Shown: in pieces, positions 1 through 64,000 of the stretch
How positions within the stretch are numbered: the stretch's first letter is position 1
How the letters are laid out: the number at the start of each line of letters is the position of its first letter
Assembly (NCBI GenBank): GCA_041661385.1
Contig: JBAZUP010000001.1
Coordinates: 354,560 to 418,559 of the forward strand
Direction: 5' to 3'
Source of the DNA: Patescibacteria group bacterium
GTDB taxonomy: Bacteria; Patescibacteriota; Patescibacteriia; Magasanikbacterales; GWA2-37-8
Length of the DNA: 64,000 bases
Made by a program: the position numbers and the translations under genes
Notes under the pieces: model-generated
What the model saw: only the letters and a program-made list of their open reading frames with translations
Databases searched by the model: none
Told to the model about the DNA's origin: nothing

Positions 1-1722
1 GCGGCCGCGTAATTGATTATCAATACGCCTGGATTCATGACGCTCCGTACCAAGCACAAAAAGTCCACCGGCCGCGCGCGCCTTTTCTGCCGATTCTTTA
101 TCTGGCGGGTTGCCACCCATAATAATATCGACACCGCGGCCCGCCATATTGGTAGCAAGTGTTACCGCTCCCGGCCGGCCGGCCTGCGCGATAATTTCAC
201 CTTCTCGTTCGTGGTTTTTAGCATTTAAAATTTCATGTTTAATTCCTTCACGCTCCAAATACAAACTTAACTCCTCATTTTTAACAACCGAAACCGTACC
301 AATCAAAACTGGCTGTCCTTTTTGCTGCAGCTCGCGCACTTCTTTAACAATCGCGTTATATTTTGCTTCTTCGGTTTTATAGATCCGATCAGGCCGATCA
401 AAGCGCTTATTATCGCGATTGGTCGGAACAACCACAACTTCTAATTTATATATCTTTCCAAATTCCTCTGCTTCGGTAACAGCGGTACCGGTCATACCGG
501 ACATTTTTTTATACATGCGGAAATAGTTTTGGAAAGTAACCGTCGCCATGGTCTGGCTTTCGCGTTGAATTTCTACTTTTTCTTTGGCTTCAATCGCCTG
601 GTGAAGACCTTCGCTATAGCGGCGGCCAATCATCTTGCGACCGGTAAATTCATCAACGATTATTACCTCGCCATTATCAACAACATAATCTCGATCTCTT
701 TTAAAAAGCGCTTTGGCGCGCAAAGCCTGCTCCATGTGGTGCGCCATTGCCATTCCGCCTTCAGCATAAATATTATCAATGCCAAGCAATTTTTCCATTT
801 TTTTAATTCCCCCTTCAGTAAGAGTAGAGGCGCGCATTTTTTCATCCACAATAAAATCATCTTTTTCAATAAGCTGTTCCACCAGCTCGGCAAATTTATA
901 ATAAGTATCATTTGCCTGTTCAGCCGGAGCCGAAATAATAAGCGGGGTGCGCGCTTCATCAATCAAAATTGAATCGACTTCATCGATTACCGCATAGTTA
1001 AGGCCGCGCTGGGACATCTGATCAAGACTTTGAACCATGTTGTCGCGCAAATAATCAAAACCATATTCGTTGTTGGTGCCGTAAACAATATCGCACTCAT
1101 AAGCTTCACCGCGACTGCATTCCTCTAGGTGCTCATATTCAACTAAATATTTCAATCTAGCTTCTTCTGCCTCATCAATTTCTTTAGTTTCTTCGGTCTT
1201 TTGTTCCGGCGCGAGCCCCTTATCTTTAACATAACGATAAGAAACGAGCATGTTTTGAATAATACCGACACTTAAACCAAGATAATTATAAATTTGTCCC
1301 ATCCAAACCGCGTCACGTTTTGCTAGGTAATCATTTACCGTAACCACATGCACGCCTTTTCCAGTAATCGCATTCAAATAAACCGGCAGCGTTGCGACCA
1401 AGGTTTTACCTTCACCCGTTCGCATTTCAGCAATTTTTCCGCGATGCAAAACGACCCCACCAATAAGTTGGACATCAAAATGACGCATGCCGGTAAGACG
1501 GCGTGACGCTTCCCTAACTACAGCAAAAGCTTCCGGCAAGATATCTTCCAGAGTTTCACCCGCTTTGAACCGATCTTTAAAAGCCTGGGTTTTGGCTTTG
1601 AGCTGTTCCTCTGTTAAGGAAAGTAATTTTGGTTCAAAAGAATTTATTTGTTCAACAATCGGCCCAATTTCCGCAACTGCCTTAGCATTCGGATCACCGA
1701 AAATTTTCGTTATAAGACTCAT
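1..1722 (-). CDS. secA: Preprotein translocase SecA, N-terminal ~574 codons; 3' end continues beyond the window start
   Basis: Minus-strand translation from the ATG at 1722 gives [137 protein letters not shown]... and reaches position 1 without a stop (…[20 protein letters not shown]…). Not in the ORF track because it is open-ended. The track ORFs 529..972 and 663..962 lie inside it in other frames. Confidence 0.9.
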
Positions 1723-1857
1723 AAAAAAAGAAAAACAAAGCTTTTTTAGCTTCGCTATCATAGCACTATTTGTTGTTAATTACAAGGGATTGTGTTGTGA
1801 GACCGGCCGTGTTCTGGCCGGTCCCGAGACCCCTAGAAAAACTGAACTATCTTCAAG

Positions 1858-2265
1858 TCAACAATGTTGTGCGTTTCGGTAAGTTTCAATTAGCTTCAGA
1901 AAATCTAGCGGCCAAAGAGGTTTTAGGATTGCAAGATTGCAACCGGCTTTCCTCAGCTTTTCAATGGAAGTTTCGCTTCCAGAAAAAGCCACTAGGGCAC
2001 CTTTATAATTTGCTTCCCCCCTTAACCAAAGAACAAATTCAACGCCTTCCGCTTTATCAGTTTCGAGGCGCTGATCTGCCATGACGACTTGAATAAAAGC
2101 TTGATACTTATTAAAAAGCTTTTTCGCTTCTTCAACAGTCACGGCCACAAGACCGATCACACTTTCACCAAACTCCATTAGTATAAAATCACGCAAAGCT
2201 TCAGCGGTAGGAACATCATCTTCGAGAAATAGAACGACGGTGGTGTGCCTAGCTGAGCTGGTCAT
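1858..2265 (-). CDS. Stand-alone response-regulator receiver (CheY-like) domain protein
   Basis: 135 aa. Acidic pocket LFLEDD, candidate phospho-acceptor Asp in VVMADQ, conserved Lys in AILKP. No output domain. Confidence 0.55.
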   Translation of the reverse strand: MTSSARHTTVVLFLEDDVPTAEALRDFILMEFGESVIGLVAVTVEEAKKLFNKYQAFIQVVMADQRLETDKAEGVEFVLWLRGEANYKGALVAFSGSETSIEKLRKAGCNLAILKPLWPLDFLKLIETYRNAQHC

Positions 2266-2362
2266 GGTTTATCTCCTGGGTTTAGTAGAAAGAGTGGATT
2301 AATCCATTTATCTAAGGTAACACCCTATTTTAGTTGTGGCAAGGACGGTTTTAGACAAATAA

Positions 2363-2395
2363 AAAAACCCAATCATTTTAGCCGATTGGGTTTTT
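2363..2395 (-). terminator. Rho-independent terminator hairpin (aaaaacccaatc...gattgggttttt)
   Basis: Perfect 9-bp stem flanked by A/T runs, immediately after the stop of the minus-strand gene 2408..2896. Confidence 0.5.
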
Positions 2396-2407
2396 AGTTT
2401 AATTTTT

Positions 2408-2896
2408 TTATAATTTTATCATTCTCACTTCTAATTGATTGTCTTTGTTATAGAATCCGGTAAAAGTACCCTCCTGTTTAGCTTTCAAAGCTGAGATCCC
2501 AACTTCATTTTCGCCAAGCGTAATCTTGGTTTCTGGCAGAGAAAGAACAACTTGTTCAGTTGCACCATTATTCAAAATGGTTATTTTATTGCTTTCAACA
2601 GATAAAATTTCTCCATAAACCGAGACTGGCCTTTGCTCTGCTTTAGATTTATATATTAAACGTGGCAAGATTCTGTATCCTCCGACGGCTTTTTCTACAT
2701 AGTAACCGGCTTTAGCAAAACGGATTGCATCTTTTCGTTCTCGCAATGCTCTCGCGGTTTCAATTCCGACGCTAAATGTAAATACGAAACCAAGCACTAC
2801 CAGGACCCCAAAAAAGGTCCGTAAAGTTTGATGGCGATATTTACTAAACCACCCACAACATTTGTGGCCCCCCACGTGATTATTTTTATTTCGCAT
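2408..2896 (-). CDS. Hypothetical membrane-anchored protein
   Basis: 162 aa with an N-terminal hydrophobic helix (FFGVLVVLGFVFTFSV). No recognisable catalytic motif. Confidence 0.4.
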   Translation of the reverse strand: MRNKNNHVGGHKCCGWFSKYRHQTLRTFFGVLVVLGFVFTFSVGIETARALRERKDAIRFAKAGYYVEKAVGGYRILPRLIYKSKAEQRPVSVYGEILSVESNKITILNNGATEQVVLSLPETKITLGENEVGISALKAKQEGTFTGFYNKDNQLEVRMIKL

Positions 2897-3025
2897 ATTT
2901 AATTAAACTTAATAAACCTGGAGATATTATACACGAAAAAGACCCCAGTCGCAATTTTATCCACAAATTCAAAAAACCTAAAAAAGACCCTTGCGCCCCT
3001 CATAAAGATACATTACAATAAACCT

Positions 3026-3310
3026 ATGACTATACATGGAAAAATTAAAATTGCCGCAATCATCACAGCCATTCTTGCTATTTTTGGCGCGGTAGTTATT
3101 CTCAGTGGATTAAAATACATCCAAAGTCCTTTTTTTGAATCAATTTATATTTACTGTAAATTTATTTTTTTTATAATTTACGATTTCGCTTATTATATAT
3201 TGCAAAAAATCTGGAAACTTTTCTTTACCAGTTGGGTCACAGTTTGGGCCTTACTCGGAGTTTTTCTTATCATTATCTTGCGCTGGCTTTTCAACTATCA
3301 CTCCGAATAA
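3026..3310 (+). CDS. Small hypothetical membrane protein (3 predicted TM helices)
   Basis: 94 aa, very hydrophobic. The only + strand gene in this neighbourhood. Confidence 0.35.
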   Translation: MTIHGKIKIAAIITAILAIFGAVVILSGLKYIQSPFFESIYIYCKFIFFIIYDFAYYILQKIWKLFFTSWVTVWALLGVFLIIILRWLFNYHSE

Positions 3311-3323
3311 AAAAATTAAATTA

Positions 3324-3353
3324 AAAAACCCTCCATTTCATCGGAGGGTTTTT
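3324..3353. terminator. Bidirectional intrinsic terminator (aaaaaccctccatttcatcggagggttttt)
   Basis: Stem ccctcc/ggaggg with A/T runs on both sides, between convergent genes 3026..3310(+) and 3365..4966(-). Confidence 0.5.
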
Positions 3354-3364
3354 ATTTTGGAAAT

Positions 3365-4966
3365 TTAAGGGCTAACTCTAACCTTAACATTCGCGCAAGT
3401 GCCGTTGCCGGCGCAAACCGCTACCACTGCGTCACCTACATACTGTCCGTACAAAGTAACTTTATTATCAGCAGTTCCTACTTGAACCACATCAGAGTCG
3501 CTAAAGGCGGCAAGCCCTTTCGCGATTGAAGAAGTTAAGATGGTGGTCTGGTGTAAACCTAGGGCAATATTTGTTTCGCTAACCTGAATTGGTACTTTAT
3601 TAATTTCCGGGTTTTCATTTACAGTTACTGCCACGGTTCCGCATTTTAAAGTCGGTGTCGTCGGACAAACAGAAATCGTTGCCGTACCAACCGCAATACC
3701 CTGCAAACTTAAGCCGGTATCAATAATTTGTGCCGAAACAACATTCGCATCAGAATTATTAATTAAATAATACGCAGTCTGGTTGAGGTAAGGCAAAGTA
3801 ACTTTCAAGGTCTTGCTAGTATAAATAGTATACGATCCAAAAGTGCCGGGACTGAGTTTCTTTTTTGGCGGGTTTTCGACATTCACGCGAATTGGTACGC
3901 AGCCATTATTTTTACTGCATACATAAATTATAGCTGTACCCGGATAAGTCGAAGCAGTAATTAATACCAAATTTCCTTTTACTTTGGCGCTCGCTGACCA
4001 AGAATTTCCAGAAGCAGTTATATTTAAACCGTATTTAGTGCCAATCCAAATACTTTCACCGGTTTTCAAATCAACTTTACTTTGTGAAACTTGAAAATTT
4101 CCGGTTTTAGGATCAAGCACTCTTACATAAACAGAACCGCAAGAACCGCCCTCGTCGCAAATACCAACTGTCGCTTCACCGATATATGAAGCATACAAAG
4201 TAATTCGATTGCCGTTTACCGCCGTGCGCACTGCATCAGTATTGCTTATCGCCGTTAACGGCCTAGATGATTCTGCAGTTATATCAATGGTTTCTTTATT
4301 TAACAAAGTAGCGCTCACCTGGCTAAGCTTTAATATTTTTGATTCAACGATATTATCAGAACCGTTAACCGGAACAGTTTTTGCAATCGGTGATTCTAAA
4401 ACTTTTACAAATATCGGCAAACAGCCGCGGTTCGTACTACAAACCGTAACTGTCGCACTCCCGGCATACTCTCCGGTAATATAAACTCGCGCCCCATCAA
4501 CATAAACATTCACTGCGCCGGAATTTGTAAGCGCGGTAACATTTTTTCCATTATAAGTAGTAACGTAATAAGTCTGTTCAGTTTTAATGGTGATTTTAGA
4601 TTTGCTTAATTTAAAACTAAGATCTTTATTTTTTTGAACTTTAACATTTATTGATTGGCAGCCCAAATCATCATTACACACCCTAACCACCGCATTACCA
4701 ATTCTATTTCCATATAGCGTTACTTGGTTGCCGCCATACACTGAGGCGCGCACTGCTTTTGAGTTACTGGTAACTTTAAGGCTTCCCGCACTAAAAGAAA
4801 CCACCGTAATGCTTTGCTTTAAACCAAGCACTGCGCTAGTTTGAGTAATGCCGAGGGCGCTTTCTTCGGCCGAGGCAAAACTAGACGATATCAACATTAA
4901 AGCCAAAGCGGCGATAAAAACGCTTATTTTGGTCAAAATATGTCGATTTTTAGTGGCTTTTTCCAT
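3365..4966 (-). CDS. Secreted protein with six tandem ~85-aa beta-rich repeats, each ending in a two-Cys motif (V.VC....GC....V.V)
   Basis: Signal peptide (MEKATKNRHILTKISVFIAALALMLISSSFASA). Repeated C-terminal motifs VRVCNDDLGCQSINVKV, TVTVCSTNRGCLPIFVKV, TVGICDEGGSCGSVYVRV, IIYVCSKNNGCVPIRVNV, ISVCPTTPTLKCGTVAVTV, VVAVCAGNGTCANVKVRV. Confidence 0.55.
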   Translation of the reverse strand: MEKATKNRHILTKISVFIAALALMLISSSFASAEESALGITQTSAVLGLKQSITVVSFSAGSLKVTSNSKAVRASVYGGNQVTLYGNRIGNAVVRVCNDDLGCQSINVKVQKNKDLSFKLSKSKITIKTEQTYYVTTYNGKNVTALTNSGAVNVYVDGARVYITGEYAGSATVTVCSTNRGCLPIFVKVLESPIAKTVPVNGSDNIVESKILKLSQVSATLLNKETIDITAESSRPLTAISNTDAVRTAVNGNRITLYASYIGEATVGICDEGGSCGSVYVRVLDPKTGNFQVSQSKVDLKTGESIWIGTKYGLNITASGNSWSASAKVKGNLVLITASTYPGTAIIYVCSKNNGCVPIRVNVENPPKKKLSPGTFGSYTIYTSKTLKVTLPYLNQTAYYLINNSDANVVSAQIIDTGLSLQGIAVGTATISVCPTTPTLKCGTVAVTVNENPEINKVPIQVSETNIALGLHQTTILTSSIAKGLAAFSDSDVVQVGTADNKVTLYGQYVGDAVVAVCAGNGTCANVKVRVSP

Positions 4967-5047
4967 ATAGTTATTATACTAAAACTTCACATTCAAAACA
5001 GTACATTGTAGCATAAAAATCGTGTTTTGTCAAGATAGCTTTGGAAT

Positions 5048-5078
5048 TAAAAAACGGCCTTTAATGACCGTTTTTTAG
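5048..5078 (-). terminator. Intrinsic terminator downstream of copA (minus orientation aaaacggtcattaaaggccgtttt + T-run)
   Basis: Hairpin acgg-cc..loop..-ccgt followed by T-run in minus orientation, just past the copA stop at 5103. Confidence 0.4.
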
Positions 5079-5102
5079 TTTATATTAATTGTAATTGAAC
5101 TC

Positions 5103-8024
5103 TTAATTCATTTGACTTAAACGTGCAAACAAAAAGAAAGTAAAAGTGAATAAAATAACCATCACGATTGGAGCTGCTGTCGACAACCAATTACGCTTCC
5201 CAGGTTTAAAACCTTTGAGAAATAACGAATTGGTAACAACAGAGATAGAGCTGAGCGCCATTGCAAGACCGGCAAGTTCCGGTTTCAACACAATTCCGAG
5301 TGACATAAATACCCGTGCGGCAATCGGAATACCAATGACATTATAAAACAAAGCAAAGAACATATTCTGTTTTATTTTGCTCATGGTTTCCCGGCTGAGA
5401 TTTATCGCCGTAAGAACATCGCGCAAATCATTTTTGATTATCACAATTCCACCGGTTTCCATTGCTACATCTGTGCCCGAACCCATCGCAATACCAAGGT
5501 CAGCCTGCGCGAGAGCAGGGGCATCATTAATACCATCCCCCACCATCGCCACTTTTATACCGGTACTTTGCAGCTTTTTTACTTCATTCGCTTTGTCTTC
5601 TGGCAATACTTCGGCAAGGACATTTTTTATTCCGGCAAGTTTAGCGATTGCTTCAGCAGTTCGACGATTATCACCCGTAATCATATACACCTCAATACCG
5701 CGCTTCTGCAACGCTTGCACCGCCTCAAGGGTTGTTTCTTTGATTGTATCAGCGACAGCCACTAGACCAAGCACTTCCTGTTCTGAAGCGAGAATCATCA
5801 CAGTTTTTCCACCCTCTTCAAGTTTTCTGATCTTCTTTTCAACTTTTTCTACCAACGAAACACTAAGCCCGACAATATCGGTGATAAGTTTGCGGTTTCC
5901 CATGAAGTATTTCTTATTTTCAATCAAACCTTCTACACCATGTCCCGGAATTGCTTTGAAATTTATCACTTCAAATATATCAACTGATTCCTCCTCGGCA
6001 TGTTTGACAATCGCCTCGGCAAGCGGGTGTTCGGAAAGTTTTTCAAGACTAGCAGAAATTTTAATTATTTCGGCTTCATCAGCTAACCCCAGACTTATTA
6101 CATCCGTGACTTCAGGTTTTCCCTTGGTAAGTGTGCCGGTTTTATCAAAGACAATCGCTTTGATTTTACAGGCGGCTTCGAGAGGTTCCCCACCTTTAAT
6201 AAGCACACCATGTTCCGCACCTTTTCCGGTACCAACCATAATAGCGGTCGGTGTGGCGAGTCCAAGCGCACACGGACAGGCAATGACAATGACCGAAGTA
6301 AATGCCATGAGAGCAAATGTTAAGGTTGCGCCAAGTGCAAAGTACCAAACCAAAAACGTAACTAAAGCGAGCCCGATAACAATTGGTACGAAATATGCAG
6401 AAATTTTATCGGCAACCGCCTGAATGGGAGCTTTTGATCCTTGCGCCTCTTCTACCACGCGGATAATTTGCGCGAGCGTTGTTTCACTCCCCACTCTCGT
6501 CGCTGTGAACTCAAAACTACCGTGTTTATTTATTGTTGCACCGATTACTTTGGCGCCAACATTTTTTTCTACTGGAATACTTTCGCCGGTAATCATCGAT
6601 TCATCAACTGCCGATTGGCCTTTGGTTACCGTGCCATCAACGGGAATTTTTTCTCCCGGCCGTACAACCACCGTGTCACCGCTAACCACCTCTCCAATGG
6701 CAATATCAATGGTTGAACCGTTACGCACAACGCGCGCAGTTTTCGGCTGAAGTCCGACCAATTTTTTAATTGCTTCCGAAGTTTGTCCTTTTGTTTTCGC
6801 TTCTAACCACTTTCCCATGATAACAAAAGTAATCAGAAAAGCCGCTGTCTCAAAATACAGCTCTGGAACTTTTGCTCCATTTATACCGATAACTGTACCG
6901 GTCTTTAAAATATAAATTGCGAACTGCCACAAACTATACAAGAATGCCGTACTAGTACCGATTGCAATTAGGCTGTCCATGTTAAATGTTTTCATCCGCA
7001 AACTACTCCACATTCCCTTATAAAATCCGGCTCCGATTATAAACTGAACCGGTATTGTTAATACAAGAGAAATTATTCCGATATACGGCAAGAGAATGGC
7101 GCGGCCCGGTAAAAAGGAAAAGAAGTCGAGAAACATGAAATACATCATCGGCACACTTAGGGCAAAACTCCACCAGAATCTATTTGCATAACCCTTCATT
7201 TCCGCGAGTCGCTCTTTTCGTTCCGCTTCTGGATTTGCTGAGTCAGCAACTCGTGCTTTGTAGCCAGTTTTTTTTACGACTTCTATTAACTGCTCAACCG
7301 TAGCCAGGGCTGGATCATAAATTATCCGACCTTTTTCCGCCGAATAATTTACATTAGCGGTTTTTACCCCGTTAACTTTTTTTAGCCCACGCTCAATAAG
7401 TAACGCGCAAGAGGCGCAGTGCATGCCGGAAAGCGCAAGTTGCACAGATTTATCTCCACCGACATCATTTTTTTGTACTGTCCCAGTTGTAGCGACAGCC
7501 AATTTTTCGGCCGGCGCGACTGTCTGATCTACTGAAGCACCAGAAAAAATACTAAACAGCTGGCTAATTTTACTTGAATTAATTAGTTCATCAACAGCGG
7601 TGTTCAGATCTTTTCTGTTTTTCGGAATTTCAAACTCACCGTGCCGCAAGTGGTTAATCTTTCCCTTAAACGACGGTTTGCCGTCGACAGTAGAAAAATC
7701 ACCATCCGCAGTTACCGATGATTGAAGTTTGATTTTTAACGAGTCGGAATTTTCCACAATTTTCTTTTCGAACTGATCATAAACCACCGGCATATCATGA
7801 TCCATTTTTCTCGAAGTAATCTGTCCGCTATAGCCGGCGTTTTTTATCGCCGTTAAAATTGATTCATCACTTACCCCCGAATCAACTTCAAATTCGCCAA
7901 CACCGGTATCGGCAACAATTTTAATATTGCCAGCGCCAGGAAGATCGGCTAACTCTGATCCGATTATTTTTTCGCAAGATTCACAATGCATTCCTTCAAT
8001 TTTTAGTAATACTTTTTCATTCAT
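5103..8024 (-). CDS. copA: Copper-translocating P1B-type ATPase with two N-terminal HMA domains
   Basis: 973 aa. HMA motifs [10 protein letters not shown] and [12 protein letters not shown]. Membrane CPC motif ([12 protein letters not shown]). Phosphorylation site DKTGTLT. Hinge [10 protein letters not shown]. Confidence 0.9.
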
Positions 8025-8025
8025 A

Positions 8026-8256
8026 TTAATTTAATTTAGAGGCTTCCTTTCCAACGGAATGAAGTGCGGAAGATATTTGTTCCCAACTAATTTCCTGATC
8101 CACTTCAAGCTCAGTCAAACCGCTTGCCGGATCGATATTTATTTTCTGAACTCCGTGAATTTTTTGAAGAACTTTAGTGGAAAGCTTAACACAAGCATCA
8201 CAAGTTATATTTGTGATTCTAAAAGTTTGAGTAGTCATATAATTAATCAACGACAT
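8026..8256 (-). CDS. copZ: Heavy-metal-associated (HMA) domain copper chaperone, CopZ-like
   Basis: 76 aa. Metal-binding loop ITCDACVKL (MxCxxC variant). Directly upstream of copA. Confidence 0.65.
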
Positions 8257-9997
8257 TAATCACCCCTCGCGGTACGCCCATGGCGCAAGTTATCTCAAAC
8301 TTTCCGGTCCGAGTTGGAGTGAATGCCATTTGAATTGTCCGTCCGGCTTGCAGCCTTACCGCTTGGTCGTACAAACCCGGCACCATTATGGTACTCATGC
8401 AACCCTGCCCGTCTTCTTGAACATCCACCACGAACTTCACCGGTTGATTTACTTTAACCGTGAAATTACTTGGTACGATATCCTTATTAAGAGTATACGA
8501 AGTATTAATAACTTGCTCACCGCCTTGAGTTGCTGTTTCAGCAGTTGGTGCCGCATCAAAATTTTGGGTTTGCGCGCGAGCCCTCATCATTCCACAACCG
8601 CCGCCAAACGACGGTTGCTCTGCTGGTTGTTGATAATTATTACTTGCAACCTGATTTTGACCAGTGTATCCGCTTTCTTCAACAACAATAAATTTCCCGT
8701 TATACATACCCATTGAACAGGAAAATGGAATTTCACCAACTTCGGCAGGAGTAAACCTGATAATATTTTCACCCGAGGACAAAGACTGGTAAATACCAAA
8801 TTTCGGCATTACGATTGTTGACGCGCAAGAAAAAACCGAAGTAGCATTAATTACCCACTTTACCGGTTTTCCTTTTTGAACGGTAAAAACATTTGGAGAA
8901 TATCCCCGTCCACTTTCGGTCATGTTTACAACCTGTTCACCTCCCACTTCGGTCACGGCATTATTTACATTCTTCGAACTTGTTCCGAACAATCGCATAC
9001 CATTCGCAATATTTGTCCAGCCGAGAAGAATTACTGCAAGACCAGCTGTGATATAAGCGAGCTTGGCTTTTTTACCTTTGAATATGGATGTAAGACCGCC
9101 AATACCAAGCAGCCCAGGCGCGGTACCAATTGCGAAAAGGCCCATTATCATCATTCCTTTCGAAAAACTGCCGCTACTAACCGCATAAAGCTGCATCGCC
9201 TGAGTAAAACCACATGGCACAAAGAAAGTTAACGCTCCAGCGACCATTGCTCCCTTATGACTATACTCTTTTACATTCGAACTAATACCGAAGAATTTGG
9301 CAACCGATGTCGGCAAAGTAATATTTTTATCTCGAAGAATCGGAAATATTTCTATTAACTTTAATCCAAAGAACAACATGACCGCGCCAATAACAACCGT
9401 CATGAAACCAAGAAAGTTTGACGAGGGTCGCACCGCTGATCCAATCATTCCAATAAGGCCGCCGAGGAGCGCATAACCGCCAATACGGCCAAGATTGAAA
9501 AATAAATGCGGACGGAATTTTTCATACGCGGTTGATTCTGGATGAAGTTCCGCGTGGCGCGCCGAAAGACTAAGTATTAAACCGCCAACTAGCGCCATGC
9601 AGGTTGATACTCCAGCGACCAGCCCTACAAGTAATGCAACCGCAATTCCACCGCTCGCCGGATCAGCAATATTTAAACTTGTTAAATTAAACCACTTCGC
9701 AAGCAAATAGATTACGAACAAAACCAGAGCGGCTTTAATCAGATTCTTATAATCAGCCGGATTGCTCGAAATCATTTTTGCCGGTCCGTTTATGCCAATT
9801 TTATATCCGGCATCGCCAACGGCTTTTTCCAGCAGTTCTTTCTTGGGCTCTGTTCCTTCAAAAGTAATTTTTGCTTCGCCGGTTTTGTGACTAATATCCA
9901 CTTTTTTAACTCCAGCAATTTTTTTCAGTTCATCTCCTATTAATATTTCACAGGATGCGCAGTGCATTCCTTGAATTGGTATTTTTATATTTGACAT
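8243..9997 (-). CDS. HMA domain fused to a DsbD_2/TauE-like polytopic membrane domain and two C-terminal cupredoxin-like domains
   Basis: 584 aa. N-terminal GMHCASCEILIGDEL HMA domain. Multi-pass membrane core with conserved Cys (VSTCMALVGG, FFVPCGFTQAM). Two C-terminal beta-rich repeats with Cys/Met clusters (FSCSMGMYNGKF; GQGCMSTIMVPG...ITCAMGVPRG). Confidence 0.55.
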   Translation of the reverse strand: MSNIKIPIQGMHCASCEILIGDELKKIAGVKKVDISHKTGEAKITFEGTEPKKELLEKAVGDAGYKIGINGPAKMISSNPADYKNLIKAALVLFVIYLLAKWFNLTSLNIADPASGGIAVALLVGLVAGVSTCMALVGGLILSLSARHAELHPESTAYEKFRPHLFFNLGRIGGYALLGGLIGMIGSAVRPSSNFLGFMTVVIGAVMLFFGLKLIEIFPILRDKNITLPTSVAKFFGISSNVKEYSHKGAMVAGALTFFVPCGFTQAMQLYAVSSGSFSKGMMIMGLFAIGTAPGLLGIGGLTSIFKGKKAKLAYITAGLAVILLGWTNIANGMRLFGTSSKNVNNAVTEVGGEQVVNMTESGRGYSPNVFTVQKGKPVKWVINATSVFSCASTIVMPKFGIYQSLSSGENIIRFTPAEVGEIPFSCSMGMYNGKFIVVEESGYTGQNQVASNNYQQPAEQPSFGGGCGMMRARAQTQNFDAAPTAETATQGGEQVINTSYTLNKDIVPSNFTVKVNQPVKFVVDVQEDGQGCMSTIMVPGLYDQAVRLQAGRTIQMAFTPTRTGKFEITCAMGVPRGVINVVD

Positions 9998-10056
9998 ATT
10001 TATATTAAATAAAAAAACTTAATCCTAAATTCCCATTAAAAAAATGGAAACTAAAA

Positions 10057-10485
10057 TTAAGCGTTTGATACCGGGCGACTTACAGTCGTAAGCCAGAAGA
10101 AAGTTGTTTTTAAAAATTTTATTCGTATCTCATTTAAATATACCGAATATAAGTATCGCCAGCGAACTTTTATTTTTAAAGCTGAAAATATTTCTTTAAC
10201 TAATCTGGATTGAACAACGAAAGCGAGAACAAACGCCAAAACTATTAAAGAAAATAAAGATTCCGGCATTGAAACAAGAAAGCTGCCCAAGAAACCAAGC
10301 TTGCCGCTCATACAATCACCCATTTGATTTTGACTCGTTACTGACAAAGACTGTTCATGAGAACAACCTGCCGAACCAGCCTCGGCCATTTTGGGCATAC
10401 TCATTGGGCAAATTAAGCCCAAAAACATGACCGTGGTCACGGTAAATACGGTAAATATTGAGATTTTTTTCTTAAGGTTGTTCAT
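10057..10485 (-). CDS. Small Met/Cys-rich membrane protein, possibly metal-binding
   Basis: 142 aa. CPMSMPKM...GSAGCSHE...MGDCMSGK motifs between two TM helices. Adjacent to the copper cluster. Confidence 0.35.
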   Translation of the reverse strand: MNNLKKKISIFTVFTVTTVMFLGLICPMSMPKMAEAGSAGCSHEQSLSVTSQNQMGDCMSGKLGFLGSFLVSMPESLFSLIVLAFVLAFVVQSRLVKEIFSALKIKVRWRYLYSVYLNEIRIKFLKTTFFWLTTVSRPVSNA

Positions 10486-10550
10486 GCTTATTATCTTAAC
10501 ACGGGTTTTTTTATTTGACCAGAGCCTAAAAAATTATTTATTTTAAAGCC

Positions 10551-11102
10551 TTAATTTTCTTTTGGACAAAGATCGAGCGCGGCAACCTGTCTTTCTTCGC
10601 ATTTTGCATTCGCGGCCACGCATTTATCAGTCTTACTATAAGACGGACAACCGGAGGAAATGGATTTACAATATGCATTGGCGTTTTTAATCGCTGTAAA
10701 ACAGGCGGCCGAAGGATTGGCAGAACTTACCGAAACCGCGGCCGGAACAACACTCGCCACTGGTTTAACTTCTGGCTCAACCTCTGGTTTAGCTGCGACT
10801 TTGATACTAGGTTTAACAACTGCGACTGTCTTAGTAGTTTTTTTTAAGTACAAACCACTTGACCATTCTTTTATACCAACACGATACCAGCCATTTTTTT
10901 GTTCATATACTTTAACCACTGTTCCGCTTTTCAGTCTTTTAACTGTTGCATAATTTTTACCCGGACCACTGCGAACGATTAAAACATTCGTCGCAACCTG
11001 CGCATTAAAAACTGAACTGGCAGCATATGCATTTAATGAAAACACTGGACTAAAAGCTAATATAACCGCTGAAATTGAAAAAAAGATTTTTTTAATACGC
11101 AT
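10551..11102 (-). CDS. Secreted SH3b-domain protein with Pro/Val-rich linker and Cys-rich C-terminal tail
   Basis: Signal peptide, then a bacterial SH3-like segment (NVLIVRSGPGKNYATVKRLKSGTVVKVYEQKNGWYRV). C-terminal six-Cys tail. Confidence 0.5.
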   Translation of the reverse strand: MRIKKIFFSISAVILAFSPVFSLNAYAASSVFNAQVATNVLIVRSGPGKNYATVKRLKSGTVVKVYEQKNGWYRVGIKEWSSGLYLKKTTKTVAVVKPSIKVAAKPEVEPEVKPVASVVPAAVSVSSANPSAACFTAIKNANAYCKSISSGCPSYSKTDKCVAANAKCEERQVAALDLCPKEN

Positions 11103-11174
11103 AATATTAATTTTATTGTATTTATTTTAGCCTACTAAGCCCCCTTGGTCAAATATCCATGTTTTCCAATGCAT

Positions 11175-12632
11175 TTATATTGATTCTTTATATTTTTTTG
11201 TCCTCGTTCTTTTTTTAGTTGATTTTATTTTAAACGGATGTAATAAAATATCCTCATCAATTGTAGATTTAGTATCCCCACCTCCGGCGGCAGTAATAAA
11301 ATTTTCATGCATTTTTTGAAGTTCAGCTTCCGGCAATTCGGTAAAAGCCGCAGTCGCCACTTCCGAACCTTCTCGAAATTCTTGGTCTTTAATTAAAACA
11401 TCCGGATGGACCTGAAACGCCCGTTCGTTCCAGCCTAATAAATGTAAACCGGTCAAACGCCTAACTCGCGAAAGCGCGACATACCCTTGGCCGAATTCAA
11501 AAACCGCGCCAAGGTCCATTACCGCCTCATCCAAACTCATGCCTTGGCTTTTGTGAATGGTAATCGCCCAAGCCAGCCGAAGCGGCAATTGGATAATTCT
11601 CGCGCGCACCTGATTTCCTTCTTCCACCGACCACTCCATCGAATCAACTGTTATTTCTCTGCCGTCACGCATTCTGACAATCGGCAATTTAGTGGTCTGA
11701 TTAAAATCGATTACTGTGCCGAGTGTTCCATTTACAAATCCTTCTTTATTATTATTTTTTGTAAACATTACCTCCGCTCCAACTTTTAAATTTAAAATTT
11801 CCGGCGACAAACAACCCCTTTTCAAAGCTTCCGCAAGCGATTTCGAACCGTGCGCTGTCATAATATATTGCTCTGACCGACCGACAATTTTTTCAAGCAT
11901 CGCATTATTCACCAAATCAACATCGACATTATGTGAATAAATTTTTAAAATATTATTGTGGACTTTCTCGTGAGCCACTTTTCTTGTTTCAATTAATTTT
12001 AAATGATCCGAATCAAAAATATTTTTACGAATCGCGGTAAGTATGGCAAAAAAACCATTATCATCCTGGCGATGCTGTTCAGTTAAATAACAGGTCATGA
12101 AGTTCGCTTTTTTCCAAGACGAAGAATCATAAGCGAAACGTTCGGGCGGATTATTGATGAGAGTGGGTTGAGTTTTGACCGTTTCAAATCTATTTACTAT
12201 TGGCGGTAATTGAAAAAAATCACCTACTAAAATGATTTGTAAACCGCCAAACGGTTCAGTAGACTCTTTTATTCCCCGGCAAACCGCATCCACCTTGGCG
12301 AGCGTATCGGGCGCGAGCATCGACACTTCGTCGATAATAAGAATCTTTGCCCGACTGATACGTTTTACAATATATTCACTCGACGTAATTCGATCAAGAT
12401 CATATTTGCTAAAAGTATTTTTTATTCCAATACCACTCCAAGAATGAATCGTCATGCCGCCAATATGCGTCGCGGCAATACCAGTCGACGCTGTGACCGA
12501 TGGAGCAATTCCTCGCGCACGCAAATAATTCGTATACTGATTTATCGTATGCGTCTTGCCGGAACCAGGTTCACCTGTTAAAAAAACATTAGCACCGGTT
12601 TTTAATATCATGAGCGCTTCTTCCTGTGTCAT
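11175..12632 (-). CDS. Pif1/RecD-like SF1 DNA helicase
   Basis: 485 aa. Walker A LTGEPGSGKTH. Walker B ILIIDEVSML. Motif QLPPI. C-terminal UvrD_C-like region (ITIHKSQGMSLD). Confidence 0.75.
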   Translation of the reverse strand: MTQEEALMILKTGANVFLTGEPGSGKTHTINQYTNYLRARGIAPSVTASTGIAATHIGGMTIHSWSGIGIKNTFSKYDLDRITSSEYIVKRISRAKILIIDEVSMLAPDTLAKVDAVCRGIKESTEPFGGLQIILVGDFFQLPPIVNRFETVKTQPTLINNPPERFAYDSSSWKKANFMTCYLTEQHRQDDNGFFAILTAIRKNIFDSDHLKLIETRKVAHEKVHNNILKIYSHNVDVDLVNNAMLEKIVGRSEQYIMTAHGSKSLAEALKRGCLSPEILNLKVGAEVMFTKNNNKEGFVNGTLGTVIDFNQTTKLPIVRMRDGREITVDSMEWSVEEGNQVRARIIQLPLRLAWAITIHKSQGMSLDEAVMDLGAVFEFGQGYVALSRVRRLTGLHLLGWNERAFQVHPDVLIKDQEFREGSEVATAAFTELPEAELQKMHENFITAAGGGDTKSTIDEDILLHPFKIKSTKKRTRTKKYKESI

Positions 12633-12692
12633 AATTTTAAATTAGCACTCATTTTATCATTTTTTATGCAAAAAGTAAACCGGCAACCCAAC

Positions 12693-12723
12693 AAAAAACC
12701 GGTTCATTTTTAACCGGTTTTTG
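12693..12723 (-). terminator. Intrinsic terminator (aaaaaccggttcatttttaaccggttttt)
   Basis: 10-bp stem aaccggtt.../...aaccggtt flanked by T-run. Downstream of the stop of minus gene 12739..13218. Confidence 0.45.
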
Positions 12724-12738
12724 TTAATAAACAAATTC

Positions 12739-13218
12739 TTAATTCCATTTTTTACGACCAACAAACAAATACTCTTTCCAAACCATCCAAACAATCAAAG
12801 CGTCGATTACTGTTAAAACCAATAGCCAAATTGAATGCGTAAAATTAAAACGATATATTTGGTAAAAAATAAAGGCGGTAAAAACAAAAATTGATGCCGG
12901 GTACGCCCATAGCTTGTTTTTTAATAAACCGATTATAACTGCGAGTTTAACAATGCCGTGAGACAACAAGTAAAAAACTATAAACTGCTGGGTTCCTTGA
13001 AAAAAAGTGTGAGAAAAATTAATAAGATAGTTAGCAACGATGTCTTTTGGGTCTTCACCAAGTTCCGAACTCGTTATAATATAAATAAATTTTACTATAT
13101 TATAATTACTGGTAAAGTAAAAAAGTAAACCGCCGATAATTTCAACAACTGCAAAAGCGCTTTTAAACCACAAGCTGATTTTTAAAAGAAAATGTATAGT
13201 TTTTTCGCGAATTGGCAT
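12739..13218 (-). CDS. Hypothetical polytopic membrane protein (DUF2127-like)
   Basis: 159 aa with 4 predicted TM helices. Weak resemblance to small conserved membrane proteins; family assignment from memory only. Confidence 0.35.
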   Translation of the reverse strand: MPIREKTIHFLLKISLWFKSAFAVVEIIGGLLFYFTSNYNIVKFIYIITSSELGEDPKDIVANYLINFSHTFFQGTQQFIVFYLLSHGIVKLAVIIGLLKNKLWAYPASIFVFTAFIFYQIYRFNFTHSIWLLVLTVIDALIVWMVWKEYLFVGRKKWN

Positions 13219-13223
13219 ATAAT

Positions 13224-13796
13224 TTAAACCTTTAGCAAGCCGCGGAATCCTCTAACGCCATAATATGATTCCGCACCATTGTGATACACAAAGACCTGAC
13301 CATAGCGACAATCACAAAATAAAGCGCCGCCAAGTTTTCTAATTTCGGCGGGTGTCTTAACCCAACTTGATGTTTTCGTATCAAAATTTCCAAGCTTCTG
13401 CAACTCGCGATATTGTTCTTCGGTTAAAATCTCAATACCCATGCTCACCGCCATATCAATAGCATTATTTTTTGGCTTGTGTTCTTTTCTCGAATCTAGC
13501 GCTTCACGATCGTAACAAATACTTCTGCGATCAATCGGAGATTCCGCCGAACAATCATAAAAAATATATTCATCAGTTTTTTTATCAAACCCTACAACAT
13601 CCGGCTCACCGCCGGTTTTTTCCATTTCAAAGAGTGGCCACAATTTTTCTGGTTTGGCCTCCAGCTTTGATTGCACCTTTTTCCACTCAAGACCCTTGTG
13701 GCGCTTCATGTTTTTCTCAAAACGAACATTCAAAGTCTTTAGCAGTTCTTCGCCTTGTTCTTGTGGTAACTTCTTATTGTTATTAATTTTTGTCAT
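13224..13796 (-). CDS. DUF4256-like protein
   Basis: 190 aa. Motifs TGGEPDVVGFDKKTDEYIFYDCSAESP and KLGGALFCDCRYGQVFVYHNGAESYYGVRGFRG recalled as typical of DUF4256. The repeated leader element lies immediately 5' of this gene. Confidence 0.45.
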   Translation of the reverse strand: MTKINNNKKLPQEQGEELLKTLNVRFEKNMKRHKGLEWKKVQSKLEAKPEKLWPLFEMEKTGGEPDVVGFDKKTDEYIFYDCSAESPIDRRSICYDREALDSRKEHKPKNNAIDMAVSMGIEILTEEQYRELQKLGNFDTKTSSWVKTPAEIRKLGGALFCDCRYGQVFVYHNGAESYYGVRGFRGLLKV

Positions 13797-13797
13797 A

Positions 13798-13879
13798 TTC
13801 GAAATGAGTGAGCGAAATGTTTGGCTTGCAAAACATTTCCGAGCGAATGAGAATATATGTGGCGAAGCCCCTATATATA
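13798..13879. repeat. ~82-nt repeated leader element, copy 1 (conserved flanks, variable central hairpin)
   Basis: ttcgaaatgagtgagcgaa-[gaaatgttt ggcttgca aaacatttc]-cgagcgaatgagaatatatgtggcgaagcccctatatata. Near-identical flanks recur at 45026..45176. It sits 2 nt upstream of the start codon of the minus-strand gene (…TTCGAATATG). Confidence 0.6.
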
Positions 13880-13984
13880 ATTAATGGTAATAGGTATTAT
13901 ACGCCTGCAAATAAAAAAGGCCAGCATTTCTGTTGGTCGTTTTTTGCAGCGAGGATACGAAAAATTACGAAACGAATTTAAGGA

Positions 13985-14068
13985 TTAGGGCGGGCGGAAG
14001 GAGGCCTGCCCGCAATACTACGCATAGCGTTGCAGGCGGGGGTTTGGGGAGGAATTCCGCCCGCCCTG
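13985..14068. repeat. GC-rich structured element bounded by a perfect 13-bp inverted repeat (AGGGCGGGCGGAA / TTCCGCCCGCCCT)
   Basis: 55-65% GC segment inside a ~35% GC genome, with nested GC stems (gcctgc...gcaggc). Follows the stop of the minus gene 14093..15130, so it may act as a long-stem terminator. Confidence 0.4.
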
Positions 14069-14092
14069 GGGCCCGCGCGCTTTTTGACGATT

Positions 14093-15130
14093 TCAAGTTT
14101 TTCCGTTTTTATTGTTACTCGACATCACATTATTGTCCTGGCTGATGCCTAAATCAGAACTTGAATTAAACTCGTTCAAAACATCATTAATATCAACAAA
14201 TTGTTTAATTTCCGATTCGCCGCTTTCTAAATCTATGACAATGTGCCCCAAGGATGTTTTTACGGCATTTTGCTTTAGCGAATTTTCTCCCGACGAGTAA
14301 TTAGAATCATAATATCGTTTATCAACATCGGTTCTATTTTCATCTGAGTCTTCCTCTCTCCGTTTTTCGGAAATAATATTCAGCCTTGTTTTATTTCCCT
14401 TAATCTCTTGAAATAATCGCTCAGAAAAAGATGTTACCAGCCCGTGGTGTGGAGTAATTAAAAAATCAATTCCAATTTCATTCAGCTGGTTTTTGAATTC
14501 AGTATTGTTTTCAATCAAGTACTCCATACCTTCTTTTAGAATATCTCCAGGCATTAAAACGCTCTTAGCTTCTAATTGAATAAACAGAAGAAGGCTTATA
14601 TTATTTGCGTATCCGGGTTTTAAAATTTCAGAATTTCCACACTCATTTGGTTTAATATAGAACAATTTTACCACCTCTGGAATGGTTGAAACCAAGGGGT
14701 TGGACGGAGACATTCCGAAAGGGTTGCCAGGAACATTTGCAGTCCTTTTTTTCATATCAGAAAGTACCAACTTCCTAATTTCATTTTCTCCAGTAATAAA
14801 ATTAATAATTATTTTAAAAATACTATCTTGGGTTTCGTTGTCGTTCGGACAAGTCATGTAATTTGGATGAAATCTTTCCCTAAATATTTCATAATCAGAT
14901 ATGTGGTCATTATCCAAATGACTAAGAAACAACTGGTCTATGTAGAACTTGTCAGGACTACCAAAAGTATCCGCTTTTCTAAAGGATCGGCTGTGTGCCA
15001 AAGGAATCAAAAAATTTTCTACCGGAGAAAATTCGGAACTCTTTCCGAGATCAATTACCAATTTTTTATCATCAATTTCAGCATAGGATGACAATGCCCC
15101 GCCTACATTAAAAATTGCAATCTTTTTCAT
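14093..15130 (-). CDS. Degenerate MBL-fold (metallo-beta-lactamase-like) hydrolase
   Basis: 345 aa. N-terminal IAIFNVGGALSSYAEIDDKKLVIDLG. Motif SHLDNDH (H-x-D-x-D-H in place of HxHxDH). Late ITPHHG motif typical of ComEC/MBL hydrolases. Confidence 0.4.
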   Translation of the reverse strand: MKKIAIFNVGGALSSYAEIDDKKLVIDLGKSSEFSPVENFLIPLAHSRSFRKADTFGSPDKFYIDQLFLSHLDNDHISDYEIFRERFHPNYMTCPNDNETQDSIFKIIINFITGENEIRKLVLSDMKKRTANVPGNPFGMSPSNPLVSTIPEVVKLFYIKPNECGNSEILKPGYANNISLLLFIQLEAKSVLMPGDILKEGMEYLIENNTEFKNQLNEIGIDFLITPHHGLVTSFSERLFQEIKGNKTRLNIISEKRREEDSDENRTDVDKRYYDSNYSSGENSLKQNAVKTSLGHIVIDLESGESEIKQFVDINDVLNEFNSSSDLGISQDNNVMSSNNKNGKT

Positions 15131-15798
15131 ATTTTCTTTAAACTCAACAATACGGTTTTAAAAACTAATCCTCGAGCCAAGCCTCTGCCTCTCCATAAAA
15201 AAATAACAAACAATAATGAACTTAAAATACTATAATAAAAGTATTTATTAACTAATAAAATAACGGCTATAATAAAAAATTCCAAAGAAATCACTCGCAC
15301 AAACAAATAATTTCTGTTTGCCGTTTTTATTTCATCAGTTTCACTTACATGAGAGTAAAGTTTCCAAAAAATACTCTGAGACATATCATCATTATTTTTA
15401 TCCTTTTTCCACCACCAAAAAGACAAATCAGAATATTTCTGGTTAAAAGGGCGTAACACCGCTTCTTCTAATTTAATATCTTTTACCAATTCATTTCTTT
15501 TATTCTCATTCTTTATTACTGGATTACAACTGTATAAAAAGACTTCTGACGGTCTTCGTAATTTAAAAAAGATATCTATGACCCACTCTATCTCGTGAGC
15601 AATGGTTTGCAGCACCTCCCCAGCAATGAACGCGGAACAAAAAAACAAAAATGTGTAAAGAAAATCCAAATTTTCGTTAAAGCCAAAATTAATTTTATCT
15701 ACAAATATAAAAAATAGGATTAACAATAAAAATCCGCCAGGCATTACCTTAATGACCAAGTCTTCTAATGAGAATTTTTCTACCATAATATTAAACAA
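15127..15798 (-). CDS. Hypothetical membrane protein
   Basis: 223 aa with N- and C-terminal TM helices. Overlaps the downstream gene by 4 nt (operonic). Confidence 0.35.
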   Translation of the reverse strand: MFNIMVEKFSLEDLVIKVMPGGFLLLILFFIFVDKINFGFNENLDFLYTFLFFCSAFIAGEVLQTIAHEIEWVIDIFFKLRRPSEVFLYSCNPVIKNENKRNELVKDIKLEEAVLRPFNQKYSDLSFWWWKKDKNNDDMSQSIFWKLYSHVSETDEIKTANRNYLFVRVISLEFFIIAVILLVNKYFYYSILSSLLFVIFLWRGRGLARGLVFKTVLLSLKKI

Positions 15799-15825
15799 TA
15801 ATGATTTGTAGAATCTACAAACTCA

Positions 15826-16491
15826 CTACAAACCTAAGGCGGTTAGCTTTTGATCAATATAGTCGGAGCCTTGTGTTTCTCGCGGAAACGATCCGTCGGC
15901 ATTAAAGAATGTAATCTCTTTTTCAGGGTGGGTGGCCTTCTTTGGAAAGAAAGATGTAATTTTTTCAATATCAGTAAATGGCGCTTTTTCTATTTCTTCT
16001 CCTTCGATTTCTGCAGTATGAGCTCCCGAAGACAATGATTTGGTATTTGGTCTCTCCTTTATAAGCTCGCCCATTCTCGTAGCTGCTAACTGCCAATAAG
16101 TCGCGAGAGCTATTTCATGTTCAACGATAGATCCTTCATGGAATTTTTCAAGGTGTTCCAATAACTCTTTTGTGACATCCCAAAGAGAATCATATTTCAT
16201 TGAACCCTCGGAGTAATCAATTTTAGTTGACTCTCCGATCATAAGTAAAAACATTGATTTAAGTAAATAGTCTTTTCCGTCTATATTACTTTGTCGAGAA
16301 AATACCTCAATCCAACTGTCATCAATTTTTTCAAATAAATGAGGGTAATCTTTAAATCTTTCTTTCCTTTTTAGCTCGTATTCAGCATTAGATTTCTCGC
16401 TTGCAATCGCTTCTTTCTCGTCTTCTTTCTGGCGATAAATCCGCCAGAGTATATAGGCTATTATTGCCAACAAAATATAAACTAAAGTCAT
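15826..16491 (-). CDS. Hypothetical protein with N-terminal TM anchor
   Basis: 221 aa. TM helix LVYILLAIIAYILWRI followed by a charged soluble domain. Confidence 0.35.
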   Translation of the reverse strand: MTLVYILLAIIAYILWRIYRQKEDEKEAIASEKSNAEYELKRKERFKDYPHLFEKIDDSWIEVFSRQSNIDGKDYLLKSMFLLMIGESTKIDYSEGSMKYDSLWDVTKELLEHLEKFHEGSIVEHEIALATYWQLAATRMGELIKERPNTKSLSSGAHTAEIEGEEIEKAPFTDIEKITSFFPKKATHPEKEITFFNADGSFPRETQGSDYIDQKLTALGL

Positions 16492-16499
16492 AAATTTAT

Positions 16500-17105
16500 C
16501 TAAAAAATAAGTGATAGATAATTTCGGAATTTAATTATAACCCCAATAATTAGAAAGATGGTAGCTACTACAACAAATTGATTTTTAGACAAACTAGAAA
16601 TTGGAATCTTTTTCCCGTCATTTAAGATTTTAACCAATTTGTTTCTTTCTAAGCATGCGGGGCAAATATACGGATTTGTTGATACAAAAAATATTAATAG
16701 CCCAAATATATTCAGTATGGTAAATAAAAATGCAATTCCAAAGATCCAGCGCGCTTCCCATTTGTATGGTTTTTTAACCTGACCACAACGTTTGCACTCT
16801 ACAAAAATTATATAAGATTTGCTTTTTTCAGGAATAATTAACTTGTTTAAAGAAAGCGCGGATGCAACAGCATTTTTGTTTTGAATTGTTTCTTCGTTTT
16901 GATTAGCAAAATATTCAGCATCAGAGGCAGCTTTAATCTGCTCATCTTTTTTCTGTAAATCTTCAGTTGTTTTTAGATCAGTAAATAATTTTGTCTTTTC
17001 CTCCTCCAAATACTTGTAATATTTTTGCCATTCCACTTCTGGGTCCAAGCCCTCATCCTTCATCCGTTTGACCGCCCTTTGCTCAAAAATTTTTTCGTCC
17101 GTCAT
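16500..17105 (-). CDS. Hypothetical protein with zinc-ribbon-like CxxC...CxxC pair and a TM segment
   Basis: 201 aa. CKRCGQ...ICPACLERN flanking a hydrophobic helix. Confidence 0.35.
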   Translation of the reverse strand: MTDEKIFEQRAVKRMKDEGLDPEVEWQKYYKYLEEEKTKLFTDLKTTEDLQKKDEQIKAASDAEYFANQNEETIQNKNAVASALSLNKLIIPEKSKSYIIFVECKRCGQVKKPYKWEARWIFGIAFLFTILNIFGLLIFFVSTNPYICPACLERNKLVKILNDGKKIPISSLSKNQFVVVATIFLIIGVIIKFRNYLSLIF

Positions 17106-17122
17106 AAATTTTTATTAGTTTT

Positions 17123-17575
17123 TCAATTAAAAAATTTATCAATAGCCGATAATGTACTGAATAAATTTAGTCCCGGCAGAAGTTTATCAGTAAACGCAAA
17201 AATAAGCACAAGTGTAAACATAAAAAGAATTAAGCCGGCGACAGGAATTAAAGACAGCAATTTTTTAATGCCCTTTTGTTGATTTAGTAATTTAATAAAA
17301 TAATAAAATAGCGTACCGACGACAACGAGATCAATGGCATACAGCCACCATATGAAAACTAACGAAAAAGTTGATACTCCTTCAGATGCCGCCGAGTGAA
17401 AAAAAGAGGATGCCAATAAAAATATTGTGGTTTTTAGAAAAGTCCAACCGACAGGAGCAAAAAAACTATAGATTACATAAACAAGCAAAAGAAGTCGCAA
17501 TGGCAAAAGAAAATCCCTTTTTAAAACATCATGCAAGAAAAATGATTTGACCTGGTCATATTGAGAGTTCTTCAT
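17123..17575 (-). CDS. Hypothetical polytopic membrane protein
   Basis: 150 aa with 4 predicted TM helices. Confidence 0.35.
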   Translation of the reverse strand: MKNSQYDQVKSFFLHDVLKRDFLLPLRLLLLVYVIYSFFAPVGWTFLKTTIFLLASSFFHSAASEGVSTFSLVFIWWLYAIDLVVVGTLFYYFIKLLNQQKGIKKLLSLIPVAGLILFMFTLVLIFAFTDKLLPGLNLFSTLSAIDKFFN

Positions 17576-17583
17576 ATGTAAAA

Positions 17584-17781
17584 CTACATAATTAAATCAT
17601 CAATACTTATCTCAAGTGCTTTTGCAATTTTCTTGAGAGTATCTAGAGTAGGATTTTGGTTTTTTCCTGACTCAATTTTAATAATCGTGTTATTTGCCAC
17701 ATCGGCTAATCTGGCCAATTTTTCTTGTGATAATTTTTTGTCTTCTCTAAGTTTTCGTAAATTTGTGTTAATGTTTGACAT
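17584..17781 (-). CDS. XRE-family (Cro/cI-type) helix-turn-helix transcriptional regulator
   Basis: 65 aa. LSQEKLARLADVANNTIIKIESGKNQNPTLDTLKKIAKALEISIDDL is a canonical HTH_3 signature. First gene of a tightly packed minus-strand operon running 17781 to 14093. Confidence 0.7.
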   Translation of the reverse strand: MSNINTNLRKLREDKKLSQEKLARLADVANNTIIKIESGKNQNPTLDTLKKIAKALEISIDDLIM

Positions 17782-17926
17782 ACCTACATCAGAATAGTAG
17801 AATTAAAGTGGTAGTAATATTTCTTTTCTAGTACTTTAAAGCTACACCCAAAATTCGAAATAGACAAGGGAGTTCCAACCCCCTCTGCGCATAGGTCAAG
17901 TTCCACTCCATAATATCTTACAAAAT

Positions 17927-17956
17927 AAAATAACTCCTTATTTAAGGAGTTATTTT
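17927..17956. terminator. Palindromic intrinsic terminator (aaaataactccttatttaaggagttatttt)
   Basis: Perfect 12-bp stem with A/T flanks. Lies downstream of the 18100..22895 operon and upstream of the XRE operon promoter. Confidence 0.45.
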
Positions 17957-18099
17957 ATTTGCAGGACAGTCCGGTCTAGAACTTTTTATGGTGAGGCCGT
18001 TGAGGGCTTCTTGAAGGGTCGCTTCCCCTTCTATATAATCCCTCTCGGTCGGGGTCTAAAATGCGACAAATGCGACAGAGCTAACAATATATGATGACC

Positions 18100-18852
18100 T
18101 TATTTTTTTATTGTATTTTCAGCCAAAATGGTTCTTCTTTTAAATTCTTTTAGAATATCATTTGAGTCAATTGATTTTCTAAAATGAAAACAACTCGCTT
18201 GATTTTTCTCCGGAACAACATAATCAATCAAACTCTTCCCGTCTGGATCCCCACAGTGAACTTGATGGACAAATTGCTTACTATATTTTTCTCTATCATT
18301 ATAGTCACAATAATAAATGATCTTGTCGGTACTTAGCTGGAATACATGGGAATCCCCGTGGCCAAAAAAATATACTTCTTTTATACTTTTATCACTCATT
18401 ATTTTCTCAATATCTTTAACATTTGCCATAGTATAAAATGAAAACCTCTTACCTTCTATTTTTAACAATTCAACTAACGCAACAATTTCGCTTTTTAAAT
18501 AATTATGTTTAATCCAAGCTTCCAACTTAAACCAGTCTGATTGCCCTAAAACAATGACGGTTTCCGCAGGAATGTTTTGTTCAAAAGTATTAATATACTT
18601 GTGTATTAAATGGTCCTGGATTGGAATTATAATTGCAAATATTGGTGAGAGAAAAAACCTCAAAAAATCATCCCAGAAAATCAAGGTTCCATAAACCATT
18701 ACAAAAAATACATGTACATAAACAACAGAAAGAAAACCATACCCCTTAATTACCAAAACACCCAAACAAAAAATATAAACAAAAAATTGAATCAACCCCA
18801 CATCGGTTCTTCTCAAAATTTTTTCTACTTTTTTCATAAAAATTTCAACCAA
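18100..18852 (-). CDS. Membrane protein with two N-terminal TM helices and a C-terminal soluble domain containing GHGDSH and downstream Cys motifs; candidate effector/accessory of the adjacent CBASS-like operon
   Basis: 250 aa. TM helices FFVYIFCLGVLVIKGYGFLSVVYV and VFFVMVYGTLIFW. C-terminal VYFFGHGDSHVFQLS…IIYYCDY…VHCGDPDG. Start codon 6 nt after the stop of the upstream gene. Confidence 0.45.
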   Translation of the reverse strand: MVEIFMKKVEKILRRTDVGLIQFFVYIFCLGVLVIKGYGFLSVVYVHVFFVMVYGTLIFWDDFLRFFLSPIFAIIIPIQDHLIHKYINTFEQNIPAETVIVLGQSDWFKLEAWIKHNYLKSEIVALVELLKIEGKRFSFYTMANVKDIEKIMSDKSIKEVYFFGHGDSHVFQLSTDKIIYYCDYNDREKYSKQFVHQVHCGDPDGKSLIDYVVPEKNQASCFHFRKSIDSNDILKEFKRRTILAENTIKK

Positions 18853-18858
18853 TAATAG

Positions 18859-19449
18859 CTAGAATGCCCCAATAAATTTAAGCTTCCATCTATCAGTATA
18901 TTTTAGTTCAATTTTTTTATATCTAAATTTATATTTTATAAGACTAAAATTGTCAAAAAGTTGACCCGCATCATCTAAAACACTACTTAGCCCATCTTCC
19001 GTCAAATCATTTGGAATTAATATTCTTAATGACGGTTCAAACGGGCCAGAAATTGTATTTGCCAAGACAATAAATTCACGGTTTTTGCTTTGCAAATACT
19101 TATACGATTTAACGACAACCAATTTTGTAATCTCCCACCCGATGTTGGGCAAAACAAATACCGTAAAAAAATATATACCTGGACCAATCCATGATTCAAT
19201 ACTAAAATAACCGCCGCCGCCCAACATCGGCTCATTTCTTCCTCTAATCAAATCGTTTAATCTAAACTTAAAAAAATGCTTAATCCCAAACCACTTATAA
19301 TTAAAATACCCTTTAATTATATCGATATAATATAATCTACTTTTAAAGTAGATCTTCACCTCGCCATTACCTGCAATCGTTCCCTCTAAATCTTTTAGAA
19401 TTTTATTATTAAGCGATTCATCTGTTACAAATATGGTAGTTTTATCCAT
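18859..19449 (-). CDS. Hypothetical protein in the CBASS-like operon (one central hydrophobic segment)
   Basis: 196 aa, no recognisable motif. Gly-rich loop MLGGGGYF. Hydrophobic stretch IGPGIYFFTVFVLPNIGW. Only a 6-nt gap to the NTase gene stop. Confidence 0.4.
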   Translation of the reverse strand: MDKTTIFVTDESLNNKILKDLEGTIAGNGEVKIYFKSRLYYIDIIKGYFNYKWFGIKHFFKFRLNDLIRGRNEPMLGGGGYFSIESWIGPGIYFFTVFVLPNIGWEITKLVVVKSYKYLQSKNREFIVLANTISGPFEPSLRILIPNDLTEDGLSSVLDDAGQLFDNFSLIKYKFRYKKIELKYTDRWKLKFIGAF

Positions 19450-19455
19450 AATAAT

Positions 19456-20832
19456 TTATCTCTTTTTAATAAATCTAAAGCGCCGTCTGTTTATGATATT
19501 TACATGAAAAGGACCACTGCGTGCTACCATTCGGCCTCGGTTTACAACGAAGCATTCAATCCAATGTTTCCCCGAATATGAAGCTTTTTCGTGATTTATT
19601 TTTTGATTCGAAGTCAACTTATTATAGAGATCTTTACCCTTAAAAAATCCACCTCTCAACCCATTATCTTGTTTTGCTTCTATCCCCGTGTTCACGACCT
19701 GCCAAAATATTTCAGAACCTGCCGGCTCATTTAAAGTGATGGCTTCATATTTAAAAGTATTTCCGTCAAATTGAACCGGTCCGTTTGAAGGAATTTCCAT
19801 TAATTTATATCCACTCGAAGTACATTTAATTTTTACTGAACAACCTACATTTGTGATTGGCCATTCTGGCACTTTAAGGTGTTGATAATCTCCAAGCGGA
19901 AACACTGTTTCAGATAGTTGCTTTTCCGCGTCCTTTACAGCAATCAAAAAATCATCGCCAAAAATTTCAGTCCATTTCTTAACTGAACTTTCAAAGTCCG
20001 GATCATCATATGCGTCACTGATCTTTTCGGTATATAATTTAAATTTATCTCTAAAATTTTCATACTTTTCTTGATCCCAATGCCTATTAAAATCTTCACT
20101 CGGGAGGCTTGGATTAACAATTGTAGGCATTACTGGATTTCGCTGTAAATAGTCATTAACACGGTTACAAATATTTTTTAACGTCGTTGGTACATCTGAA
20201 AATATAATAACTGGATCGCTAACATAAACATTTTGACCAAGAAGAGTAGTGAGCAAAATTGATTTTACATTCATTAATTTTGTATCACGAAGATACTTAA
20301 CAAGTCTAACAACTTTAACCAAATTATTTTGTGCAGCAGAATTCTTTGCTGAAAACCATTCCGCGTATCCATCAGCGTCAGTTATTTCGTATTGATTGGT
20401 ATTTTTATTCATGATCTTTTGATTGCCGGCATCATCAACACATGGGATAATATCCATATGAAAATCGGATTCATAATCCAAGGTCACGCAACGAGTTTTT
20501 CCCCGTTTATCAACAATATCTTTATATCTATCAGTTTTGAAAAACTCATCATGAAGAATTGCTAAATAGTCCTTCGGTTCCCATCCATTAACTTTTTTTA
20601 GCTGAAAAAGTAAATCAACATCAAAATCTTTATTATCCATGCATGGCTTTATGATCGTTCCCTGACGATATGACCCTTGAGGTTTTACTGAAATAAAATA
20701 TTTTTTAAAAATGTCATTATTTTTTAGAAATTTTTCTACTGTTTCTATCCCCGTTTTTGCAACATCAATCCTATTTTGATTAAGATTAACTGTATTCTGT
20801 AAAAATATTGAAAACTCGTTAACTAGATTCAT
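19456..20832 (-). CDS. cGAS/DncV-like (SMODS-type) nucleotidyltransferase with an extra C-terminal ~150-aa domain (AGS-C-like sensor domain)
   Basis: 458 aa. Minimal NTase signature GSYRQGTIIKPCMDNKDFDVDLLF (GS…[DE]h[DE]h) plus a third acidic residue in FHMDIIPCV. The C-terminal segment VPEWPITNVGCSVKIKC…HWIECFVVNRGRMVARSG lies beyond the NTase core. Confidence 0.7.
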   Translation of the reverse strand: MNLVNEFSIFLQNTVNLNQNRIDVAKTGIETVEKFLKNNDIFKKYFISVKPQGSYRQGTIIKPCMDNKDFDVDLLFQLKKVNGWEPKDYLAILHDEFFKTDRYKDIVDKRGKTRCVTLDYESDFHMDIIPCVDDAGNQKIMNKNTNQYEITDADGYAEWFSAKNSAAQNNLVKVVRLVKYLRDTKLMNVKSILLTTLLGQNVYVSDPVIIFSDVPTTLKNICNRVNDYLQRNPVMPTIVNPSLPSEDFNRHWDQEKYENFRDKFKLYTEKISDAYDDPDFESSVKKWTEIFGDDFLIAVKDAEKQLSETVFPLGDYQHLKVPEWPITNVGCSVKIKCTSSGYKLMEIPSNGPVQFDGNTFKYEAITLNEPAGSEIFWQVVNTGIEAKQDNGLRGGFFKGKDLYNKLTSNQKINHEKASYSGKHWIECFVVNRGRMVARSGPFHVNIINRRRFRFIKKR

Positions 20833-20833
20833 A

Positions 20834-22012
20834 TCATGAAGGATTAACTATAATGGTTTCTTCGTAATTTCCTTTATCATTCCTGTCGTAAATAATTAAG
20901 GAAGGCGTAACACCCTTTAGCAACTCCCTACCTATGTGAAAAGCTAAAGAAACCGGAACTGCTGCAAAGACATGCAGTTCTTTTGTACTAGGGTGGAGTT
21001 TCTCAATTTCTCTCAATAGCTGTGCGTATCGTACACGAAAAATTTCGGCAGATTTATTTGATCCAATTATACTCCTAGAACTATCTTCCCCAATGGGATT
21101 AAGCCTATAAATGGTAAAAGATTTACCGATGTTGGCTGGGAGAGCGTTTCGCGCTATTACGCCGCTCGCAGAAATGCAAAGTGCGATTTTATCCTTAGCA
21201 CCGATCTGCTCCACGGTGGATTTAAAATCTATGGAACCTTTTATGGATGGCCATTTCCAACTCTCAGACGAATCCCTGTGCTTTTGATATATATCAATTT
21301 TAATTTTATCGCCAATTTTATTGCCGAAATAAGCTATTAACGGAATCCTGGCGAGCGCAAAAACGGAGATATGCTTGACCGACCCATCTTCAATCGATGG
21401 AAAAATTTTGAGATCGACAACCTTATCAATAATTTTTTTTCCTTCATCCCAGTAATAAGAATCCTTTCCAGCAATTTTAGACAAGTCAATTTCTATACCG
21501 TTTTGTTTCCCAGCCATAAGGTACCGGGGATAACGATTACAAGCTAAAACCGCTTCTCGTATTTCACCATCTGAGACAGAAACTGTACCTCCTCTAATAT
21601 TACCAATTAATCGAATGACTGCTGTTTCCGATTCTGGTCCGAGCGAGGTTTGGTACAAAATCCTATCTTCATGAACTTTTTTATATTCCAAAAGGAGTTC
21701 AACCGGAAAATCTTTCGGAGATTTATCTATAATTTTATTATGATGTTCTGAACAGAGAAGCATCAAATTGCCTACTTTGTTTCTATCCGTGACAGGAAGA
21801 GAACAACTCCCTCGAGGCCCCTTCCGTGACCGTCCAACAACGTGCGCAACATCCCCCAAAAAAAGTTCATTTAATCCTGTAAACTCATCATCCAATAGGT
21901 ACTTATTGCACCCTAAAAATTCACATCTGCCACCCGCTCTAACCCACAGAGCTATTCTCACTGGATTGGATTGTGTTATTGAAGATGCTTTTTCTTCAGT
22001 AGTCTTCGGCAT
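20834..22012 (-). CDS. cap5: Cap5-type effector: HNH endonuclease fused to a SAVED cyclic-oligonucleotide sensor domain
   Basis: 392 aa. N-terminal HNH (GGRCEFLGCNKYL…HVVGRSRKGP…NLMLLCSEHHNKIID). C-terminal SAVED hallmark HVFAAVPVSLAFHIGRELL…IIYD. Confidence 0.75.
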   Translation of the reverse strand: MPKTTEEKASSITQSNPVRIALWVRAGGRCEFLGCNKYLLDDEFTGLNELFLGDVAHVVGRSRKGPRGSCSLPVTDRNKVGNLMLLCSEHHNKIIDKSPKDFPVELLLEYKKVHEDRILYQTSLGPESETAVIRLIGNIRGGTVSVSDGEIREAVLACNRYPRYLMAGKQNGIEIDLSKIAGKDSYYWDEGKKIIDKVVDLKIFPSIEDGSVKHISVFALARIPLIAYFGNKIGDKIKIDIYQKHRDSSESWKWPSIKGSIDFKSTVEQIGAKDKIALCISASGVIARNALPANIGKSFTIYRLNPIGEDSSRSIIGSNKSAEIFRVRYAQLLREIEKLHPSTKELHVFAAVPVSLAFHIGRELLKGVTPSLIIYDRNDKGNYEETIIVNPS

Positions 22013-22014
22013 AT

Positions 22015-22245
22015 TTAATGAACTTTATCCTTTGGCGGACAACTATCGTTGCCGAAACTGTCCTTATCTTTAATTAGACCATGTCGATTGTGATAAACGG
22101 CCTCAACCTCAGCTCTTTTTGCGAGAGTGTGAGTTTTGTCTTCAGCGGCCTCTTGAGTGCGATGAACCGAAACCGGCTTACTTACCCCTTCTTTTTTTAC
22201 AGCCCAGTCACCATCCCAGGGCACACTATGATAATTTTTTGCCAT
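22015..22245 (-). CDS. DUF2188-family small protein
   Basis: 76 aa. MAKNYHSVPWDGDWAVKKEGVSKP…HTLAKRAEVEAVYHNRHGLIKDKDSFGNDSCPPKDKVH matches the conserved DUF2188 pattern (W.VK.EG…H.TQ.EA…G.I.DKDSYGNDP.PP.D). Its stop abuts the cap5 start. Confidence 0.6.
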   Translation of the reverse strand: MAKNYHSVPWDGDWAVKKEGVSKPVSVHRTQEAAEDKTHTLAKRAEVEAVYHNRHGLIKDKDSFGNDSCPPKDKVH

Positions 22246-22259
22246 AAATAAATAATAAA

Positions 22260-22895
22260 TTATTTTTTAACAACTCTAACCACAACGCCATTAACAAAAT
22301 ATTTGCCATCCTCTACATCCTCTTCGTGGATCGTTATTGGCGGTGCGTCGTTATCCGTCTCAGAAATAAGTCTGATTTCATGCTTTGTATTGTCCTTAAA
22401 AAATTTCTTAATATTCGCGGCACCGTCAATTACCGACAAAACATAATTCCCGTTGCTGGGTTTTTGCTTGCATTCAACAACTACATAATCACCGGTTTCG
22501 ATTCCTTCTCCCTTAATGTTAGCGCCAGTCATAGAATCACCCACCGCTCTAACCGCAATGAGTCCGTCCGGCCGATATTGCCCAATTGATTTTTTAGAAA
22601 TTTTTAAATAGCCCTCAATATGAGTTTCGGCTAATTCTGTGGCTGGACCACAACTCGCTGATCCGACAATGGGAATATTAAAAAAGTTATCCACAGTATA
22701 CCCCTGGGGCTTTGCCACCCGCTGACGCTTATTGGAATCAAAATACAACAACCCCTTCTTCTTTAGCTGCTCTAGATTATATATGACGGACTGAGGATGT
22801 TTAACCCCGATTTCACGCATTATTTCCCTGAATTTCATATCAGAAATATCCTTTTTTTTGGCTAATTTTAGTAATTTTTCTTGTGTTTCGTTCAT
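22260..22895 (-). CDS. LexA-like repressor (winged-HTH + S24 autopeptidase domain)
   Basis: 211 aa. N-terminal wHTH (IMREIGVKHPQSVIYNLEQLKKKGLL). S24 catalytic Ser in AVGDSMTGANI and Lys in AANIKKF. First gene of the operon. Confidence 0.7.
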   Translation of the reverse strand: MNETQEKLLKLAKKKDISDMKFREIMREIGVKHPQSVIYNLEQLKKKGLLYFDSNKRQRVAKPQGYTVDNFFNIPIVGSASCGPATELAETHIEGYLKISKKSIGQYRPDGLIAVRAVGDSMTGANIKGEGIETGDYVVVECKQKPSNGNYVLSVIDGAANIKKFFKDNTKHEIRLISETDNDAPPITIHEEDVEDGKYFVNGVVVRVVKK

Positions 22896-22970
22896 AAACC
22901 TATATTTTATCGGTTTTTTAAATATAATGCCTGCTATAAATTCAGCGGGGCTGATACCCCATCGGTTATA

Positions 22971-22999
22971 GTATATTATAAATGATTTATAATGTCAAG
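22971..22999 (-). promoter_or_regulatory. Sigma70-like promoter for the lexA-like operon with a 17-bp palindromic operator in the spacer
   Basis: In minus orientation: TTGACA – ttataaatcatttataa (17 nt) – TATACT. The spacer is a perfect inverted repeat TTATAAAT c ATTTATAA (22977..22993). Confidence 0.45.
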
Positions 23000-23015
23000 A
23001 GATTTTTTAACACCC

Positions 23016-23044
23016 TTGACACCAATCAAAACCGAGCGTACAAT
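23016..23044 (+). promoter_or_regulatory. Divergent sigma70-like promoter for 23077..23553 (TTGACA-17-TACAAT)
   Basis: cTTGACAccaatcaaaaccgagcgTACAATc, about 30 nt upstream of the ATG at 23077. Confidence 0.45.
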
Positions 23045-23076
23045 CTTTATAAGCGCTAAAAACTAACAACACAACT

Positions 23077-23553
23077 ATGAAACTAGTAATTTCCCAAGCC
23101 AAACCAAACCCGACCGGCAAGGACCGTCCCCCGTTTGGATCAATCCTGCCGTTTCAGTTAGCGGCGGAATGGATTGATATTACCAACTCCGACAATGCAA
23201 GCATAAATCTTAATGGCCTTCAAATATATAATCTTTCCTATACGAACGGAACAGCACAATGGAGAATTGTTCGTGAATTTAATCTTGGCAACAAATGCAT
23301 GTTGCCACCGGGAAAAACTGTAAGACTGCACTCTGGAAAAGAAATATCAACAAATACAATGCGAACTGAAGATCAACTCGGCACCAACTACCATCTTTTC
23401 ACCGAATATAATAATTACATTTGGAACAATAAACAAATTGATAGGCCATGTATTTTTAACCCCTCCACAAAAGCAACATTAGACGTAACCCAATATAACC
23501 CGCCTGTCCCCGATGGAAAAATTTTAAAAAGATATGGAGACTTTCTTATTTAA
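23077..23553 (+). CDS. Lamin-tail-domain (LTD)-like protein
   Basis: 158 aa. LVISQAKPNPTGKDRPPF…AAEWIDITNSDNASINLNGLQIYN…KTVRLHSGK follows the LTD pattern (NP.G.D..EWIEL.N....v.L.G..L). Confidence 0.45.
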   Translation: MKLVISQAKPNPTGKDRPPFGSILPFQLAAEWIDITNSDNASINLNGLQIYNLSYTNGTAQWRIVREFNLGNKCMLPPGKTVRLHSGKEISTNTMRTEDQLGTNYHLFTEYNNYIWNNKQIDRPCIFNPSTKATLDVTQYNPPVPDGKILKRYGDFLI

Positions 23554-23654
23554 CTCTTAAATAATCGCTTGATGATTACAATTTACTTTTGGTAGAGCAA
23601 TCTAAGGAATAAAATGATTTTGATTGGTTTTTAGATACCGTGACTGGTATTCGT

Positions 23655-23720
23655 TGAAACGAGCGCTCGCCTTTCTACAACACCCTTGGTGTTTTAGTTG
23701 GGCGGGCGCTTTTTTTAAAG
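23655..23720 (+). terminator. Long-stem GC-rich terminator (gcgctcgcc…ggcgggcgc + T7)
   Basis: 9-bp GC stem with a ~39-nt loop, followed by ttttttt after the + gene 23077..23553. Shares the GGGCGGGCG motif with the element at 13985..14068. Confidence 0.4.
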
Positions 23721-23755
23721 GTCGAAAATATAATTAACTAAAAAATTTAATATAT

Positions 23756-25084
23756 ATGATTAATACAAAACTTAACATCGTGGAAGTTCCGGTCAACGAA
23801 CTTCGAGCGTCGGAATACAATCCACGCAAACATTCTAAAGAACAATCCGACCAGCTTAAGAAATCAATTGAGCGCTTCGGCCTCGTGGACCCAATCATTT
23901 GTAATAACGCACCGGAGCGAAAAAATATCATCGTTGGCGGCCACTTTAGAGCCGAAGTAGCCAAAGAGTTAGGCCTGACCACGGTACCTGTAGTGTATGT
24001 CTGTATTACAGAGATACAAAAGGAACAGGAGCTTTCAGTCCGTCTTAACAAAAATACCGGGGAGTTTGACCTTGATCTCCTAGCAGAATTTGACGAAGCC
24101 TTCCTAGCCGATGTCGGTTTTGATAGCGAAGAGATAGATGACATCTTTCCTACTGAGGTAAATACCGAGATGTTTGACTTGAAAAAGGAACTAGAAAAAT
24201 TAAATATCCAAGAAATTACCGTACAGAAAGGAGACACTTACGAATTGAACGGCTCTCGCCTCCGGTGTGGCGATTCAACAATTGAGGCGGATGTTATTAA
24301 ACTTATGAATGGCGAAAAGGCCGACATGTGCTTTACCGATCCACCATATATCCTTGATTACCTCAAAGGTAAAACAAAAAATAAGGATGGAGTGACCGTT
24401 GGCTTTGGCGCTAAAAAGAATCGTCGCTACCTTGAAACCGACGAACTGCCACCAGATTTTACGGAAAAATGGATAGCTAATATTAACAAGGTTGCCAAAG
24501 AGAGCTTTGCCATCATTGTTTATGAGAACTGGAAGAACCTTCGGATTATTTGGGGCGAGCTTGAGAAATATTGGAAAGTAAAAAATATGATTGTTTGGCA
24601 CGTCCCTAATCGGATGCAAGGATTTTCAGCTAAAAATAAATTCTTTAATAAACACGATATTGCCATGGTCGGGGCGTCGGAAGACAAAGCGCTTGAAGCA
24701 GAAGATGAAGGCGAACTGCTTGAAAATGAATATGAGACGGCGCTCTACGCCATTGCTGGCAAGCCACATTGGGAATCCTACGAAACCGGCAAAAAAATCT
24801 GCCCGACCGATTTTATAGATTATAAGGCGGCTGACGAAAAATCATCAGGACAAGGTGTAATCTTTGGAACCAAACCAACCGAAATCCTTATCCCCTACAT
24901 TAAAGTCCTTACCAAGCGAAACGATCTGATCGTTGAACCTTTCGGTGGTAGTGGTTCAACCCTAATTTCAGCGATTAAGATGAATCGCCGCTGTTATATC
25001 ATGGAAAAATCACCAGTTTACACCGAAGTCATTTTGAAACGCTGGGAAAAAGAAACTGGAGAAAGACCAAAGAAAATCAACTAA
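23756..25084 (+). CDS. ParB-like nuclease N-terminal domain fused to an N6-adenine/N4-cytosine DNA methyltransferase
   Basis: 442 aa. ParB/Srx motif (VNELRASEYNPRKH, IIVGGHFR). MTase motif IV TDPPY and motif I EPFGGSGST. Confidence 0.75.
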   Translation: MINTKLNIVEVPVNELRASEYNPRKHSKEQSDQLKKSIERFGLVDPIICNNAPERKNIIVGGHFRAEVAKELGLTTVPVVYVCITEIQKEQELSVRLNKNTGEFDLDLLAEFDEAFLADVGFDSEEIDDIFPTEVNTEMFDLKKELEKLNIQEITVQKGDTYELNGSRLRCGDSTIEADVIKLMNGEKADMCFTDPPYILDYLKGKTKNKDGVTVGFGAKKNRRYLETDELPPDFTEKWIANINKVAKESFAIIVYENWKNLRIIWGELEKYWKVKNMIVWHVPNRMQGFSAKNKFFNKHDIAMVGASEDKALEAEDEGELLENEYETALYAIAGKPHWESYETGKKICPTDFIDYKAADEKSSGQGVIFGTKPTEILIPYIKVLTKRNDLIVEPFGGSGSTLISAIKMNRRCYIMEKSPVYTEVILKRWEKETGERPKKIN

Positions 25085-25085
25085 T

Positions 25086-25670
25086 ATGATCGACGACAAG
25101 ACAAAACTAAACCTTCTAAAAGAAATCCAAAAAAACGGTAACGTTAGTTTGTCTTGCATTAGAATTAATATTGATCACGCAACCTATTATCGCTGGAAAA
25201 AAGAAGATAAAGAATTTCGTAAAAAAGCCAACGAGGCTGAAACTATCGGAAGAAAAAATAATTGTGACCTGGCGGAGCACGCTTTAATACTTCTGGTAAA
25301 GGAAAAAAAGATAGAAGCTGTCAAATATTTACTAAGCCACAATTCACCCAGGTACAAACCAAAAACAACGAACGCTGTAATACTACATAAATCTTTACCA
25401 AAATTAGAACCAGTACCGACAAGAACCCTGGAGGATCTGCTGGTCGAGGATGGTGAACAGCGCAGAGAAAGATGCGTTAGTATCCAGAATAAATTTCTCG
25501 CCTTAGGCGGTGTTCCACCTAAGGCTGATGGATCGCCAATTGAATTTCACGAACTAATTGATTATGAGATATATATTGAGGAGTGGTATAAGAAGAAAGA
25601 TATTGATGACGAAAAGAAAAATATACCGACTACTGAGTATCAAAAAATTTCACCATTAACAAACGGCTGA
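25086..25670 (+). CDS. Phage terminase small-subunit-like HTH protein
   Basis: 194 aa. N-terminal LKEIQKNGNVSLSCIRINIDHATYYRWKKEDKEFRKKANEA resembles the TerS/homeodomain-like HTH. Confidence 0.4.
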   Translation: MIDDKTKLNLLKEIQKNGNVSLSCIRINIDHATYYRWKKEDKEFRKKANEAETIGRKNNCDLAEHALILLVKEKKIEAVKYLLSHNSPRYKPKTTNAVILHKSLPKLEPVPTRTLEDLLVEDGEQRRERCVSIQNKFLALGGVPPKADGSPIEFHELIDYEIYIEEWYKKKDIDDEKKNIPTTEYQKISPLTNG

Positions 25671-25673
25671 AAT

Positions 25674-26381
25674 TTATTTATATACTTCAAGTGACCCACC
25701 AAAAGCCGTGACCTCAGCCACCTTTTCATTAGATTGTACATCGCGAATTTCAAGGTGTTTAAAACCAGTTATCTCCTCCTTCAGCATTGCTAGCTTTGCA
25801 AGAATATCTTTTTTGAAAGTAACTTTTTGGGAATACCAAGCAGGACCGACGTAAACGACGCTTGCTGTTTTGGAAAACTCATATGAATCAAAAAGGCCAG
25901 CTTGTTTACCTAGATTAATTAGTTCATCCAGCTCCTTCTGTGCCTCTTCCTTTGGACGGGCTGTCTGCACTGTTGTAACTGCTTCAGTTTTAACTTGACT
26001 ATCCTTATTAACTTGCTCAGGGGTTGTACTCACAACAATTTGTTTATCCTGAATTTTAACTAAGGATTCCGGTTCTTTTTTTACTTCAGGAGCAGCGACA
26101 CCAATCATAATCAGAGAAACAAAACCCAACAAGCCAAATATTAAGGTTAATTTTTTTCTATTTGGCTGTGATTTAAAAAATCTTGTAAACAAAGACGGCT
26201 TGGCAAGACCAATAAACCAAGCAATTATTGATCCAAAAAATATAAAACCAAATAACGTTTGCATACTTATTTTAATAATTAAATAAATAAAGCCGACCTT
26301 TAGATAAGCCGGCATGAAACACAAAACCCCACGCCAGCTGGGCTTTTTACGGCCCCATACACCTTTCGATGTATGACTCAA
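25674..26381 (-). CDS. Hypothetical membrane protein (true start possibly at 26264, Met40 MQTLFGF…)
   Basis: TM helices followed by a Thr/Lys-rich linker and a C-terminal soluble domain. The first ~39 codons overlap a terminator-like palindrome and are probably not coding. Confidence 0.4.
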   Translation of the reverse strand: MSHTSKGVWGRKKPSWRGVLCFMPAYLKVGFIYLIIKISMQTLFGFIFFGSIIAWFIGLAKPSLFTRFFKSQPNRKKLTLIFGLLGFVSLIMIGVAAPEVKKEPESLVKIQDKQIVVSTTPEQVNKDSQVKTEAVTTVQTARPKEEAQKELDELINLGKQAGLFDSYEFSKTASVVYVGPAWYSQKVTFKKDILAKLAMLKEEITGFKHLEIRDVQSNEKVAEVTAFGGSLEVYK

Positions 26382-26385
26382 CTAA

Positions 26386-26428
26386 GAATAGCTGAACGTG
26401 GAGTTCAGTGTCTTAGTTGAGTTTCGAA
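26386..26428. repeat. Long imperfect inverted repeat (actcaactaaga…tcttagttgagt) in the intergenic region 5' of the serine recombinase
   Basis: 12-bp arms plus 5-bp inner arms (ctgaac/gttcag). Candidate recombinase att core, operator or part of a structured RNA. Confidence 0.35.
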
Positions 26429-26639
26429 GCACCATGCCTAGAGGTTATCTGGGTTTAGGTACTTGGCCTTCCAGCCTGAATTGTCAATGACATTTTAGCT
26501 AAATTATAGCCAAATGTCCAGCACATAATAGCTTAGAATAGGTGCTTTGCGAAGCTTAGTTATCTACAGTTTGTCTACTAGGGGCTCTGGACTAACTAGC
26601 GGGGTCTGCGTCATTAATGTCTATGAGATAATATAATCT

Positions 26640-27932
26640 ATGGACCAAATCACAGCCCCTCCTACCCAATATTGCCTATACGCCCGTAAGTCGTCCGAAT
26701 CAGACGAAAAGCAGGCCCTTTCAATAGATTCCCAGATCAAAGAGATGACCAAACTAGCCGAACGGGATGGACTCTATATAAAGGAGATTAGGCGAGAAAG
26801 TCATTCGGCCAAGGCTTCGGGGCAAAGGCCGGTATATAACGAGTTGATTGAGGATATTAGGAAAGGGTTATTTACCGGTATTTTAACTTGGGCACCGGAT
26901 CGGCTGAGCAGAAACGCCGGCGATCTGGGGTCGTTAGTTGATCTAATCGACCAAAAACTACTTCACGAAATACGAACCTATGGTCAAAAATTTACCAATT
27001 CCCCTAACGAGAAATTTCTATTAATGATTCTGGGAAGTCAGGCAAAACTTGAAAATGATAACCGAGGCTTAAACGTAAAACGAGGTCTGAGAGCAAAAGT
27101 GGAGATGGGTCTGTGGCCTGGAGTGGCGCCAATCGGGTATTTGAATGAAAAACGAACGGATCGAAAATGCCACATTGTCATAGACCCTTTAAGAGCACCG
27201 ATTGTAAAAAAGATTTTTGAGAAAGCGGCAAATGATGGCTGGAGCGGTCGACAAATTCATGCTTGGTTAAAAAATGATTTAAACTTTAGATCAAAAAACA
27301 ATAAATATTTTGCCTTAAGCAATTTATACTTAATGCTTAGGAACACTTTTTACTACGGGTCACACGAATACCCAAAAGGGAGTGGCAATTGGTATACTGG
27401 GAATCACCAGCCTATTATTTCGAAAGAGCTTTTTGAGAAGGTTCAGGAAAGAATGTTGGATTATCAAGTCGGAAAAAGTAAAAGTAAAGAATTTGCCTTT
27501 ACCAAACTAATCACATGCGGACTATGTGGATCGGGTATTACCGCTGATGAAAAATTTAAAAAACAAAAAAATGGCACCATCCATCGCTACGTATATTATG
27601 GTTGTACAAAATACAAAGACTTAAATTGCAAATTAGGCTATATGAGAGAAGAAGATTTACTAAACCAAATACTTGAACTGATTGACAAAATTTCTCTGGA
27701 GGAGCTCGGGATGAAAGAAAAAATTGTAAAAGAAGTTGAACGGTATCATAAATTTCAATCGGGAGTTATGGGAATCAATCCTGAACAAAAAGAAAAACAA
27801 AAAAGGATTGATATTAAAAATTATGCCAAGTTTATTTTAAAAGAAGGGCAGGTGTTCGAAAAAAGAGATTTGTTGTCAAATTTAAAAAGCCATCTCACCC
27901 TTGAGAATAAATTATTAAACTTAAAAAATTAA
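26640..27932 (+). CDS. Large serine recombinase (integrase)
   Basis: 430 aa. Resolvase-type N-terminus with catalytic Ser (CLYARKSSESDEKQALSIDSQ). Recombinase domain and C-terminal zinc-ribbon/coiled-coil (CGLCGSGITADEK…YYGCTKY). Confidence 0.85.
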   Translation: MDQITAPPTQYCLYARKSSESDEKQALSIDSQIKEMTKLAERDGLYIKEIRRESHSAKASGQRPVYNELIEDIRKGLFTGILTWAPDRLSRNAGDLGSLVDLIDQKLLHEIRTYGQKFTNSPNEKFLLMILGSQAKLENDNRGLNVKRGLRAKVEMGLWPGVAPIGYLNEKRTDRKCHIVIDPLRAPIVKKIFEKAANDGWSGRQIHAWLKNDLNFRSKNNKYFALSNLYLMLRNTFYYGSHEYPKGSGNWYTGNHQPIISKELFEKVQERMLDYQVGKSKSKEFAFTKLITCGLCGSGITADEKFKKQKNGTIHRYVYYGCTKYKDLNCKLGYMREEDLLNQILELIDKISLEELGMKEKIVKEVERYHKFQSGVMGINPEQKEKQKRIDIKNYAKFILKEGQVFEKRDLLSNLKSHLTLENKLLNLKN

Positions 27933-27938
27933 TTTACT

Positions 27939-30900
27939 TTATTGAGATTTAAATGTCGCTATTATGGCAGCCCACGCATTGCTGGCAGATGTTGTGAATT
28001 TTGCAGCGGTTGTGGTAGCTATTGCTATGACTCTGTCTTCCGAGGCTAAACGTTGGTATGTACTAACTCCATTCACCAATTCTGTTTGACGAATTGTATA
28101 ACCTGAACCCGCCGTCCAGGAATTATTATTCCCAGCGCTCCATGCAAGCCCAAAATATAATTCATTTGTTGAAGTGGTTGTAATGTTGCCCGAACTAGGC
28201 GTAACTGAAGACCCTGTACCAGACATTGTCTTGTCTAACGGATTCGTTGTGTTTATTCCGGCATACTCATGAACCGCTAGCGTACCTGTGACGGTTGACG
28301 AAACAGTAAAACCTGATCCACCAATAACATTTTTCGCATAAAATATTGCAGCTCGATACGAATTTTTTACTGCCTCAGCGGCTTTATAATAAGTATTACC
28401 CTTATTGTCTGTAATTGTGCTGGTTGGAAAAGTGACATTATAGGCTGTAATTCCAACTACCACCAAATTACTTCCGACGACGGAGCCGGAAAAAGCAACT
28501 GATTTAGAACCGTGTGCTTTTTGACTTTGAATATAAGATGGTGACCCAGCAAGCGAAAAAGTTGACGTTGTTGTGCTCCACCCACCAGCCAACCCACCAA
28601 CGTCTTCAAAAGCAATACGCCAATAATAAATAGTACTTGAGACAAGTGCTGACCCCGCATAAGTAATTTCTGGACTTCGGCTGTTCTCGGTTGTCGTCGC
28701 CATCGTTGTAGTGCCAGAATCCCATTTTATAACCGTAAACGAACTAGAAGTTGAAACCTGGATACGATATTTGTTGGCCTGATCACCGGAATTAAGATCC
28801 GTATAAATTGCCGAGAATTTTGGCGTGCTTGTTAAGTTTGATGGATTAACAAGACCTTGAGTCAATGTGCTGGTTGGAACGGTTGGTGCGGTGTTCAATG
28901 AAAATGTTGAAGTGGCTGTGCTCCAGGCACCTACCAAGCCGCCCACATCAACAAACTCAACACGCCAATAATAAATAATGTTCGTCGCTAGAGCCGAACC
29001 TGTATAGAGTATGTCCGGACTCCTGTTTCCCTCTGTAGTTGTTACCATCGTTGTAGTGCCAGAATCCCATTTTATACTGGCAAAAACGCTCGAGGTTGAA
29101 ACTTGCAGACGATGCCTATTTGCTTGGTCTCCGGCATCTGGATCGTTATATATTGCTGAAAACCTTGGTGTAGTCGTTGCAATATTTGTTGGGTTAGTTT
29201 GACCTTCGACAAGCATGTCTGTTGGTGCGGCAGGTGCACTATTTAAGGAAAAAGTAGAAGTTTCCGCGCTCCAAGCACCGGGCAGACCCCCAACATCAAC
29301 GAGGGAAATTCGCCAATAATACACGATACTTGATGCAAGGGTTGAACCGCCATATGTAATGTCCGGAACTCTAGTTCCCGATGTCGTTGTCGCCATTGTC
29401 GTCGTGCCAGAGTCCCATTTAATATTTGAAAAAATACTTGAAGTTGAAACTTGAACGCGATACTTGTTAGCGGTATCACTCAAATCTAGATCGTTATAGA
29501 TCGCGGAGAATTTCGGCAAACTAACCATGAGGTTGGCTGGGTTAGTTTGATTTTCAGTCCAAAGTGCGGTGGGAGCAACCGGGGCTCTATTTGGGGGAAT
29601 GGTTTCAAAATAATCTTTTCCATTAGTCCATTGACCTTCATTGTCATCATTGTCCCATAGCTTAATCCGCCAATAATATTTAGTCCCATTCTGTAAACCC
29701 GACCCACCATAAACAATGTTAGGGATTCGACTGCCCGCGGGAGTATTTTCCGAAAATGTCTGTCTCCCGGAATCCCAAAACGGCGAAGTAAAGCTACCAC
29801 CACTTTGAATTAATTGAATCTGATAGCTATTCGCAGTTGAGCTTGCATCGAGTGATTCGTAGATTGCACTAAACTCTGGCGTTGAAGTTATTGTAATGAT
29901 TTGTTTTGGCACTAGACTAACGTTATCTACTTGGAAAGTATGGGCAATTCTACCCAGATAGAAAGTTACACGAGCATTCGAATCTCCCTGAGACGGGTTT
30001 ACTTCAAAGGAATATGATTGCCACGAAGGATTTACGGAAAAATCAGACCATGTTAAATCAGCATACGGATCGTGGTTTTGTGTCAAAACAACTGTCTCAG
30101 TTGTTGAAACGCTCGATTTGGCATCAAACTTAAGTAGGTAGGTAGTTGAAGTGTTAGCAATTAGATTCTGGCTTAATTGAACTTGATAGTGTTGTCCACT
30201 GTAATTCACAATAGTTTTGTTTGAACAATTTCCATCACTACCCTCCGAACAATCGACTGAATTGGTCGCTTGTGGGTCACCATTTTGTGACCAGAAATAC
30301 CAATTATTCATGCTCGTTTCAAAACTTGGATTCTTAATTAGGCTTAAATTATCTGGTGTAACTTCTACGTCTTCCAGCCAATAACTATTTATGTTGGTAC
30401 CAACATAATAGAAAACTCTAGCCAACTCATCGGTTCCATTGCTGGTAAAAGTAAACGCATACTGTTTCCAGTCTGGAGTAATTGAAACACCGGCGGCAAG
30501 GCCAAAATCTGACCAAGGACTATGGTCTTGATTAACACCAAAAGTAATTGTTGAGGTGGTGGTCGCCTTAGCTCTGAATTTAACTGTATAATTAATCCCA
30601 GTATCTACTCTTAAATCTTGCCAGAACTGGGAATCCCATACATTACCGGCACTTGAAACAATAATTTTCTGAGAACAGTTGCCAGTAAATGATACTGTGC
30701 AATCAACCGTATTTGTTCCACCATTACCAGACCAAAATTTCCAGTAATTTGTGGACCCATCTTCAAAACTATTATCATAAATTACATTATCACTTCTCAT
30801 GAGTCCTAAAGTTTGCAGATTTCTTGATTCCGATGGATTAATCATCAAAGACAAAACAAATGTTGAGGTATTAGCACTCCAGACTCCTTCATTATTAACT

Positions 30901-33900
30901 GAGTCCCAAAACTTAATACGCCAATAATAAACGGTGCTCGAAGATAACGGTGCTCCGGAATAAATTATATCTTGAATACGATTACCCCTAGTTGTCGAAG
31001 CCATTGTTGAAGTACCTGAATCCCAACTTGTTGATGAGAACAAGCTTGAAGTTGATACCTGTATCCTATATTTATCCGAGGCATCATCAGTATCTGGATC
31101 ATTGTAGATTGCAGAAAAAATCGGCGTGCTAGTAACTTTCGTCGGATTTGAAGAATTATTAACTAAGAGCCCTGATGGTTGCGACGGTGGTGCATTAATA
31201 ATTTCTTCCTCACCCAGAGCACCTACAACTGGCTCTGGATAAACTATCGGTCGAACCCTTAGGTCATAAAAATTAACCGTTTCGGTCGCACCCGTTCCGA
31301 CATGTACTGAAAAACTAAGCACATAAGGACTTGTGGTCGCACTGAAAGATGTGGACCCGCACGTAGTAGAACCTAATTTAAGTGTATATGTTCCTGAATC
31401 AGCATTAACATTAACACTACCTAAATATGGACCGCCATTAACCGGTTCACAAGCCTGAACACCGTTTGACCACCACCCCGATGATAGGCTCGCAAATGGA
31501 GAAACGTCAACTGAAGATGCTTCACCAATTCTTGCATTAAACATTGAAGATTTCCATTCGGGATGCTGTATATAATTATCCATTGTCATGTTAAATTCTG
31601 CAATCCGATTACCTGAAAAAGTCGGAATAGTTTGAACGTCCTTGCCATCATAATAAGCACTATACGCATGAAAATATAAATTTCCATCACCCTCTGTTGG
31701 CAAACCCACATTTTGACCATACCCCCATAATGTTCCATCAATTATTGAGTCACTAAAATCATCAAAAAATTCAAAGGCATTCTTACCGTTATTTGCGTAA
31801 CTCCCGGCAAGGCGGGCGCTGGGATTACCATAATACATGTAGATTGTGGTTCCTCCAGGTGGTATTGAATTTATTTTTACCCAAATCTTCGCTGACGATG
31901 TATTAGCCTCGGACTCAACCCACCACGGTAATTCTTTATCTTGTGAGTCAACAAAACGAAGATCAGCTAGATTTGACTGCATTTTTCCCATCGAAATTAA
32001 CGAGGCGGCATCGGCAATTACTGGCACGCTATATGCCACCAATGTTGAAGTAGAACCAGAAATTTCAATTGGTCTTTTATAATGCCAAGAACCACCATCG
32101 GGATATGACAAACCACCGCCAACACAAGAATCATTCTCTAATTCCTCAGCTCCCGCAGAACCCGCCGTTGGCGTCGATGAAACAAATGATCGTACTCGGA
32201 AATCCCGAAAATTAACAGTTCCCCAACCATCACCCACTTGATCGGCAAAATTAAAAACATATGGATCAGTGGTCGTAGTAAAAGAAGCGACCCCACAGGT
32301 AGTTGTGTTTAATTTAAACGTAAATTGACCCAAGTTGTTATCAACTGCAACACTTCCTAAATAAGGACCCCCATTAACGGCAGCACAGTCTTGCACTCCA
32401 TTTGACCACCACCCGGACGATTTAACGGCCCACGGAGAGTTAAATACTGTCGAGCTACTACCAATGCGGGCAGCAAAAAAAAGCGACTTCCAGTACTGAT
32501 TTCCCGGTACCATGTCCATTGTCATGTTGAACTCAGCAATCTTACTCCCAGAAAATGTTGGTACGGTTTGGATTTCCTGGCCACCATCATATGTTGAATA
32601 AACATAGAAAGCCATAAGCCCACTGTTTTCGCTTGGCAGACCGTATCTTTGACCGGGACCCCACAAATTTCCATCAAAACTTTGATCTTCAAAATTATCA
32701 AAAAAATCAAAAGTATTACTACCATTATTGGCATAACCACCACCTGACATGGCGTCTAAATTACCATAATGCATATAAATCGTCGTACCACCGGACGGAA
32801 TAGAATCAACTTTTACCCAAATCTTAGTTGCAGCAGAATTGACTCCAGATTCCACCCACCACGGTAGCTCATTGCCGGTAGAATTAGAAAAACGGAGATC
32901 GCCTAAATTTATTTGCATTTTTCCTGCTCCTACCAAAGAAGCGGTGTCGATGGTAACTGGCACTACATAGCCAGTTTGAGTTCCCTGATTTGAACCAGTA
33001 ATTTGTATCGGTTTTTTATTTAACCACAACCCACCACCTGAATCAGAGAACTGGTCAAACAGACACGATGAAGAAGTTGATATTGAAGAAGTGAAGTTAC
33101 CGGTTGAGCTCCAGGCCCCCTCATCGCCGCCCTTGTCCCACAGTTTAATACGCCAATAATAGGTGGTACTAACTCCAAAGGGAGGACCGGAATACTCAAC
33201 TTCTTCGATTCTCGATCCGGGCGTGGTTGAGTTGGTTAAATGAGTTTTTAAACTATCCCATTTCAAAGAGGTAAAAGCCGGAGAATAACCAACTTGAATT
33301 CGGTAATGAGTTGCCAAATCAGAGCTGCCACTCGGATCATTATATATAGCGGAAAACTTTGGCGTACTAGTAATCTCGGAGGGATTGCTTAAACCATTAA
33401 TTTGAATGTCCGTTGGTGCTGATGGCGGAAAATGATTTATCGTAACCTTATTGTTGGAATAAACCATTGTACACGTGTTAACCCCGTCGCAGACGACCGC
33501 CCTAATATAAAATGATCCCTTACTTATCGCTGAAGTATCCCACTCATATTGCTGCAGAATATCATTTGTCTTAAATATTCCAATTAAACCGTTATGACCG
33601 CTTAAATCTTGATCAACATCTTTATATAAATAAATGTCGGGGTTATCCTCATCGTCTTTAGCATTCCATCTAATTGTGTACTTTAAATCAGCCTCGGATG
33701 GCACTAAAGTTGAGGGTGCAATAAATGAAAAGGTTGGCGGAGAATTTCCGGGGACTATTTCAAATGGCCCCCAAGGTGTTGAGGTTGTTTGTTTACCACT
33801 ATAATCGCGGACTACAACCTGCAATTGATAATCAGTACCAAGCAAGTTGTCTGGAATATGCCAATTATATGTCATCGTCTGATAAAGCGGGCCGTCCTGA

Positions 33901-36900
33901 GTACCAATTGAATGCCAGATTTGATCATGTGGATCATAATATGAAAAAGTGGCGGACTGGACATAACCGATATCGTTTAGCTTTTCGTCATCGTTAACAC
34001 TATATTGAATAGTGACATCTTTCTTATTAGGAACAACCATGTCCCCTTCTCCGAAGATTGAGACATCCGTCACGGTCGGATTTTCCGTGTCAAATTTTAA
34101 ATTAGTTGGAATTTTAAAATTACTAATATTTCCACCCGAATTTACATAACTTATCATGTACTGATCATATCTAAAATCCAACACCCCTACCGCTCCTCTA
34201 CCATATGGTACATTTGAAAGACTGTAGATCCCGCCGACACCTGACGGACCAGCGGCTTCTATATACCCCAAGAGATAAACATTAGAAAGTGGTTGCCCGG
34301 CATAATTAACCACACCTGAAAGCGTGCTGGTTGCATATTCATATTGATTACCACTAACAATAACCTGAGCCGGGTCGCTATAATATGTATAGCGCGTACC
34401 GTCTTGTGCCATCGCCCCGACGGTTACCTCATACTTTTGATCTTCAATCAGCGGGGTGATCCAAGCACCGTTTTGCGTGCTACTAACAGCTGCCCAAGTC
34501 CAAGTTGACGTTCCAAACTGCCTCCACATTATCATGTAATTTAAACGGTTTGGGTCGTCTTTTTGTTTCCAGCGGACGTTTACGGCTGGGGTAGTATTAT
34601 TATATGAAAACTTTTGAGCAACAAAATAGGTCGGTAAACCAGGAAGACCCGTTGCGTCCGCAGCAAAAGTTAAAGTTTCTTTATACCGAGAACCATCATG
34701 AATAGTTCCGTTTGAGCCTTCGAGAGAAACAATAAAGTCAACGTCCCCTACTAAACCATATGTGTTAGTAATCGGAATTATAATTTCGGCAGTACTACTT
34801 GCACCAATCGAAATGTTGTTGGCGACAAAATCGACAGTGTTAAGCACGTAACCGTCCGCAATTAAATACAAAATACCATTACTAACCGTGTTTTTACCTG
34901 AATTGTGAACTAATATTTTTAAGGAAGTCGATACGCCAGTTTGTAGCGTGCTGAGTGGAATTATATCTGTTACTGCAAGATGACCTGACATAGCCGGGGG
35001 CATTGAAAGAGCTTTTAGCACAGCGGCTGTAACGTATATATTCCCATTAGCAAAGCTACCGTCTTCGGCTTGGGAATTTGTTAGATACGATATTGCCTCA
35101 TTTTCAAAAGTTGGATTAACGCCAGCTTTTTCTAATATATAATATGCGAGAGCGTTATCAACTAGGTTGCTTGACCACGTACCGTTCTGCAGTTGGATAT
35201 TTTTTAACCAGGTAATGGCTTTATTTAAATAAGTTTCAATATCAATACTTTGAGGTGTTCCGCACCACAAAGTATAATCTTTATAGGGCAATAGTGCCTC
35301 AATTGCCTTTACTGTCACCGGTATTGAACTATCTCCACCTTCTACGGAACTCCAACCACCATCAAATCGCTGACTCTGCGTTAAATAATATATGGCATAG
35401 GCATCGGTTAAATCAGGTGTACTTCCCGAATCGGTATATTGAGATTGAGTTAAAGCCATCAGCGCGTCGGCCGTGGTCGCCGGGTCAGTCTGATATCCGC
35501 TATTATATGCAAACCCACCAGTGACTTCGTCTACATATCCAGCAAGTATTTCTGCTGTTGTCGTTGGTTCTCCGGCAAAGGCCTGTAACTTTGTTTTTTG
35601 AGCGAAGAAATCATTGTTGTCAGTAATGGAATAATCAAGCCACTCGATTCCTTGATCAGTAGTAGTAGCATTTACACCGATGGAGTTAAACGCATCAAGA
35701 ACAGCGGTTGTTTCAATAAAGGAGGTTGAAGTGTTCCCCCAAGACCCGTTGGATTTCTGTTTAGTTATTAGATAATTAAAAGCTTTTTCGGTTGAGGAGT
35801 TGGCAAAAGGTGGTATTCCACGATACCGACTTTCATTACCCCATACCTGCATCTTTGGATCGTGAGAACCACATGAGCCATTCCAAATCAAATAACCATT
35901 CGCAGATCCGAGATTAGCAGAACTCACAGTGGATTGACCGTCTCCAGAGATAGTAATCAAAGTCACTTTATTGGCTGGAATATTATATGTCGAGAAATCA
36001 TGAGCACACCATGCTCCGGCGCCACAAGAATCAGTCGAAGAATAATATTTTCCGTCAGCCGTAATAGTAACTGAATACGATCCACCAGCACCAAATGAAT
36101 CTACCTGAGTGAGATAATATTGTGAAGGAATTCCAGAGACCCGCATGGAATATTGGCCAGTACCACAATTGCCGGGCGAGCCACTATTATAATCTAATAC
36201 AACCGGTGAGGATTGCGATTGCATGCTATAGGTCTCAAAACCGCCCAGAGCTATTTTTTGTAATCCACCGGACAAACTACTCGTCGGGGCAACAGTCACA
36301 GTATCAACATTTTGAACCAAGGGTTCATAATTATTTTGAGCAACAGCTTTGCCACTCTTCAGGTCTAATCTATTTTTAGTCTTCTTAGATAGATTGGTAA
36401 AATTATCAGGAATAATTATCAACCCTCGACTTTCGAGGTCAAAATAATCCTTGGGAAGGTTGTGCTGAGCAACTAGTTTTTGCGCAATAAGGTGATGTAA
36501 TGCCTCTTTGGAGTGTTGCAATTTATTGATTTTTTCAGATAAAATAAACAAGTTTTTCTTATTGGTTACGTCAACATCTGAACGATACATTTTAATGAGC
36601 GACCTAATTTCTGGATCAATTCTGAAATTATTTAGCACTTCATCAGAATTTAGTTTTACTTTTTTCCCGTCTAAATCGACCTCCTGATCCCAATCAATTC
36701 TAGAAACATCCGATATGGTCGAGGTGTTAATGATAATTGTTGGAATAGTGATAATTTTATTAAGAGGAGGCTTGCGCATTTCGTCTTCATAGGAAATCGG
36801 ACCAAACCAGGCTGGTGTTGAGGTAACGTTTGTCGAAGTTAAGGTTGTGTCTACCATTGAGGTTTGTGCGCTAGAAAAAGCCGGGAAAACAAAAGACGGA

Positions 36901-36965
36901 AATATTAGGTTGAATATGATTATTGTGGAAAGTATTTTATTTGAAATTCTTTTTTTCACAAACAC
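27939..36965 (-). CDS. Giant (3008 aa) secreted multidomain surface protein
   Basis: Signal peptide. N-terminal alpha/alpha-toroid (prenyltransferase/squalene-cyclase-like) repeats (QKSNGSWGN, RFDGGWSS, QLQNGTWSS, QAEDGSF). About nine Fn3-like repeats of a FSAIYNDPD…YRIQVSTSS…WDSGTTTM…YYWRI unit. Two CBM4/9-like beta-sandwich modules. Two DUF2341-like modules (LRF.D…ELPWWVE…KIWVKV…GGTTIYMYYGN). Confidence 0.7.
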   Translation of the reverse strand: MFVKKRISNKILSTIIIFNLIFPSFVFPAFSSAQTSMVDTTLTSTNVTSTPAWFGPISYEDEMRKPPLNKIITIPTIIINTSTISDVSRIDWDQEVDLDGKKVKLNSDEVLNNFRIDPEIRSLIKMYRSDVDVTNKKNLFILSEKINKLQHSKEALHHLIAQKLVAQHNLPKDYFDLESRGLIIIPDNFTNLSKKTKNRLDLKSGKAVAQNNYEPLVQNVDTVTVAPTSSLSGGLQKIALGGFETYSMQSQSSPVVLDYNSGSPGNCGTGQYSMRVSGIPSQYYLTQVDSFGAGGSYSVTITADGKYYSSTDSCGAGAWCAHDFSTYNIPANKVTLITISGDGQSTVSSANLGSANGYLIWNGSCGSHDPKMQVWGNESRYRGIPPFANSSTEKAFNYLITKQKSNGSWGNTSTSFIETTAVLDAFNSIGVNATTTDQGIEWLDYSITDNNDFFAQKTKLQAFAGEPTTTAEILAGYVDEVTGGFAYNSGYQTDPATTADALMALTQSQYTDSGSTPDLTDAYAIYYLTQSQRFDGGWSSVEGGDSSIPVTVKAIEALLPYKDYTLWCGTPQSIDIETYLNKAITWLKNIQLQNGTWSSNLVDNALAYYILEKAGVNPTFENEAISYLTNSQAEDGSFANGNIYVTAAVLKALSMPPAMSGHLAVTDIIPLSTLQTGVSTSLKILVHNSGKNTVSNGILYLIADGYVLNTVDFVANNISIGASSTAEIIIPITNTYGLVGDVDFIVSLEGSNGTIHDGSRYKETLTFAADATGLPGLPTYFVAQKFSYNNTTPAVNVRWKQKDDPNRLNYMIMWRQFGTSTWTWAAVSSTQNGAWITPLIEDQKYEVTVGAMAQDGTRYTYYSDPAQVIVSGNQYEYATSTLSGVVNYAGQPLSNVYLLGYIEAAGPSGVGGIYSLSNVPYGRGAVGVLDFRYDQYMISYVNSGGNISNFKIPTNLKFDTENPTVTDVSIFGEGDMVVPNKKDVTIQYSVNDDEKLNDIGYVQSATFSYYDPHDQIWHSIGTQDGPLYQTMTYNWHIPDNLLGTDYQLQVVVRDYSGKQTTSTPWGPFEIVPGNSPPTFSFIAPSTLVPSEADLKYTIRWNAKDDEDNPDIYLYKDVDQDLSGHNGLIGIFKTNDILQQYEWDTSAISKGSFYIRAVVCDGVNTCTMVYSNNKVTINHFPPSAPTDIQINGLSNPSEITSTPKFSAIYNDPSGSSDLATHYRIQVGYSPAFTSLKWDSLKTHLTNSTTPGSRIEEVEYSGPPFGVSTTYYWRIKLWDKGGDEGAWSSTGNFTSSISTSSSCLFDQFSDSGGGLWLNKKPIQITGSNQGTQTGYVVPVTIDTASLVGAGKMQINLGDLRFSNSTGNELPWWVESGVNSAATKIWVKVDSIPSGGTTIYMHYGNLDAMSGGGYANNGSNTFDFFDNFEDQSFDGNLWGPGQRYGLPSENSGLMAFYVYSTYDGGQEIQTVPTFSGSKIAEFNMTMDMVPGNQYWKSLFFAARIGSSSTVFNSPWAVKSSGWWSNGVQDCAAVNGGPYLGSVAVDNNLGQFTFKLNTTTCGVASFTTTTDPYVFNFADQVGDGWGTVNFRDFRVRSFVSSTPTAGSAGAEELENDSCVGGGLSYPDGGSWHYKRPIEISGSTSTLVAYSVPVIADAASLISMGKMQSNLADLRFVDSQDKELPWWVESEANTSSAKIWVKINSIPPGGTTIYMYYGNPSARLAGSYANNGKNAFEFFDDFSDSIIDGTLWGYGQNVGLPTEGDGNLYFHAYSAYYDGKDVQTIPTFSGNRIAEFNMTMDNYIQHPEWKSSMFNARIGEASSVDVSPFASLSSGWWSNGVQACEPVNGGPYLGSVNVNADSGTYTLKLGSTTCGSTSFSATTSPYVLSFSVHVGTGATETVNFYDLRVRPIVYPEPVVGALGEEEIINAPPSQPSGLLVNNSSNPTKVTSTPIFSAIYNDPDTDDASDKYRIQVSTSSLFSSTSWDSGTSTMASTTRGNRIQDIIYSGAPLSSSTVYYWRIKFWDSVNNEGVWSANTSTFVLSLMINPSESRNLQTLGLMRSDNVIYDNSFEDGSTNYWKFWSGNGGTNTVDCTVSFTGNCSQKIIVSSAGNVWDSQFWQDLRVDTGINYTVKFRAKATTTSTITFGVNQDHSPWSDFGLAAGVSITPDWKQYAFTFTSNGTDELARVFYYVGTNINSYWLEDVEVTPDNLSLIKNPSFETSMNNWYFWSQNGDPQATNSVDCSEGSDGNCSNKTIVNYSGQHYQVQLSQNLIANTSTTYLLKFDAKSSVSTTETVVLTQNHDPYADLTWSDFSVNPSWQSYSFEVNPSQGDSNARVTFYLGRIAHTFQVDNVSLVPKQIITITSTPEFSAIYESLDASSTANSYQIQLIQSGGSFTSPFWDSGRQTFSENTPAGSRIPNIVYGGSGLQNGTKYYWRIKLWDNDDNEGQWTNGKDYFETIPPNRAPVAPTALWTENQTNPANLMVSLPKFSAIYNDLDLSDTANKYRVQVSTSSIFSNIKWDSGTTTMATTTSGTRVPDITYGGSTLASSIVYYWRISLVDVGGLPGAWSAETSTFSLNSAPAAPTDMLVEGQTNPTNIATTTPRFSAIYNDPDAGDQANRHRLQVSTSSVFASIKWDSGTTTMVTTTEGNRSPDILYTGSALATNIIYYWRVEFVDVGGLVGAWSTATSTFSLNTAPTVPTSTLTQGLVNPSNLTSTPKFSAIYTDLNSGDQANKYRIQVSTSSSFTVIKWDSGTTTMATTTENSRSPEITYAGSALVSSTIYYWRIAFEDVGGLAGGWSTTTSTFSLAGSPSYIQSQKAHGSKSVAFSGSVVGSNLVVVGITAYNVTFPTSTITDNKGNTYYKAAEAVKNSYRAAIFYAKNVIGGSGFTVSSTVTGTLAVHEYAGINTTNPLDKTMSGTGSSVTPSSGNITTTSTNELYFGLAWSAGNNNSWTAGSGYTIRQTELVNGVSTYQRLASEDRVIAIATTTAAKFTTSASNAWAAIIATFKSQ

Positions 36966-36967
36966 AT

Positions 36968-37630
36968 TTATTTTTTGTAGACTGGCCTTGCGGTTTCTAC
37001 AATCATTTGTATAATTTTATTAATCTCTTCATCGTTTAACGATCCACTAATGTCTTTAAAATAACCCCTATTTCTGAGCGCAACCATTTGAGCGTCTTGA
37101 GAAATAATTAATGTGCCGTATGATCTAGGAAAATAATTATCTATGCTTCCACACATTTCTACAGCGCGAAGCACGGAATAACCAGCTATATTTCCAATTT
37201 TAATTATATCTATATCGGTGTCACCATACTTATCCGGTGTTATTTTTTTCTCAAAATTAGGTATTAAATCCTTCACGCTCGAAGTTGAAATTATTATCGT
37301 ATAATCTAATTCATCAAACATAGAATCTTCTTCGTTTTTTTTGTTGATAACCGCGGCTTCAGACGGATCACATATACCCGGACCGTTATATGAAATATTG
37401 TGACTCAAATGCGCAACCGCACCTTGAGCTTTATAAACTAATCCAAAATTGGGTGGATAAGAAATTATAACACCAGCAGTCGGCTGATTCATTCTGTTTA
37501 AATTTTTTATCTTTAAATCGATAAAACCACCCGCTGATAGTAAAAAAATTATTGCTACAAATAAAAGTATAAAAGCTAGAAAAAATACATTTTTTTTTGA
37601 TTTTAAATTTAGCATACTTATAAACCCCAA
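36968..37630 (-). CDS. Hypothetical membrane-anchored protein
   Basis: 220 aa with an N-terminal TM helix. Overlaps the upstream giant-protein gene by 13 nt. Confidence 0.4.
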   Translation of the reverse strand: MGFISMLNLKSKKNVFFLAFILLFVAIIFLLSAGGFIDLKIKNLNRMNQPTAGVIISYPPNFGLVYKAQGAVAHLSHNISYNGPGICDPSEAAVINKKNEEDSMFDELDYTIIISTSSVKDLIPNFEKKITPDKYGDTDIDIIKIGNIAGYSVLRAVEMCGSIDNYFPRSYGTLIISQDAQMVALRNRGYFKDISGSLNDEEINKIIQMIVETARPVYKK

Positions 37631-40600
37631 TAATTAATCAAAGCTTGTTGATATGCAGGTCCGGGATCGGATTTGTAATTAGCAATATTTGAATGACCTA
37701 CTATTCCATTAAAATTAAGCAGTTGCTGTGATTCATTCTGAAAATCAAGGATATTTGGAGTACTACTGTTTGGGAAAATTTTTACGTCAAAAGCATACTG
37801 ACTACCCAAAAAATTCAAGAGATTAACTAATGAGATAATTTGACTCATGTGTGGTTGTTCCCAATACCTATAACCACCCCACGTTGTTGTGTTATCAAAA
37901 ACCATTCTACTATATCCATCCGGTTTAAATACGGCACCTCCGTCAGTTCTAAAAATGCCATTTTCAGTCGTTGTGTTTAGAAATCCATAATTTACCAACT
38001 CAATCCCAATTGTTGCGTTAGCGCTCCCATATTCATCATCACATTCGAATTCCTTACCAACCCAATGACCCCGAATACAACCATCGTGATACGAAATATT
38101 TTTGTCTGCAACCAATTGATAAATTGTTCCATTCTCGTCTTTATCTATTACATAGTGCGAGCTTTTTCCTCCAGGAATGTTGAAGGTGTCGATTGCGTTT
38201 TGTGCTGTCTTACCTGCGGTATAATGTATAACCACCTGTTTTATATCCTCTGGTTTTCGCATTTTTTCCGTACAATTGTCAGAACCTGTTTTTAATAAGG
38301 TATTATAACAATTATTTTTCATCCAATCATAATTAATATTCAACGGATTCGACGGTTTCTGAATTATAATATGCACTGTAGTGGTCGTTCCATAATTCCC
38401 TATCAAATCCCAATCTCCCAACCCAATATTCGTAGAATTAATATTTGTCGTTTCTTGCCAAACAACAGTACTTGTTCCAAAATTCACGGTGTATTGAGCG
38501 TTCCAATGAATGTTGTCCCCAATTGTAAATGTTTGATTATTTGTTGGCGAGTATATAACAGCCGACGCAGAAGGCAATAACCTACTCATAAAAGCGTCAT
38601 TCCACATTGAAGTAAATTGCTCAACAGTATACCCACCATTCAACCCCTCCCCAATAATATATCCAGCAATGCCTTGGTCAAAACTAATCGTTATGTAAAC
38701 TAAGCCGGTCCAATTTCCGTAAGTAAATGGAGCCGACGGTGTGTAGACGGTTTTACCTGCTTGTACCGCAGTATGAAAGATAGTTTTGGTCGTGCTTGTT
38801 ACAAAAAGCGAATCAATATCGCTTTCATTTGCCGAGGTAATTTTGCGCATTGTAATTCCTGGAAAAGTGCTTGAGGCGACGAGCTTTAGGCCTTTGACGG
38901 TAGAAATTGCTCCGACACTGAAGTTTTCTTCAAAAATATTTGACTCATCAAGCGAGGCTTGGAGGCCAAATATGGCCATGAACTCCTTCTTATACGTAGT
39001 TGAATCATCGTTAAATCGGTTAAAATAAGTGACCTTTGCCGATGAATCAATTCTAAGGCCCTTCCAATCAAAAGAGTACGGCTGACCATTGCTATAGGTA
39101 ACAGAGATGCCGTTAAAAATTGCCGCGCGCGTTGCTGTATGGGTAAAATCGGCCCCGACCACCTTAGCCAGCTCTCTTTCCGTTTGATCTAATCTATACA
39201 AATAATCTAAAGCCGATTTATAGAGTAATTGATTGGAAACAAAACTATTAGTTTGAGTGTCGGCTGTCGGGCGTAATTCAGGCGGTACGACTCGGTCGGT
39301 ATTTATTGCTATAGCATTCGTATTGCCAGTAATAATATTTTCATCCTGGGTTTCTACGGTGTTAACAGATACTGAACTGCCGATTTCACGCGTTGGCGCT
39401 TTAAATACCATTGAATAATTTTGATTTCTGCCGAGAGTAGAAGTGGCGGTGCTTGTTACGACAGAAACTCCATTTATTTTAATTTTTGCGTTGACCGCAA
39501 CAAGTGAAAGTGGCACGACATCATAGATAGTATCGAAAGTATTTAGAGTATCCTGATCTGCTTGCGTAGCCGGATCATAAGTCATTAACAATTCTTTATC
39601 AGCTAAATCAGAAACATTAGCAGTGTAATCAAGAATCGTATTTTGTTGGTCATCTAAAACAGTAAATTGAACAGTGTGCCGTAGGGTTGAAGGGATATAA
39701 TCATAAGTGTTTAAATCGACTACTACTTGATATGGCAATGTCCCAGGAATAAATGACAAATTTTGTTGCTTTGGATAATAACGGACCAATGCGTCACTAT
39801 AAGTTGAGGTCGGGGTGCTGCTAGAGGCCAAATAATTTTCCACTAGTGTTTGAAAAGCGGCAATCGGGGTGGACGTGCCATAATTATTGTTTAAATAATT
39901 ATCATAAAAATTCAAAACGTTAAATCCATCAGCGTTCATCCCTCCGATTATATCTACCGGCTGTTCATAATAATACGCATTAATGGTAGGGTCCATCGGT
40001 ACCCACTGACTACTTCCACCATCGTTTAGGTCAACGCCGCGGCTATAACCATAAGGGATATATGCCTCAACATATGTGTGTTCAATTACAAAAAACAGTG
40101 GATTATTATCGCTATCCACAAAGTAAATATATGGAATGTTTGTAAGTGTTAAAATTTGGGCGGCTGCTTCTGCAGATTGAACTCCGAGCAAATCTGTAAC
40201 TTCACTGACGCTCATTTTAGCGTCAATATGCCGATACCGAGCCGGAATATTGCTGTACCGCAACATCGCAATGAGAAGGGCCGACTTATCCATGTCGTTA
40301 CCTGCCCTTTCAATTAAGGTGGCATCTGACCCCTTCTTTGAACCGTAATATGGAATGTAGTCTACATTATTGTGAACGTAGTTTAGAATGGTCAACGGAC
40401 TATTATTTAAAGCATCAGCTTTGTCCTTGATAGCCTGAGAAAAAATAATCTCATTTCCGGCGGCCAGATAATCATTGGGGTTAGCACTAACATCCGCCAA
40501 TGCTTCCTGCCCCAAAAATGAAGTCAATCCCTTTTTCTTTAAAATTAAATCAAAATTTGAATTATATAATTTGCCGCCGTTAAAAAAATTCTTTATTTTT

Positions 40601-41319
40601 TGAAGCAGATTACTACCCTGCTCTTTATTATTAGAAAAAAGTTTGTTGTAATCCGATTCCGGTTTTTTATTAATCTGCCCGTTAAATGTTTGAACCTTAA
40701 ATGGCTGTTTGTTGGCCAGATTCTCGATATTCTTCCGTTCTTTGTCCGCGTCGGTATTACCGGTAAAAAAATCAGTTATTTTTTTAAAAAATCCTTCCTG
40801 TTTTGGACTCTCCGCTTGTTGATTTCTATAGGCATCAACACGATCAACTACATCCTGTGGCAAACCATTATCAATAAGATGCTGCTTGACCTTGTTTAGT
40901 TCGGCGTCCAGTGGAAGTGCTGGGTCTTTTTTAAATTTAGTTTTATCTTTTATTTCCGTCGGCTTAACTACTACCGGTGGGCCGCGATCTTGTTCTACTG
41001 TTGTTGACGGTGGAGTACTAGATACTGAATTTTCCTGATCCACCGCTCCAGTGGAAGTTTGATTTTCTGGAACCAACAAAGTATCCAGTAACGCCGCATC
41101 AAGATTTGTTGGGACGGTTGAAGAATTATTTGTGGGATCATAAGCGTTTAACCCGCTTTCCAAAGTTGAGCTATCAACTTGAGCTAAAGCCCGTGACACG
41201 GAAGGTAAAACAAGCGAAAGAGCTAAAAAAAATATCGCAGCAAGATGCGCGATTCGAATAATCCTACGACCCTCATTTGTAGAATATTTTTTCATGTGAT
41301 TACTATAGCACTTAACCAA
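37618..41319 (-). CDS. Large (1233 aa) secreted/membrane-anchored protein with a transglutaminase-like core (Cys replaced by Asp) and a C-terminal amidase_2/PGRP-type N-acetylmuramoyl-L-alanine amidase domain
   Basis: TGase-like core GNDMDKSALLIAMLRYSNIPARYRHI…EHTYVEAYIPYG, with Asp at the canonical Cys position. C-terminal amidase_2: QVVIHYTAGKTAQNAID…SHYVIDKDENGTIYQLV…ISYHDG…GIELVN…GHSNI…KSDPGP. Confidence 0.65.
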   Translation of the reverse strand: MVKCYSNHMKKYSTNEGRRIIRIAHLAAIFFLALSLVLPSVSRALAQVDSSTLESGLNAYDPTNNSSTVPTNLDAALLDTLLVPENQTSTGAVDQENSVSSTPPSTTVEQDRGPPVVVKPTEIKDKTKFKKDPALPLDAELNKVKQHLIDNGLPQDVVDRVDAYRNQQAESPKQEGFFKKITDFFTGNTDADKERKNIENLANKQPFKVQTFNGQINKKPESDYNKLFSNNKEQGSNLLQKIKNFFNGGKLYNSNFDLILKKKGLTSFLGQEALADVSANPNDYLAAGNEIIFSQAIKDKADALNNSPLTILNYVHNNVDYIPYYGSKKGSDATLIERAGNDMDKSALLIAMLRYSNIPARYRHIDAKMSVSEVTDLLGVQSAEAAAQILTLTNIPYIYFVDSDNNPLFFVIEHTYVEAYIPYGYSRGVDLNDGGSSQWVPMDPTINAYYYEQPVDIIGGMNADGFNVLNFYDNYLNNNYGTSTPIAAFQTLVENYLASSSTPTSTYSDALVRYYPKQQNLSFIPGTLPYQVVVDLNTYDYIPSTLRHTVQFTVLDDQQNTILDYTANVSDLADKELLMTYDPATQADQDTLNTFDTIYDVVPLSLVAVNAKIKINGVSVVTSTATSTLGRNQNYSMVFKAPTREIGSSVSVNTVETQDENIITGNTNAIAINTDRVVPPELRPTADTQTNSFVSNQLLYKSALDYLYRLDQTERELAKVVGADFTHTATRAAIFNGISVTYSNGQPYSFDWKGLRIDSSAKVTYFNRFNDDSTTYKKEFMAIFGLQASLDESNIFEENFSVGAISTVKGLKLVASSTFPGITMRKITSANESDIDSLFVTSTTKTIFHTAVQAGKTVYTPSAPFTYGNWTGLVYITISFDQGIAGYIIGEGLNGGYTVEQFTSMWNDAFMSRLLPSASAVIYSPTNNQTFTIGDNIHWNAQYTVNFGTSTVVWQETTNINSTNIGLGDWDLIGNYGTTTTVHIIIQKPSNPLNINYDWMKNNCYNTLLKTGSDNCTEKMRKPEDIKQVVIHYTAGKTAQNAIDTFNIPGGKSSHYVIDKDENGTIYQLVADKNISYHDGCIRGHWVGKEFECDDEYGSANATIGIELVNYGFLNTTTENGIFRTDGGAVFKPDGYSRMVFDNTTTWGGYRYWEQPHMSQIISLVNLLNFLGSQYAFDVKIFPNSSTPNILDFQNESQQLLNFNGIVGHSNIANYKSDPGPAYQQALINYWGL

Positions 41320-41382
41320 ATTAAATCAAATATTTGTATCCACAGCAAAAATATGACCGTTGTAGGCAACGTAATAATTATA

Positions 41383-41408
41383 AAAAACCGGATTACACCG
41401 GCTTTTTA
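41383..41408 (-). terminator. Intrinsic terminator after tRNA-Trp (aaaaagccggtgtaatccggtttttt in minus orientation)
   Basis: 7-bp stem (accggat…atccggt) flanked by T-run. Confidence 0.4.
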
Positions 41409-41457
41409 TTTTGAAACAGATTCGTGACCCCGATGGGTCACTTGAACCTGTCCTACG

Positions 41458-41532
41458 TGGCAGGCCCGCTCAGATTCGAACTGAGAACTCTCGTTTTGGA
41501 GACGAGAATTTTACCATTGAAACTACAGGCCC
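41458..41532 (-). tRNA. tRNA-Trp (anticodon CCA), CCA 3' end encoded
   Basis: Minus-strand GGGCCTGTAGTTTCAATGGTAAAATTCTCGTCTCCAAAACGAGAGTTCTCAGTTCGAATCTGAGCGGGCCTGCCA. Acceptor 5 WC + 2 G·U pairs. D-loop with GG. Anticodon stem CTCGT/ACGAG with loop CTCCAAA. T-arm CTCAG-TTCGAAT-CTGAG. Discriminator G. Confidence 0.8.
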
Positions 41533-41966
41533 ATTTTTTCCTTCCAATATTTACCTCTTTGAAATGTTTTGATTCGGTGACAATTTGCACATCGAACCTT
41601 ACATTTTTTTATTTCGCTCTGAATTGATTTAATTGAATGACAATTTCTAATCATCTGCGAAATACCCATCTCTTTTCCAAACACATGATCAAAATCCAAT
41701 GTTCTTATATCTTTATTACCACAATCCACACACGGATTTTTTTGTAGATACTCGTAGATAAACTTTCGCAATTTACTAGTCTGTTTCTTATTCCATTTTC
41801 TTGCTTTCTGCAAATAAACATTCTTATTTGCAATATAGTGGGACTTTCTATACGCCGAATGGCAACCTTTACACAAAGAATTGAACCAACCCTTTGCTTT
41901 ATTCTTCCAATTAAACTCTGATACTGGTTTATTGCTTTTACATTTTGAACAAATTTTGGATTTCAT
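41523..41966 (-). CDS. Free-standing HNH endonuclease with N-terminal zinc ribbon
   Basis: 147 aa. CSKCKSNKP…CKGCH zinc ribbon. HNH core CVDCGNKD…DFDHVFGKE…NCHSIKS…CANCHRIK. Its last ~10 nt (…aaaatgggcctgtag) overlap the 5' end of tRNA-Trp. Confidence 0.6.
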   Translation of the reverse strand: MKSKICSKCKSNKPVSEFNWKNKAKGWFNSLCKGCHSAYRKSHYIANKNVYLQKARKWNKKQTSKLRKFIYEYLQKNPCVDCGNKDIRTLDFDHVFGKEMGISQMIRNCHSIKSIQSEIKKCKVRCANCHRIKTFQRGKYWKEKMGL

Positions 41967-42027
41967 ATAGTATGTTCATACTACCATATGCGGTCTCCAA
42001 AATCAATCCCAGTTTGTAATACAATAT

Positions 42028-42834
42028 TTATTCGTCTTCAACAACTTTCTTCGACTTCTCAGACATCACCACCGCGAGCATGAAAGCCAGCATCGCCATA
42101 AATTCAACATAACTTATTCCAATGCCCATTAAAGTAAACGCCATGCCGATAATACTTGGCAAGGTGATAGCATACAAACCGATAATAAATAAGTTTTTTA
42201 GTTTCAAGTTGCGGCCGGTGAATTTGGCCATGACCGAAACAACTAAAGCAACTACCAGAATAGTATACAACTTGCTAATGAAAAAGACTACATAGAAACC
42301 GATAAAAACCGCGATAACGCCAAGGAAATAAAACCAAGGCTTTAAGAAGTTTTTCAGTGTGGATTCGAGCTGCCCTTTCGTTACCGTACCGTCTGGAACA
42401 TTTGCCCATTTTTGAATTCGGCTCTGGCCGCTTTCACTATCATTAAACTCCATGCGGTCGGCAGTGACAAACAAGCTGGCTTTGGAAGTCGAAGTAACAT
42501 AATCGGTCAAAGCGGCAGTAGTAGTTCTGACCGTATCAACAACTAAAACAAATTGATCATTTATCCGGTAAACAAAGGGTTGTGCCAAACGATTAACCTG
42601 AAGTGAACCGTTTTTAAAGTTCGCTTCAAAATCCGGCACGTTCGAAGAAAAATATTTTTGTCCGTTGGTAATTATCGGCCAAGCGCTGAGAGAAATCGGC
42701 ACGGCGACTGCAACTGACAAAACAAACACCCATAACGAAAAATAAGTCCACGCCCGGTCCGCGGCGAAGCGTTGTTTTTTTAACCACACGGGGTTATATA
42801 AACTATTTAGAAACGCCTTATAAAGGTTTTTCAT
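42028..42834 (-). CDS. Hypothetical membrane protein (N-terminal TM, periplasmic domain, C-terminal multi-TM region)
   Basis: 268 aa. Hydrophobic helices at the N-terminus and in the C-terminal 100 residues. Confidence 0.4.
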   Translation of the reverse strand: MKNLYKAFLNSLYNPVWLKKQRFAADRAWTYFSLWVFVLSVAVAVPISLSAWPIITNGQKYFSSNVPDFEANFKNGSLQVNRLAQPFVYRINDQFVLVVDTVRTTTAALTDYVTSTSKASLFVTADRMEFNDSESGQSRIQKWANVPDGTVTKGQLESTLKNFLKPWFYFLGVIAVFIGFYVVFFISKLYTILVVALVVSVMAKFTGRNLKLKNLFIIGLYAITLPSIIGMAFTLMGIGISYVEFMAMLAFMLAVVMSEKSKKVVEDE

Positions 42835-42850
42835 AAACCTGATAATAAAG

Positions 42851-42870
42851 GACGAGGATCTAGCCTCGTC
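42851..42870 (-). terminator. Hairpin terminator after rpmG (gacgaggatctagcctcgtc)
   Basis: 7-bp stem followed by T-rich tract in minus orientation. Confidence 0.35.
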
Positions 42871-42877
42871 ACATTAT

Positions 42878-43033
42878 TTATTTCGTTTCTTTGTGAGCAA
42901 CGTGTTTCTTGCAGTGCCGGCAAAACTTGGAAAGTTCCAAACGGTTCTTCAAGATTTTTTTGTTCTTGGAGCTGAAATAATTTATTCGTTTGCATGAAGA
43001 GCATTCGAATTTTACCATGTTATCTTGAGACAT
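42878..43033 (-). CDS. rpmG: 50S ribosomal protein L33
   Basis: Minus-strand ORF atgtctcaagataacatggtaaaattcgaatgctcttcatgcaaacga… encodes MSQDNMVKFECSSCKRINYFSSKNKKILKNRLELSKFCRHCKKHVAHKETK (51 aa) with the L33 C4 zinc ribbon. Absent from the ORF track because it is short. Confidence 0.8.
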   Translation of the reverse strand: MSQDNMVKFECSSCKRINYFSSKNKKILKNRLELSKFCRHCKKHVAHKETK

Positions 43034-43064
43034 ACTTGTTAAATTAAGCGCATTAATCGCGCTG

Positions 43065-43137
43065 AGCCGATGTCGGGAATTGAACCCGAGACCCCGTCCT
43101 TACCATGGACGTGCTCTACCATCTGAGCTACATCGGC
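43065..43137 (-). tRNA. tRNA-Thr (anticodon GGT)
   Basis: GCCGATGTAGCTCAGATGGTAGAGCACGTCCATGGTAAGGACGGGGTCTCGGGTTCAATTCCCGACATCGGCT. All four stems canonical. Anticodon loop ATGGTAA. Confidence 0.85.
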
Positions 43138-43163
43138 GTCGAGTAAATTTTCAAATCCCCTTG

Positions 43164-43236
43164 AGCCGTCTCGGGGATTTGAACCCCGGACCTACAGTTT
43201 ACAAAACTGTTGCTCTACCAGCTGAGCTAAGACGGC
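43164..43236 (-). tRNA. tRNA-Thr (anticodon TGT)
   Basis: GCCGTCTTAGCTCAGCTGGTAGAGCAACAGTTTTGTAAACTGTAGGTCCGGGGTTCAAATCCCCGAGACGGCT. Anticodon loop TTTGTAA. Confidence 0.85.
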
Positions 43237-43276
43237 ATGGATAATAAATCGCTCAGTTGATTGAGCTATGTTGAAC

Positions 43277-43361
43277 TGGTGGGCAGACTAGGATTCGAAC
43301 CTAGGAAGGCGTAGCCAGCTGATTTACAGTCAGCCCCGTTTGACCGCTTCGGTATCTGCCC
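43277..43361 (-). tRNA. tRNA-Tyr (anticodon GTA), long variable arm, CCA encoded
   Basis: GGGCAGATACCGAAGCGGTCAAACGGGGCTGACTGTAAATCAGCTGGCTACGCCTTCCTAGGTTCGAATCCTAGTCTGCCCACCA. Confidence 0.85.
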
Positions 43362-43369
43362 ATTATTAC

Positions 43370-44275
43370 TTACGAGAGGTCATTGATACGCGACTGAAAA
43401 CCCTCCAATTTATTGTTTTGGGGATTAGCCAGCCGAAGTTCCTGAAATCCTCTTTCCGCCAAGTCCTTATCGTGACATAGTATAGCAGTTTCTATCATTA
43501 AGTCAAGATATTTAGGATTCTTCGGTTCAAGCTCCACCGCCTGTTCTATTGCTTCCTTTGCAACATCCGGCTGATTTACCTTTAATAAGAGCTCTGTAAG
43601 GTGAAAAAACCGCGAAGACAGCGAATCATTCAAAATAACGGCCTGCTGAAGATAATTAATCGCTTCTTCCACATCCCCGCGTTTTTCGAGCATTTCCGAG
43701 ATTTTTACCATTGCCGCGTCATCGTTTGGCTGTAATTGAAGTAAAAATTGGTAAGTTTCTTCTGCTTCCTCAAGATTGCTATTTGCGAGATAAGTATCGC
43801 CAAGACCACGATAGGCCGGCGCGCATTTTGAATCAATCTTAATAGCGGCAATAAATAATTCCTCAGCTTTTTCAAAATCCCCTTCACTTAAATTATAGGT
43901 TCCGTCTTGAATAAGTGAAGCAAGTTTGGTTTCCACCGCTTCGGTCGGCAAAACGGCAACTTCCGCGGCATCCTTGGCTCTTTGTTCGTGATGTAAAAGC
44001 CGCTCTACCTTGCCCACATAAATTCTAAATTTTAATTGTACTTTTCCCCAAATTTTTCGGAATGGCGAAGTGCGACGCAAAAATGCGAGCAACAAATGAT
44101 GCCGCTCGGCAGCGACTCTTTTTCCGATCATTTCTTTTTTCTTTTTTAATTCTTTTTCCGACGGTAAATTTTCGAGATCAATATTTGCTAACTGAGAAAA
44201 TTTTTGAATAGTTAAAAAAGCCATGCCGCCAAGACCGATAGCAAGAATAGCCGAAGCAATAATATAATAGATCAT
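43370..44275 (-). CDS. Membrane-anchored tetratricopeptide-repeat (TPR) protein
   Basis: 301 aa. N-terminal TM helix followed by repeated TPR-like helices (…AEELFIAAIKIDSKCAPAYRGLGDTYLANSNLEEAEETYQFLLQLQPND…). Confidence 0.6.
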   Translation of the reverse strand: MIYYIIASAILAIGLGGMAFLTIQKFSQLANIDLENLPSEKELKKKKEMIGKRVAAERHHLLLAFLRRTSPFRKIWGKVQLKFRIYVGKVERLLHHEQRAKDAAEVAVLPTEAVETKLASLIQDGTYNLSEGDFEKAEELFIAAIKIDSKCAPAYRGLGDTYLANSNLEEAEETYQFLLQLQPNDDAAMVKISEMLEKRGDVEEAINYLQQAVILNDSLSSRFFHLTELLLKVNQPDVAKEAIEQAVELEPKNPKYLDLMIETAILCHDKDLAERGFQELRLANPQNNKLEGFQSRINDLS

Positions 44276-44277
44276 AT

Positions 44278-45024
44278 TTATTTCAGCTGAGCAACCAATT
44301 CTGACCAGGTTTCGATTTTTGCGGAAGCGCCGCCAACCAAAACCCCAGAGATATGCGCTCGCTCTAAATAGCGGCCAATATTTTCTCCGCGCACGCTGCC
44401 GCCATACAAAATTACCGGTTTTTTATTAATTAATTTTTCCGTCCAATTGCTTATCATTTCGGAAGCTTTTTCGGCCTCCCCTGGTTCACATGATTCGCCG
44501 GTACCAACGGCCCAAACCGGTTCATACGCAATAATTGGTGTAATATTTTCCGGCCAGGAAATATCCATAAAAGCCGCCCGGATTTGCGCTTCTAACACTT
44601 CAGCTGTTTCATTCTTTTTTCGATCTTCCGCAGTTTCACCCACACAAAGCACCGGCGTAAGAGAAAGCTGAAGCAAAGCATCGAGCTTCATTCGCACATC
44701 ATGATTACTTTCTTTAAAAATATGACGGCGTTCGGCATGCCCTACCAAAGCGTGAGTGCAGCCGATTTCTTTATAGGTAGTTGAGGAAACTTCTCCGGTA
44801 TAACCGCCCTTATCCGCCCAAAAAGTATTTTGCGGCCCAACAAACATTTTACTTTTTTGAAGAATTTTTTTGACCGATTCAATCGCGATCGAAGACGGAA
44901 AAACCGCCACCTCGACGGATTTTGCCGGATACTTTAGTTTGGCATAATCCTTCGCCAGTTTCACACTTTCTTCAACATTCAAATACATCTTCCAATTGGC
45001 GAAAAGATAGATTTTTTTGTCCAT
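44278..45024 (-). CDS. tpiA: Triosephosphate isomerase
   Basis: 248 aa. Catalytic motifs NWKMY, ALVGHAERR and IAYEPVWAVGTGES. Confidence 0.9.
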   Translation of the reverse strand: MDKKIYLFANWKMYLNVEESVKLAKDYAKLKYPAKSVEVAVFPSSIAIESVKKILQKSKMFVGPQNTFWADKGGYTGEVSSTTYKEIGCTHALVGHAERRHIFKESNHDVRMKLDALLQLSLTPVLCVGETAEDRKKNETAEVLEAQIRAAFMDISWPENITPIIAYEPVWAVGTGESCEPGEAEKASEMISNWTEKLINKKPVILYGGSVRGENIGRYLERAHISGVLVGGASAKIETWSELVAQLK

Positions 45025-45025
45025 A

Positions 45026-45176
45026 TTCGAAATAAGTGAGTGAAGTATTAAACTTGTTTAATTACTTCCGAACGAATGAGAATATATGTAATATAATCGA
45101 AATAAGTGAGTGAAGTATTAAACTTGTTTAATTACTTCCGAACGAATGAGAATATATGCGGCGAATCCCATATATA
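45026..45176. repeat. Repeated leader element, copies 2 and 3 in tandem (71-nt period; proximal copy lacks the GGCGAAKCCC-TATATAT tail)
   Basis: ttcgaaataagtgagtgaagtattaaacttgtttaattacttccgaacgaatgagaatatatg occurs twice in tandem; the distal copy ends …cggcgaatcccatatatat. Flanks match the copy at 13798..13879. The central hairpin sequence differs but keeps its pairing. The element abuts the tpiA start codon in the same arrangement (…TTCGAATATG). Confidence 0.6.
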
Positions 45177-45183
45177 TTTTATA

Positions 45184-46482
45184 TTATGCTCCCTTTACCA
45201 TAGCAATAACTTTCTCTTTGGGCAAGGGACTAATGATTGCAAGGCGTAGCTCATCCATATTAAACAACTGCTTGGCAAGTTCTTGAATTTCTTTTTTGGT
45301 AACCTTGCTAATTTTCTTTATAATTTCTTCCGGTAGTTGAATTTTATCATTGAACAAAAATTGTTTTCCAAACCATTCCGCCTGTGTGCTACTGTCTTCC
45401 AAACTTAAAGCTAATCGTCCGGAAATATTACTCTTGGCATTTGCCAATTCTTCATCAGTTACCGTTTCGTTTGCCATTCGAGAAATTTCCGCCTTAATTA
45501 CCTGCAAAGCCTCGGTTAAACGGGCCGGATCAAGACCTGCCTGAACATGCATTACTCCAACATCGCGAAAAGATGTGGAACCGGCTCGCACCATGTACGC
45601 GAGACCGCGTTTTTCACGCACCTCAACAAACAAGCGCGAACTCATGCCAACGCCTAAGATATTAATAAGAAGTGTAGCGGCAAAACGATCCGGGTGAGTA
45701 TTGTGCAAACCGGGAAAACCAAGAATGATATGAGCTTGATCTACTTTTTTCTCTTCTGCAAGGATTCTTTTTTCAATCGGCGCGGATTGTTTTGACCAAA
45801 CAAATTTTGCAAACGCTTTTTCGTAATGATCATAATTAAATGAACCTTTGGGAGCAAGCTGTTTGCCAAAATAATTAATAATTTTCTTTTCATTTTTTGG
45901 TGTAATAGCACCGGCCACAATAAGCACCATATTTTTTGGTGAATAATGTTCTCGATAATATTTATTCAGCTGTTCGCGATTTACGCCGCGCACAGTTTCC
46001 GGCGAGCCGCCGATATCCCAACCAATCGGCGTATCACCGAACATAACAGAATCAAAAAGCATATCAATCGCCATGGTAGGATTATCTTTATACATTCGCA
46101 ATTCTTCCACGATGGCGCCTTTTTCTTTTTCCACTTCTTCCTTATCAAATTTTGAATGATAAATAATATCGGACAAAATATCATACGCTACTTCCTGCTT
46201 GTCGGCGGCAATTTTTACATAATAACCGGTATAATCTTTGGAAGTAAACGCGTTATAGTCGGCGCCGAGCGCCTCAAGCGTGCGGGAAATATCGGTTGCT
46301 TCCGGGCGCTTTTCAGTACCCTTAAACAACATATGCTCGACAAAATGCGAAGCGCCGGAAAGCTCCGGTGTTTCGTAGCGTGAACCAATCGGAAATAAAG
46401 CGAGCACAGTGATTGAGCGCGCGCCTTTTAGCGGTACCTTAATAAATGTAATGCCATTTTTTAATTTTGATTTTTTATACAT
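45184..46482 (-). CDS. M16-family (insulinase-like) zinc peptidase
   Basis: 432 aa. Inverted zinc-binding motif HFVEHMLFKGT (HxxEH) and downstream Glu-containing segment. Confidence 0.8.
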   Translation of the reverse strand: MYKKSKLKNGITFIKVPLKGARSITVLALFPIGSRYETPELSGASHFVEHMLFKGTEKRPEATDISRTLEALGADYNAFTSKDYTGYYVKIAADKQEVAYDILSDIIYHSKFDKEEVEKEKGAIVEELRMYKDNPTMAIDMLFDSVMFGDTPIGWDIGGSPETVRGVNREQLNKYYREHYSPKNMVLIVAGAITPKNEKKIINYFGKQLAPKGSFNYDHYEKAFAKFVWSKQSAPIEKRILAEEKKVDQAHIILGFPGLHNTHPDRFAATLLINILGVGMSSRLFVEVREKRGLAYMVRAGSTSFRDVGVMHVQAGLDPARLTEALQVIKAEISRMANETVTDEELANAKSNISGRLALSLEDSSTQAEWFGKQFLFNDKIQLPEEIIKKISKVTKKEIQELAKQLFNMDELRLAIISPLPKEKVIAMVKGA

Positions 46483-46484
46483 AA

Positions 46485-47864
46485 TTATACAAATTGTTTT
46501 TTAAGATACTCCGTTAACTCATCAAGCGCGATTCGTTCCTGCTTCATGGTGTCGCGTTCGCGAACTGTCACTTTCTTGTCGACCAGCGAATCAAAATCAT
46601 AGGTGACGCAAAATGGCGTGCCGATTTCATCTTGCCGACGATAACGTTTTCCAATACTTTGGGTTTCATCATAATCAACCGAGAAATCTTTTCGTAGTTT
46701 ATTGGCAAGTTCGGTTGCAACGGAGCTTAATTCTTCTTTTTTCGAAAGCGGCAATACCGCAACTTGCACTGGGGCAAGATGGCGCGGAAATTTCATGACC
46801 ACGCGGGTTTCAGTCTCCCCTTTTTCTGCGGTTGGAGCAGCTTCTTCGTGGTAAGCCTCGAGCAAGATTACAAGCAGCATGCGCTCGATACCAAAGGTCG
46901 GTTCAATAACGTGCGGTAAAAATTTAGCACCAGTTTCCGGATCGGTATATGTTAGGTCTTGTCCTGAAACTTCCTGATGGCGCTTCAAATCAAAATCCGT
47001 GCGGTAAGCAATGCCATGCAGCTCTTTTACCCCAAATGGATAACGATATTCAATATCAACAGTACGCTTACTATAATGAGCGCGTTCACCGTCGGGAATT
47101 TCGTGCCAAACCAAATTATCCATGTTCACCATCATTATATCTTTCCACCAGCGTTTAATTTCCGAAAGCCACATTTCAAAAGTTTTTTCCCAAGTGTCAG
47201 GGTGGATAAAATATTCAAACTCCCCGATTTCAAATTCGCGGGTGCGGAAAATAAAGTTGCCGGGAGTGATTTCGTTACGGAAATTTTTGCCGATTTGCGC
47301 GATGCCAAATGGCAGGCGGCGGCGAGTGGTCTGCTGAATATTTTTAAAGTTTACAAACATACCACCGGCAGTTTCCGGTCGCAAGTAGGCGGTGGTTGTA
47401 GAATCTTCGGTCGTGCCGATAAAGGTTTTGAACATCAGATTAAAACTTTTTGGTTCGGTAAAAGTACCGCCGCAATCCGGACAATTTATGTCGGCAATAG
47501 TTTTAATTTGTTCTTTGTCATACTGTGGTTCCGCGCTCACTGCTTCTAGCAAATGATCCGAACGAAAACGGTGGTGGCACTTTTTACATTCAACCAAAAG
47601 ATCGCTGAAATTTTGTAAGTGACCGGATGCCTCCCAAACTTTTGGATTCATGATAATTGCGGAATCGAGCGGTACCATGTCTGGCCTTTCCTGCACAAAA
47701 AATTTCCACCAAGCTTTTTTAATATTTTGTTTTAATAAATGGCCGAGCGGACCAAAATCCCAGCTATTGGCGAGACCGCCATAAATTTCACTGCCCGGAA
47801 ATACAAATCCGCGGCGTTTGGCGAGAGACAATACTTTGTCCATGAGTTCATTGTTGTTTGACAT
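46485..47864 (-). CDS. glyQS: Glycine--tRNA ligase (alpha2 dimeric class II GlyRS)
   Basis: 459 aa. N-terminal RRGFVFPGSEIYGGLANSWDFGPLG. Class II motifs and anticodon-binding C-terminus. Confidence 0.9.
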   Translation of the reverse strand: MSNNNELMDKVLSLAKRRGFVFPGSEIYGGLANSWDFGPLGHLLKQNIKKAWWKFFVQERPDMVPLDSAIIMNPKVWEASGHLQNFSDLLVECKKCHHRFRSDHLLEAVSAEPQYDKEQIKTIADINCPDCGGTFTEPKSFNLMFKTFIGTTEDSTTTAYLRPETAGGMFVNFKNIQQTTRRRLPFGIAQIGKNFRNEITPGNFIFRTREFEIGEFEYFIHPDTWEKTFEMWLSEIKRWWKDIMMVNMDNLVWHEIPDGERAHYSKRTVDIEYRYPFGVKELHGIAYRTDFDLKRHQEVSGQDLTYTDPETGAKFLPHVIEPTFGIERMLLVILLEAYHEEAAPTAEKGETETRVVMKFPRHLAPVQVAVLPLSKKEELSSVATELANKLRKDFSVDYDETQSIGKRYRRQDEIGTPFCVTYDFDSLVDKKVTVRERDTMKQERIALDELTEYLKKQFV

Positions 47865-47865
47865 A

Positions 47866-48045
47866 GGATAAAAAAAAGACCTAAATTAAAGGTCTTGGGT
47901 CCCGATTTTAACGGGAGGTTCCACCCAAGTTTCCTCCTGGTTGGAGGACGCTTTTTAAAATTTTCACCAGCTCCGAAGGAGCCAACCTTCATCCGCACTG
48001 GTAAAGACAATCATACGCTTTGAAAGGTTTTCTGTCAAACAAAAA
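47866..48045 (-). ncRNA. Putative glycine-specific T-box riboswitch leader of glyQS
   Basis: In minus orientation: stem III CCTCCaaccaGGAGG, then the T-box-like core AAACTTGGGTGGAACCTCCCG (UGGA bulge complementary to the UCCA end of tRNA-Gly). The antiterminator arm CTTGGGT…ACCCAAG overlaps (shared AAG) the terminator AAGACCtttaatttAGGTCTT+T8, immediately before the ATG. Stem I and the specifier codon are not confidently located. Confidence 0.5.
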
Positions 48046-48050
48046 ATGCT

Positions 48051-48092
48051 CTAAAAAAGAAAGGCGCCTGGGGATGAATTCACCCAGGCGCC
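48051..48092 (-). terminator. Strong intrinsic terminator (ggcgcctggg…cccaggcgcc + T-run) after the GC-rich island genes
   Basis: Perfect 10-bp GC stem followed by tttctttttt in minus orientation, just downstream of the stop at 48132. Confidence 0.55.
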
Positions 48093-48131
48093 GGTATAAC
48101 AAATGAACTACAATTTTTGAGGTTGCTAGCA

Positions 48132-48602
48132 CTACGCCGCGTAAGCGCTGCGCCTCGTCTGGAGCGGATTTTCGGGTTTGGGCACCGACTTTGGAACCGG
48201 CTTGTAAACTGGTTCCGTCTTCTTCGGTCCATGACCCCGTTCGACGCAGGTATCTACAGCCTCATCGAAGAAATCTCTCATGCTACTCATATCTGAATCC
48301 TGAAACTCCGAATAATCCTTGTACGGAATTTTGTCCATTATGAACAGGATCTGACAGACGCAAAATTCTTCCGTCTGATCTCTGTCATATCCGACTCTTT
48401 CGCCGGCATCCCTACAAGACAGAAGAAAACTTCTGACAGTAGCGATTGGATATTCATTCCGATACTTGGGTAGATCGGAAACCACTATGCCTCTCGCCAT
48501 TTCCTTCGAGCCTTGTTCCGGCTCACAGGAATTTTTGACAGAGTCATCTGCGAACACCAGTGTTGCAATGATTAAGAGCACCATTGCGACAAGAGTTTTC
48601 AT
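48132..48602 (-). CDS. Hypothetical secreted protein (GC-rich island)
   Basis: 156 aa. Signal peptide MKTLVAMVLLIIATLVFA. Cys-containing mature part and Pro/Lys-rich C-terminus. Codon usage far more GC-rich than its neighbours. Confidence 0.45.
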   Translation of the reverse strand: MKTLVAMVLLIIATLVFADDSVKNSCEPEQGSKEMARGIVVSDLPKYRNEYPIATVRSFLLSCRDAGERVGYDRDQTEEFCVCQILFIMDKIPYKDYSEFQDSDMSSMRDFFDEAVDTCVERGHGPKKTEPVYKPVPKSVPKPENPLQTRRSAYAA

Positions 48603-48634
48603 AACTCCTCCGGTAGAACGGGCAGTTGAACAGG

Positions 48635-49129
48635 CTACTTCTTGGTTTGTTCTCGAACCAGTTGGTTGTAAGAACGTTCGTAGCCCTGCAGGCTGTTTTC
48701 CGTTTCGTTCACCTCGCGCGGCGACATCTTACAGCTCGTGAGGTCCTCGCGCAGATAGCGAACGAAATATCCAACTTCCGCGTTGGTCTTCATCTCGCGC
48801 TTGATGCTCTTCCACTGCCCCTTCAAGAGGCCGCAGAATGAATCATTGCCCCGGAAGTGCCTTTCGTAGCTCTTCAGGCTCTTCTCCGTCTCGCCCACGG
48901 CGGCAGGCGACAATTCGCACCGCTCGAGATCGTTCCGGAGGAACAGAACGTAGAATCCGATCTTTTCCGGATCCTTGATGTTCTTGATGCTTCTCCACTG
49001 GGTGATGACCTCCTCGCACCTCGGTGCGTGAAGGTTCTGGTAGCTGGTCCGGGGGTCGATGACGACCTTGTTGCCGGCGACAGTCGGCGATGCAAGCAAG
49101 AGGGCCGCGATCACGAAAAGCATGTTCAT
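48635..49129 (-). CDS. Hypothetical secreted protein with internal duplication (GC-rich island)
   Basis: 164 aa with signal peptide. Two ~60-aa repeats (C..V…W+SIK…YF+RYLREDL.SCKMSP.EV.ETE.SL..YER). Confidence 0.45.
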   Translation of the reverse strand: MNMLFVIAALLLASPTVAGNKVVIDPRTSYQNLHAPRCEEVITQWRSIKNIKDPEKIGFYVLFLRNDLERCELSPAAVGETEKSLKSYERHFRGNDSFCGLLKGQWKSIKREMKTNAEVGYFVRYLREDLTSCKMSPREVNETENSLQGYERSYNQLVREQTKK

Positions 49130-49172
49130 ATCGATTCTCCTGTACCGTTTTAACGGTACTGTGGGTCAAGCG

Positions 49173-49667
49173 TTAACCGCGATAGATGAGTCTTGCTGCG
49201 TGGCTCGGCCGGATTGCGAGAAAACACAGTTCGCCCGAATAGCCGAGTGGCCAAGAAGTGGCTCTCGCCAGATTTTCTTTCACCAGCAGTTCGTGTTCGT
49301 GCGCGCAATTGTAATCTACATTCAGAGGAATAATTCTTTCGTGTTTATTGATCAGGCAAAAGCTAAAACCATTGTTCGCCCGAACATAAACGCGATTTGC
49401 GAGAAACTCCCACGGATGCACCCTCTTAAAATACAAAAGCTCGGGTGACTTCGCGAGAACCAAACCTGCATCTCGAAGGCGTCCCATTACGGAATCGACT
49501 TGTGGCAGCGATGAATATTTCGGATCATATTCACCGTGTTTGTTAATTTCCTCGGAAAGAAATTGACGAACGGTAACGAGAACGAAACCGTCGTTAAATT
49601 CTCTGAAAATTCGGACCGGCCTCATTTTTTGTAGTCCTTTGTAAATGAACGGGTTAAAGACGAGCAC
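49173..49667 (-). CDS. Hypothetical protein (GC-rich island)
   Basis: 164 aa ORF with consistent high-GC codon usage. No recognisable motif. Confidence 0.4.
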   Translation of the reverse strand: MLVFNPFIYKGLQKMRPVRIFREFNDGFVLVTVRQFLSEEINKHGEYDPKYSSLPQVDSVMGRLRDAGLVLAKSPELLYFKRVHPWEFLANRVYVRANNGFSFCLINKHERIIPLNVDYNCAHEHELLVKENLARATSWPLGYSGELCFLAIRPSHAARLIYRG

Positions 49668-49807
49668 GCTCGTCTGTAGTTGATACCGGCCTAAAAAGGC
49701 CGAATTTAAGCACTTTTTTTACTATGCGTAAATCCGGCTTCATTAGACACGATAACAGCCAATTATACACCTTTTTTCGGGTTTTGTCAACCCTACTCGC
49801 AAACAAT

Positions 49808-49830
49808 AAACCCGGCCTTTGGCCGGGTTT
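49808..49830 (-). terminator. Intrinsic terminator after the 1915-aa gene (aaacccggcctttggccgggttt)
   Basis: 9-bp stem followed by T-rich tract in minus orientation, directly after the stop at 49840. Confidence 0.45.
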
Positions 49831-49839
49831 AAAAATATT

Positions 49840-52800
49840 TTATGACGATTTTTTTCTTAAGCGTATCCGCTTCCTCAAAAAGAAATACAATTCATTACAT
49901 GCAAAAATAACCAATATCACGAGTGCAGAAATTAATTTCCAATCAAACAACCCTACCCACCAATGCGCGCTAACTAATTCAATATTTTTATGAATACTAT
50001 CTCCTTCGCTAACTTTAAATGGCGCACCGGTATATAATTTATAATTTTTTGTTTCAACTTTTACATAATATGTTCCTTCGGGCACCAAAAATGAATACCG
50101 GCCGGTTTTGTCAGTTACCTGCGGATTTTGTTGTTTAAACTGGTCCGCTGGCCAAACCTCATATTTACGGCTCGCCGGGTTCAAATAATACATTGTTATC
50201 TTTGCGTCCTTAACTCGAATTTCATCACCTTGATATCTTCGATAGATATACCCTTCTGGGTCAACTACAGTAACGAGACGCAATTCCTTTTCGCCATCCT
50301 TTTTATTTTTATATTGGATATTAGTAACGATTTCATATTCACCCTGAGTCGGCGGCATTAAGAACGAGGCGGTATAAATGCCGGTTTTATCGAGATCCAA
50401 AAATTCGAACTCACGCACCACATATTCAACCGTCTCCGCGGAAGCCGCGGAAAATGAAAATAATTTTTTGATAAATGATTCGCGGGTTGGTTTTAGATTC
50501 CGTAAAATCAATCGGCCGGTTATTTTAGAAACTTCTTTATCCGGCTTAATAACCAATTTTACATTTTGATTAACAACCGTATTTAAAGTTTGCGTAACTT
50601 TATTATTTTCCGTCGAAACAGAAAGATTAATATCTAAATCAATTTTATTATCACCCGATCGCGCAAAAATCACATCCGTTGGAATCACACTTTTTTCCGC
50701 CACGCTCAAATTTTCAATTGGTTTTGGCACGGCTGGAATGGCAACCGCTACTGCCGGAGCTTCAATATTTGGTTTTGGCGCTTCCGGAATGACAACTTCT
50801 GTTTTAGGTGTTTCAAGATTTGGTTTTGGAACTGCTGGAAGTGCTACTTCAGTTTTCGGTTTATCGAGATTTGATTTTGGTACGGTTGGAACTGCAACTT
50901 TAATTTTATCAACATTTTTATTTTGAATTGGGTAAACAGCAACCGGTGTTAAGATTTTATTTAAGCCCGGTAAAGTTATACTAATACCCTGCCACTTTTT
51001 AAGATCCGACCAGGTATTAATACTAAATTTATGGATACTCTGATAAAGAATCGGGAACTTGTGTAACAAGTTTACAACATCACCCGCAAAAGTAAGATCC
51101 AAAGATTCTTTGGGCGGCGTATCCGTAATCTTAATGAGCTCTAAATTTGTAAATATTTGTGATAATTTTATTTGATCGACTTTAACCGGCGGCATCGAGA
51201 TGTCCTTAAAGATTTTTTCAACAAGCGGAATATAAACCGCGGGACTGCTGGTAACCACCGGTTCAACCACCGGCTGAGATATCGGCAAAATCGGAGGGAT
51301 AATACTTATTATTTTATCAGTAATATTTTTTATTATTGAAATGTTACTTTCCGGCACAACAACAACTGGCTTAATTTTTTTATAAACTATTGAACTTGAT
51401 AATACCTCACTCGAAACACCATACTCGGTGTACATTCTTACATAAACTTTATGCTCACCTTCCAAACAATCTGTGAGGCCAAAACAAAGATTCCAATATT
51501 TACTCCCTGCAAATTGCTCCTGCCCAACTCCCGAAAAACTTGGCTCATTGGCGATTGCCATTTTTTTAGAATTTCCTCCGATTAAAGTCAGGTCAACATC
51601 TGGAACATTTGTTTCTTTAAGACCGCCATTAATTAACACGCTTAAAGGCATTATTTGCCCATCAACCCCAGCAACTGGAGCTGGCGGTGTATACACAGCT
51701 CCGGAAAAACCTCCGCCCGATGAAACCGGCGTAGCGGCAGGTGTCGCGGCTTCCGGAGTAGAAGTTGCAGCAGGTGTTAATGTAATCGTGGCAACAGAAA
51801 GCGAAGAATAGGAAGAATAAGTACCAGAAATATTTAGGTACTCAGCTCTAACCCTAAATTGATAAGAAGTTCCCTCGGTCAAACCATTTACATTAACCAG
51901 TGTAGCAGTCGTGGTTGCGGAAAGTCCCGATGAGTATAATAAATAATAAACAGTAGTCGCAGGGTTGTCGTTTGCCGCCCAAGATAAAGAAAGACTTGTT
52001 GATGTAACGGAAGAGACAACCGGCGTACCGGGAATAGCCGGCGCAGTATAATCACTGACATTCACAATATTATTCATTGATCCATCATTATTTACCGAAC
52101 GAACTCCAAAAGTATAATCGGTATTTGGAATCAAACCAGTCAATGTCGGTGTATTCGATGTAGTCGTTAGAGAACTAAAACTATTATTACCATCAATATA
52201 ATATACCGTTCCGGCCGGATTGCTGTTCGTGCTGAATGAAAGTGCGATTGAAGTGCTAGACGATGCGCTGGTGCTAAGCGCTACGATGTCGTTTGCTTTG
52301 GTGTAAACACTTTGCGAAGTGGTGACAAAAGATGAATCACCATAAACATTGATAGCGGCAACTCGGAACCAATAAGCGGTATTAGGAGTTAGGGATGAAG
52401 CAGTGACGGAAGAAACGCCAGCGGCTGTGGTTGAGACACTGGTAAATGAAGTGCCGTTGGTAGATTTTTCTACAACGAATCCGGTTTCATTATTTGAATT
52501 ATCACTCCAACCAACAACAACCGATGTTGCCGCAATGCTTGAGGTAGTTATATTCGTGGGAGCAATTGGCGAGCCAAGCGTGGTCGTGGCGGTTGAAGAA
52601 ACCGAATATGCTGAATATCTTCCGGCAATACCGGCATATTCTGCCCGGACTTGAAATCGATATGATGTATTACTTGCTAAACCGGTTATAATTTTGGTTG
52701 TATCCGCACTGACGGTTGTTGAACTGCCGTCCGAAATTAAAATATAATAAACAGTAGAAGCGGAATTTGAATTTGCATTCCAAACCAATTGTAAAGATGA

Positions 52801-55587
52801 AGTTGAAACCGACGAAACGACTAAGGTGTTTGGAACCGCGGGAACTGTATAATCGGAAACCGTGACTGCATTATTTTGTGAGCCATCGTTGTTAACCGAT
52901 TTAACTGTAAAAGTATATCCCGTGTTTGGAGTTAATCCTAACAGCGTCGGGTTAATAGTAGTAGTGGTGATTGGCGAAAAACCATTCGTGCCGGTTATGT
53001 AATATGATGTGCCGGCCGGATTGCTGTTCGCGCTGTATGACAAAGAAATTGAATTGGTCGTTGAAGCTGTGGTAATAAGATTTGTTGGATCAGCTGCTTT
53101 GGTGAAAGTGCTTTGTGAAGTTGTAACAAAGGATGAAACTCCGACTGTTCCGGTCGCCGCGACCCTAAACCAATAAGCAGTATTTGGAGTTAAGGATGAA
53201 GCAGTGACGGAAGTAACGCCGGCGGCTGTGGTTGAAACATTTGTAAACGATGTACCGTTGGTAGATTTATCAACAACGAAACCGATTTCATCATTCGAAT
53301 TATCGGTCCAATTTAAAGTCATGCTAGTATCAGAAATATTGGTAGTGGTTGGACTACTCGGAGCATTTGGAGAGCCAGCGCCAAAACCAAGTGTGACGTC
53401 GCTGAGAACCGGCGTTTCAGTGCCGTCACCTTCAAACCAGACTTTATATTGCGCCCACTGATCATTTATTCCATCGCCAATCGTGCTAGTGGTTGCGATA
53501 TTGCAAGTAACCAAACTTGATACTTTTGAACAGCCGGCCGCAGTATCATCAAAATAGGTTGTGGATACTCCCCCCGGACCGATCCAATCGGTATAAACTC
53601 CGGGACTGCCGGAAGAGCTCGGGGCAGTTCGAATTTGAAATTTCAAATTTGTGCCAGCAGGAACTGTTTCAGTCCAGAAAATACTCTCAACACTCGCAGA
53701 AACATTATTATTATCAAATGGTACCGAGGTGAGGGTCGCGGAAGTGTTGTATTTATAATATCCAAAAGTGACACTATTCAGCGAAGGGGTGACGGTATTA
53801 TTAGAAGTTGAAAGTGAAGCCTCAAATTGGACATAGCGATGATGAGGAGAAACACAACCGCCAGCGGTAATTGAACCGCCGTTCGCAATATTTGTACAAC
53901 TAGCAAAAGCCGTGGCGCCGGTCATGGCGGCATTGTCGGCCGAGCGAACCTTCATGGTGATTGTTTGCCCACCCGTTTCCGCCCAGGTTAAATTCTGCCA
54001 ATTATCTACGCCAGTGGTGAGGTCAATAGAGCCGGAAGTGTAAGTGCCAGATGCGTAATAAGTCGTTACTAAGGCTGCGGTAGTGGCTGCAGGTAGCGTG
54101 GTACCACTTATCGAGTTTGATTGTAAATAAATCCTACCGGCTCCACCAACACCTCCAGCATCCAAATAACAATCTGGGTCATCTAATATAGGATACCCTG
54201 TGCCACCAGAGGCAACCACCAAACTTGAACCAAGATTTAAATTATCTCCACCGATATATATTGAACCACCCGAACCAGCACCATTGTAATTAACAGTATT
54301 TTGACCTTTAGAAAAAATATTTCCACTTACATTAATTGTATTTACGGTTGTTATAAAGATTCCCGCGCCACTTGAATAACCAAAATTATTACCGCCGCCG
54401 GCGCTCCCTAAAAATATTTTTTGACTTAAATCACTCGTTCCATAAACTACACCACCAGGTGCCCGTACAATTCCGTTTGTATCTTGACCACCTGTTCCAT
54501 AACCACCGCCAGATGAAGACCGCCAGTTACATAAACCATCAAAGTAAGCTCCAGCACCACCGCCAAGGTTATTTTGAGCCGCATTTGCTGCACCTAAACC
54601 ATTATAGGATTCGCCTTGATAACCTCCCGCAGGAGCACGATAACCAAGATTCGATACATTTATCGAACCACCAGTATTAATTGTCACTGTGCCATTTGCA
54701 AAAAAAACAAGCACACCGCCCTTTGCTCCGTCCCAGGCACTCGCTGTTATAGATCCGCCACTATTAATTGTAACATTGGTATATTGCGGCACTCTTTGAA
54801 TAATGACTCGCTGATTGGTAGTCGCCGTGCCAATATTCAAATCGTTGGTGCTGGTTGCCGTGCCGTAGTATTTTGTTTTTCCAGGACTTGCAAGCGTGAC
54901 CGTAGTGGCATTATTGGCCGGAGTTGCGCCAATTGTTACAAATTCATAATTACCAACATTTCCTTTATTTCCTAATACACCCTGAAGATTAATAAGCAAT
55001 ATTTTATCTCCGACTGCCAAACAACCAGAAGGAACCCCTGCCGATAAATTAATCGTCGTAGCATCTGAAAAAGATGTAACATTATATGCAATGCCGTCCG
55101 CACAAGTACGACCGCCGTTACGATTAGTCTGAGTGTTAATATTAAAAGCCGTTGAAGTTGTTACTGCCCCGTCCGACCCATTACCACCAGATGCACCCGA
55201 TGACAAGGCTAATTGAATCGCGGCGCTGTCTCCAGAACCAGAAACATTGGTCTGCGAAAAACTGGCGGCTGGACCACCTGACGCAGTGCCGTTAAAATCT
55301 GTATCACTGGTTGAAGTTGTATAAAAAGTTGAAGTGGTAAGTTGTAAATCTAATCCGCTATTTACAACTTGTAAATTGGCATCTTTAGAATTATATATCG
55401 TGTAGCCACTATCGTTCGTCGGGTGTACCGCTGTCGCGGCAACATTTGCCCCGCCCGCCCAACTGGTTTGGAAAAAATTTACCAATGCGGCGGCTGAACT
55501 GGTTTGGAAAAATAAAAAAAACCCTACAAATAACTGTGTAATTATATAAAAGAAAATGCTCTTTTTCTGACCTGTTTTGTTGGGCAT
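49840..55587 (-). CDS. Giant (1915 aa) cell-surface protein with signal peptide, Gly-rich region, Fn3-like repeats, Pro-rich repeats, CarboxypepD_reg/Cna-B-like domain and C-terminal TM anchor
   Basis: N-terminal signal (IFFYIITQLFVGFFLFFQTSSAAA). Repeated Fn3-like units (SPNAPSSPTTTNISDTSMTLNWTDNSNDEIGFVVDKSTNGTSF… twice). PAVPKPNLETPKTEV repeats. GRYSFLVPEGTYYVKVETKNYKLY (transthyretin-like fold). C-terminal WWVGLFDWKLISALVILVIFA + basic tail. Confidence 0.7.
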   Translation of the reverse strand: MPNKTGQKKSIFFYIITQLFVGFFLFFQTSSAAALVNFFQTSWAGGANVAATAVHPTNDSGYTIYNSKDANLQVVNSGLDLQLTTSTFYTTSTSDTDFNGTASGGPAASFSQTNVSGSGDSAAIQLALSSGASGGNGSDGAVTTSTAFNINTQTNRNGGRTCADGIAYNVTSFSDATTINLSAGVPSGCLAVGDKILLINLQGVLGNKGNVGNYEFVTIGATPANNATTVTLASPGKTKYYGTATSTNDLNIGTATTNQRVIIQRVPQYTNVTINSGGSITASAWDGAKGGVLVFFANGTVTINTGGSINVSNLGYRAPAGGYQGESYNGLGAANAAQNNLGGGAGAYFDGLCNWRSSSGGGYGTGGQDTNGIVRAPGGVVYGTSDLSQKIFLGSAGGGNNFGYSSGAGIFITTVNTINVSGNIFSKGQNTVNYNGAGSGGSIYIGGDNLNLGSSLVVASGGTGYPILDDPDCYLDAGGVGGAGRIYLQSNSISGTTLPAATTAALVTTYYASGTYTSGSIDLTTGVDNWQNLTWAETGGQTITMKVRSADNAAMTGATAFASCTNIANGGSITAGGCVSPHHRYVQFEASLSTSNNTVTPSLNSVTFGYYKYNTSATLTSVPFDNNNVSASVESIFWTETVPAGTNLKFQIRTAPSSSGSPGVYTDWIGPGGVSTTYFDDTAAGCSKVSSLVTCNIATTSTIGDGINDQWAQYKVWFEGDGTETPVLSDVTLGFGAGSPNAPSSPTTTNISDTSMTLNWTDNSNDEIGFVVDKSTNGTSFTNVSTTAAGVTSVTASSLTPNTAYWFRVAATGTVGVSSFVTTSQSTFTKAADPTNLITTASTTNSISLSYSANSNPAGTSYYITGTNGFSPITTTTINPTLLGLTPNTGYTFTVKSVNNDGSQNNAVTVSDYTVPAVPNTLVVSSVSTSSLQLVWNANSNSASTVYYILISDGSSTTVSADTTKIITGLASNTSYRFQVRAEYAGIAGRYSAYSVSSTATTTLGSPIAPTNITTSSIAATSVVVGWSDNSNNETGFVVEKSTNGTSFTSVSTTAAGVSSVTASSLTPNTAYWFRVAAINVYGDSSFVTTSQSVYTKANDIVALSTSASSSTSIALSFSTNSNPAGTVYYIDGNNSFSSLTTTSNTPTLTGLIPNTDYTFGVRSVNNDGSMNNIVNVSDYTAPAIPGTPVVSSVTSTSLSLSWAANDNPATTVYYLLYSSGLSATTTATLVNVNGLTEGTSYQFRVRAEYLNISGTYSSYSSLSVATITLTPAATSTPEAATPAATPVSSGGGFSGAVYTPPAPVAGVDGQIMPLSVLINGGLKETNVPDVDLTLIGGNSKKMAIANEPSFSGVGQEQFAGSKYWNLCFGLTDCLEGEHKVYVRMYTEYGVSSEVLSSSIVYKKIKPVVVVPESNISIIKNITDKIISIIPPILPISQPVVEPVVTSSPAVYIPLVEKIFKDISMPPVKVDQIKLSQIFTNLELIKITDTPPKESLDLTFAGDVVNLLHKFPILYQSIHKFSINTWSDLKKWQGISITLPGLNKILTPVAVYPIQNKNVDKIKVAVPTVPKSNLDKPKTEVALPAVPKPNLETPKTEVVIPEAPKPNIEAPAVAVAIPAVPKPIENLSVAEKSVIPTDVIFARSGDNKIDLDINLSVSTENNKVTQTLNTVVNQNVKLVIKPDKEVSKITGRLILRNLKPTRESFIKKLFSFSAASAETVEYVVREFEFLDLDKTGIYTASFLMPPTQGEYEIVTNIQYKNKKDGEKELRLVTVVDPEGYIYRRYQGDEIRVKDAKITMYYLNPASRKYEVWPADQFKQQNPQVTDKTGRYSFLVPEGTYYVKVETKNYKLYTGAPFKVSEGDSIHKNIELVSAHWWVGLFDWKLISALVILVIFACNELYFFLRKRIRLRKKSS

Positions 55588-55651
55588 TTTTTTGATTAAT
55601 TTATTTTGTTATTATACCATTTTTACGCAATCTTGAGAAGCACAAAAACAA

Positions 55652-55679
55652 AATCCCGTCAGTATAAACCGACGGGATT
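55652..55679 (-). terminator. Intrinsic terminator (aatcccgtcagtataaaccgacgggatt)
   Basis: 8-bp stem followed by T-rich tract in minus orientation, downstream of the stop at 55694. Confidence 0.45.
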
Positions 55680-55693
55680 AAAATTTGATTTTT

Positions 55694-56071
55694 TTAGATA
55701 TTTATCTTCTTGAAGTACTCCCCAATCACTGGTGTTGGCTCTTGTTTGCCGTTTAAGGCGCCAATCAGACTAATAACCCAGAGCACAAACACAGCAAGCT
55801 GCAAAATATTGCCGATAAACCAGACAAATGAAGCAACGACACCGGCCATAATCGCGACGATAAGCAAACCCAGGCTTTGTTTCATGTGAAAGTGAAAAAA
55901 TTCGTCTTTTTTGATTTTTTCTACAACCAATGGCAAAAAGAACAAAAAATATGTTCCTACCACCAAAAGCGAATCGGGCTTTTGAGCTCCAGTAACCGGT
56001 TGTGGCGCTGGGGCTGGGGTTTGAGCTGGCGTTTGGTTTTGATTCTCATTTTCCATACATAAATTATTCAT
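55694..56071 (-). CDS. Small membrane protein (DUF4870/TM2-like)
   Basis: 125 aa. Pro/Gln-rich N-terminus, then two TM helices with FFHFHMKQSLGLLIV between them. Confidence 0.4.
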   Translation of the reverse strand: MNNLCMENENQNQTPAQTPAPAPQPVTGAQKPDSLLVVGTYFLFFLPLVVEKIKKDEFFHFHMKQSLGLLIVAIMAGVVASFVWFIGNILQLAVFVLWVISLIGALNGKQEPTPVIGEYFKKINI

Positions 56072-56108
56072 GAATAAAGTATGATTATTCTAGCACAAAA
56101 GGCAAAAT

Positions 56109-56594
56109 TTATCCAGTAAAATCGTTAACAAAATCAATTTTTTTATCTAAAATAACATCTTTTTCTCCAAAGGTAAAACTAGCCTTTATGAGACTTCCAG
56201 ACAGCGCACTAGGAAGCCAAAATGGATCATCTGGCCACATTTCCCCAAAAGGCAAACTATCGACCCCGTACCACTTTGGCGCCATTTCTTCACTCTCAAT
56301 CGGTTCACCTTCCCAGCTTTCCACAAAATACGTATGAACAAGCTGATTCCATTCCGGCTTATTTGCAAAAATAAAAGTTAATTCCGCAATTTTATTAATT
56401 TTTTCTACTCGCACCCCGATTTCCTCAAAAGTCTCACGCCTTGCCGCTTCTTCAATTGATTCGCCCGGTTCTAGTTTTCCACCGACTCCATTCCATTTAC
56501 CCACTCCAAATCCCCGCTTTTTCATGGCGAGGCACACTTCAGAAATTTTTCCTCCGCCTTTTTTTACCAAAAATAATAAAGTTACGTCACGCAT
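56109..56594 (-). CDS. NUDIX hydrolase (MutT-like)
   Basis: 161 aa. Nudix box GGKLEPGESIEEAARRETFEEIGV. Confidence 0.75.
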   Translation of the reverse strand: MRDVTLLFLVKKGGGKISEVCLAMKKRGFGVGKWNGVGGKLEPGESIEEAARRETFEEIGVRVEKINKIAELTFIFANKPEWNQLVHTYFVESWEGEPIESEEMAPKWYGVDSLPFGEMWPDDPFWLPSALSGSLIKASFTFGEKDVILDKKIDFVNDFTG

Positions 56595-56596
56595 AA

Positions 56597-57274
56597 TTAT
56601 TTACTAATTAATTCACGATAGGCATCTTGCCCGATCCAATGACTAGTTTTATTTTCACTGGCTTTTAATTTGGCGGCAAGTTTTATCGCTTCCCTCCGCA
56701 ATGCCAAATTACGCTTGCCGATTTGCCGGAGCGCCCAATTCACTGCCTTACGAACAAAGTTTCGTTCGTCAGTCGCGTGTTTTTCAATATACGGTAAAAA
56801 TGCTAAAAACTTTTCATCGCCAGCTTTTTTATCGTGCACAGCTAGTGTCGCCATCAGTACAAACCCCACCCGCTTTTCAAATTCCGGTTTACGCCGGGTC
56901 AGCTCTTTGGCTTTCGCGTGAGCAAATTTTGTCCGGTCAAATAAATTTCCACAAACCTGATCGCACACATCCCAAGAATCAATATCTTTTATCCACTTTT
57001 CAAACTGGGCCGGCGTAACTTTTTCCGGCTCGCCAATAAAAGCGGCCAGAATTTTTGCTTCATGAATACCCGAATACCAAAGTTGTTCAGCGAGCTTGTG
57101 GTCCTTGCCGATTTTTTTTGCAAGCTTACGAAGATAAACAGTTGAAATACCAAGTGTGCCTTTTTCGTTAATTCCAAACCGCGCCATGCCGGCGATATTT
57201 TTTTTATTGCGTTTTGATTTTAATAATTTAATTGCTTCTGAGTAAGTCATACTGACAAACCAAAAGTTATTCAA
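56597..57274 (-). CDS. DNA alkylation repair protein (AlkC/AlkD-like HEAT-repeat glycosylase family)
   Basis: 225 aa. MTYSEAIKLLKSKRNKKNIAGMARFGI…WDVCDQVCGNLFD matches the AlkD-like family pattern. Confidence 0.6.
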   Translation of the reverse strand: MNNFWFVSMTYSEAIKLLKSKRNKKNIAGMARFGINEKGTLGISTVYLRKLAKKIGKDHKLAEQLWYSGIHEAKILAAFIGEPEKVTPAQFEKWIKDIDSWDVCDQVCGNLFDRTKFAHAKAKELTRRKPEFEKRVGFVLMATLAVHDKKAGDEKFLAFLPYIEKHATDERNFVRKAVNWALRQIGKRNLALRREAIKLAAKLKASENKTSHWIGQDAYRELISK

Positions 57275-57764
57275 TTTTCAAAATCTTGTATTCTACTTCT
57301 CCCTTTGGTAAAGATACTTTTACAATATCGCCAACTTTGCGACCAATCAAAGCATAACCAATCGGCGAACTGTGCGAGATTACCCCATTGTGTGGGCTTG
57401 ATTCTTCGGAACCAAGTATCTTATAAACAATCTCTTTGTCGTTCGTCAAAAGAGTGACAGTGTGCCCTACCATTATCTTGCTAAAATCTTTCATAGGTTT
57501 AATTTCTTCGGCGTGATTTAATTGTTTTTCTAATTCAAAAATTCGCTGATTCATACCCCGGAGTTTTCCTTTTGCAAACTGATAACCGGCATTTTCCGAG
57601 AAATCGCCGAGGTCGGCGAGCCGGCTTACTTCTTCAGCCTGTTTTGGTACGGCGTTTTTTAACCGAACCAGTTCGTTATTTAATTCGGAAATTTTTTCCG
57701 TTGAGAGCAGCGGATCTTGTTTTATCTGTAAAAATTTTCCGGCCTTTCGAATCGGTGTTCGCAT
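57267..57764 (-). CDS. greA: Transcription elongation factor GreA
   Basis: N-terminal coiled-coil with DLGDFSENAGYQFAKGK. C-terminal FKBP-like ISHSSPIGYALIGRKVGDIVKVSLPKGEVEYKILKIE. The track ORF starts at 57845, but Met28 (MRTPIRK, 57764) gives a normal-length GreA and removes the overlap with the upstream gene. Confidence 0.7.
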   Translation of the reverse strand: MRTPIRKAGKFLQIKQDPLLSTEKISELNNELVRLKNAVPKQAEEVSRLADLGDFSENAGYQFAKGKLRGMNQRIFELEKQLNHAEEIKPMKDFSKIMVGHTVTLLTNDKEIVYKILGSEESSPHNGVISHSSPIGYALIGRKVGDIVKVSLPKGEVEYKILKIE

Positions 57765-57765
57765 A

Positions 57766-58995
57766 TTACCTTGCAATACTTTCTCCGGCGCGACGACCGG
57801 TTGCCCAAGATGCCTGCAGATTAAACCCGCCGGTAAAACCATCAATATCCATTATTTCTCCGCCAAAATATAACCCCTGGCAAACTTTGGATTCCATTGT
57901 TTGCGGATCAATTTCAGTGAGTTTAACTCCGCCGGCAGTAACAAATTCATCTCCTCCACCCTTGCCGACAGCGTTTAATGGTGCGCCTTTAAGCCAGATC
58001 GCGACATTTTTTAGCTCTTCATCTGTAATAATAGCATATTTCTTTTCGATTGCGATTTTGTTTTCAGTGCAGACTACCACGGCGACGGCCTCGGGCACAA
58101 AATTCCGGAGATAATTTTTAAACGATTGTTTCACATTGTCAACACTTTTCTCTTTGAGAGTTTTAAACAATTCTTCACTCGAAAAATCGGGCAATAAATC
58201 GATTTTAATAGGTAAGGATTTTTTCCGGTCAAACGACTCAAAAGCAACTAATGACGACAGAGCAAAGACTGCGGGGCCACTAATGCCGCTATGAGTAAAC
58301 AAAAATGGACCGGTAAATTTTTTTTCTTCGCTTCCCGCATAAATGGTTGCTTTTGGAAACGACACTCCGGCCAAATTTTTTGGCCAGGCTTCAGCCGTGA
58401 TAAACGAGTGCAAGCTGGGAGCGAGTTTGGTAATAGTGTGGCCAAGAGATTCAGCTAGTTCATAACCATCACCAGTTGAACCGGTGCCGCGATAAGCTTG
58501 CCCGCCAAGCGCGAACACCACCCTATCCACAACAAGCTCGGGAAAGTTTGTAAAATGAATTTTAAATTCTTCGCCAGATTTAACAATTTTATCAACCTTG
58601 TGCCCGGGCAATATTTCAGTACCGAAATCTTTAAAAATTTTCTTAAAAACATTTACCACATCTTCACCCTTATCGGAAACTGGAAACACTCGGTTATCGT
58701 TTTCGCACTTCAGTGGCACGCCATGACCTTCGAACCACTCCCGCACCGCACTGGGTGGAAAACCATAAACTGCAGAAGATAAAAACTTACTCCCGCGCGG
58801 GTAATTTTCTAAAATTCTTTTTACATCCTCAAGACCGGTGGTTACATTACAGCGTCCACCGCCGGAAATGATGACTTTTTTTCCGAGGCTAGTATTTTTT
58901 TCAATCAAAAAAACTTCCGCTTTCGGACTAAGTTCATTAATTGTCGCGGCGCACATCATGCCGGCCGCACCACCGCCGATTATCGCAATTTTCAT
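57766..58995 (-). CDS. NAD(P)/FAD-dependent oxidoreductase, HI0933/BaiN-like flavoprotein
   Basis: 409 aa. Dinucleotide-binding KIAIIGGGAAGMMCA and ISGGGRCNVT motifs typical of the HI0933 family. Confidence 0.7.
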   Translation of the reverse strand: MKIAIIGGGAAGMMCAATINELSPKAEVFLIEKNTSLGKKVIISGGGRCNVTTGLEDVKRILENYPRGSKFLSSAVYGFPPSAVREWFEGHGVPLKCENDNRVFPVSDKGEDVVNVFKKIFKDFGTEILPGHKVDKIVKSGEEFKIHFTNFPELVVDRVVFALGGQAYRGTGSTGDGYELAESLGHTITKLAPSLHSFITAEAWPKNLAGVSFPKATIYAGSEEKKFTGPFLFTHSGISGPAVFALSSLVAFESFDRKKSLPIKIDLLPDFSSEELFKTLKEKSVDNVKQSFKNYLRNFVPEAVAVVVCTENKIAIEKKYAIITDEELKNVAIWLKGAPLNAVGKGGGDEFVTAGGVKLTEIDPQTMESKVCQGLYFGGEIMDIDGFTGGFNLQASWATGRRAGESIAR

Positions 58996-59002
58996 TTAAT
59001 AT

Positions 59003-59374
59003 TTATAAACAACCTTTCGCCTTAAACATATCGACTGGAGTCGGGGCTGCGCCGGCTTTAATTTCCGCGACGCGTTGTGCCCCCAAGGCAGCAGTAAAAC
59101 AAGCTTCCATGGCCGGAGTAATTGTAGTCGGTAATTTTGCCGGGTCAATGCCAACCGCTTTAAGCGCCGCTTCTTGCTGAGCATTAATAAGCGGATTTTT
59201 TACAGTAGTCGTGGTACCGGCTTTCGTGGTGGTACTAGTTGCCGGCGAAGTAAAGGTTTTAATAAATGGCTTTATACCATACGGATCGGCAACAAACAAA
59301 TACACTCCCACAATAATAATCAAAAAGAAAATTACGCCGAGCGTGATAAAAAATATTTCCAAGAATTTTTTCAT
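59003..59374 (-). CDS. Hypothetical membrane-anchored protein
   Basis: 123 aa. N-terminal TM helix and Thr-rich linker. Confidence 0.35.
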   Translation of the reverse strand: MKKFLEIFFITLGVIFFLIIIVGVYLFVADPYGIKPFIKTFTSPATSTTTKAGTTTTVKNPLINAQQEAALKAVGIDPAKLPTTITPAMEACFTAALGAQRVAEIKAGAAPTPVDMFKAKGCL

Positions 59375-59385
59375 AATTTTATAGA

Positions 59386-59754
59386 TTAACTAATAATTGA
59401 ATTCTTTTTACGTAAACCGAAAATAATAGGCAAAAGAAAAGTTATTACATAATATAAATAAACATCCAGTTTATAATATCCGTCCGCTGGCTTTAACATC
59501 TTTACCAAAAATATATAATCTAAAACAATCGCAAGCATGGTCCAAACTACCGCTAATTTTAAATAATACTTTAGCGACTCACCTTTTATTTTTTTAAATA
59601 ACACCCACAGCGCAAAAACAATACCAAACGGCATAATCACCCACCCCAGCAGATTTGCAGGAACCAAAGCAAAAAACACAAAACCGAGAATATATCCAAA
59701 TAACCAAAGAACGAATCCCCAACCCAGCGCGTCTTTGTAAAATTGTTTTAACAT
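59386..59754 (-). CDS. Hypothetical polytopic membrane protein
   Basis: 122 aa with 4 TM helices. Confidence 0.35.
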   Translation of the reverse strand: MLKQFYKDALGWGFVLWLFGYILGFVFFALVPANLLGWVIMPFGIVFALWVLFKKIKGESLKYYLKLAVVWTMLAIVLDYIFLVKMLKPADGYYKLDVYLYYVITFLLPIIFGLRKKNSIIS

Positions 59755-59755
59755 A

Positions 59756-60151
59756 TTACTTGTTTAGATAAGTAATTGTTAATTGTAAAACTGTTGCAAA
59801 AGAAACCCAAAGTAAGTACGGAATTTGAATGTACGCGAGCCATTTGGCAAATGGATAAATCGCTACCATCGCCCAAACCAAAGTACAAAGCACTAGTAAA
59901 ATATCCACAGCTGCCAAAAAATTATTTTTAAGCCCGAACTGTAAATAAGTAAAAATAAAATTAAAAAACAAATTAAGAATAAAGGGCAAATAAACAATCG
60001 GGGAAATTTCTTTTTTAATGGCCATCAGGAATACTTTGCCGAATGAAATAGCGATTAGAATATATAAAAAAGTCCAAACTGGTCCAAACAGCCAAGATGG
60101 CGGCGACCATTTCGGCTTGATAAGCTGCGAATACCAATTGTAAGCGTTCAT
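59756..60151 (-). CDS. tspO: TspO/MBR family tryptophan-rich sensory protein (short form)
   Basis: 131 aa. WYSQLIKPKWSPPSWLFGPVWTFLYILIAISF is the TspO N-terminal signature. Confidence 0.65.
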   Translation of the reverse strand: MNAYNWYSQLIKPKWSPPSWLFGPVWTFLYILIAISFGKVFLMAIKKEISPIVYLPFILNLFFNFIFTYLQFGLKNNFLAAVDILLVLCTLVWAMVAIYPFAKWLAYIQIPYLLWVSFATVLQLTITYLNK

Positions 60152-60178
60152 ATTTTACAAATGATTTATACCGCCATT

Positions 60179-60499
60179 TTAAAAATTTTTCGAAATAAGA
60201 AAACTTGCTCCAAAAACCAGAACCATAGAAATAAATAGCCAACCGACCACATAAAAAAACAAGCTGACGGCATCTTTTTTCTGGCCGTCTAAATACCAAA
60301 GTATTGACCGGCCGAGAGTGAGCCCAGCGGTGATAGACGCCGACACTACAAACAACAATAAGACCGCGATTGGCGTGAGAAAAGTATCCTTCGGCCCGAT
60401 AACTCGATTTGCATTTTGCATAACGGTCGCAATCAAGGTGATATAAGCGACAACTCCCAAAGCCTGCAAAAACGAAAGTTTCAATAATTTTTTGTCCAT
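60179..60499 (-). CDS. Hypothetical membrane protein
   Basis: 106 aa with 3 TM helices. Confidence 0.3.
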   Translation of the reverse strand: MDKKLLKLSFLQALGVVAYITLIATVMQNANRVIGPKDTFLTPIAVLLLFVVSASITAGLTLGRSILWYLDGQKKDAVSLFFYVVGWLFISMVLVFGASFLISKNF

Positions 60500-60509
60500 A
60501 TTTTATTTT

Positions 60510-60857
60510 TTAAGAATTAATTCCAAAAAATTTTCTCATTTTTCTAAATTTTGAATCGTACCTTCTTTCCACATAAATCACCCGCCAAAAATATCGCCCG
60601 GCGAGAAAACCGCCAATAACACCAGTCGCAATGAGCGTGAACTGAACGACGGTTGGTAAAACGCAGTATCCGGAACCAAACGCTGTGTAATTATATAAAA
60701 TAATATTTTTTCGAAGCGCGTACTCAATCATTTTTATTTCAATGATTGCGTGCGCGAGAAAACTAAGCATGAGACCGAGTACTACCCAAGAAAAAATATA
60801 AAAGTATTTTTTTAATTTCATACCGTTTTCTTTTTTACTGCGTCTACATAACTGCAA
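60510..60857 (-). CDS. Hypothetical membrane protein
   Basis: 115 aa with 3 TM helices. Confidence 0.3.
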   Translation of the reverse strand: MQLCRRSKKENGMKLKKYFYIFSWVVLGLMLSFLAHAIIEIKMIEYALRKNIILYNYTAFGSGYCVLPTVVQFTLIATGVIGGFLAGRYFWRVIYVERRYDSKFRKMRKFFGINS

Positions 60858-61567
60858 TAATCGCAGGTTTTACCCGCTTTAGGTATTGTATCACTTTTTA
60901 AACAATTACAAGCTTCTACCACTGCTTGCTCCACCCACGAATCATCGCCAACATAAGAAATAAGAGTGATATCAAACTCAAGCTTACCATCAAACGCCTC
61001 TCGGTCGGTCTGACCATTACAATAAACAAAATAGCCGGTCGAAGAAACTTTATACCCGTTTTGGCGGAGCAACCACTGATATATTTCCATCTGTCGCTTG
61101 TAACCAATCTGCCAGTCTTTATCTAGCGCTAATATTTCTTCGTCTTTCGAAGTCGCCTTATAATCGACGACAATATATTCCCCTTTTGAGTTTTGCCAGA
61201 GATCATCGATCGCGCCCGAAACCGTGATACCCGTTGGCTTATGGAAATATTGGATACCGGTAAAGTTATGCCGCCATTTTTCCAAATCTTCATGCGCGAC
61301 CGGTATGGCGTCAATTTTGTATTTCGCCATCAGCGGGTGCTGGGTGCCATTCGCGCGGTGAATATCAAATTCAAGTTTGAGAAGTTTATCAACGGCGGAG
61401 TTCAGGTTAAAAGGAAAACCCTTGGGGCGGCTGGTGCCGAGTTTGTTGTCTAAATAAAAACAGCGGGGGCAGCTCAAAAATAAGTCGATTTTACTGCGGC
61501 TGAGCTTCCAGTTGTTTCCGCCGTAGTTCCAGGCGGGAGAGCGGTTGGGGTTGTAATATTCAGACAT
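60818..61567 (-). CDS. PD-(D/E)xK nuclease, Cas4/RecB-like with Cys cluster
   Basis: 249 aa. N-terminal LSCPRCFYL. Core D…IVVDYKATS (D-x-K). C-terminal CNCLKSDTIPKAGKTCDYC (Cas4-like 4-Cys arrangement). Confidence 0.5.
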   Translation of the reverse strand: MSEYYNPNRSPAWNYGGNNWKLSRSKIDLFLSCPRCFYLDNKLGTSRPKGFPFNLNSAVDKLLKLEFDIHRANGTQHPLMAKYKIDAIPVAHEDLEKWRHNFTGIQYFHKPTGITVSGAIDDLWQNSKGEYIVVDYKATSKDEEILALDKDWQIGYKRQMEIYQWLLRQNGYKVSSTGYFVYCNGQTDREAFDGKLEFDITLISYVGDDSWVEQAVVEACNCLKSDTIPKAGKTCDYCSYVDAVKKKTV

Positions 61568-61907
61568 AAAGATATTTTATAAAATCTCGTTTCGTGCCTT
61601 CGGTTTTAGGAAAGATTGGTATATTTAATTCTTTCGCTAGTGCAATTTCTTCTTCCATTCCTTTTGATATTCGGTCGCCATATAACCATAATTCATCCAC
61701 AAATTTTCGATGAAAACATTCAAAATTTGCGATTTTCCCTAATTCCCTGTCTACAATAACATCATCATTAAGATACTGCAGAGAAACTAAATACGGAGCT
61801 ACGGGTACTAGGTGCTCTGAGTGAATTTCATAGCAAATTGAAATAACTTTTTGAATATTATTTTTTACGTCGCCACCAATCGGATGACCAATAAAAACTG
61901 TTTTCAT
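61560..61907 (-). CDS. Hypothetical protein
   Basis: Track ORF 61560..61985. The internal Met MKTVFIGHPIGG at 61907 avoids a 75-nt overlap with the upstream MTase gene. No recognisable motif. Confidence 0.35.
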   Translation of the reverse strand: MKTVFIGHPIGGDVKNNIQKVISICYEIHSEHLVPVAPYLVSLQYLNDDVIVDRELGKIANFECFHRKFVDELWLYGDRISKGMEEEIALAKELNIPIFPKTEGTKRDFIKYLYV

Positions 61908-61909
61908 AT

Positions 61910-62662
61910 CTATACCTTCTGAAAAATAAACAGATGTTCGTGCATTATCAAAAGGAAATTTGCTTCTTTTGATTTGTTTACCCAAAAACCAGTCGCTTTA
62001 CAATTAAATTGTCTTTTTATAATATCTTCTTTTAATTTAAAACCAACGTTCAAAAACTCATTCATCACTCGAAAAGCCATCGGTTGATACATTTTTTTAC
62101 GGCGGGTATCTCCCATCAAAATAGCGCAAAACTTTCCAGGTTTTAAAACTCGATATAATTCTTTTGCAACCAAACCGCACTGCTTCACAAATTCATCAAT
62201 ATCATTAATATTTGATAGATCTTCTTTTATTTTGCCGTCGCTGTATTTAATTATATCGGCGTAAGGCGGATGTGTAAGAACAAAATCAATCTCTTCATTC
62301 TTTATAAATGTCATTTTTCTGGCATCACATTTAATTATCCTTTGTTTCGATTTGGTTGGCGCATCAAATTTTAAGGCTTCTTTTGTTCTGTTTAGGGCTT
62401 TCTCGTTTACATCCACGCAAGTAATATGCCGATTTAATATTTTTGCTTCAATCGCTGTAGTTCCCCCACCAACCATGCAATCCAAAAGATGGTCTCCCTC
62501 CTTGGAGTACCTTAGAATTAAATTGCGCACTACTTCGGGTGCCCAATTTCCTCGCCAGTCAGATGTGTGTGTCGCCCAATTTCCTCGCCTCGGAAACGAC
62601 CAAACGGTAGTACACTCCATTTCAAAGGCGTCTGGTTGAAGTTTAAAATCTTTTTGAGACAT
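61910..62662 (-). CDS. DNA methyltransferase (N6-adenine/N4-cytosine, N6_N4_Mtase type)
   Basis: 250 aa. Motif I DCMVGGGTT and motif IV THPPY. Confidence 0.7.
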   Translation of the reverse strand: MSQKDFKLQPDAFEMECTTVWSFPRRGNWATHTSDWRGNWAPEVVRNLILRYSKEGDHLLDCMVGGGTTAIEAKILNRHITCVDVNEKALNRTKEALKFDAPTKSKQRIIKCDARKMTFIKNEEIDFVLTHPPYADIIKYSDGKIKEDLSNINDIDEFVKQCGLVAKELYRVLKPGKFCAILMGDTRRKKMYQPMAFRVMNEFLNVGFKLKEDIIKRQFNCKATGFWVNKSKEANFLLIMHEHLFIFQKV

Positions 62663-63420
62663 TAAATAATTTTATACTTTTTTGACTTTGCAAGTTTTAT
62701 TGAATCGTAATTATTTTTATCTGTAAATTCATATTGCCAAATCAGATATTCATCAACTCTTTTTTCAAAAAATAATAGAAAAACTTTTTTCTTTGTATGC
62801 TCCGACCATTGTCTATAAGGGTAATACAACTGCCTAATTATTGTATTTTTCGTGGATGAATTCTTTGCCTCAATTAAAACAACTTTGTTTTTTCCCTCAT
62901 AACCTGCATCTACTTCTGTTTGCACCCCTTTTGTTTCAACTATATTATTACCTACTTTATAAGTAAATTCGGGAGTATATTTTCTACCACGAATAGTGAG
63001 AACAAGACTCGGATCTTGCATAAAAGTTCTAATTAGACTTGAGGCATAAGCAAAATCAAGATGTTGCATCTCTGAGTTGCCTATTTTTGTCGTATCTAAA
63101 TCAAAATCAAGTTTAGTATTGTATATTTCTGCGTCACCTTTAATATCTGGGATGTCGACATACCCTTCTCCTTTTACAATAACGTAAAACTTATTTTTAA
63201 CAGGTAATAAAATTAAACCATTTTTCTTCATTATATCGGGAACACTTTCGCGTGTGTCCATTTTACACAAAATCCGCACTTCTTTTTCAGAAGTGTTTTT
63301 AAAATCTTGGACAGATTTCTTTATATCCTTTGCAGATAAATAAAAGGGTTGTTTAGAAAAATCATTTTCCAAAATTTTATTATCATCAAATATTTTTTTC
63401 CATGAATTATTGTTTGCCAT
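62662..63420 (-). CDS. Putative type II restriction endonuclease (PD-(D/E)xK)
   Basis: 252 aa. Candidate catalytic core EVDAGY…VVLIEAKNSS (D…E-x-K). Sandwiched between two DNA MTase genes. Confidence 0.5.
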   Translation of the reverse strand: MANNNSWKKIFDDNKILENDFSKQPFYLSAKDIKKSVQDFKNTSEKEVRILCKMDTRESVPDIMKKNGLILLPVKNKFYVIVKGEGYVDIPDIKGDAEIYNTKLDFDLDTTKIGNSEMQHLDFAYASSLIRTFMQDPSLVLTIRGRKYTPEFTYKVGNNIVETKGVQTEVDAGYEGKNKVVLIEAKNSSTKNTIIRQLYYPYRQWSEHTKKKVFLLFFEKRVDEYLIWQYEFTDKNNYDSIKLAKSKKYKII

Positions 63421-63427
63421 AAATAAT

Positions 63428-64000
63428 TTAATAATTTGTTACCAAAACTTCGTTTACCTTCCCCCTCTTTGAAGCATCCGAATTAATCATACGTCCGGCA
63501 GCAACAACCGATACTCTAATGCCTTTGATCCCAGAATATATTTTTTTTATTAATGGAGTATCTGAATTTGAAAGCATAACAAAACATCCTCGCTTGTGGA
63601 GTTCAACAAAAGTGTCCCGAAGCTCAATTTGCTCCTTTTCAAAAAATGAACTATTCGTATATGAAGTAAACGAAGCAGTTTTACTTACTGGATAATACGG
63701 TGGATCAAAATAAATAAAATCACCTTTCTTGGCTTTCTTCAAAACCATTTTGTAATCACTGTGTTTTATTTCAACATTTTTAAGCGCTTTTGAAACCTTG
63801 CGCAAATTTACCTCGTCACAAATTCGCGGATTTGTATATTTGCCATATGGCACATTGAACAGCCCCTTACTATTTACTCGATATAAACCATTAAAACAAG
63901 TTCGGTTCAAATATACGAATCGAGTCGCTATCGCTAGGTCGCTCATTTTTTTCGTATTGCGGACTCGTATTTTCAAAAAATATTCTTTATCGGTTTTCTG
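63428..64000 (-). CDS. Dam-like (MethyltransfD12) N6-adenine DNA methyltransferase, 5' end beyond the window
   Basis: FVYLNRTCFNGLYRVNSKGLFNVPYG and FIYFDPPYY are Dam/D12 motifs. The N-terminal AdoMet-binding part is missing, so the gene continues past 64000. The track Met at 63976 is internal. Confidence 0.75.
   Translation of the reverse strand, partial: QKTDKEYFLKIRVRNTKKMSDLAIATRFVYLNRTCFNGLYRVNSKGLFNVPYGKYTNPRICDEVNLRKVSKALKNVEIKHSDYKMVLKKAKKGDFIYFDPPYYPVSKTASFTSYTNSSFFEKEQIELRDTFVELHKRGCFVMLSNSDTPLIKKIYSGIKGIRVSVVAAGRMINSDASKRGKVNEVLVTNY

Follow-up and report, generated by a model that had tools for sequence, protein, structure and literature searches.

A probable strand-specific, mobile hairpin repeat abutting the start codons of unrelated genes in Patescibacteria

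The 64,000-nt stretch of Patescibacteria DNA that we analysed (hereafter the window) carries a repeated, hairpin-forming element immediately in front of the start codons of two genes on its minus strand, a DUF4256 gene and tpiA. An earlier note on this DNA had described one copy at each of the two genes and had read them as a conserved leader. The repetition itself was borne out, as each flank motif occurs 3 times in the window, compared with 0.00 and 0.12 occurrences expected from shuffled sequences. The count required amendment: the copy at 13798 stood as described, but the supposed copy at 45026-45176 proved to be a tandem pair, with a 70-nt duplication. In total the window holds three units, of which one precedes the DUF4256 gene and the other two, in tandem, precede tpiA; an nhmmer search found no additional copy in the window. 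The relevant features are as follows.

13224-13796, minus strand: DUF4256 gene
13794..13796, minus strand: ATG start codon of the DUF4256 gene (CAT on the plus strand), the left junction of the insert
13797..13874, plus strand (the folding strand): element unit A, reading ATTCGAAAT...GGCGAAGCCCCTAT
13797-13874, plus strand: unit A as read directly after CAT, ATTCGAAATGAGTGAGC...GAGAATATATGTGGCGAAGCCCCTAT
13795..13856, plus strand: hairpin P1 of unit A, from a predicted fold, covariation and the strand test
13795-13800 paired with 13851-13856, plus strand: basal helix of P1, unit A
13814-13822 paired with 13831-13839, plus strand: central stem of P1, unit A
13823-13830, plus strand: loop of P1, unit A, which includes GCTTGC
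13855..13874, plus strand: hairpin P2 of unit A, ATATG-TGGC-GAA-GCC-CCTAT
13896..13901, minus strand: TATAAT, a -10-like box read from the sequence, upstream of unit A
13919..13938, no strand assigned: terminator-like hairpin with T runs on both sides, between the upstream gene and the putative promoter plus element
44278-45024, minus strand: tpiA gene
45022..45024, minus strand: ATG start codon of tpiA (CAT on the plus strand)
45025..45094, plus strand: element unit B1, proximal to tpiA, with P1 and a degenerate mini-P2 (ATATGTAATAT), ending in TAT
45095..45171, plus strand: element unit B2, distal, with P1 and P2 (ATATGCGGCGAATCCCAT), head-to-tail after the terminal TAT of B1
45172..45183, minus strand: native 12-nt spacer, from the M16 peptidase stop codon (45184-45186) to the original tpiA ATG position

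Both ATGs are genuine starts, since the DUF4256 Pfam domain begins at residue 18 of its protein and the TIM domain at residue 7. The element had been placed 2 nt from these codons; the actual distance is 0, with the element touching the ATG, and the GAAT in front of each ATG belongs to the element, as the 3' strand of its basal helix. Unit A, which scored 94.7 bits with the covariance model R1 described below, has three GA/GA internal loops in its P1 arms and a GNA triloop in P2 on the plus strand. Its right end is of the CCT type, that is, the upstream copy of the ATG has been lost, and at the end of unit B2 the start-codon triplet occurs a second time, as CAT (45169-45171). As judged from its position, the TATAAT box would put unit A within a transcribed 5' UTR, the complement of the unit then being part of the 5' UTR of the DUF4256 mRNA.

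The element is not, as first supposed, a leader common to two unrelated genes. It belongs to a family that is confined to Magasanikbacteria-type Patescibacteria, with about 190 further units in Magasanikbacteria, other Patescibacteria MAGs and groundwater metagenomes, and the set of genes that it precedes differs between related genomes. We carried the search for the flank motifs beyond the window, as the earlier note had proposed: a gapped pattern of both arms matched exactly at 49 places in 48 stretches of GTDB genomes, which came almost without exception from Candidatus Magasanikbacteria or other Patescibacteria MAGs, and a one-arm pattern matched 73 metagenome stretches, mostly from groundwater. 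A covariance model (R1), another proposal of that note, recovered 68 copies from 419 kb of these loci and 91 from 409 kb, diverged copies included. A few of the pattern matches carry the labels 'Gammaproteobacteria' or 'Udaeobacter'. Viral contigs gave 0 matches to the element pattern, and a phage origin was rejected on that ground. Comparison with Rfam returned nothing in the window at gathering score and, for both loci at E up to 10, chance-level matches only (E 0.5-8 and 14-19 bits, as against gathering scores of 35-100). Two readings of the GA-rich arms were likewise discarded, a hammerhead-like one for want of a stem II and a K-turn for want of a 3-nt bulge. A literature search found no description of this element.

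Each unit, ~85 nt in length, is built of two hairpins: P1, which is long and imperfect, and P2, which is short. Read as mRNA, P2 comes first, followed by P1 (conserved arms enclosing a variable, co-varying central stem) and then by GAAT-ATG. The consensus of the opposite, folding strand is 5'-(CAT)^ATTCGAAATGAGTGAG-N-(variable stem-loop)-CGARCGAATGAGAAT-ATATG-(GC core)-C(A/C)T^AT-3', where the carets mark junctions. The basal helix of P1 is ATATTC/GAATAT, and its arms, ATTCTCATTCGYTCGG and CNCTCACTYATTTC, are almost invariant and have a 7-8 nt direct repeat within them; the arm on the ATG side was conserved even where the search pattern left that arm free. P2, which reads TATATG/TATAGG-GGC-loop-GCC-N-CATAT in the mRNA sense, is present in every copy as an ATAT...ATAT hairpin.

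As the earlier note had seen, the central stems at the two loci of the window are unlike in sequence and both can pair (GAAATGTTT/AAACATTTC and GAAGTATTAAAC/GTTTAATTACTTC, respectively), and its suggestion that the pairing is selected was confirmed across the family. All 11 central-stem pairs carry compensatory changes. Over the whole structure we counted 131 double-change cells, compared with 32 ± 5 in shuffles (0/500 as high) and, as a further control, with 28-56 when the pairing partner was slid by 1-3 columns. Compensation in diverged copies extends to the basal helix (ATATAC/GTATAT, ATAAAC/GTTTAT, ATTTTC/GAAAAT, ATTTGC/GCAAAT and ATATTT/AAATAT) and to one arm pair, in which GC/AC is replaced by AT/AT. 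These results show that the pairing of the element is under selection.

About 78-80% of the copies lie directly against a true ATG, the genes being unrelated housekeeping genes, and about 80-90% share a common orientation to the adjacent start codon. The ATG lies exactly 4 nt past ...ATTTC in 41 of the 52 pattern copies and opens an ORF of at least 50 codons in 40 of those 41; in the metagenome set, 68 of the 87 unique copies have ATG in the same register, and 12 have ATA there. Random orientation and location, which the earlier note had associated with a MITE, were thus not seen, the ATG junction and the orientation being fixed in 41/52 and 68/87 copies. The downstream proteins include a response regulator, GlpX, DnaG, TrmD, the ribosomal proteins L34, L17, L11 and L20, NifU, bactofilin and glycosyltransferases, and also LigA, MnmA, HisRS, RecA, TatD, MurB, Sua5, Dus, an ABC ATPase, a resolvase and TpiA. 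They are functionally unrelated, and no coherent gene set was found among them. Their Pfam domains start at residues 1-35, in about half of the cases within the first ten residues.

On the other side of the element, the upstream gene runs in the same direction in 35 copies, where its end is often within a few bases of P2, and diverges in 16; the distance between P2 and this gene is variable, and the junction is exact on the ATG side only. A TGnTATAAT-like box, also at variable distance, lies upstream of P2 in many copies. Read in this way from the sequence, the element would be transcribed as a 5' UTR or as intercistronic RNA. Some 8-10% of the copies are inverted within operon spacers, for example between murJ and lepA. 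Simple scans detected no promoter or terminator inside the element, and no ncRNA gene was found directly adjacent to the copies that lack an ATG; one weak, diverged copy was seen ~70 nt upstream of a tRNA. A Shine-Dalgarno sequence is absent from most genes of the window. The 16S rRNA tail is canonical in a relative, and the 3' arm of the element was noticed to resemble the 16S tail.

Comparison of related genomes revealed orthologous sites both filled and empty, from which it follows that the element is an insertion. Three related genomes, with flanks 80-86% identical, illustrate this. L055 has an empty site (...GCCAT^AGATTT..., i.e. GCCAT^AGATTTAC), and L074 has the corresponding filled site (...GCCAT^ATTCGAAAT...GAAGCCCAT^ATAGTT... 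or, in a longer reading, ...GCGGCGAAGCCCAT^ATAGTTAT...), in which the insert lies exactly between CAT and the native upstream DNA; L064 has one unit plus a second, partial unit. At tpiA, synteny with the M16 peptidase gene is kept in four relatives, in which TpiA is 67-72% identical. This junction is empty in L122 and L125 (TAA and ATG separated by 13 and 9 nt, respectively), holds a single unit in L123 and a decayed unit in L124, and in the window holds two units and the 12-nt native spacer. Related genomes also alternate with each other, in that the element is found at the response-regulator gene where it is absent from ligA, and vice versa; similar alternation was observed for rpoA and rplQ. 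The same central-stem lineage occurs at different genes (rplK in L021 and hisS in L032), one and the same genome can have near-identical copies at different genes (L009/L023 and L014/L020), and tandem, nested, truncated and interior-deleted variants were all encountered. Together, these observations show an insertion with exact boundaries, located 3' of CAT and in one orientation, and they show gain, loss, tandem duplication and decay at orthologous junctions. The DUF4256 protein has its closest relatives in other phyla, which precluded a comparison of filled and empty orthologues at this gene; the gene was probably acquired horizontally.

Orthologous copies, once in place, are better conserved than third codon positions: in 3 pairs, conservation was 0.82-1.0 in the central stem, compared with 0.61-0.78 at third codon positions. 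This conservation in situ could reflect either a host function or gene conversion.

The 2 strands of the element differ from each other in their potential to fold. On the complement of the mRNA, all three internal loops of P1 read 5'-GA/5'-GA and could form tandem sheared pairs; the corresponding loops of the mRNA are UC/UC, and in the lower part of P1 the mRNA strand has UC/UC and C·A mismatches one after another. G·U wobble pairs were more numerous on the complementary strand than on the mRNA strand in P1 of the genome set (61 vs 12), in the whole structure of the metagenome set (128 vs 31) and in the central stem alone (33 vs 7). Most P2 loops of the complementary strand are of the GNA type (GCGAAGC), and GCUUGC is frequent among its central loops. 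This strand was also the more stable one in 76/77 copies, by a mean of 5.6 kcal/mol as calculated with RNA parameters. Known mutation asymmetries do not predict such a pattern, as the wobble asymmetry expected from a C-to-T bias of the exposed coding strand is opposite to that observed.

These results bear directly on the reading of the element as a selected mRNA structure or gene-specific regulator, which in its fullest form would be a host cis-regulatory 5' leader, acting on the mRNA strand to tune initiation or mRNA stability of a set of growth genes. Much in the position of the element would suit such a leader. It lies exactly against genuine ATGs, and its location downstream of -10-like boxes or as the filling of intercistronic spacers suggests that it is transcribed in this sense. 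The AUG falls at the foot of P1, inside the basal helix AUAUUC/GAAUAU, CAUAU can pair either with the upstream AUAUG at the foot of P2 or with the start codon, and the UCAU/UCAC motifs in the pyrimidine arms could be protein sites (e.g. for KH-type proteins, S1 or Rho). Conservation of orthologous copies exceeds that of synonymous sites and upstream DNA, the loss of the upstream ATG from half of the copies suggests that the mRNA is read, and the scarcity of Shine-Dalgarno sequences in these genes makes an unusual leader conceivable. Yet the genes concerned are unrelated in function and vary as a set between related genomes, the inverted copies in operon spacers do not fit, and the wobble pairs, the GA/GA loops and the loop motifs all favour the other strand, for which no antisense promoter was found. 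Nor was there an excess of complementarity between the arms and 16S rRNA, for which the longest runs were 8-10 nt and the shuffled-arm means 9.5-10.2. We regard a host leader of this kind as unlikely, if still worth bearing in mind.

It is also conceivable, to a similarly limited degree, that the element spreads as a mobile cassette and is kept for a generic host role at operon junctions. P2 might then serve as a terminator, insulator or 3' stabiliser, the central hairpin as a 5' stabiliser and GAAU-AUG as a portable, Shine-Dalgarno-independent start context, which could be useful, for example, to newly acquired genes such as the DUF4256 gene. The conservation in situ is consistent with such a role, as are the replacement of the whole intercistronic spacer in many operons and the presence of the element in front of the DUF4256 gene with its probable horizontal origin. 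In addition, GAAT-ATG mimics the preferred (A/T)AT-ATG context, which was seen at 19/52 starts. Against this, the element contains no canonical terminator or promoter, and spacers of 9-13 nt suffice for the relatives at the tpiA junction.

Strand-specific structural signals on the GA-rich strand would also be expected of a cis-antisense small RNA that is transcribed from within the 5' end of the gene and folds into P1-P2. We found no conserved promoter, however, in the 80 nt on the gene side, which contain ~0 bits of information and in which -10-like hexamers are scattered and present in 28/91 copies; moreover, the transcription start would fall within coding sequences that are unrelated to each other. 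For lack of that promoter, we consider a dedicated antisense RNA very improbable. Slightly more improbable still is a double-stranded DNA operator of a global transcription factor, with direct-repeat half-sites CTCATT(C/T) in the arms: the arms are indeed nearly invariant and contain the direct repeat, but duplex binding needs neither a co-varying palindrome between the half-sites nor compensatory changes between the arm ends, and strand asymmetry in wobble pairs is not expected of it. Least credible of all is a box C/D-like or TIGR-type stem-loop guide RNA bound by a Nop or L7Ae-type protein, to which the tandem G·A pairs beside the terminal stem, the AUGAGUGA / AUGA motifs and the reported presence of TIGR-Tas systems in Patescibacteria might point, but which is opposed by the lack of a 3-nt bulge and hence of K-turn geometry, by would-be spacer positions that are conserved and mutually paired (the 'loop' being the variable part), by the dispersal of units before housekeeping genes instead of in an array beside a tas gene, and by the lack of a promoter on the GA-rich strand.

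The simplest remaining reading, in our view, is that the constraint acts on single-stranded DNA of the complementary strand, and the ends of the element may be considered with that strand in mind. Of 77 copies, 71 have CAT as the left flank and 6 have TAT. The right-end triplet is CAT in 30 copies and CCT in 36 and is uncorrelated with the triplet of the left flank, for which reason a classical target-site duplication was rejected; with this mix of CAT and CCT, a 3-bp duplication and an element-borne site are indistinguishable. As seen on the mRNA strand, the start codon is seemingly duplicated at the outer edge of P2 (TATATGGGC), and this upstream ATG is lost in about half of the copies (TATAGGGGC). 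The preference for starts is only partly explained by a bare CAT target, which predicts, on the basis of the 115 non-coding CAT sites and 41 ATG starts of the window, that ~26% of non-coding insertions would lie at starts, whereas ~78% was observed; extra selection or an unrecognised targeting cue is needed.

With an approximate IS608 TnpA query, which makes for a weak test, tblastn searches for an IS200-like TnpA in 828 kb around the copies gave a best E of 0.75. No transposase or recombinase was found adjoining the atypical copies, and no long version with cargo between P1 and P2 was found. Throughout the window the plus strand has a negative GC skew, and the genes lie on the minus strand; by these 2 indications, the folding (plus) strand would be the leading-strand template.

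We propose that the element is probably a non-autonomous, strand-specific mobile hairpin repeat that joins 3' of CAT by way of single-stranded DNA, an explanation to which we give about an even chance of being correct. The element would move, or would have moved, as single-stranded DNA of the folding strand, in a manner resembling 'peel-and-paste', and the internal ATATG linker between P1 and P2 could pair both with the target CAT and with the right-end CAT of the element itself. Because the target CAT is the complement of ATG, the folding strand would lie antisense at gene starts, and the mRNA would then bear the weak UC/UC version of the structure, less stable by about 5.6 kcal/mol. Insertions at gene starts would be tolerated, with the ATG retaining an AAT-ATG context, and insertions at CAT within genes would be purged. 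Head-to-tail tandems would be expected, since each unit ends in a new CAT or TAT that is itself a target. The element would thereby become the 5' UTR or the entire intercistronic spacer, tolerated as a leader and possibly exapted. A more far-reaching version, which we offer tentatively and consider unlikely as it stands, is that this is a new kind of single-stranded DNA element of CPR bacteria whose ATATG 'guide', by pairing with CAT, directs insertion to the template-strand side of start codons, which is mobilised by an unrecognised enzyme and which has been domesticated as a Shine-Dalgarno-independent leader or spacer. If true, it would be the first transposon with the initiation codon as its natural target, rewiring the expression of core genes.

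Several known systems invite comparison with a strand-specific mobile hairpin. In the IS200/IS605 family only the top strand is used and the ends are hairpinned; base pairing identifies a short specific sequence, and the left end is always inserted 3' of it (PMC5027513, PMC5934647). For IS608-type elements, the preferred template is that of the lagging strand (PMC5027513). Our element resembles this family and its miniature derivatives (PATEs), all of which move by 'peel-and-paste' transposition of a single strand, in having folding signals on one strand, hairpins at both ends and no long terminal inverted repeats; in the joining of one end 3' of a short specific sequence in a single orientation; in an internal sequence that can pair with the cleavage or target sequence; and in the possibility of head-to-tail arrays. 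It differs from IS200/IS605 in that its target is of 3 nt (CAT) and theirs of 4-5 nt, in that P1 and P2 are dissimilar and the cleavage sites would fall inside helices, and in that no TnpA was found within the 828 kb covered by our approximate query. Unlike that of IS608, its folding strand is apparently the leading-strand template, if the direction of replication is as gene orientation and skew suggest. An association with start codons is, to our knowledge, not a property of the IS200/IS605 family.

REPs and REPINs are imperfect palindromes, short and abundant, that lie outside genes and fold into hairpins when single-stranded, and REPs are long-lived at orthologous sites, where compensatory changes keep the hairpin (PMC3116915, PMC8266576). 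The REP/REPIN-RAYT system is therefore similar to ours in its short, hairpin-forming palindromes, their persistence and their compensatory changes. It is dissimilar in that the consensus of our element has no 5' GTAG, its units are single or head-to-tail and form no inverted doublet, and no RAYT-like gene lies near the copies; also, REPs are found mostly after genes, whereas this element lies against start codons in fixed orientation.

Other small repeats have features in common with the element. The Correia elements of Neisseria and ERIC, classical MITEs near genes, are non-autonomous intergenic repeats of roughly 100 nt that are co-transcribed with their neighbours and have orientation-dependent effects. 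Such MITEs are bounded by long terminal inverted repeats, duplicate a symmetric target (TA) and are found in both orientations; in contrast, the element has a terminal complementarity of 6 bp (ATATTC/GAATAT), an asymmetric junction triplet and a fixed orientation. Putative mobile promoters and transferred regulatory regions are homologous upstream regions that precede non-homologous genes. Like them, the element is an upstream cassette that recurs before unrelated genes within and between genomes, but it contains no promoter, and its boundary is nucleotide-exact at the ATG. Integron attC sites similarly have conserved flanks around a variable palindromic centre, fold on one strand and lie between consecutive genes; here there are no RYYYAAC/GTTRRRY cores, and the copies stand singly before core housekeeping genes and not in cassette arrays. 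In summary, this is a REP/MITE/PATE-like repeat that is set apart by its choice of target and its strand logic. Such repeats are common, and we know of none that joins start codons nucleotide-exactly in one orientation.

The family carries a warning for annotation, as what looks like a conserved, co-varying 'leader' of unrelated genes can in fact be a mobile element with a structure selected on the opposite strand. With the covariance model at hand, it also provides a cheap marker for strain-level turnover. If the targeting is mechanistic, by base pairing with CAT on one strand, it would represent a new rule of target choice, possibly reprogrammable in the way that the IS608 target is. For the tiny genomes of Patescibacteria, the finding means that operon junctions of 9-13 nt are replaceable by structured spacers of 90-150 nt, and such spacers before recA, ligA, dnaG and ribosomal protein genes bear on how translation is initiated in organisms that are poor in Shine-Dalgarno sequences.

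Besides the main form of the element, a hairpin-forming repeat that abuts the ATG of many unrelated genes, we observed a subfamily with other arms (TTCGYTCGYTCGG ... CTCACTTTRCTTGAAAAT) in three of the loci fetched from other genomes and metagenomes, where it stands without an ATG. Its fold is identical to that of the main element, with the purine-purine loops on the same strand, and the L005 copy is a tandem pair located in a convergent spacer after trmD. Structural variants were found at four further loci.

Copies of the subfamily and structural variants
L005, 2755-2920: subfamily, tandem pair
L033, 612-705: subfamily
L039, 7391-7483: subfamily
L105, 70-198: structural variant
L058, 1368-1497: structural variant
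L011, 2674-2803: structural variant
L017, 2184-2234: structural variant

Within the variant set we observed a nested form, in which one unit lies inside the central loop of another; enlargement of the central loop by long insertions; and, in a copy upstream of a gene, deletion of the interior of P1 (the long imperfect hairpin) between CTCATT direct repeats of both arms. A diverged copy in L003 is flanked by two copies of a tRNA 5' fragment, CTGCGGGTATCATATA, just upstream of an intact tRNA gene; the fragment occurs there in three direct copies (2740-3000, minus strand).

A survey of all gene starts of the window showed that most genes lack a Shine-Dalgarno sequence and are preceded by an A/T-rich context; ATATG stands at 19 of 52 starts. 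The 16S tail of a relative (L005, 4074-5697) is canonical, CACCUCCUUUCU. Since TATAAT lies no more than about 15 nt from the ATG at several window gene starts, the leaders of these genes may be short or absent.

The DUF4256 protein (window 13224-13796) shares about 80% identity with proteins that carry the labels Acidobacteria, Ignavibacteriae, Planctomycetaceae, Bacteroidetes and Methanoperedens, which suggests that its gene was recently acquired horizontally. This acquired-looking gene has the element in front of it.

The otherwise minus-strand window is interrupted by a plus-strand gene block which, together with an adjoining LOOT RNA, looks like a small integrated element. Three very large ORFs also occur in the window.

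Putative integrated element and large ORFs of the window
22260-27932, plus strand: gene block encoding a LexA-like protein (minus strand), a ParB-N6/N4 DNA methylase, an HTH_Tnp_1_2-like protein and a large serine recombinase
26340-26461: LOOT RNA (RF03000, 67 bits), overlapping the start of ORF 25674-26381
27939-36965, minus strand: ORF, 3008 aa
37618-41319, minus strand: ORF, 1233 aa
49840-55587, minus strand: ORF, 1915 aa

Immediately past the stop of ORF 14093-15130 (minus strand), a GC-rich stretch of ~110 nt (13975-14090) within AT-rich spacer is predicted to fold very strongly whichever strand is read, at about -49 to -53 kcal/mol. It had no Rfam match and no copy among the fetched loci, and may represent either a small RNA or a structured 3' element. 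In L027, where ligA is without the element, a separate stretch upstream of this gene (1780-1880; CTCCCTCCCCTTTTAGGGGAGGGG...CCCCCTAATAGGAGG) is also GC-rich and resembles a repeat.

The Patescibacteria-like locus L039 also contains a SAM riboswitch (3786-3896; RF00162, 69 bits). Several element-bearing MAGs have 'uncultured Gammaproteobacteria' or 'Candidatus Udaeobacter' as their title (L004, L006, L008, L010-L012 and others; L007, L041). These titles look wrong, because gene content and the element suggest that the MAGs are Patescibacteria.

Follow-up and report, generated by a model that had tools for sequence, protein, structure and literature searches.

The six minus-strand genes between positions 18,100 and 22,895 of the window (the whole analysed stretch of 64,000 nucleotides) are probably the cargo arm of an integrated mobile element of phage origin, in which a LexA-like repressor heads a Type I CBASS together with independent cargo modules. 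The CBASS itself is of a known kind; its regulatory and cargo context is new. The host is a Patescibacteria (CPR) MAG, as the initial annotation had supposed it might be, and the contig is 778,751 bp long. For comparison, two samples of related loci were used, 80 selected by the cyclase and 80 selected by the LexA-like protein, each of which is biased by its own selection.

Genetic organization of the six-gene unit

All six ORFs of the initial annotation are present, and they are flanked by signals for one transcript:

22970..22998, minus strand: promoter of the six-gene unit (TTGACA, 17 nt, TATACT; 11/12 in the promoter scan)
22260..22895, minus strand: LexA-like repressor, 211 aa, winged-helix DNA-binding domain and S24 peptidase domain
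22015..22245, minus strand: DUF2188 small protein, 76 aa (Pfam 1.3e-15, PADLOC PDC-S16 5e-23)
20834..22012, minus strand: Cap5 effector, 392 aa, HNH nuclease at the N-terminus, SAVED sensor at the C-terminus
19456..20832, minus strand: CD-NTase (SMODS), 458 aa, with a fused C-terminal AGS-C Ig-like domain
18859..19449, minus strand: 196-aa protein (P196); its family is rare and unannotated and shares the conserved motif EPxLGGGG
18100..18852, minus strand: 250-aa protein (P250), clan-CD-like domain at the C-terminus after 2-3 N-terminal TM helices
17923..17960, minus strand: likely terminator of the unit, a perfect hairpin of 18+18 nt ahead of a U-rich tract
23016..23044, plus strand: divergent promoter (TTGACA, 17 nt, TACAAT; 11/12)

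The gaps between the genes, from 5' to 3', are 14, 2, 1, 6 and 6 nt, close to the 0 to 15 nt first reported. The six genes are probably one transcription unit, since the promoter matches at 11 of 12 positions, the genes lie too close together for promoters between them and the unit ends at a likely terminator hairpin (-23.4 kcal/mol, z -9.7). Promoters and terminator were recognised by their match to a consensus in AT-rich DNA, and promoter-like sites in the region are not more numerous than in shuffled sequence.

The cyclase and Cap5 form a Type I CBASS

The initial motif-based calls were confirmed by profile searches, with Pfam matches to SMODS (5e-32) and AGS_C (4e-22) in the cyclase, SAVED (2e-35) in Cap5, Peptidase_S24 (6e-16) in the repressor and DUF2188 in the small protein. 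The cyclase matches PADLOC PDLC00793 over its full length (3e-133), and the nucleotidyltransferase signature noted before is well founded: an alignment of 26 homologues shows no variation at G53, S54, D71, D73 and D127. There are 759 homologues with E<1e-20, and among the matches listed the SMODS+AGS_C architecture is common to the full-length ones; the highest identity to any database cyclase is 51%, and the nearest solved CD-NTase matches at E 4e-15. Cap5 does pair an HNH nuclease with SAVED. It matches the PADLOC endonuclease effector over its full length (2.4e-109) and SAVED_HNH (3e-100), and its Pfam HNH match is weak (0.0068); the match to the solved Cap5 7rwk is also full-length (1.2e-42), with the HNH His/Asn/His positions kept.

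The domain search of the flanking genes found no Cap2, Cap3, HORMA or TRIP13 domain, in agreement with the initial annotation. However, its term 'non-canonical' does not hold, because a cyclase and an effector without accessory genes are the definition of Type I; Cap5 and the CD-NTase-AGS-C protein are a canonical two-gene Type I CBASS. Nor is the gene order unusual, as had been claimed: the effector does precede the cyclase, but about 70 of the 80 cyclase-selected loci have an ORF of 300-400 aa immediately upstream of the cyclase gene and in the same orientation. This ORF is Cap5 in about 25 of them (tblastn), and a patatin in both loci that were scanned with Pfam. Likewise the AGS-C fusion is not unusual, being reported in ~40% of Type I CBASS operons (10.1101/2023.05.21.541620), and a CdnG-Cap5 operon has already been tested by experiment (10.1101/2023.05.21.541620). 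The two-gene core has the same domain architectures as the Type I CdnG/CdnB-AGS-C + Cap5 systems (VcCdnG-Cap5 of Vibrio cholerae; Cap5 structures 7rwk, 7rwm and 8fm1), with the effector directly upstream, the active-site residues of both enzymes kept and no accessories. In contrast to these, the window sequences are distant (at most 51% identity; clade B or G), the host is a CPR bacterium and a LexA-like repressor heads the operon.

The mobile element backbone and the repressor

On the other side of the divergent promoter lies the backbone of the element:

23077-23553, plus strand: LTD protein (Pfam/PHROG match)
23756-25084, plus strand: ParB-N6/N4 methyltransferase (Pfam/PHROG match)
25086-25670, plus strand: TerS-like HTH protein, 194 aa (Pfam/PHROG match)
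26340..26461, minus strand: LOOT RNA motif (Rfam RF03000, 67 bits), divergent from the recombinase gene
26640..27932, plus strand: large serine recombinase (Pfam Resolvase, Recombinase, Zn_ribbon_recom)

The large serine recombinase is the integrase of the element, and its homologues (48-62% identity) flank LexA-CBASS units in five other loci. The ParB-methylase and the 194-aa TerS-like protein recur beside LexA-like genes in many loci, in one of which the homologue of the latter is followed by a Terminase_6C protein, and the LOOT RNA motif is present in four other loci. The region is a low-GC island, and no flanking repeats were found. The divergent promoter faces the LTD, ParB-methylase and TerS-like genes.

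The LexA-like protein aligns with the E. coli LexA structures, and LexA_DNA_bind in Pfam scores 22.6 bits, just under the cut-off. From the alignment, a Cys82-Gly83 cleavage site (falling at A84-G85 of LexA) and a Ser121 and Lys163 dyad are predicted, all invariant among 4 relatives. In its promoter, a perfect 19-nt palindrome, ATTATAAAT-C-ATTTATAAT (22975-22993), takes up the space from the -35 to the -10 box, and we propose that it is the operator of the repressor. It occurs once in the 64-kb window, so that a regulon cannot be inferred from it. The layout TTGACA-palindrome-TATAAT is kept upstream of LexA-like genes in six other loci, and related loci also keep the -35 box (TGTCAA on the opposite strand) of the divergent promoter. 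The DNA around the palindrome is otherwise divergent in these six loci.

We suggest the following mechanism. The element would consist of a backbone (serine recombinase, LOOT RNA, TerS-like protein, ParB-methyltransferase and LTD protein) and a cargo arm, whose first gene encodes the repressor. By binding the palindrome between its own -35 and -10 boxes, the repressor would keep the whole six-gene transcript low and autoregulated. Upon DNA damage or phage replication, RecA on ssDNA would presumably trigger cleavage at Cys82-Gly83 by Ser121/Lys163, and expression would rise. The cargo would be made of independent modules, namely DUF2188, the Type I CBASS, and P196 and P250. The CD-NTase with its AGS-C tail would sense infection and make a cyclic oligonucleotide, after whose binding by the SAVED domain of Cap5 the HNH nuclease would degrade DNA, leading to abortive infection.

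Control by the repressor could mean that the cargo is induced upon cleavage, or that it is steadily expressed together with the repressor. The latter is known from lambda cI-rexAB, where a cleavable repressor of the S24 type shares its transcript with abortive-infection cargo on an integrated element. It is possible, although we favour induction of the cargo arm, that the protein is such a lambda-CI-like maintenance repressor, with the cargo steadily expressed and cleavage mainly switching on the divergent arm rather than the CBASS. The divergent arm would then hold the methylase, TerS-like and recombinase genes, for excision and transfer. The back-to-back promoters conserved across loci, the phage-like backbone with an integrase and a TerS-like gene, and a half-site TTTATAA after the -10 box of the divergent promoter are consistent with this. 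However, the promoter that contains the full palindrome is the repressor's own, and 23 nt separate the palindrome from the divergent -35 box, an arrangement that fits autorepression best; moreover, the element carries no capsid, tail or replication genes, and no relatives of P250 were found on viral contigs. The locus thus resembles lambda cI-rexAB and the defence hotspots beside the immunity repressor of prophages and satellites in having a cleavable repressor with cargo and divergent promoters as a switch, while its DNA-binding domain is of the LexA type instead of the Cro/CI HTH, virion genes are absent and the integrase is a large serine recombinase.

The 196-aa and 250-aa proteins

Both proteins had been described as membrane-associated, which is true of P250 (two strong hydrophobic TM segments and one marginal) and not of P196, where no segment exceeds a Kyte-Doolittle 19-residue mean of 1.6. 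P250 has 250 aa from a TTG start and 245 aa from the ATG at 18837; the latter is probably the start, as it is favoured by the public annotation and the family alignment. Its C-terminal domain has a caspase-like fold, with GH160G and an H194-C195-G dyad, of which the catalytic His and Cys are invariant. No Pfam CHAT or Peptidase_C14 match was obtained, and the best structural match is the CHAT domain of the SAVED-CHAT signalling protease. The clan CD pattern, in which His follows one strand and Cys the next, can be seen in P250. P250 is a new membrane-anchored caspase-like putative protease. It shares this fold with SAVED-CHAT (8tl0), TPR-CHAT/Csx29 and DdvA (8rot), the last of which, a transmembrane CHAT anti-sigma factor, indicates that a membrane-anchored CHAT can act in phage-related signalling. 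Unlike these proteins, P250 has a much smaller domain (about 150 residues) and no SAVED, TPR or anti-sigma domain, and it carries 2-3 N-terminal TM helices.

The P250 family was found in 10 other loci and the P196 family in 5 others with differing partners, and neither tblastn with the cyclase of the window nor, for annotated loci, Pfam gave a cyclase match in any of them. P196 and P250 are probably cargo unrelated to CBASS, with a putative role in defence. Each family also occurs in other defence islands without CBASS. That the two proteins make up a separate defence or toxin-antitoxin-like module, with a constant partner and a caspase-like effector, is rather doubtful. It would agree with the different genes that follow P196 homologues within 2-40 nt (one encoding a HEPN protein), as is typical of swappable effectors, with the presence of P250 in defence islands and under LexA-like genes in 5 other loci, and with its invariant catalytic residues. 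Yet the pairing is seen only in the window (0 of 10 other P250 loci with P196, and 0 of 5 vice versa), P250 often stands alone, and PADLOC includes neither family.

Coupling of the repressor to defence genes

In 9 cyclase-selected loci, a LexA-like gene lies directly upstream of the CBASS on the same strand, with Cap5 or patatin as the effector, and in 6 of the 9 the distance ranges from a 1-nt overlap to 49 nt. From the other direction, a SMODS gene is present in the downstream same-strand chain in 7 of the 13 informative LexA-selected loci (>=50% identity), one of the seven resting on a sub-threshold Pfam match. SMODS is the commonest Pfam family among 97 ORFs downstream of LexA-like genes, and the other families are mostly related to defence (TIR, restriction-modification, PemK, STAND, Avs4); in one locus the LexA-like gene is located between a restriction-modification operon and a CBASS. 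None of the extra genes apart from the LexA-like one is repeatedly coupled to CBASS.

We consider it unlikely that this gene encodes an ordinary SOS repressor and that the defence genes merely piled up at an insertion hotspot outside its control. The LexA-type winged helix and the alignment to LexA structures speak for it, and the protein could be the cell's only LexA; in addition, Pif1-like helicase genes, plausibly for repair, lie beside LexA-like genes in several loci and 10 kb downstream in the window, and MscL and other housekeeping genes follow some LexA-like genes of lower identity. On the contrary, in several independent loci with differing effectors the following gene begins right at the LexA-like stop or overlaps it, so that a separate promoter could not fit between the two. 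Furthermore, the gene travels with the ParB-methylase/TerS-like/serine-recombinase backbone, its NCBIfam LexA equivalog score is 77.7 bits (cut-off 110.95), and the candidate operator is unlike known SOS boxes and single in 64 kb.

The initial reading of all six genes as one combination is not sustained: cyclase and effector were identified as predicted, and the six genes are not co-conserved across related loci, which refutes that reading in part. It is very improbable that they are one integrated non-canonical CBASS with P196 and P250 as new accessory or second effectors and DUF2188 as a CBASS part, since, against the co-directional genes with gaps of 1-14 nt, the single promoter and terminator and the SAVED-CHAT match of P250 (a precedent for a protease arm of a nucleotide-signalling system), the three extra genes occur in 0 of the 80 cyclase-selected loci, the other P250 and P196 loci are without a cyclase match, P250 lacks any nucleotide-sensor domain, SAVED included, and a Type I system is already complete with Cap5 and the cyclase.

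As initially described, the S24 repressor and the DUF2188 protein head the operon. DUF2188 adjoins the LexA-like gene in 11 of the 80 LexA-selected loci, versus none of the cyclase-selected ones, and is a companion of the repressor, not of the CBASS. The domain has previously been linked to defence and to the cleavable-repressor modules CapH/CapP, and it is also reported in CapH/CapP-linked operons. In the literature searched, no paper mentions both SMODS and LexA. Like CapH/CapP, CapW (WYL) and CapK/CapS, the LexA-like protein is a CBASS-adjacent repressor whose inactivation would be expected after DNA damage, and as for CapH this would be by proteolysis. The difference is that the single LexA/S24 protein would cleave itself, no separate CapP metallopeptidase being present, and that it is encoded by the first gene of the operon on the same strand, whereas CapH/CapP are located upstream on the opposite strand.

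Operon structure and the CBASS core

All six minus-strand ORFs of the initial annotation were recovered in place, and they are tightly packed, with gaps of 14, 2, 1, 6 and 6 nt from the first gene to the last.

22260-22895, minus strand: LexA-like repressor (Peptidase_S24, 6e-16; LexA DNA-binding domain near threshold)
22015-22245, minus strand: DUF2188 protein (Pfam, 1.3e-15; PADLOC candidate PDC-S16, 5e-23)
20834-22012, minus strand: Cap5, HNH-SAVED (Pfam SAVED, 2e-35; PADLOC endonuclease effector, 2.4e-109)
19456-20832, minus strand: CD-NTase with AGS-C domain (Pfam SMODS, 5e-32; AGS_C, 4.4e-22, residues 317-446; PADLOC cyclase, 3e-133, full length)
18859-19449, minus strand: 196-aa protein (P196)
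18100-18852, minus strand: 250-aa protein (P250)

Profile searches bear out the cyclase call, and the residues of its active-site signature GS...DxD...D (G53, S54, D71, D73 and D127) are invariant in the 26 homologues aligned. The HNH-SAVED assignment of Cap5 also holds, since the protein aligns with the solved Cap5 structure 7rwk across residues 14-379 (phmmer, 1.2e-42), and the His/Asn/His residues of the nuclease are kept (AHVV...NLMLLC..HH, aligned to AHIV...NLILLC..HH of 7rwk), with the Pfam HNH_2 model scoring 16.7 bits against a cut-off of 21. The end of the Cap5 gene and the start of the cyclase gene are 1 nt apart. As had been noticed before, Cap2/Cap3, HORMA and TRIP13 genes are missing, and neither these nor type IV accessory genes were found with Pfam and PADLOC in any ORF from 11175 to 27932. 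A cyclase with an adjacent sensor-bearing effector and no accessory genes is by definition a Type I CBASS, and so the predicted Cap5-cyclase pair is assigned to Type I. The suggestion of an unrecognised CBASS type must therefore be given up for the core, which is ordinary and adds little, as a further Cap5 system of Type I, albeit in the little-studied CPR; the CPR host suspected in the initial annotation is indeed a Patescibacteria-group MAG. The scores of the cyclase with the solved structures of CdnB (3e-8), CdnG (4e-8) and an unnamed CD-NTase (4e-15) are too similar for a clade to be assigned. AGS-C-fused CD-NTases are present in ~40% of Type I operons, nearly always in clades B and H plus branches of F and G, and phage tests are on record for the VcCdnG09-Cap5 operon (10.1101/2023.05.21.541620; PMC12804361).

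Gene order and co-conservation in related CBASS loci

A total of 80 genome loci with relatives of the cyclase were fetched, and the proteins of the window were mapped onto them. An ORF of 300-400 aa lies directly upstream of the cyclase on the same strand in ~70 of the 80, which means that an effector before the cyclase, taken as unusual in the initial annotation, is the prevailing arrangement. This ORF is Cap5 in ~25 of those loci according to tblastn, and the upstream effector ORFs of ~300-330 aa encode patatin in both loci scanned with Pfam (L007 and L023). The genes downstream of the cyclase differ in length and presence among the 80 loci, and DUF2188, P196 and P250 occur in none of them as judged by tblastn, family HMMs and jackhmmer, so that the six genes are not co-conserved as a unit. 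In L007, an ORF downstream of the cyclase has the same length as P196, 196 aa, and is unrelated to it.

Moreover, a LexA-like gene is found directly upstream on the same strand in nine of these 80 loci, mostly from Saccharibacteria, Moranbacteria and Gracilibacteria, in the order LexA-like gene, Cap5 or an effector ORF of ~315-340 aa (patatin in the two scanned, L007 and L023), and cyclase; in six of them, the distance between the LexA-like and effector genes lies between an overlap of 1 nt and a gap of 49 nt. As in the window, a ParB-methyltransferase gene and the gene for a large serine recombinase are found on the opposite side of the LexA-like gene. We conclude that the six-gene unit is an evolutionary composite. 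On the whole, the observation behind the initial annotation is confirmed and its interpretation is supported in part.

The LexA-like repressor and its putative operator

The operon is headed by an S24-type repressor and a DUF2188 protein, as first described. The repressor scores 77.7 bits with the LexA equivalog model of NCBIfam (TIGR00498; cut-off 110.95) and 22.6 with Pfam LexA_DNA_bind (cut-off 23.7), and because it stays below the equivalog cut-off it is named LexA-like, not LexA. Both of its domains align with E. coli LexA structures, Cys82-Gly83 aligning at the Ala84-Gly85 cleavage site and the Ser-Lys dyad being present as GDS121M and K163, and the cleavage-site and dyad residues are invariant in four relatives. 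The cleavage site of UmuD is likewise Cys-Gly.

Two back-to-back 11/12 promoters are located in the 181-nt region upstream of the LexA-like gene, and in the minus-strand promoter the spacer consists of a perfect palindrome with the half-sites ATTATAAAT-N-ATTTATAAT (TTGACA-TTATAAATCATTTATAA-TATACT). A similar layout of promoter and palindrome, with slight changes in the palindrome, precedes the LexA-like genes of six related loci (L090, L091, L092, L097, L098 and L100). Since this layout is kept within otherwise divergent DNA, it is regarded as the phylogenetic footprint of a putative operator, through which the repressor would repress its own gene. The window holds no further copy of the palindrome; six matches at up to 3 mismatches versus 3.2 expected are not significant and give no regulon. 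The last gene is followed by a hairpin whose two 18-nt arms pair perfectly and which ends in a U-rich tract (-23.4 kcal/mol, z -9.7), likely a terminator. The promoter upstream and the terminator downstream suggest that the six genes are probably expressed as one transcript. The literature searched makes no mention of a conserved LexA-type head gene of CBASS with a conserved operator, and it is the context that is new here, not the CBASS itself: this head gene with its putative operator, DUF2188 as a companion of the repressor, and the unannotated P250 family in the same cargo slot.

Another candidate regulator is a 65-aa HTH_3 protein (17584-17781, minus strand) that matches PADLOC capH at 5.9e-13. 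In a CapH/CapP pair, an HTH repressor has the CapP metallopeptidase as its neighbour and is oriented divergently to the operon, whereas here the HTH gene is downstream past the terminator and no CapP-like metallopeptidase was found near it; its identity as CapH is therefore rejected. The next gene, 8 nt on, encodes a protein of 150 aa with three TM segments, and the two form a separate small unit (17123-17781, minus strand) beyond the terminator.

Genes behind LexA-like repressors

Scanning metagenomes with four aligned LexA-like proteins yielded a second set of 80 loci (40-64% identity). Among the 13 loci with at least 50% identity and enough downstream sequence, SMODS is present in the same-strand chain in seven (L091, L092, L094, L096, L098, L101 and L103, the match in L091 being sub-threshold in Pfam) and a P250 homologue takes its place in three (L102, L105 and L108). 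SMODS is also the commonest Pfam family in the 97 ORFs downstream of the LexA-like genes (8 matches), followed by AGS_C, MscL, PemK toxin, LTD, DNA methylases, patatin, ThsB-TIR, Schlafen-AlbA_2 and STAND NTPases, and one neighbour at these loci matches Avs4 at 6e-300. Of the 80 loci, 11 have DUF2188 next to the LexA-like gene, twice downstream on the same strand and nine times divergently upstream, which indicates that it is a companion of the repressor and not of CBASS. DUF2188 has also been reported in CapH/CapP-linked operons, a parallel to the repressor link seen here (10.1101/2022.04.27.489752).

In another genome of ~775 kb (L172, 7377-10371), a LexA-like gene stands first in a restriction-modification operon (N6_N4 methylase, ResIII and DUF2130), at a distance of only 24 nt from a divergent CBASS of patatin and cyclase-AGS-C. 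The lamin-tail-domain (LTD) gene, which is divergent from the LexA-like gene in the window (23077-23553, plus strand), comes right after the LexA-like gene on the same strand and before the CBASS genes in L096, L097, L098, L101 and L103. In addition, homologues of a Pif1/RecD-like helicase of the window (11175-12632, minus strand) adjoin LexA-like genes in L115, L134/L135, L139 and L165, in L115 immediately downstream. Such adjacency may go back to an ancestral linkage of LexA and helicase, or it may point to a true SOS regulon.

The 196-aa and 250-aa proteins

Both of the last two proteins had been described as membrane-associated and of unknown fold. The first description holds for P250, in which hydropathy predicts two strong TM segments and a marginal one, and not for P196, in which none is predicted; the second no longer holds for P250. 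The AlphaFold model of P250 (pLDDT 94.2, pTM 0.89) has N-terminal helices followed by an alpha/beta domain, which on this model is predicted to be caspase-like. As in caspases, a His and a Cys follow consecutive core strands: GH160G comes after strand 154-158 of the model and H194-C195-G after strand 189-193. The invariant residues in the family alignment are G159-H160, H164, C177, H194-C195-G196 and C216. P250 of the window has no profile match in Pfam (CHAT and Peptidase_C14 included), NCBIfam, PADLOC or PHROG, and no Pfam domain was found in any of its 109 homologues (39-67% identity), which come from Patescibacteria, Caldisericia, Elusimicrobia and one Pacearchaeota MAG (DPANN). No member was found in IMG/VR viral contigs.

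Elsewhere, a P250 gene is solitary next to a recombinase, comes after a trypsin-like or Schlafen-AlbA_2 gene, or comes before Avs4-like, GIY-YIG or RadC genes. Restriction-modification systems are frequently close by, in five loci the P250 gene is downstream of or beside a LexA-like gene, and a cyclase was never seen as its neighbour in other loci. Going by the model and these contexts, P250 represents a new, previously unannotated family of predicted membrane-anchored caspase-like proteins that shares the LexA-headed cargo slot. Two homologues, P0098 and P0100 (L004, 2523-3806), are fusions of 426-427 aa with an extra C-terminal domain of ~190 residues containing RNNLEH (Rx4H). A HEPN assignment of this extension was dropped as evidence, as it has no match in Pfam, PADLOC or NCBIfam and BLASTP shows no resemblance to the HEPN_Cthe2314 protein encoded beside one of the P196 homologues.

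For P196, a word-indexed search returned only the protein itself, and a full HMMER scan returned eight remote homologues with the common motifs EPxLGGGG, PFDT and IPNNL. In the loci with context, the next gene follows within a few nt and differs for each homologue: HEPN_Cthe2314 and then GIY-YIG in one; a 331-aa membrane protein, flanked by a type I restriction-modification system and GmrSD, in another; and a 183-aa weak paralogue in a third. Among the loci compared, P196 and P250 are paired in the window only. The two are cargo independent of CBASS, and a putative caspase-like membrane effector (P250) with a partner (P196) is the most attractive reading of them.

Proposed mode of action

Taking the identities, motifs, layout and conservation described here, and drawing the remaining steps from known LexA/S24 repressors, CD-NTases and Cap5, we propose that a dimer of the LexA-like protein would bind the palindrome and keep its own operon low. 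DNA damage or phage replication would produce RecA-ssDNA, on which the repressor would cleave itself and the operon would be derepressed. A phage cue, via the AGS-C domain, would activate the cyclase to form a cyclic oligonucleotide, and Cap5 would bind this through SAVED and degrade DNA. If this is true, an autoproteolytic LexA-type repressor with a conserved operator would be a new route of CBASS control, parallel to CapH/CapP, CapW and CapK/CapS, and would couple CBASS expression directly to RecA-sensed damage. Likewise, the P250 family would broaden the set of clan CD proteases that have links with prokaryotic immunity. The boldest version, to which we give rather little credence, is that the LexA-like proteins make up a fourth class of DNA-damage switch, consisting of one protein, for CBASS and further defence cargo of CPR mobile elements, together with an undescribed minimal membrane-anchored caspase-like defence effector that maybe forms a two-gene system with P196.

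The integrative element and its neighbours

The GC content of the region is 0.32-0.36 versus about 0.40-0.44 elsewhere. Its divergent arm comprises the genes for the lamin-tail-domain protein, a ParB-N6/N4 methyltransferase (PHROG, 2.6e-78) and a 194-aa HTH protein (25086-25670, plus strand), followed by a LOOT RNA and the large serine recombinase (26640-27932, plus strand). The HTH protein has a weak match to a PHROG terminase small subunit (TerS-like), and in 23 related loci its gene comes after that of the ParB-methyltransferase; in L171, a Terminase_6C protein stands right after its homologue, which suggests a phage-derived, possibly satellite-like backbone. The LOOT RNA (Rfam RF03000; 26340-26461, minus strand) lies ~180 nt from the recombinase gene, on its upstream side and in divergent orientation, and is also present in L168 (1684-1803), L105 (1254-1384), L007 (1485-1614) and L016 (5393-5517), with 67-87 bits in all five. 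As it adjoins the recombinase in three of the four related elements, it seems to belong to the fixed backbone of this CPR element family. The element contains no virion structural or lysis genes, only the integrase, the ParB-methylase and the TerS-like HTH gene, and it is not classed as a prophage; a search of its flanks for direct or inverted repeats yielded no convincing att sites. It looks like a phage-derived integrative island, in which the slot behind the repressor gathers defence cargo. If so, a CPR element family with serine recombinase, LOOT RNA, ParB-methylase and TerS-like gene would have a fixed cargo slot, a practical site for mining new defence genes in tiny-genome organisms.

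Further along the island, genes for a 345-aa MBL-fold protein and a 223-aa membrane protein overlap by 4 nt (14093-15798, minus strand). The former has weak matches to LmuA, RTasMBL and PDC-M48B in PADLOC and to ComEC, 6A-MBL and Avs1a in NCBIfam, and the pair may be further defence cargo of the same low-GC island. Kinship with a Lactamase_B pair behind a LexA-like gene in L170 was dismissed, as tblastn gave no similarity. On the other side, the integration site may lie within or next to an ORF of 3008 aa (27939-36965, minus strand), whose end is 7 nt away from the stop codon of the recombinase gene. The next gene encodes a 1233-aa protein (37618-41319, minus strand) with transglutaminase-core and amidase_2 domains.

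Follow-up and report, generated by a model that had tools for sequence, protein, structure and literature searches.

T250, the 250-residue protein encoded by the last gene of an operon that carries a CBASS system, is on balance best explained as an autonomous, membrane-tethered and probably cytoplasm-facing caspase-like cysteine peptidase. The gene very probably belongs to mobile defence islands and not to CBASS, and we lean towards a conflict function as its likeliest role. The gene lies on a stretch of DNA of 64,000 nucleotides from a Patescibacteria group bacterium, and the window refers throughout to the whole of this stretch. An earlier note, made from the letters of the DNA, had selected the same open reading frame and proposed it as a candidate CBASS effector or accessory protein.

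The T250 gene, its operon and its family

The open reading frame and the three motifs quoted for it in the earlier note were all found in the translation, with VYFFGHGDSH at residues 160 to 169, IIYYCDY at residues 178 to 184 and VHCGDPDG at residues 198 to 205. The residues suggested for mutation as H166, H171 and C186 need small corrections of number: conservation falls on H165, H169 and C182 and, of greater weight, on C200. The genes and sites of the window that bear on T250 are as follows.

18100 to 18852, minus strand: T250 open reading frame, 250 amino acids from the TTG at 18852, with the stop codon at 18100-18102 in the open reading frame listing
18859 to 19449, minus strand: orphan gene for a protein of 196 amino acids with one hydrophobic stretch, between the cyclase and T250
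19456 to 20832, minus strand: CBASS CD-NTase (SMODS and AGS_C)
20834 to 22012, minus strand: CBASS effector Cap5 (HNH endonuclease and SAVED)
22015 to 22245, minus strand: DUF2188 protein, PADLOC candidate PDC-S16
22260 to 22895, minus strand: LexA/CI-like repressor (LexA DNA-binding HTH and Peptidase_S24)
22970 to 22998, minus strand: promoter-like site 5' of the LexA-like gene, TTGACA-17-TATACT, 11/12, a consensus match only
23016 to 23044, plus strand: divergent promoter-like site facing the one at 22970 to 22998, a consensus match only
23756 to 25084, plus strand: ParB_N and N6_N4 DNA methylase, a mobile-element backbone gene
25086 to 25670, plus strand: TerS-like protein of 194 amino acids, in the HTH_Tnp_1_2 small-terminase-like cluster
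26640 to 27932, plus strand: large serine recombinase (Resolvase, Recombinase, Zn_ribbon_recom)

The NCBI and JGI calls of the T250 gene begin at the ATG at 18837 and give a protein of 245 amino acids (P0001). The majority of the homologues also begin at a methionine matching this ATG, which is likely to be the true start. The stop codon of the preceding open reading frame (18859-18861) is separated by 6 nt from the TTG and by 21 nt from the ATG, and the spacing of 6 nt given before thus holds for the TTG start only. The gene had also been described as co-transcribed with the cyclase. The preceding gene is the 196-amino-acid orphan, and the CD-NTase gene stands one further up; nevertheless, co-transcription of T250 with the CD-NTase is still likely, given that the six genes from 22895 down to 18100 are co-directional and separated by gaps of 1 to 21 nt. 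In this run the LexA/CI-like repressor gene is the first and T250 the last. The orphan showed no relative in a word-indexed search of 5.8 billion proteins and no family match in Pfam, NCBIfam, PADLOC or PHROGs.

T250 is a genuine gene and far above a chance open reading frame, because it has homologues in 109 clusters (clustered at 90% identity) that are 39 to 67% identical to it, and 246 representatives (50% clustering) at E values of 1e-3 or below in a profile search of a library of 1.84 billion proteins. Nearly all members have 190 to 290 amino acids and a similar layout, and no Pfam domain is found on any of them. T250 itself has no match in Pfam, NCBIfam or PADLOC at an E value of 1 or below and none in PHROGs. 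Ten further members, several of them distant, gave no Pfam match at 0.1 or below with the exception of VIT1 in P0256, which has an E value of 0.027 and is at chance level. A third homologue search, with a broad alignment, again returned only unannotated members among the matches listed. Some distant members carry an additional C-terminal TM helix, and no extra domains were found in the longer members P0100, which has a C-terminal extension, and P0136 and P0208, which have N-terminal extensions. A string RNNLEH (Rx4H, HEPN-like) was observed in P0098 and P0100 and is putative only.

The T250 family is new to the curated families and defence databases searched, and its fold class is already known. 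The literature searched, with incomplete coverage, contained no description of a minimal caspase-like family that is anchored in the membrane and resides in defence islands of the CPR, which is weak evidence of novelty. Named sources in the CPR are the Patescibacteria lineages Saccharibacteria, Doudnabacteria, Uhrbacteria, Falkowbacteria and Colwellbacteria, and other named sources are MAGs of Pacearchaeota, Elusimicrobia, Caldisericia and Gastranaerophilales. Since these sources span phyla, the distribution of the family points to horizontal transfer. No homologue was found in IMG/VR (2.9 million viral contigs), in the GenBank phages (50,697 records) or in PLSDB (72,556 plasmids). With zero homologues in these collections, the labels of phage or prophage gene and of plasmid gene were dropped, and on this evidence T250 resides in chromosomal islands or integrated elements and not in known phage genomes.

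CBASS, repressor-headed operons and mobile elements

The surroundings of T250 homologues were surveyed in 102 loci, 24 from species-representative genomes and 78 from metagenomes, of which 95 have distinct proteins. The CD-NTase, Cap5 and 196-amino-acid protein of the window were used as queries against all 3,808 open reading frames of these loci. No relative of the CD-NTase, of Cap5/SAVED or of the 196-amino-acid gene was found within 8 to 10 kb of a homologue in any of the 102 loci, and the count was still zero at E values up to 10 with the HMMER filters off. SMODS and SAVED are likewise absent from the top 25 Pfam families, by frequency, in a scan of 138 immediate neighbours of T250, and neither was present in the five loci annotated with Pfam.

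As a CBASS effector or accessory protein, T250 would perturb the membrane upon a cyclic-nucleotide trigger, or would process the cyclase or Cap5. Its place in one co-directional run with Cap5 and the CD-NTase, 6 to 21 nt behind the preceding gene, is compatible with such a role, and effectors with two TM helices do occur in CBASS, as the PADLOC models attest. However, the CBASS of the window is a complete two-gene type I system that carries its own effector, Cap5. T250 matched none of the PADLOC models of CBASS 2TM effectors, whereas Cap5 and the CD-NTase match theirs strongly. Moreover, no cyclic-nucleotide sensor (SAVED, STING or Cap4-like) and no accessory domain (Cap2 E1/E2, Cap3 JAB, HORMA or TRIP13) was detected in T250 at an E value of 1 or below, and its structural model holds TM helices and a caspase-like domain only. 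The CBASS reading fails above all because the CD-NTase, SAVED and 196-amino-acid genes have no relatives near the homologues in the 102 loci. The earlier note had itself counted a lack of SMODS and SAVED genes beside the homologues of other genomes against its proposal, and that lack is what the survey revealed. It is nearly certain that T250 is not a dedicated part of CBASS, and a role as its effector or accessory is very improbable.

The frame from a LexA-like repressor to T250 holds other cargo, or none, elsewhere. LexA-like proteins related to that of the window (36 to 56% identity) adjoin T250 in five other loci. In L056, L063, L071 and L011 the repressor comes before T250, and in L059 it lies just downstream of T250. 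Overall, a LexA-like neighbour is present in only about 12 of the 95 loci. Repressor and T250 are separated by 55 nt in L056, which has no cargo, and by 1.2 kb in L063 and L071, where one protein of 400 amino acids lies in between. The separation is 2.5 kb in L011/L109, with an MBL-fold protein and small genes, and 3.4 kb in the window, with DUF2188, Cap5, the CD-NTase and the orphan. Where the repressor precedes T250, 0 to 4 variable genes are thus found between the two. Since the contents of this slot differ among loci, the CBASS is an exchangeable cargo, one of several inside a repressor-headed operon that is closed by T250. The 196-amino-acid orphan is part of the inserted cargo and is no partner of T250 elsewhere. 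In the five paired loci T250 is 46 to 48% identical to the window copy, a divergence similar to that of the LexA-like proteins. This would fit a repressor and a T250 gene that were inherited together while the cargo between them was exchanged.

The wider surroundings are those of mobile elements and defence genes. Homologues of the methylase of the window are present in 27 T250 loci (with E values down to 1e-252), those of the TerS-like protein in 22 and those of the serine recombinase in 15. The recurrent neighbours are the ParB-methylase, the TerS-like protein, TerL, the serine recombinase, type I R-M genes and assorted defence genes. Among the 35 well-flanked loci, which extend at least 4 kb on each side of T250, backbone genes lie within 6 kb of T250 in 23 and type I R-M genes are found in 10. 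The upstream neighbour is co-directional and at most 30 nt away in 40 of 80 cases, and its identity varies: HsdR with a YgjP-like peptidase, a Dsr1-like protein of 1174 amino acids, an LmuB/mad3-like SMC ATPase, a Schlafen-type helicase (SLFN) with NERD, DUF4365, a trypsin-like protease or an MBL-fold protein. A member with 25% identity has a neighbourhood with weak matches to TIR, AAA_15, dnd-associated and helicase families. Some neighbours are housekeeping genes, for arginine biosynthesis in L010 and for an ABC transporter in L023. The commonest immediate downstream neighbour, a protein of 375 to 419 amino acids with a weak zinc-ribbon-like signal, occurs in just 12 of the 95 loci, and a fixed two-gene partnership was rejected on this count. 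Very probably, T250 is an autonomous gene of the mobile defence islands of CPR and DPANN organisms, either accessory or part of their backbone.

A backbone gene could also serve the element's own life cycle, by processing membrane proteins at induction, lysis or transfer, or by maintaining the element through addiction. The homologues of the methylase, the TerS-like protein and the recombinase, the backbone genes close to T250 in most well-flanked loci, and the parallel divergence of repressor and T250, as expected for joint inheritance with changing cargo, would all be accounted for in this way. However, 12 of the 35 loci have no recognisable backbone gene within 6 kb, the viral, phage and plasmid collections contain no homologue, and the immediate partners of T250 are mostly defence genes. 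We consider a life-cycle function rather unlikely. For the preferred reading, a conflict function, it is from this neighbourhood that we infer a role of T250 in defence.

Membrane module and predicted caspase-like domain

The following features of the T250 protein were recognised or predicted.

18745 to 18801, minus strand: TM helix 1, residues 18 to 36, preceded by a K/R-rich N-terminal tail that is predicted to be cytoplasmic
18676 to 18735, minus strand: TM helix 2, residues 40 to 59, which holds the nearly invariant His47
18619 to 18663, minus strand: short third hydrophobic helix, residues 64 to 78, with the conserved Pro70 and followed by a strongly basic linker
18103 to 18570, minus strand: predicted minimal caspase-like alpha/beta domain, residues 95 to 250, built from four parallel strands, with a beta-hairpin following the His, and a long C-terminal helix
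18355 to 18363, minus strand: G164-H165-G166 with the candidate catalytic His, directly after strand 3 (EVYFF)
18250 to 18258, minus strand: H199-C200-G201 with the candidate catalytic Cys, directly after strand 4 (FVHQV)

The two TM helices reported in the earlier note are clear in both the hydropathy and the AlphaFold2 model; the third, short hydrophobic helix had been overlooked. The loop between TM helices 1 and 2 has 3 amino acids and is almost devoid of K and R. On family average, K and R residues number 3.7 for the N-terminal tail, 0.3 for this loop and 4.2 for the linker after helix 3. Under the positive-inside rule, these counts suggest a membrane module that begins and ends in the cytoplasm, with helix 3 re-entrant or interfacial, and would place the C-terminal domain at the inner face of the membrane. 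The caspase-like domain therefore probably faces the cytoplasm, as judged from the composition of the sequence.

The AlphaFold2 model of full-length T250, obtained with the family alignment, has a pLDDT of 95.7 and a pTM of 0.90, and the soluble domain modelled alone has a pLDDT of 93.8. The model consists of five N-terminal helices (residues 2 to 87) and, after them, of an alpha/beta domain that comprises strands at residues 98-102, 137-140, 159-163 and 194-198, a hairpin formed by residues 170-172 and 178-180, and a long C-terminal helix. There is no p10-like second half; after strand 4 only short helices and the one long C-terminal helix follow.

Foldseek searches of the PDB with both models gave best matches that are mostly caspase-3/7/8/11, legumain/butelase, the SAVED-CHAT filament 8tl0 and gingipain. 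The scores of these clan CD matches are mostly in the range of 0.9 to 0.99 in probability, with E values from 3e-3 to 5e-2. The TM-scores obtained with the soluble-domain model are 0.40 to 0.49, and no Foldseek search gave an E value below 1e-3. A search of BFVD returned weaker matches to caspases and metacaspases. At the level of sequence, the family profile found no match among all PDB sequences at E values up to 10, and no Pfam or NCBIfam match to the curated peptidase families (Peptidase_C14, CHAT, C13, C11, C25, C50 and C80) was obtained at 1 or below.

The order of elements in the T250 model is strand 3-GHG, hairpin, short helices, strand 4-HCG. In caspase-3 it is beta3-SHG, hairpin, helix, beta4-QACRG, and the hallmark of clan CD is a His where strand 3 ends and a Cys where strand 4 ends. 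T250 follows the motif order of this clan, with a hydrophobic strand and His-Gly (EVYFF-G-H165-G) and, later, a strand and Cys (FVHQV-H-C200-G). An alignment of the family with human caspase-3 by hhalign, for which an approximate caspase sequence was used, gave E values of 0.035 to 0.13, which are not significant and serve as a consistency check only. This unconstrained alignment, again below significance, pairs EVYFFGHG with FVCVLLSHG and KQFVHQ with KLFIIQ, and places C200 one residue past the position of the caspase Cys.

Conservation across the family singles out the same residues. In an alignment of 87 sequences reaching down to 16% identity, the only invariant columns are H165, G166 and C200, and G164, Y181, K192, H199 and G205 are nearly invariant. 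Many residues are invariant in the close family, including four His and three Cys (H165, H169, H196, H199, C182, C200 and C221). C182 of IIYYC is absent from several distant members and, like H169, H196 and C221, falls outside the conserved columns of the broad family. From the model and the alignment, H165 is the candidate catalytic His, and C200, not C182, the candidate catalytic Cys. The earlier comparison of a His-Gly and strand-Cys arrangement with caspase folds is borne out by the fold matches and by the invariant H165-G166 and C200, with the correction that the Cys is that of VHCG and not that of IIYYC.

A degenerate metallophosphoesterase, which had been offered as the other possibility, found no support, there being no Metallophos match in Pfam at an E value of 1 or below and none among the top 50 fold matches. 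Metallophosphoesterases carry the motif set DxH / GDxxDR / GNH[DE] / H / GHxH on a beta-sandwich. A calcineurin-like enzyme was rejected, since T250 has only the GHGDSH string and H169 is not conserved across the broad family.

The C-terminal domain might instead be a generic flavodoxin-like alpha/beta domain, with the His and Cys residues serving as metal ligands or as a redox or thiol sensor and the protein acting through its membrane helices. Generic flavodoxin-like domains (FprA and REC) score almost level with the caspases in Foldseek searches with the domain model, and the TM-scores stay below 0.5. The seven His and Cys residues kept by the close family and the conserved His47 within TM helix 2 would also suit this role. 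However, the broad family keeps only H165, G166 and C200, and nearly H199, a pattern that fits a dyad better than a metal site with four ligands. Moreover, two independent Foldseek searches both returned mainly clan CD proteins as their best matches, and the His and Cys stand at the strand ends where that clan carries them. A domain of this non-peptidase type is therefore improbable. The fold evidence for a caspase-like domain is moderate, not decisive. We consider it likely that T250 is a clan-CD-like cysteine peptidase or transpeptidase, tethered to the membrane, that would use H165 and C200 as its candidate dyad.

Proposed function and comparison with known systems

In the mechanism that we propose, an N-in hairpin of two TM helices, together with the short hydrophobic helix, would anchor the minimal caspase-like domain to the membrane on its cytoplasmic side. 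The domain would keep the putative catalytic His in GHG after strand 3 and the Cys in HCG after strand 4, and its likeliest chemistry would be cysteine-peptidase or transpeptidase action on a membrane-proximal substrate. Among CPR bacteria and DPANN archaea the gene would be an autonomous member of integrated elements or defence islands, and it would have reached a few other phyla by transfer. The backbone of these elements would comprise the ParB-methylase, the TerS-like protein, sometimes TerL, and the serine recombinase. T250 would provide a single-gene conflict function, either phage exclusion or abortive infection through proteolysis at the membrane, and would be co-expressed with the defence cargo of the element. 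In the window, the T250 operon may be de-repressed upon self-cleavage of the S24 repressor, which would co-regulate T250 and its cargo.

A single-gene conflict function is the likeliest because T250 is found repeatedly in operons with unrelated defence systems. That T250 is itself a conflict gene, acting through proteolysis on the inner side of the membrane and co-expressed with the neighbouring defence cargo, is plausible but tentative, and we would hold it at somewhat less than even. More doubtful still is the fuller proposal that T250 alone makes up a new system of immunity or exclusion in CPR and DPANN organisms. Here a sensor-less, membrane-tethered minimal caspase would become active on the inner side of the membrane upon phage attack or upon induction of the element, and would cleave a host or phage protein and stop the infection.

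CPR and DPANN organisms, which are ultra-small microbes, represent a large share of microbial diversity and are mostly hard to culture, with tiny genomes and a small known anti-phage repertoire. The T250 gene is widespread, highly conserved and unannotated, and its recurrence in operons beside CBASS, type I R-M, Dsr1-like, Lamassu-like and Schlafen-like systems makes it a promising candidate for a conflict function of a new kind. The predicted fold would rank among the smallest caspase-like domains and would be membrane-tethered, which bears on the first immune use of caspase-type proteases. If the proposal holds, T250 would represent a reduced relative, in prokaryotes with poorly known defences, of the cell-death immunity that is based on caspases. 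For annotation, the lesson is that T250 lies close to a cyclase in a single genome and yet is no member of CBASS; the CBASS genes occupy a cargo slot flanked by two genes of the element, the LexA-like repressor and T250.

T250 may be compared with several known systems. The small effectors of CBASS with two or four TM helices are similar to it in size, in their N-terminal TM helices and in the position of the gene next to a CD-NTase. They differ in that T250 matches no PADLOC model, has no nucleotide-binding domain and co-occurs with a CD-NTase in none of the 102 other loci. A likeness of position exists with lambda cI-rexA-rexB and the lactococcal sie genes, where a membrane protein is encoded with or beside the CI/LexA-like repressor of an integrated element. 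These genes beside a repressor are exclusion and abortive-infection genes of lysogeny modules. In contrast with rex and sie, to which it has no relation in sequence or fold, T250 has an enzyme-like domain and its family was not found in the phage and viral collections.

Among proteases, the CHAT enzymes (SAVED-CHAT and TPR-CHAT/Craspase) use a caspase-like fold, of the kind predicted for T250, in phage-defence loci, and 8tl0 is one of the structural matches of T250. T250 has, however, no CHAT match in Pfam and no SAVED, TPR or other sensor domain; it is much smaller, membrane-anchored and, in other genomes, unlinked to nucleotide signalling. Family C13 of clan CD, with legumain and GPI8 (PIG-K), is of interest since the fold matches of T250 include legumain and butelase. 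GPI8 is a transamidase that is anchored in the membrane and works at its surface, and transpeptidation is therefore possible for T250. T250 has no sequence similarity to these enzymes, and its N-terminal anchor and predicted cytoplasmic orientation contrast with their C-terminal anchor and luminal or extracytoplasmic location. The closest likeness is with the caspases, metacaspases and orthocaspases (MEROPS clan CD, C14), which have an alpha/beta sandwich of parallel strands like that predicted for T250, with His-Gly after strand 3, Cys after strand 4, a hydrophobic strand ahead of each, and a hairpin in between. The C14 caspases are the best structural matches of T250, with a sequence relationship that is undetectable. 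Compared with them, T250 has a domain of about 155 amino acids that lacks the p10-like half, the dimerising strand and the prodomain, carries QVHCG in place of QACRG, and is tethered by an N-terminal TM hairpin.

Genes adjoining T250 and its homologues

Two features lie on either side of the gene of T250, the membrane-tethered caspase-like protein:

18859-19449 (-), 196-aa orphan gene between the CD-NTase and T250
17584-17781 (-), XRE-type HTH gene, the first of a tight run downstream of T250

The 196-aa protein, which contains a glycine-rich stretch and one hydrophobic segment, matched no family, and a word-indexed search of 5.8 billion proteins retrieved only the protein itself. The gene may encode a CBASS accessory specific to this lineage or an anti-defence protein, or it may be an ORF in decay. 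Downstream of T250, the XRE-type HTH gene is followed by genes for four unannotated proteins of 150, 201, 221 and 223 aa, three of which have obvious transmembrane segments, and the run closes with a 345-aa MBL-fold protein giving weak matches to LmuA-, ComEC- and Avs1a-like MBL proteins. This run (14093-17781, -) could constitute a further uncharacterised system within the island of T250.

At other loci carrying a T250 homologue, a gene for a protein of 375-419 aa comes after T250 and overlaps its end:

L001, 10677-11804
L003, 10611-11807
L035, 8617-9804
L045, 8611-9804

The cluster of this protein has members in 12 of the 95 unique loci, mostly with the closest relatives of the window's T250, and is absent from the window itself. 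Its zinc-ribbon-like Pfam signals are weak and sub-threshold only.

Two members of the T250 family, P0098 and P0100 (426-427 aa), share a C-terminal extension of approximately 180 aa, with which one locus is associated:

L108, 2523-3806, associated with the extended proteins

The extension has no match in Pfam and no sequence match in the PDB. The string RNNLEH within it has the Rx4H form and, judged from sequence, resembles the HEPN RNase motif. P0100 adjoins a C5 DNA methylase.

The methylase, TerS-like and recombinase module

23756-27932 (+), module of ParB-N6_N4 methylase, TerS-like protein and serine recombinase
27939-36965 (-), 3008-aa secreted or surface protein, directly adjoining the recombinase

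The methylase and TerS-like protein, often accompanied by TerL, recur in the window and in loci L006, L008, L013, L048, L056, L063, L110 and L111. A serine recombinase or integrase is close to them in several loci, and no capsid or tail genes were recognisable in the examined regions around the module. It may represent a family of elements in CPR genomes, satellite-like or degraded, that carry defence cargo.

Immediately upstream of the recombinase, and overlapping the start of a 235-aa ORF, a match to the LOOT RNA (Rfam RF03000; 26340-26461, -) scored 67 bits against a gathering score of 46.4 (E 5e-11). The weak tmRNA-model match within the recombinase gene (27246-27503, +) scores 20 bits where the gathering score is 47, and is almost certainly spurious. 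The 3008-aa protein contains many repeated fibronectin-like and lectin-like segments.

The head of the CBASS-containing operon

22015-22895 (-), genes of a LexA/CI-like HTH-S24 repressor and of DUF2188 (PADLOC PDC-S16)
22970-22998 (-), promoter-like site
23016-23044 (+), promoter-like site

The position of the repressor and DUF2188 genes at the head of the operon suggests that CBASS expression is inducible by DNA damage. This arrangement is similar in logic to that of the CapH/CapP regulators described previously (bioRxiv 10.1101/2022.04.27.489752), from which it differs in using a self-cleaving S24 repressor instead.
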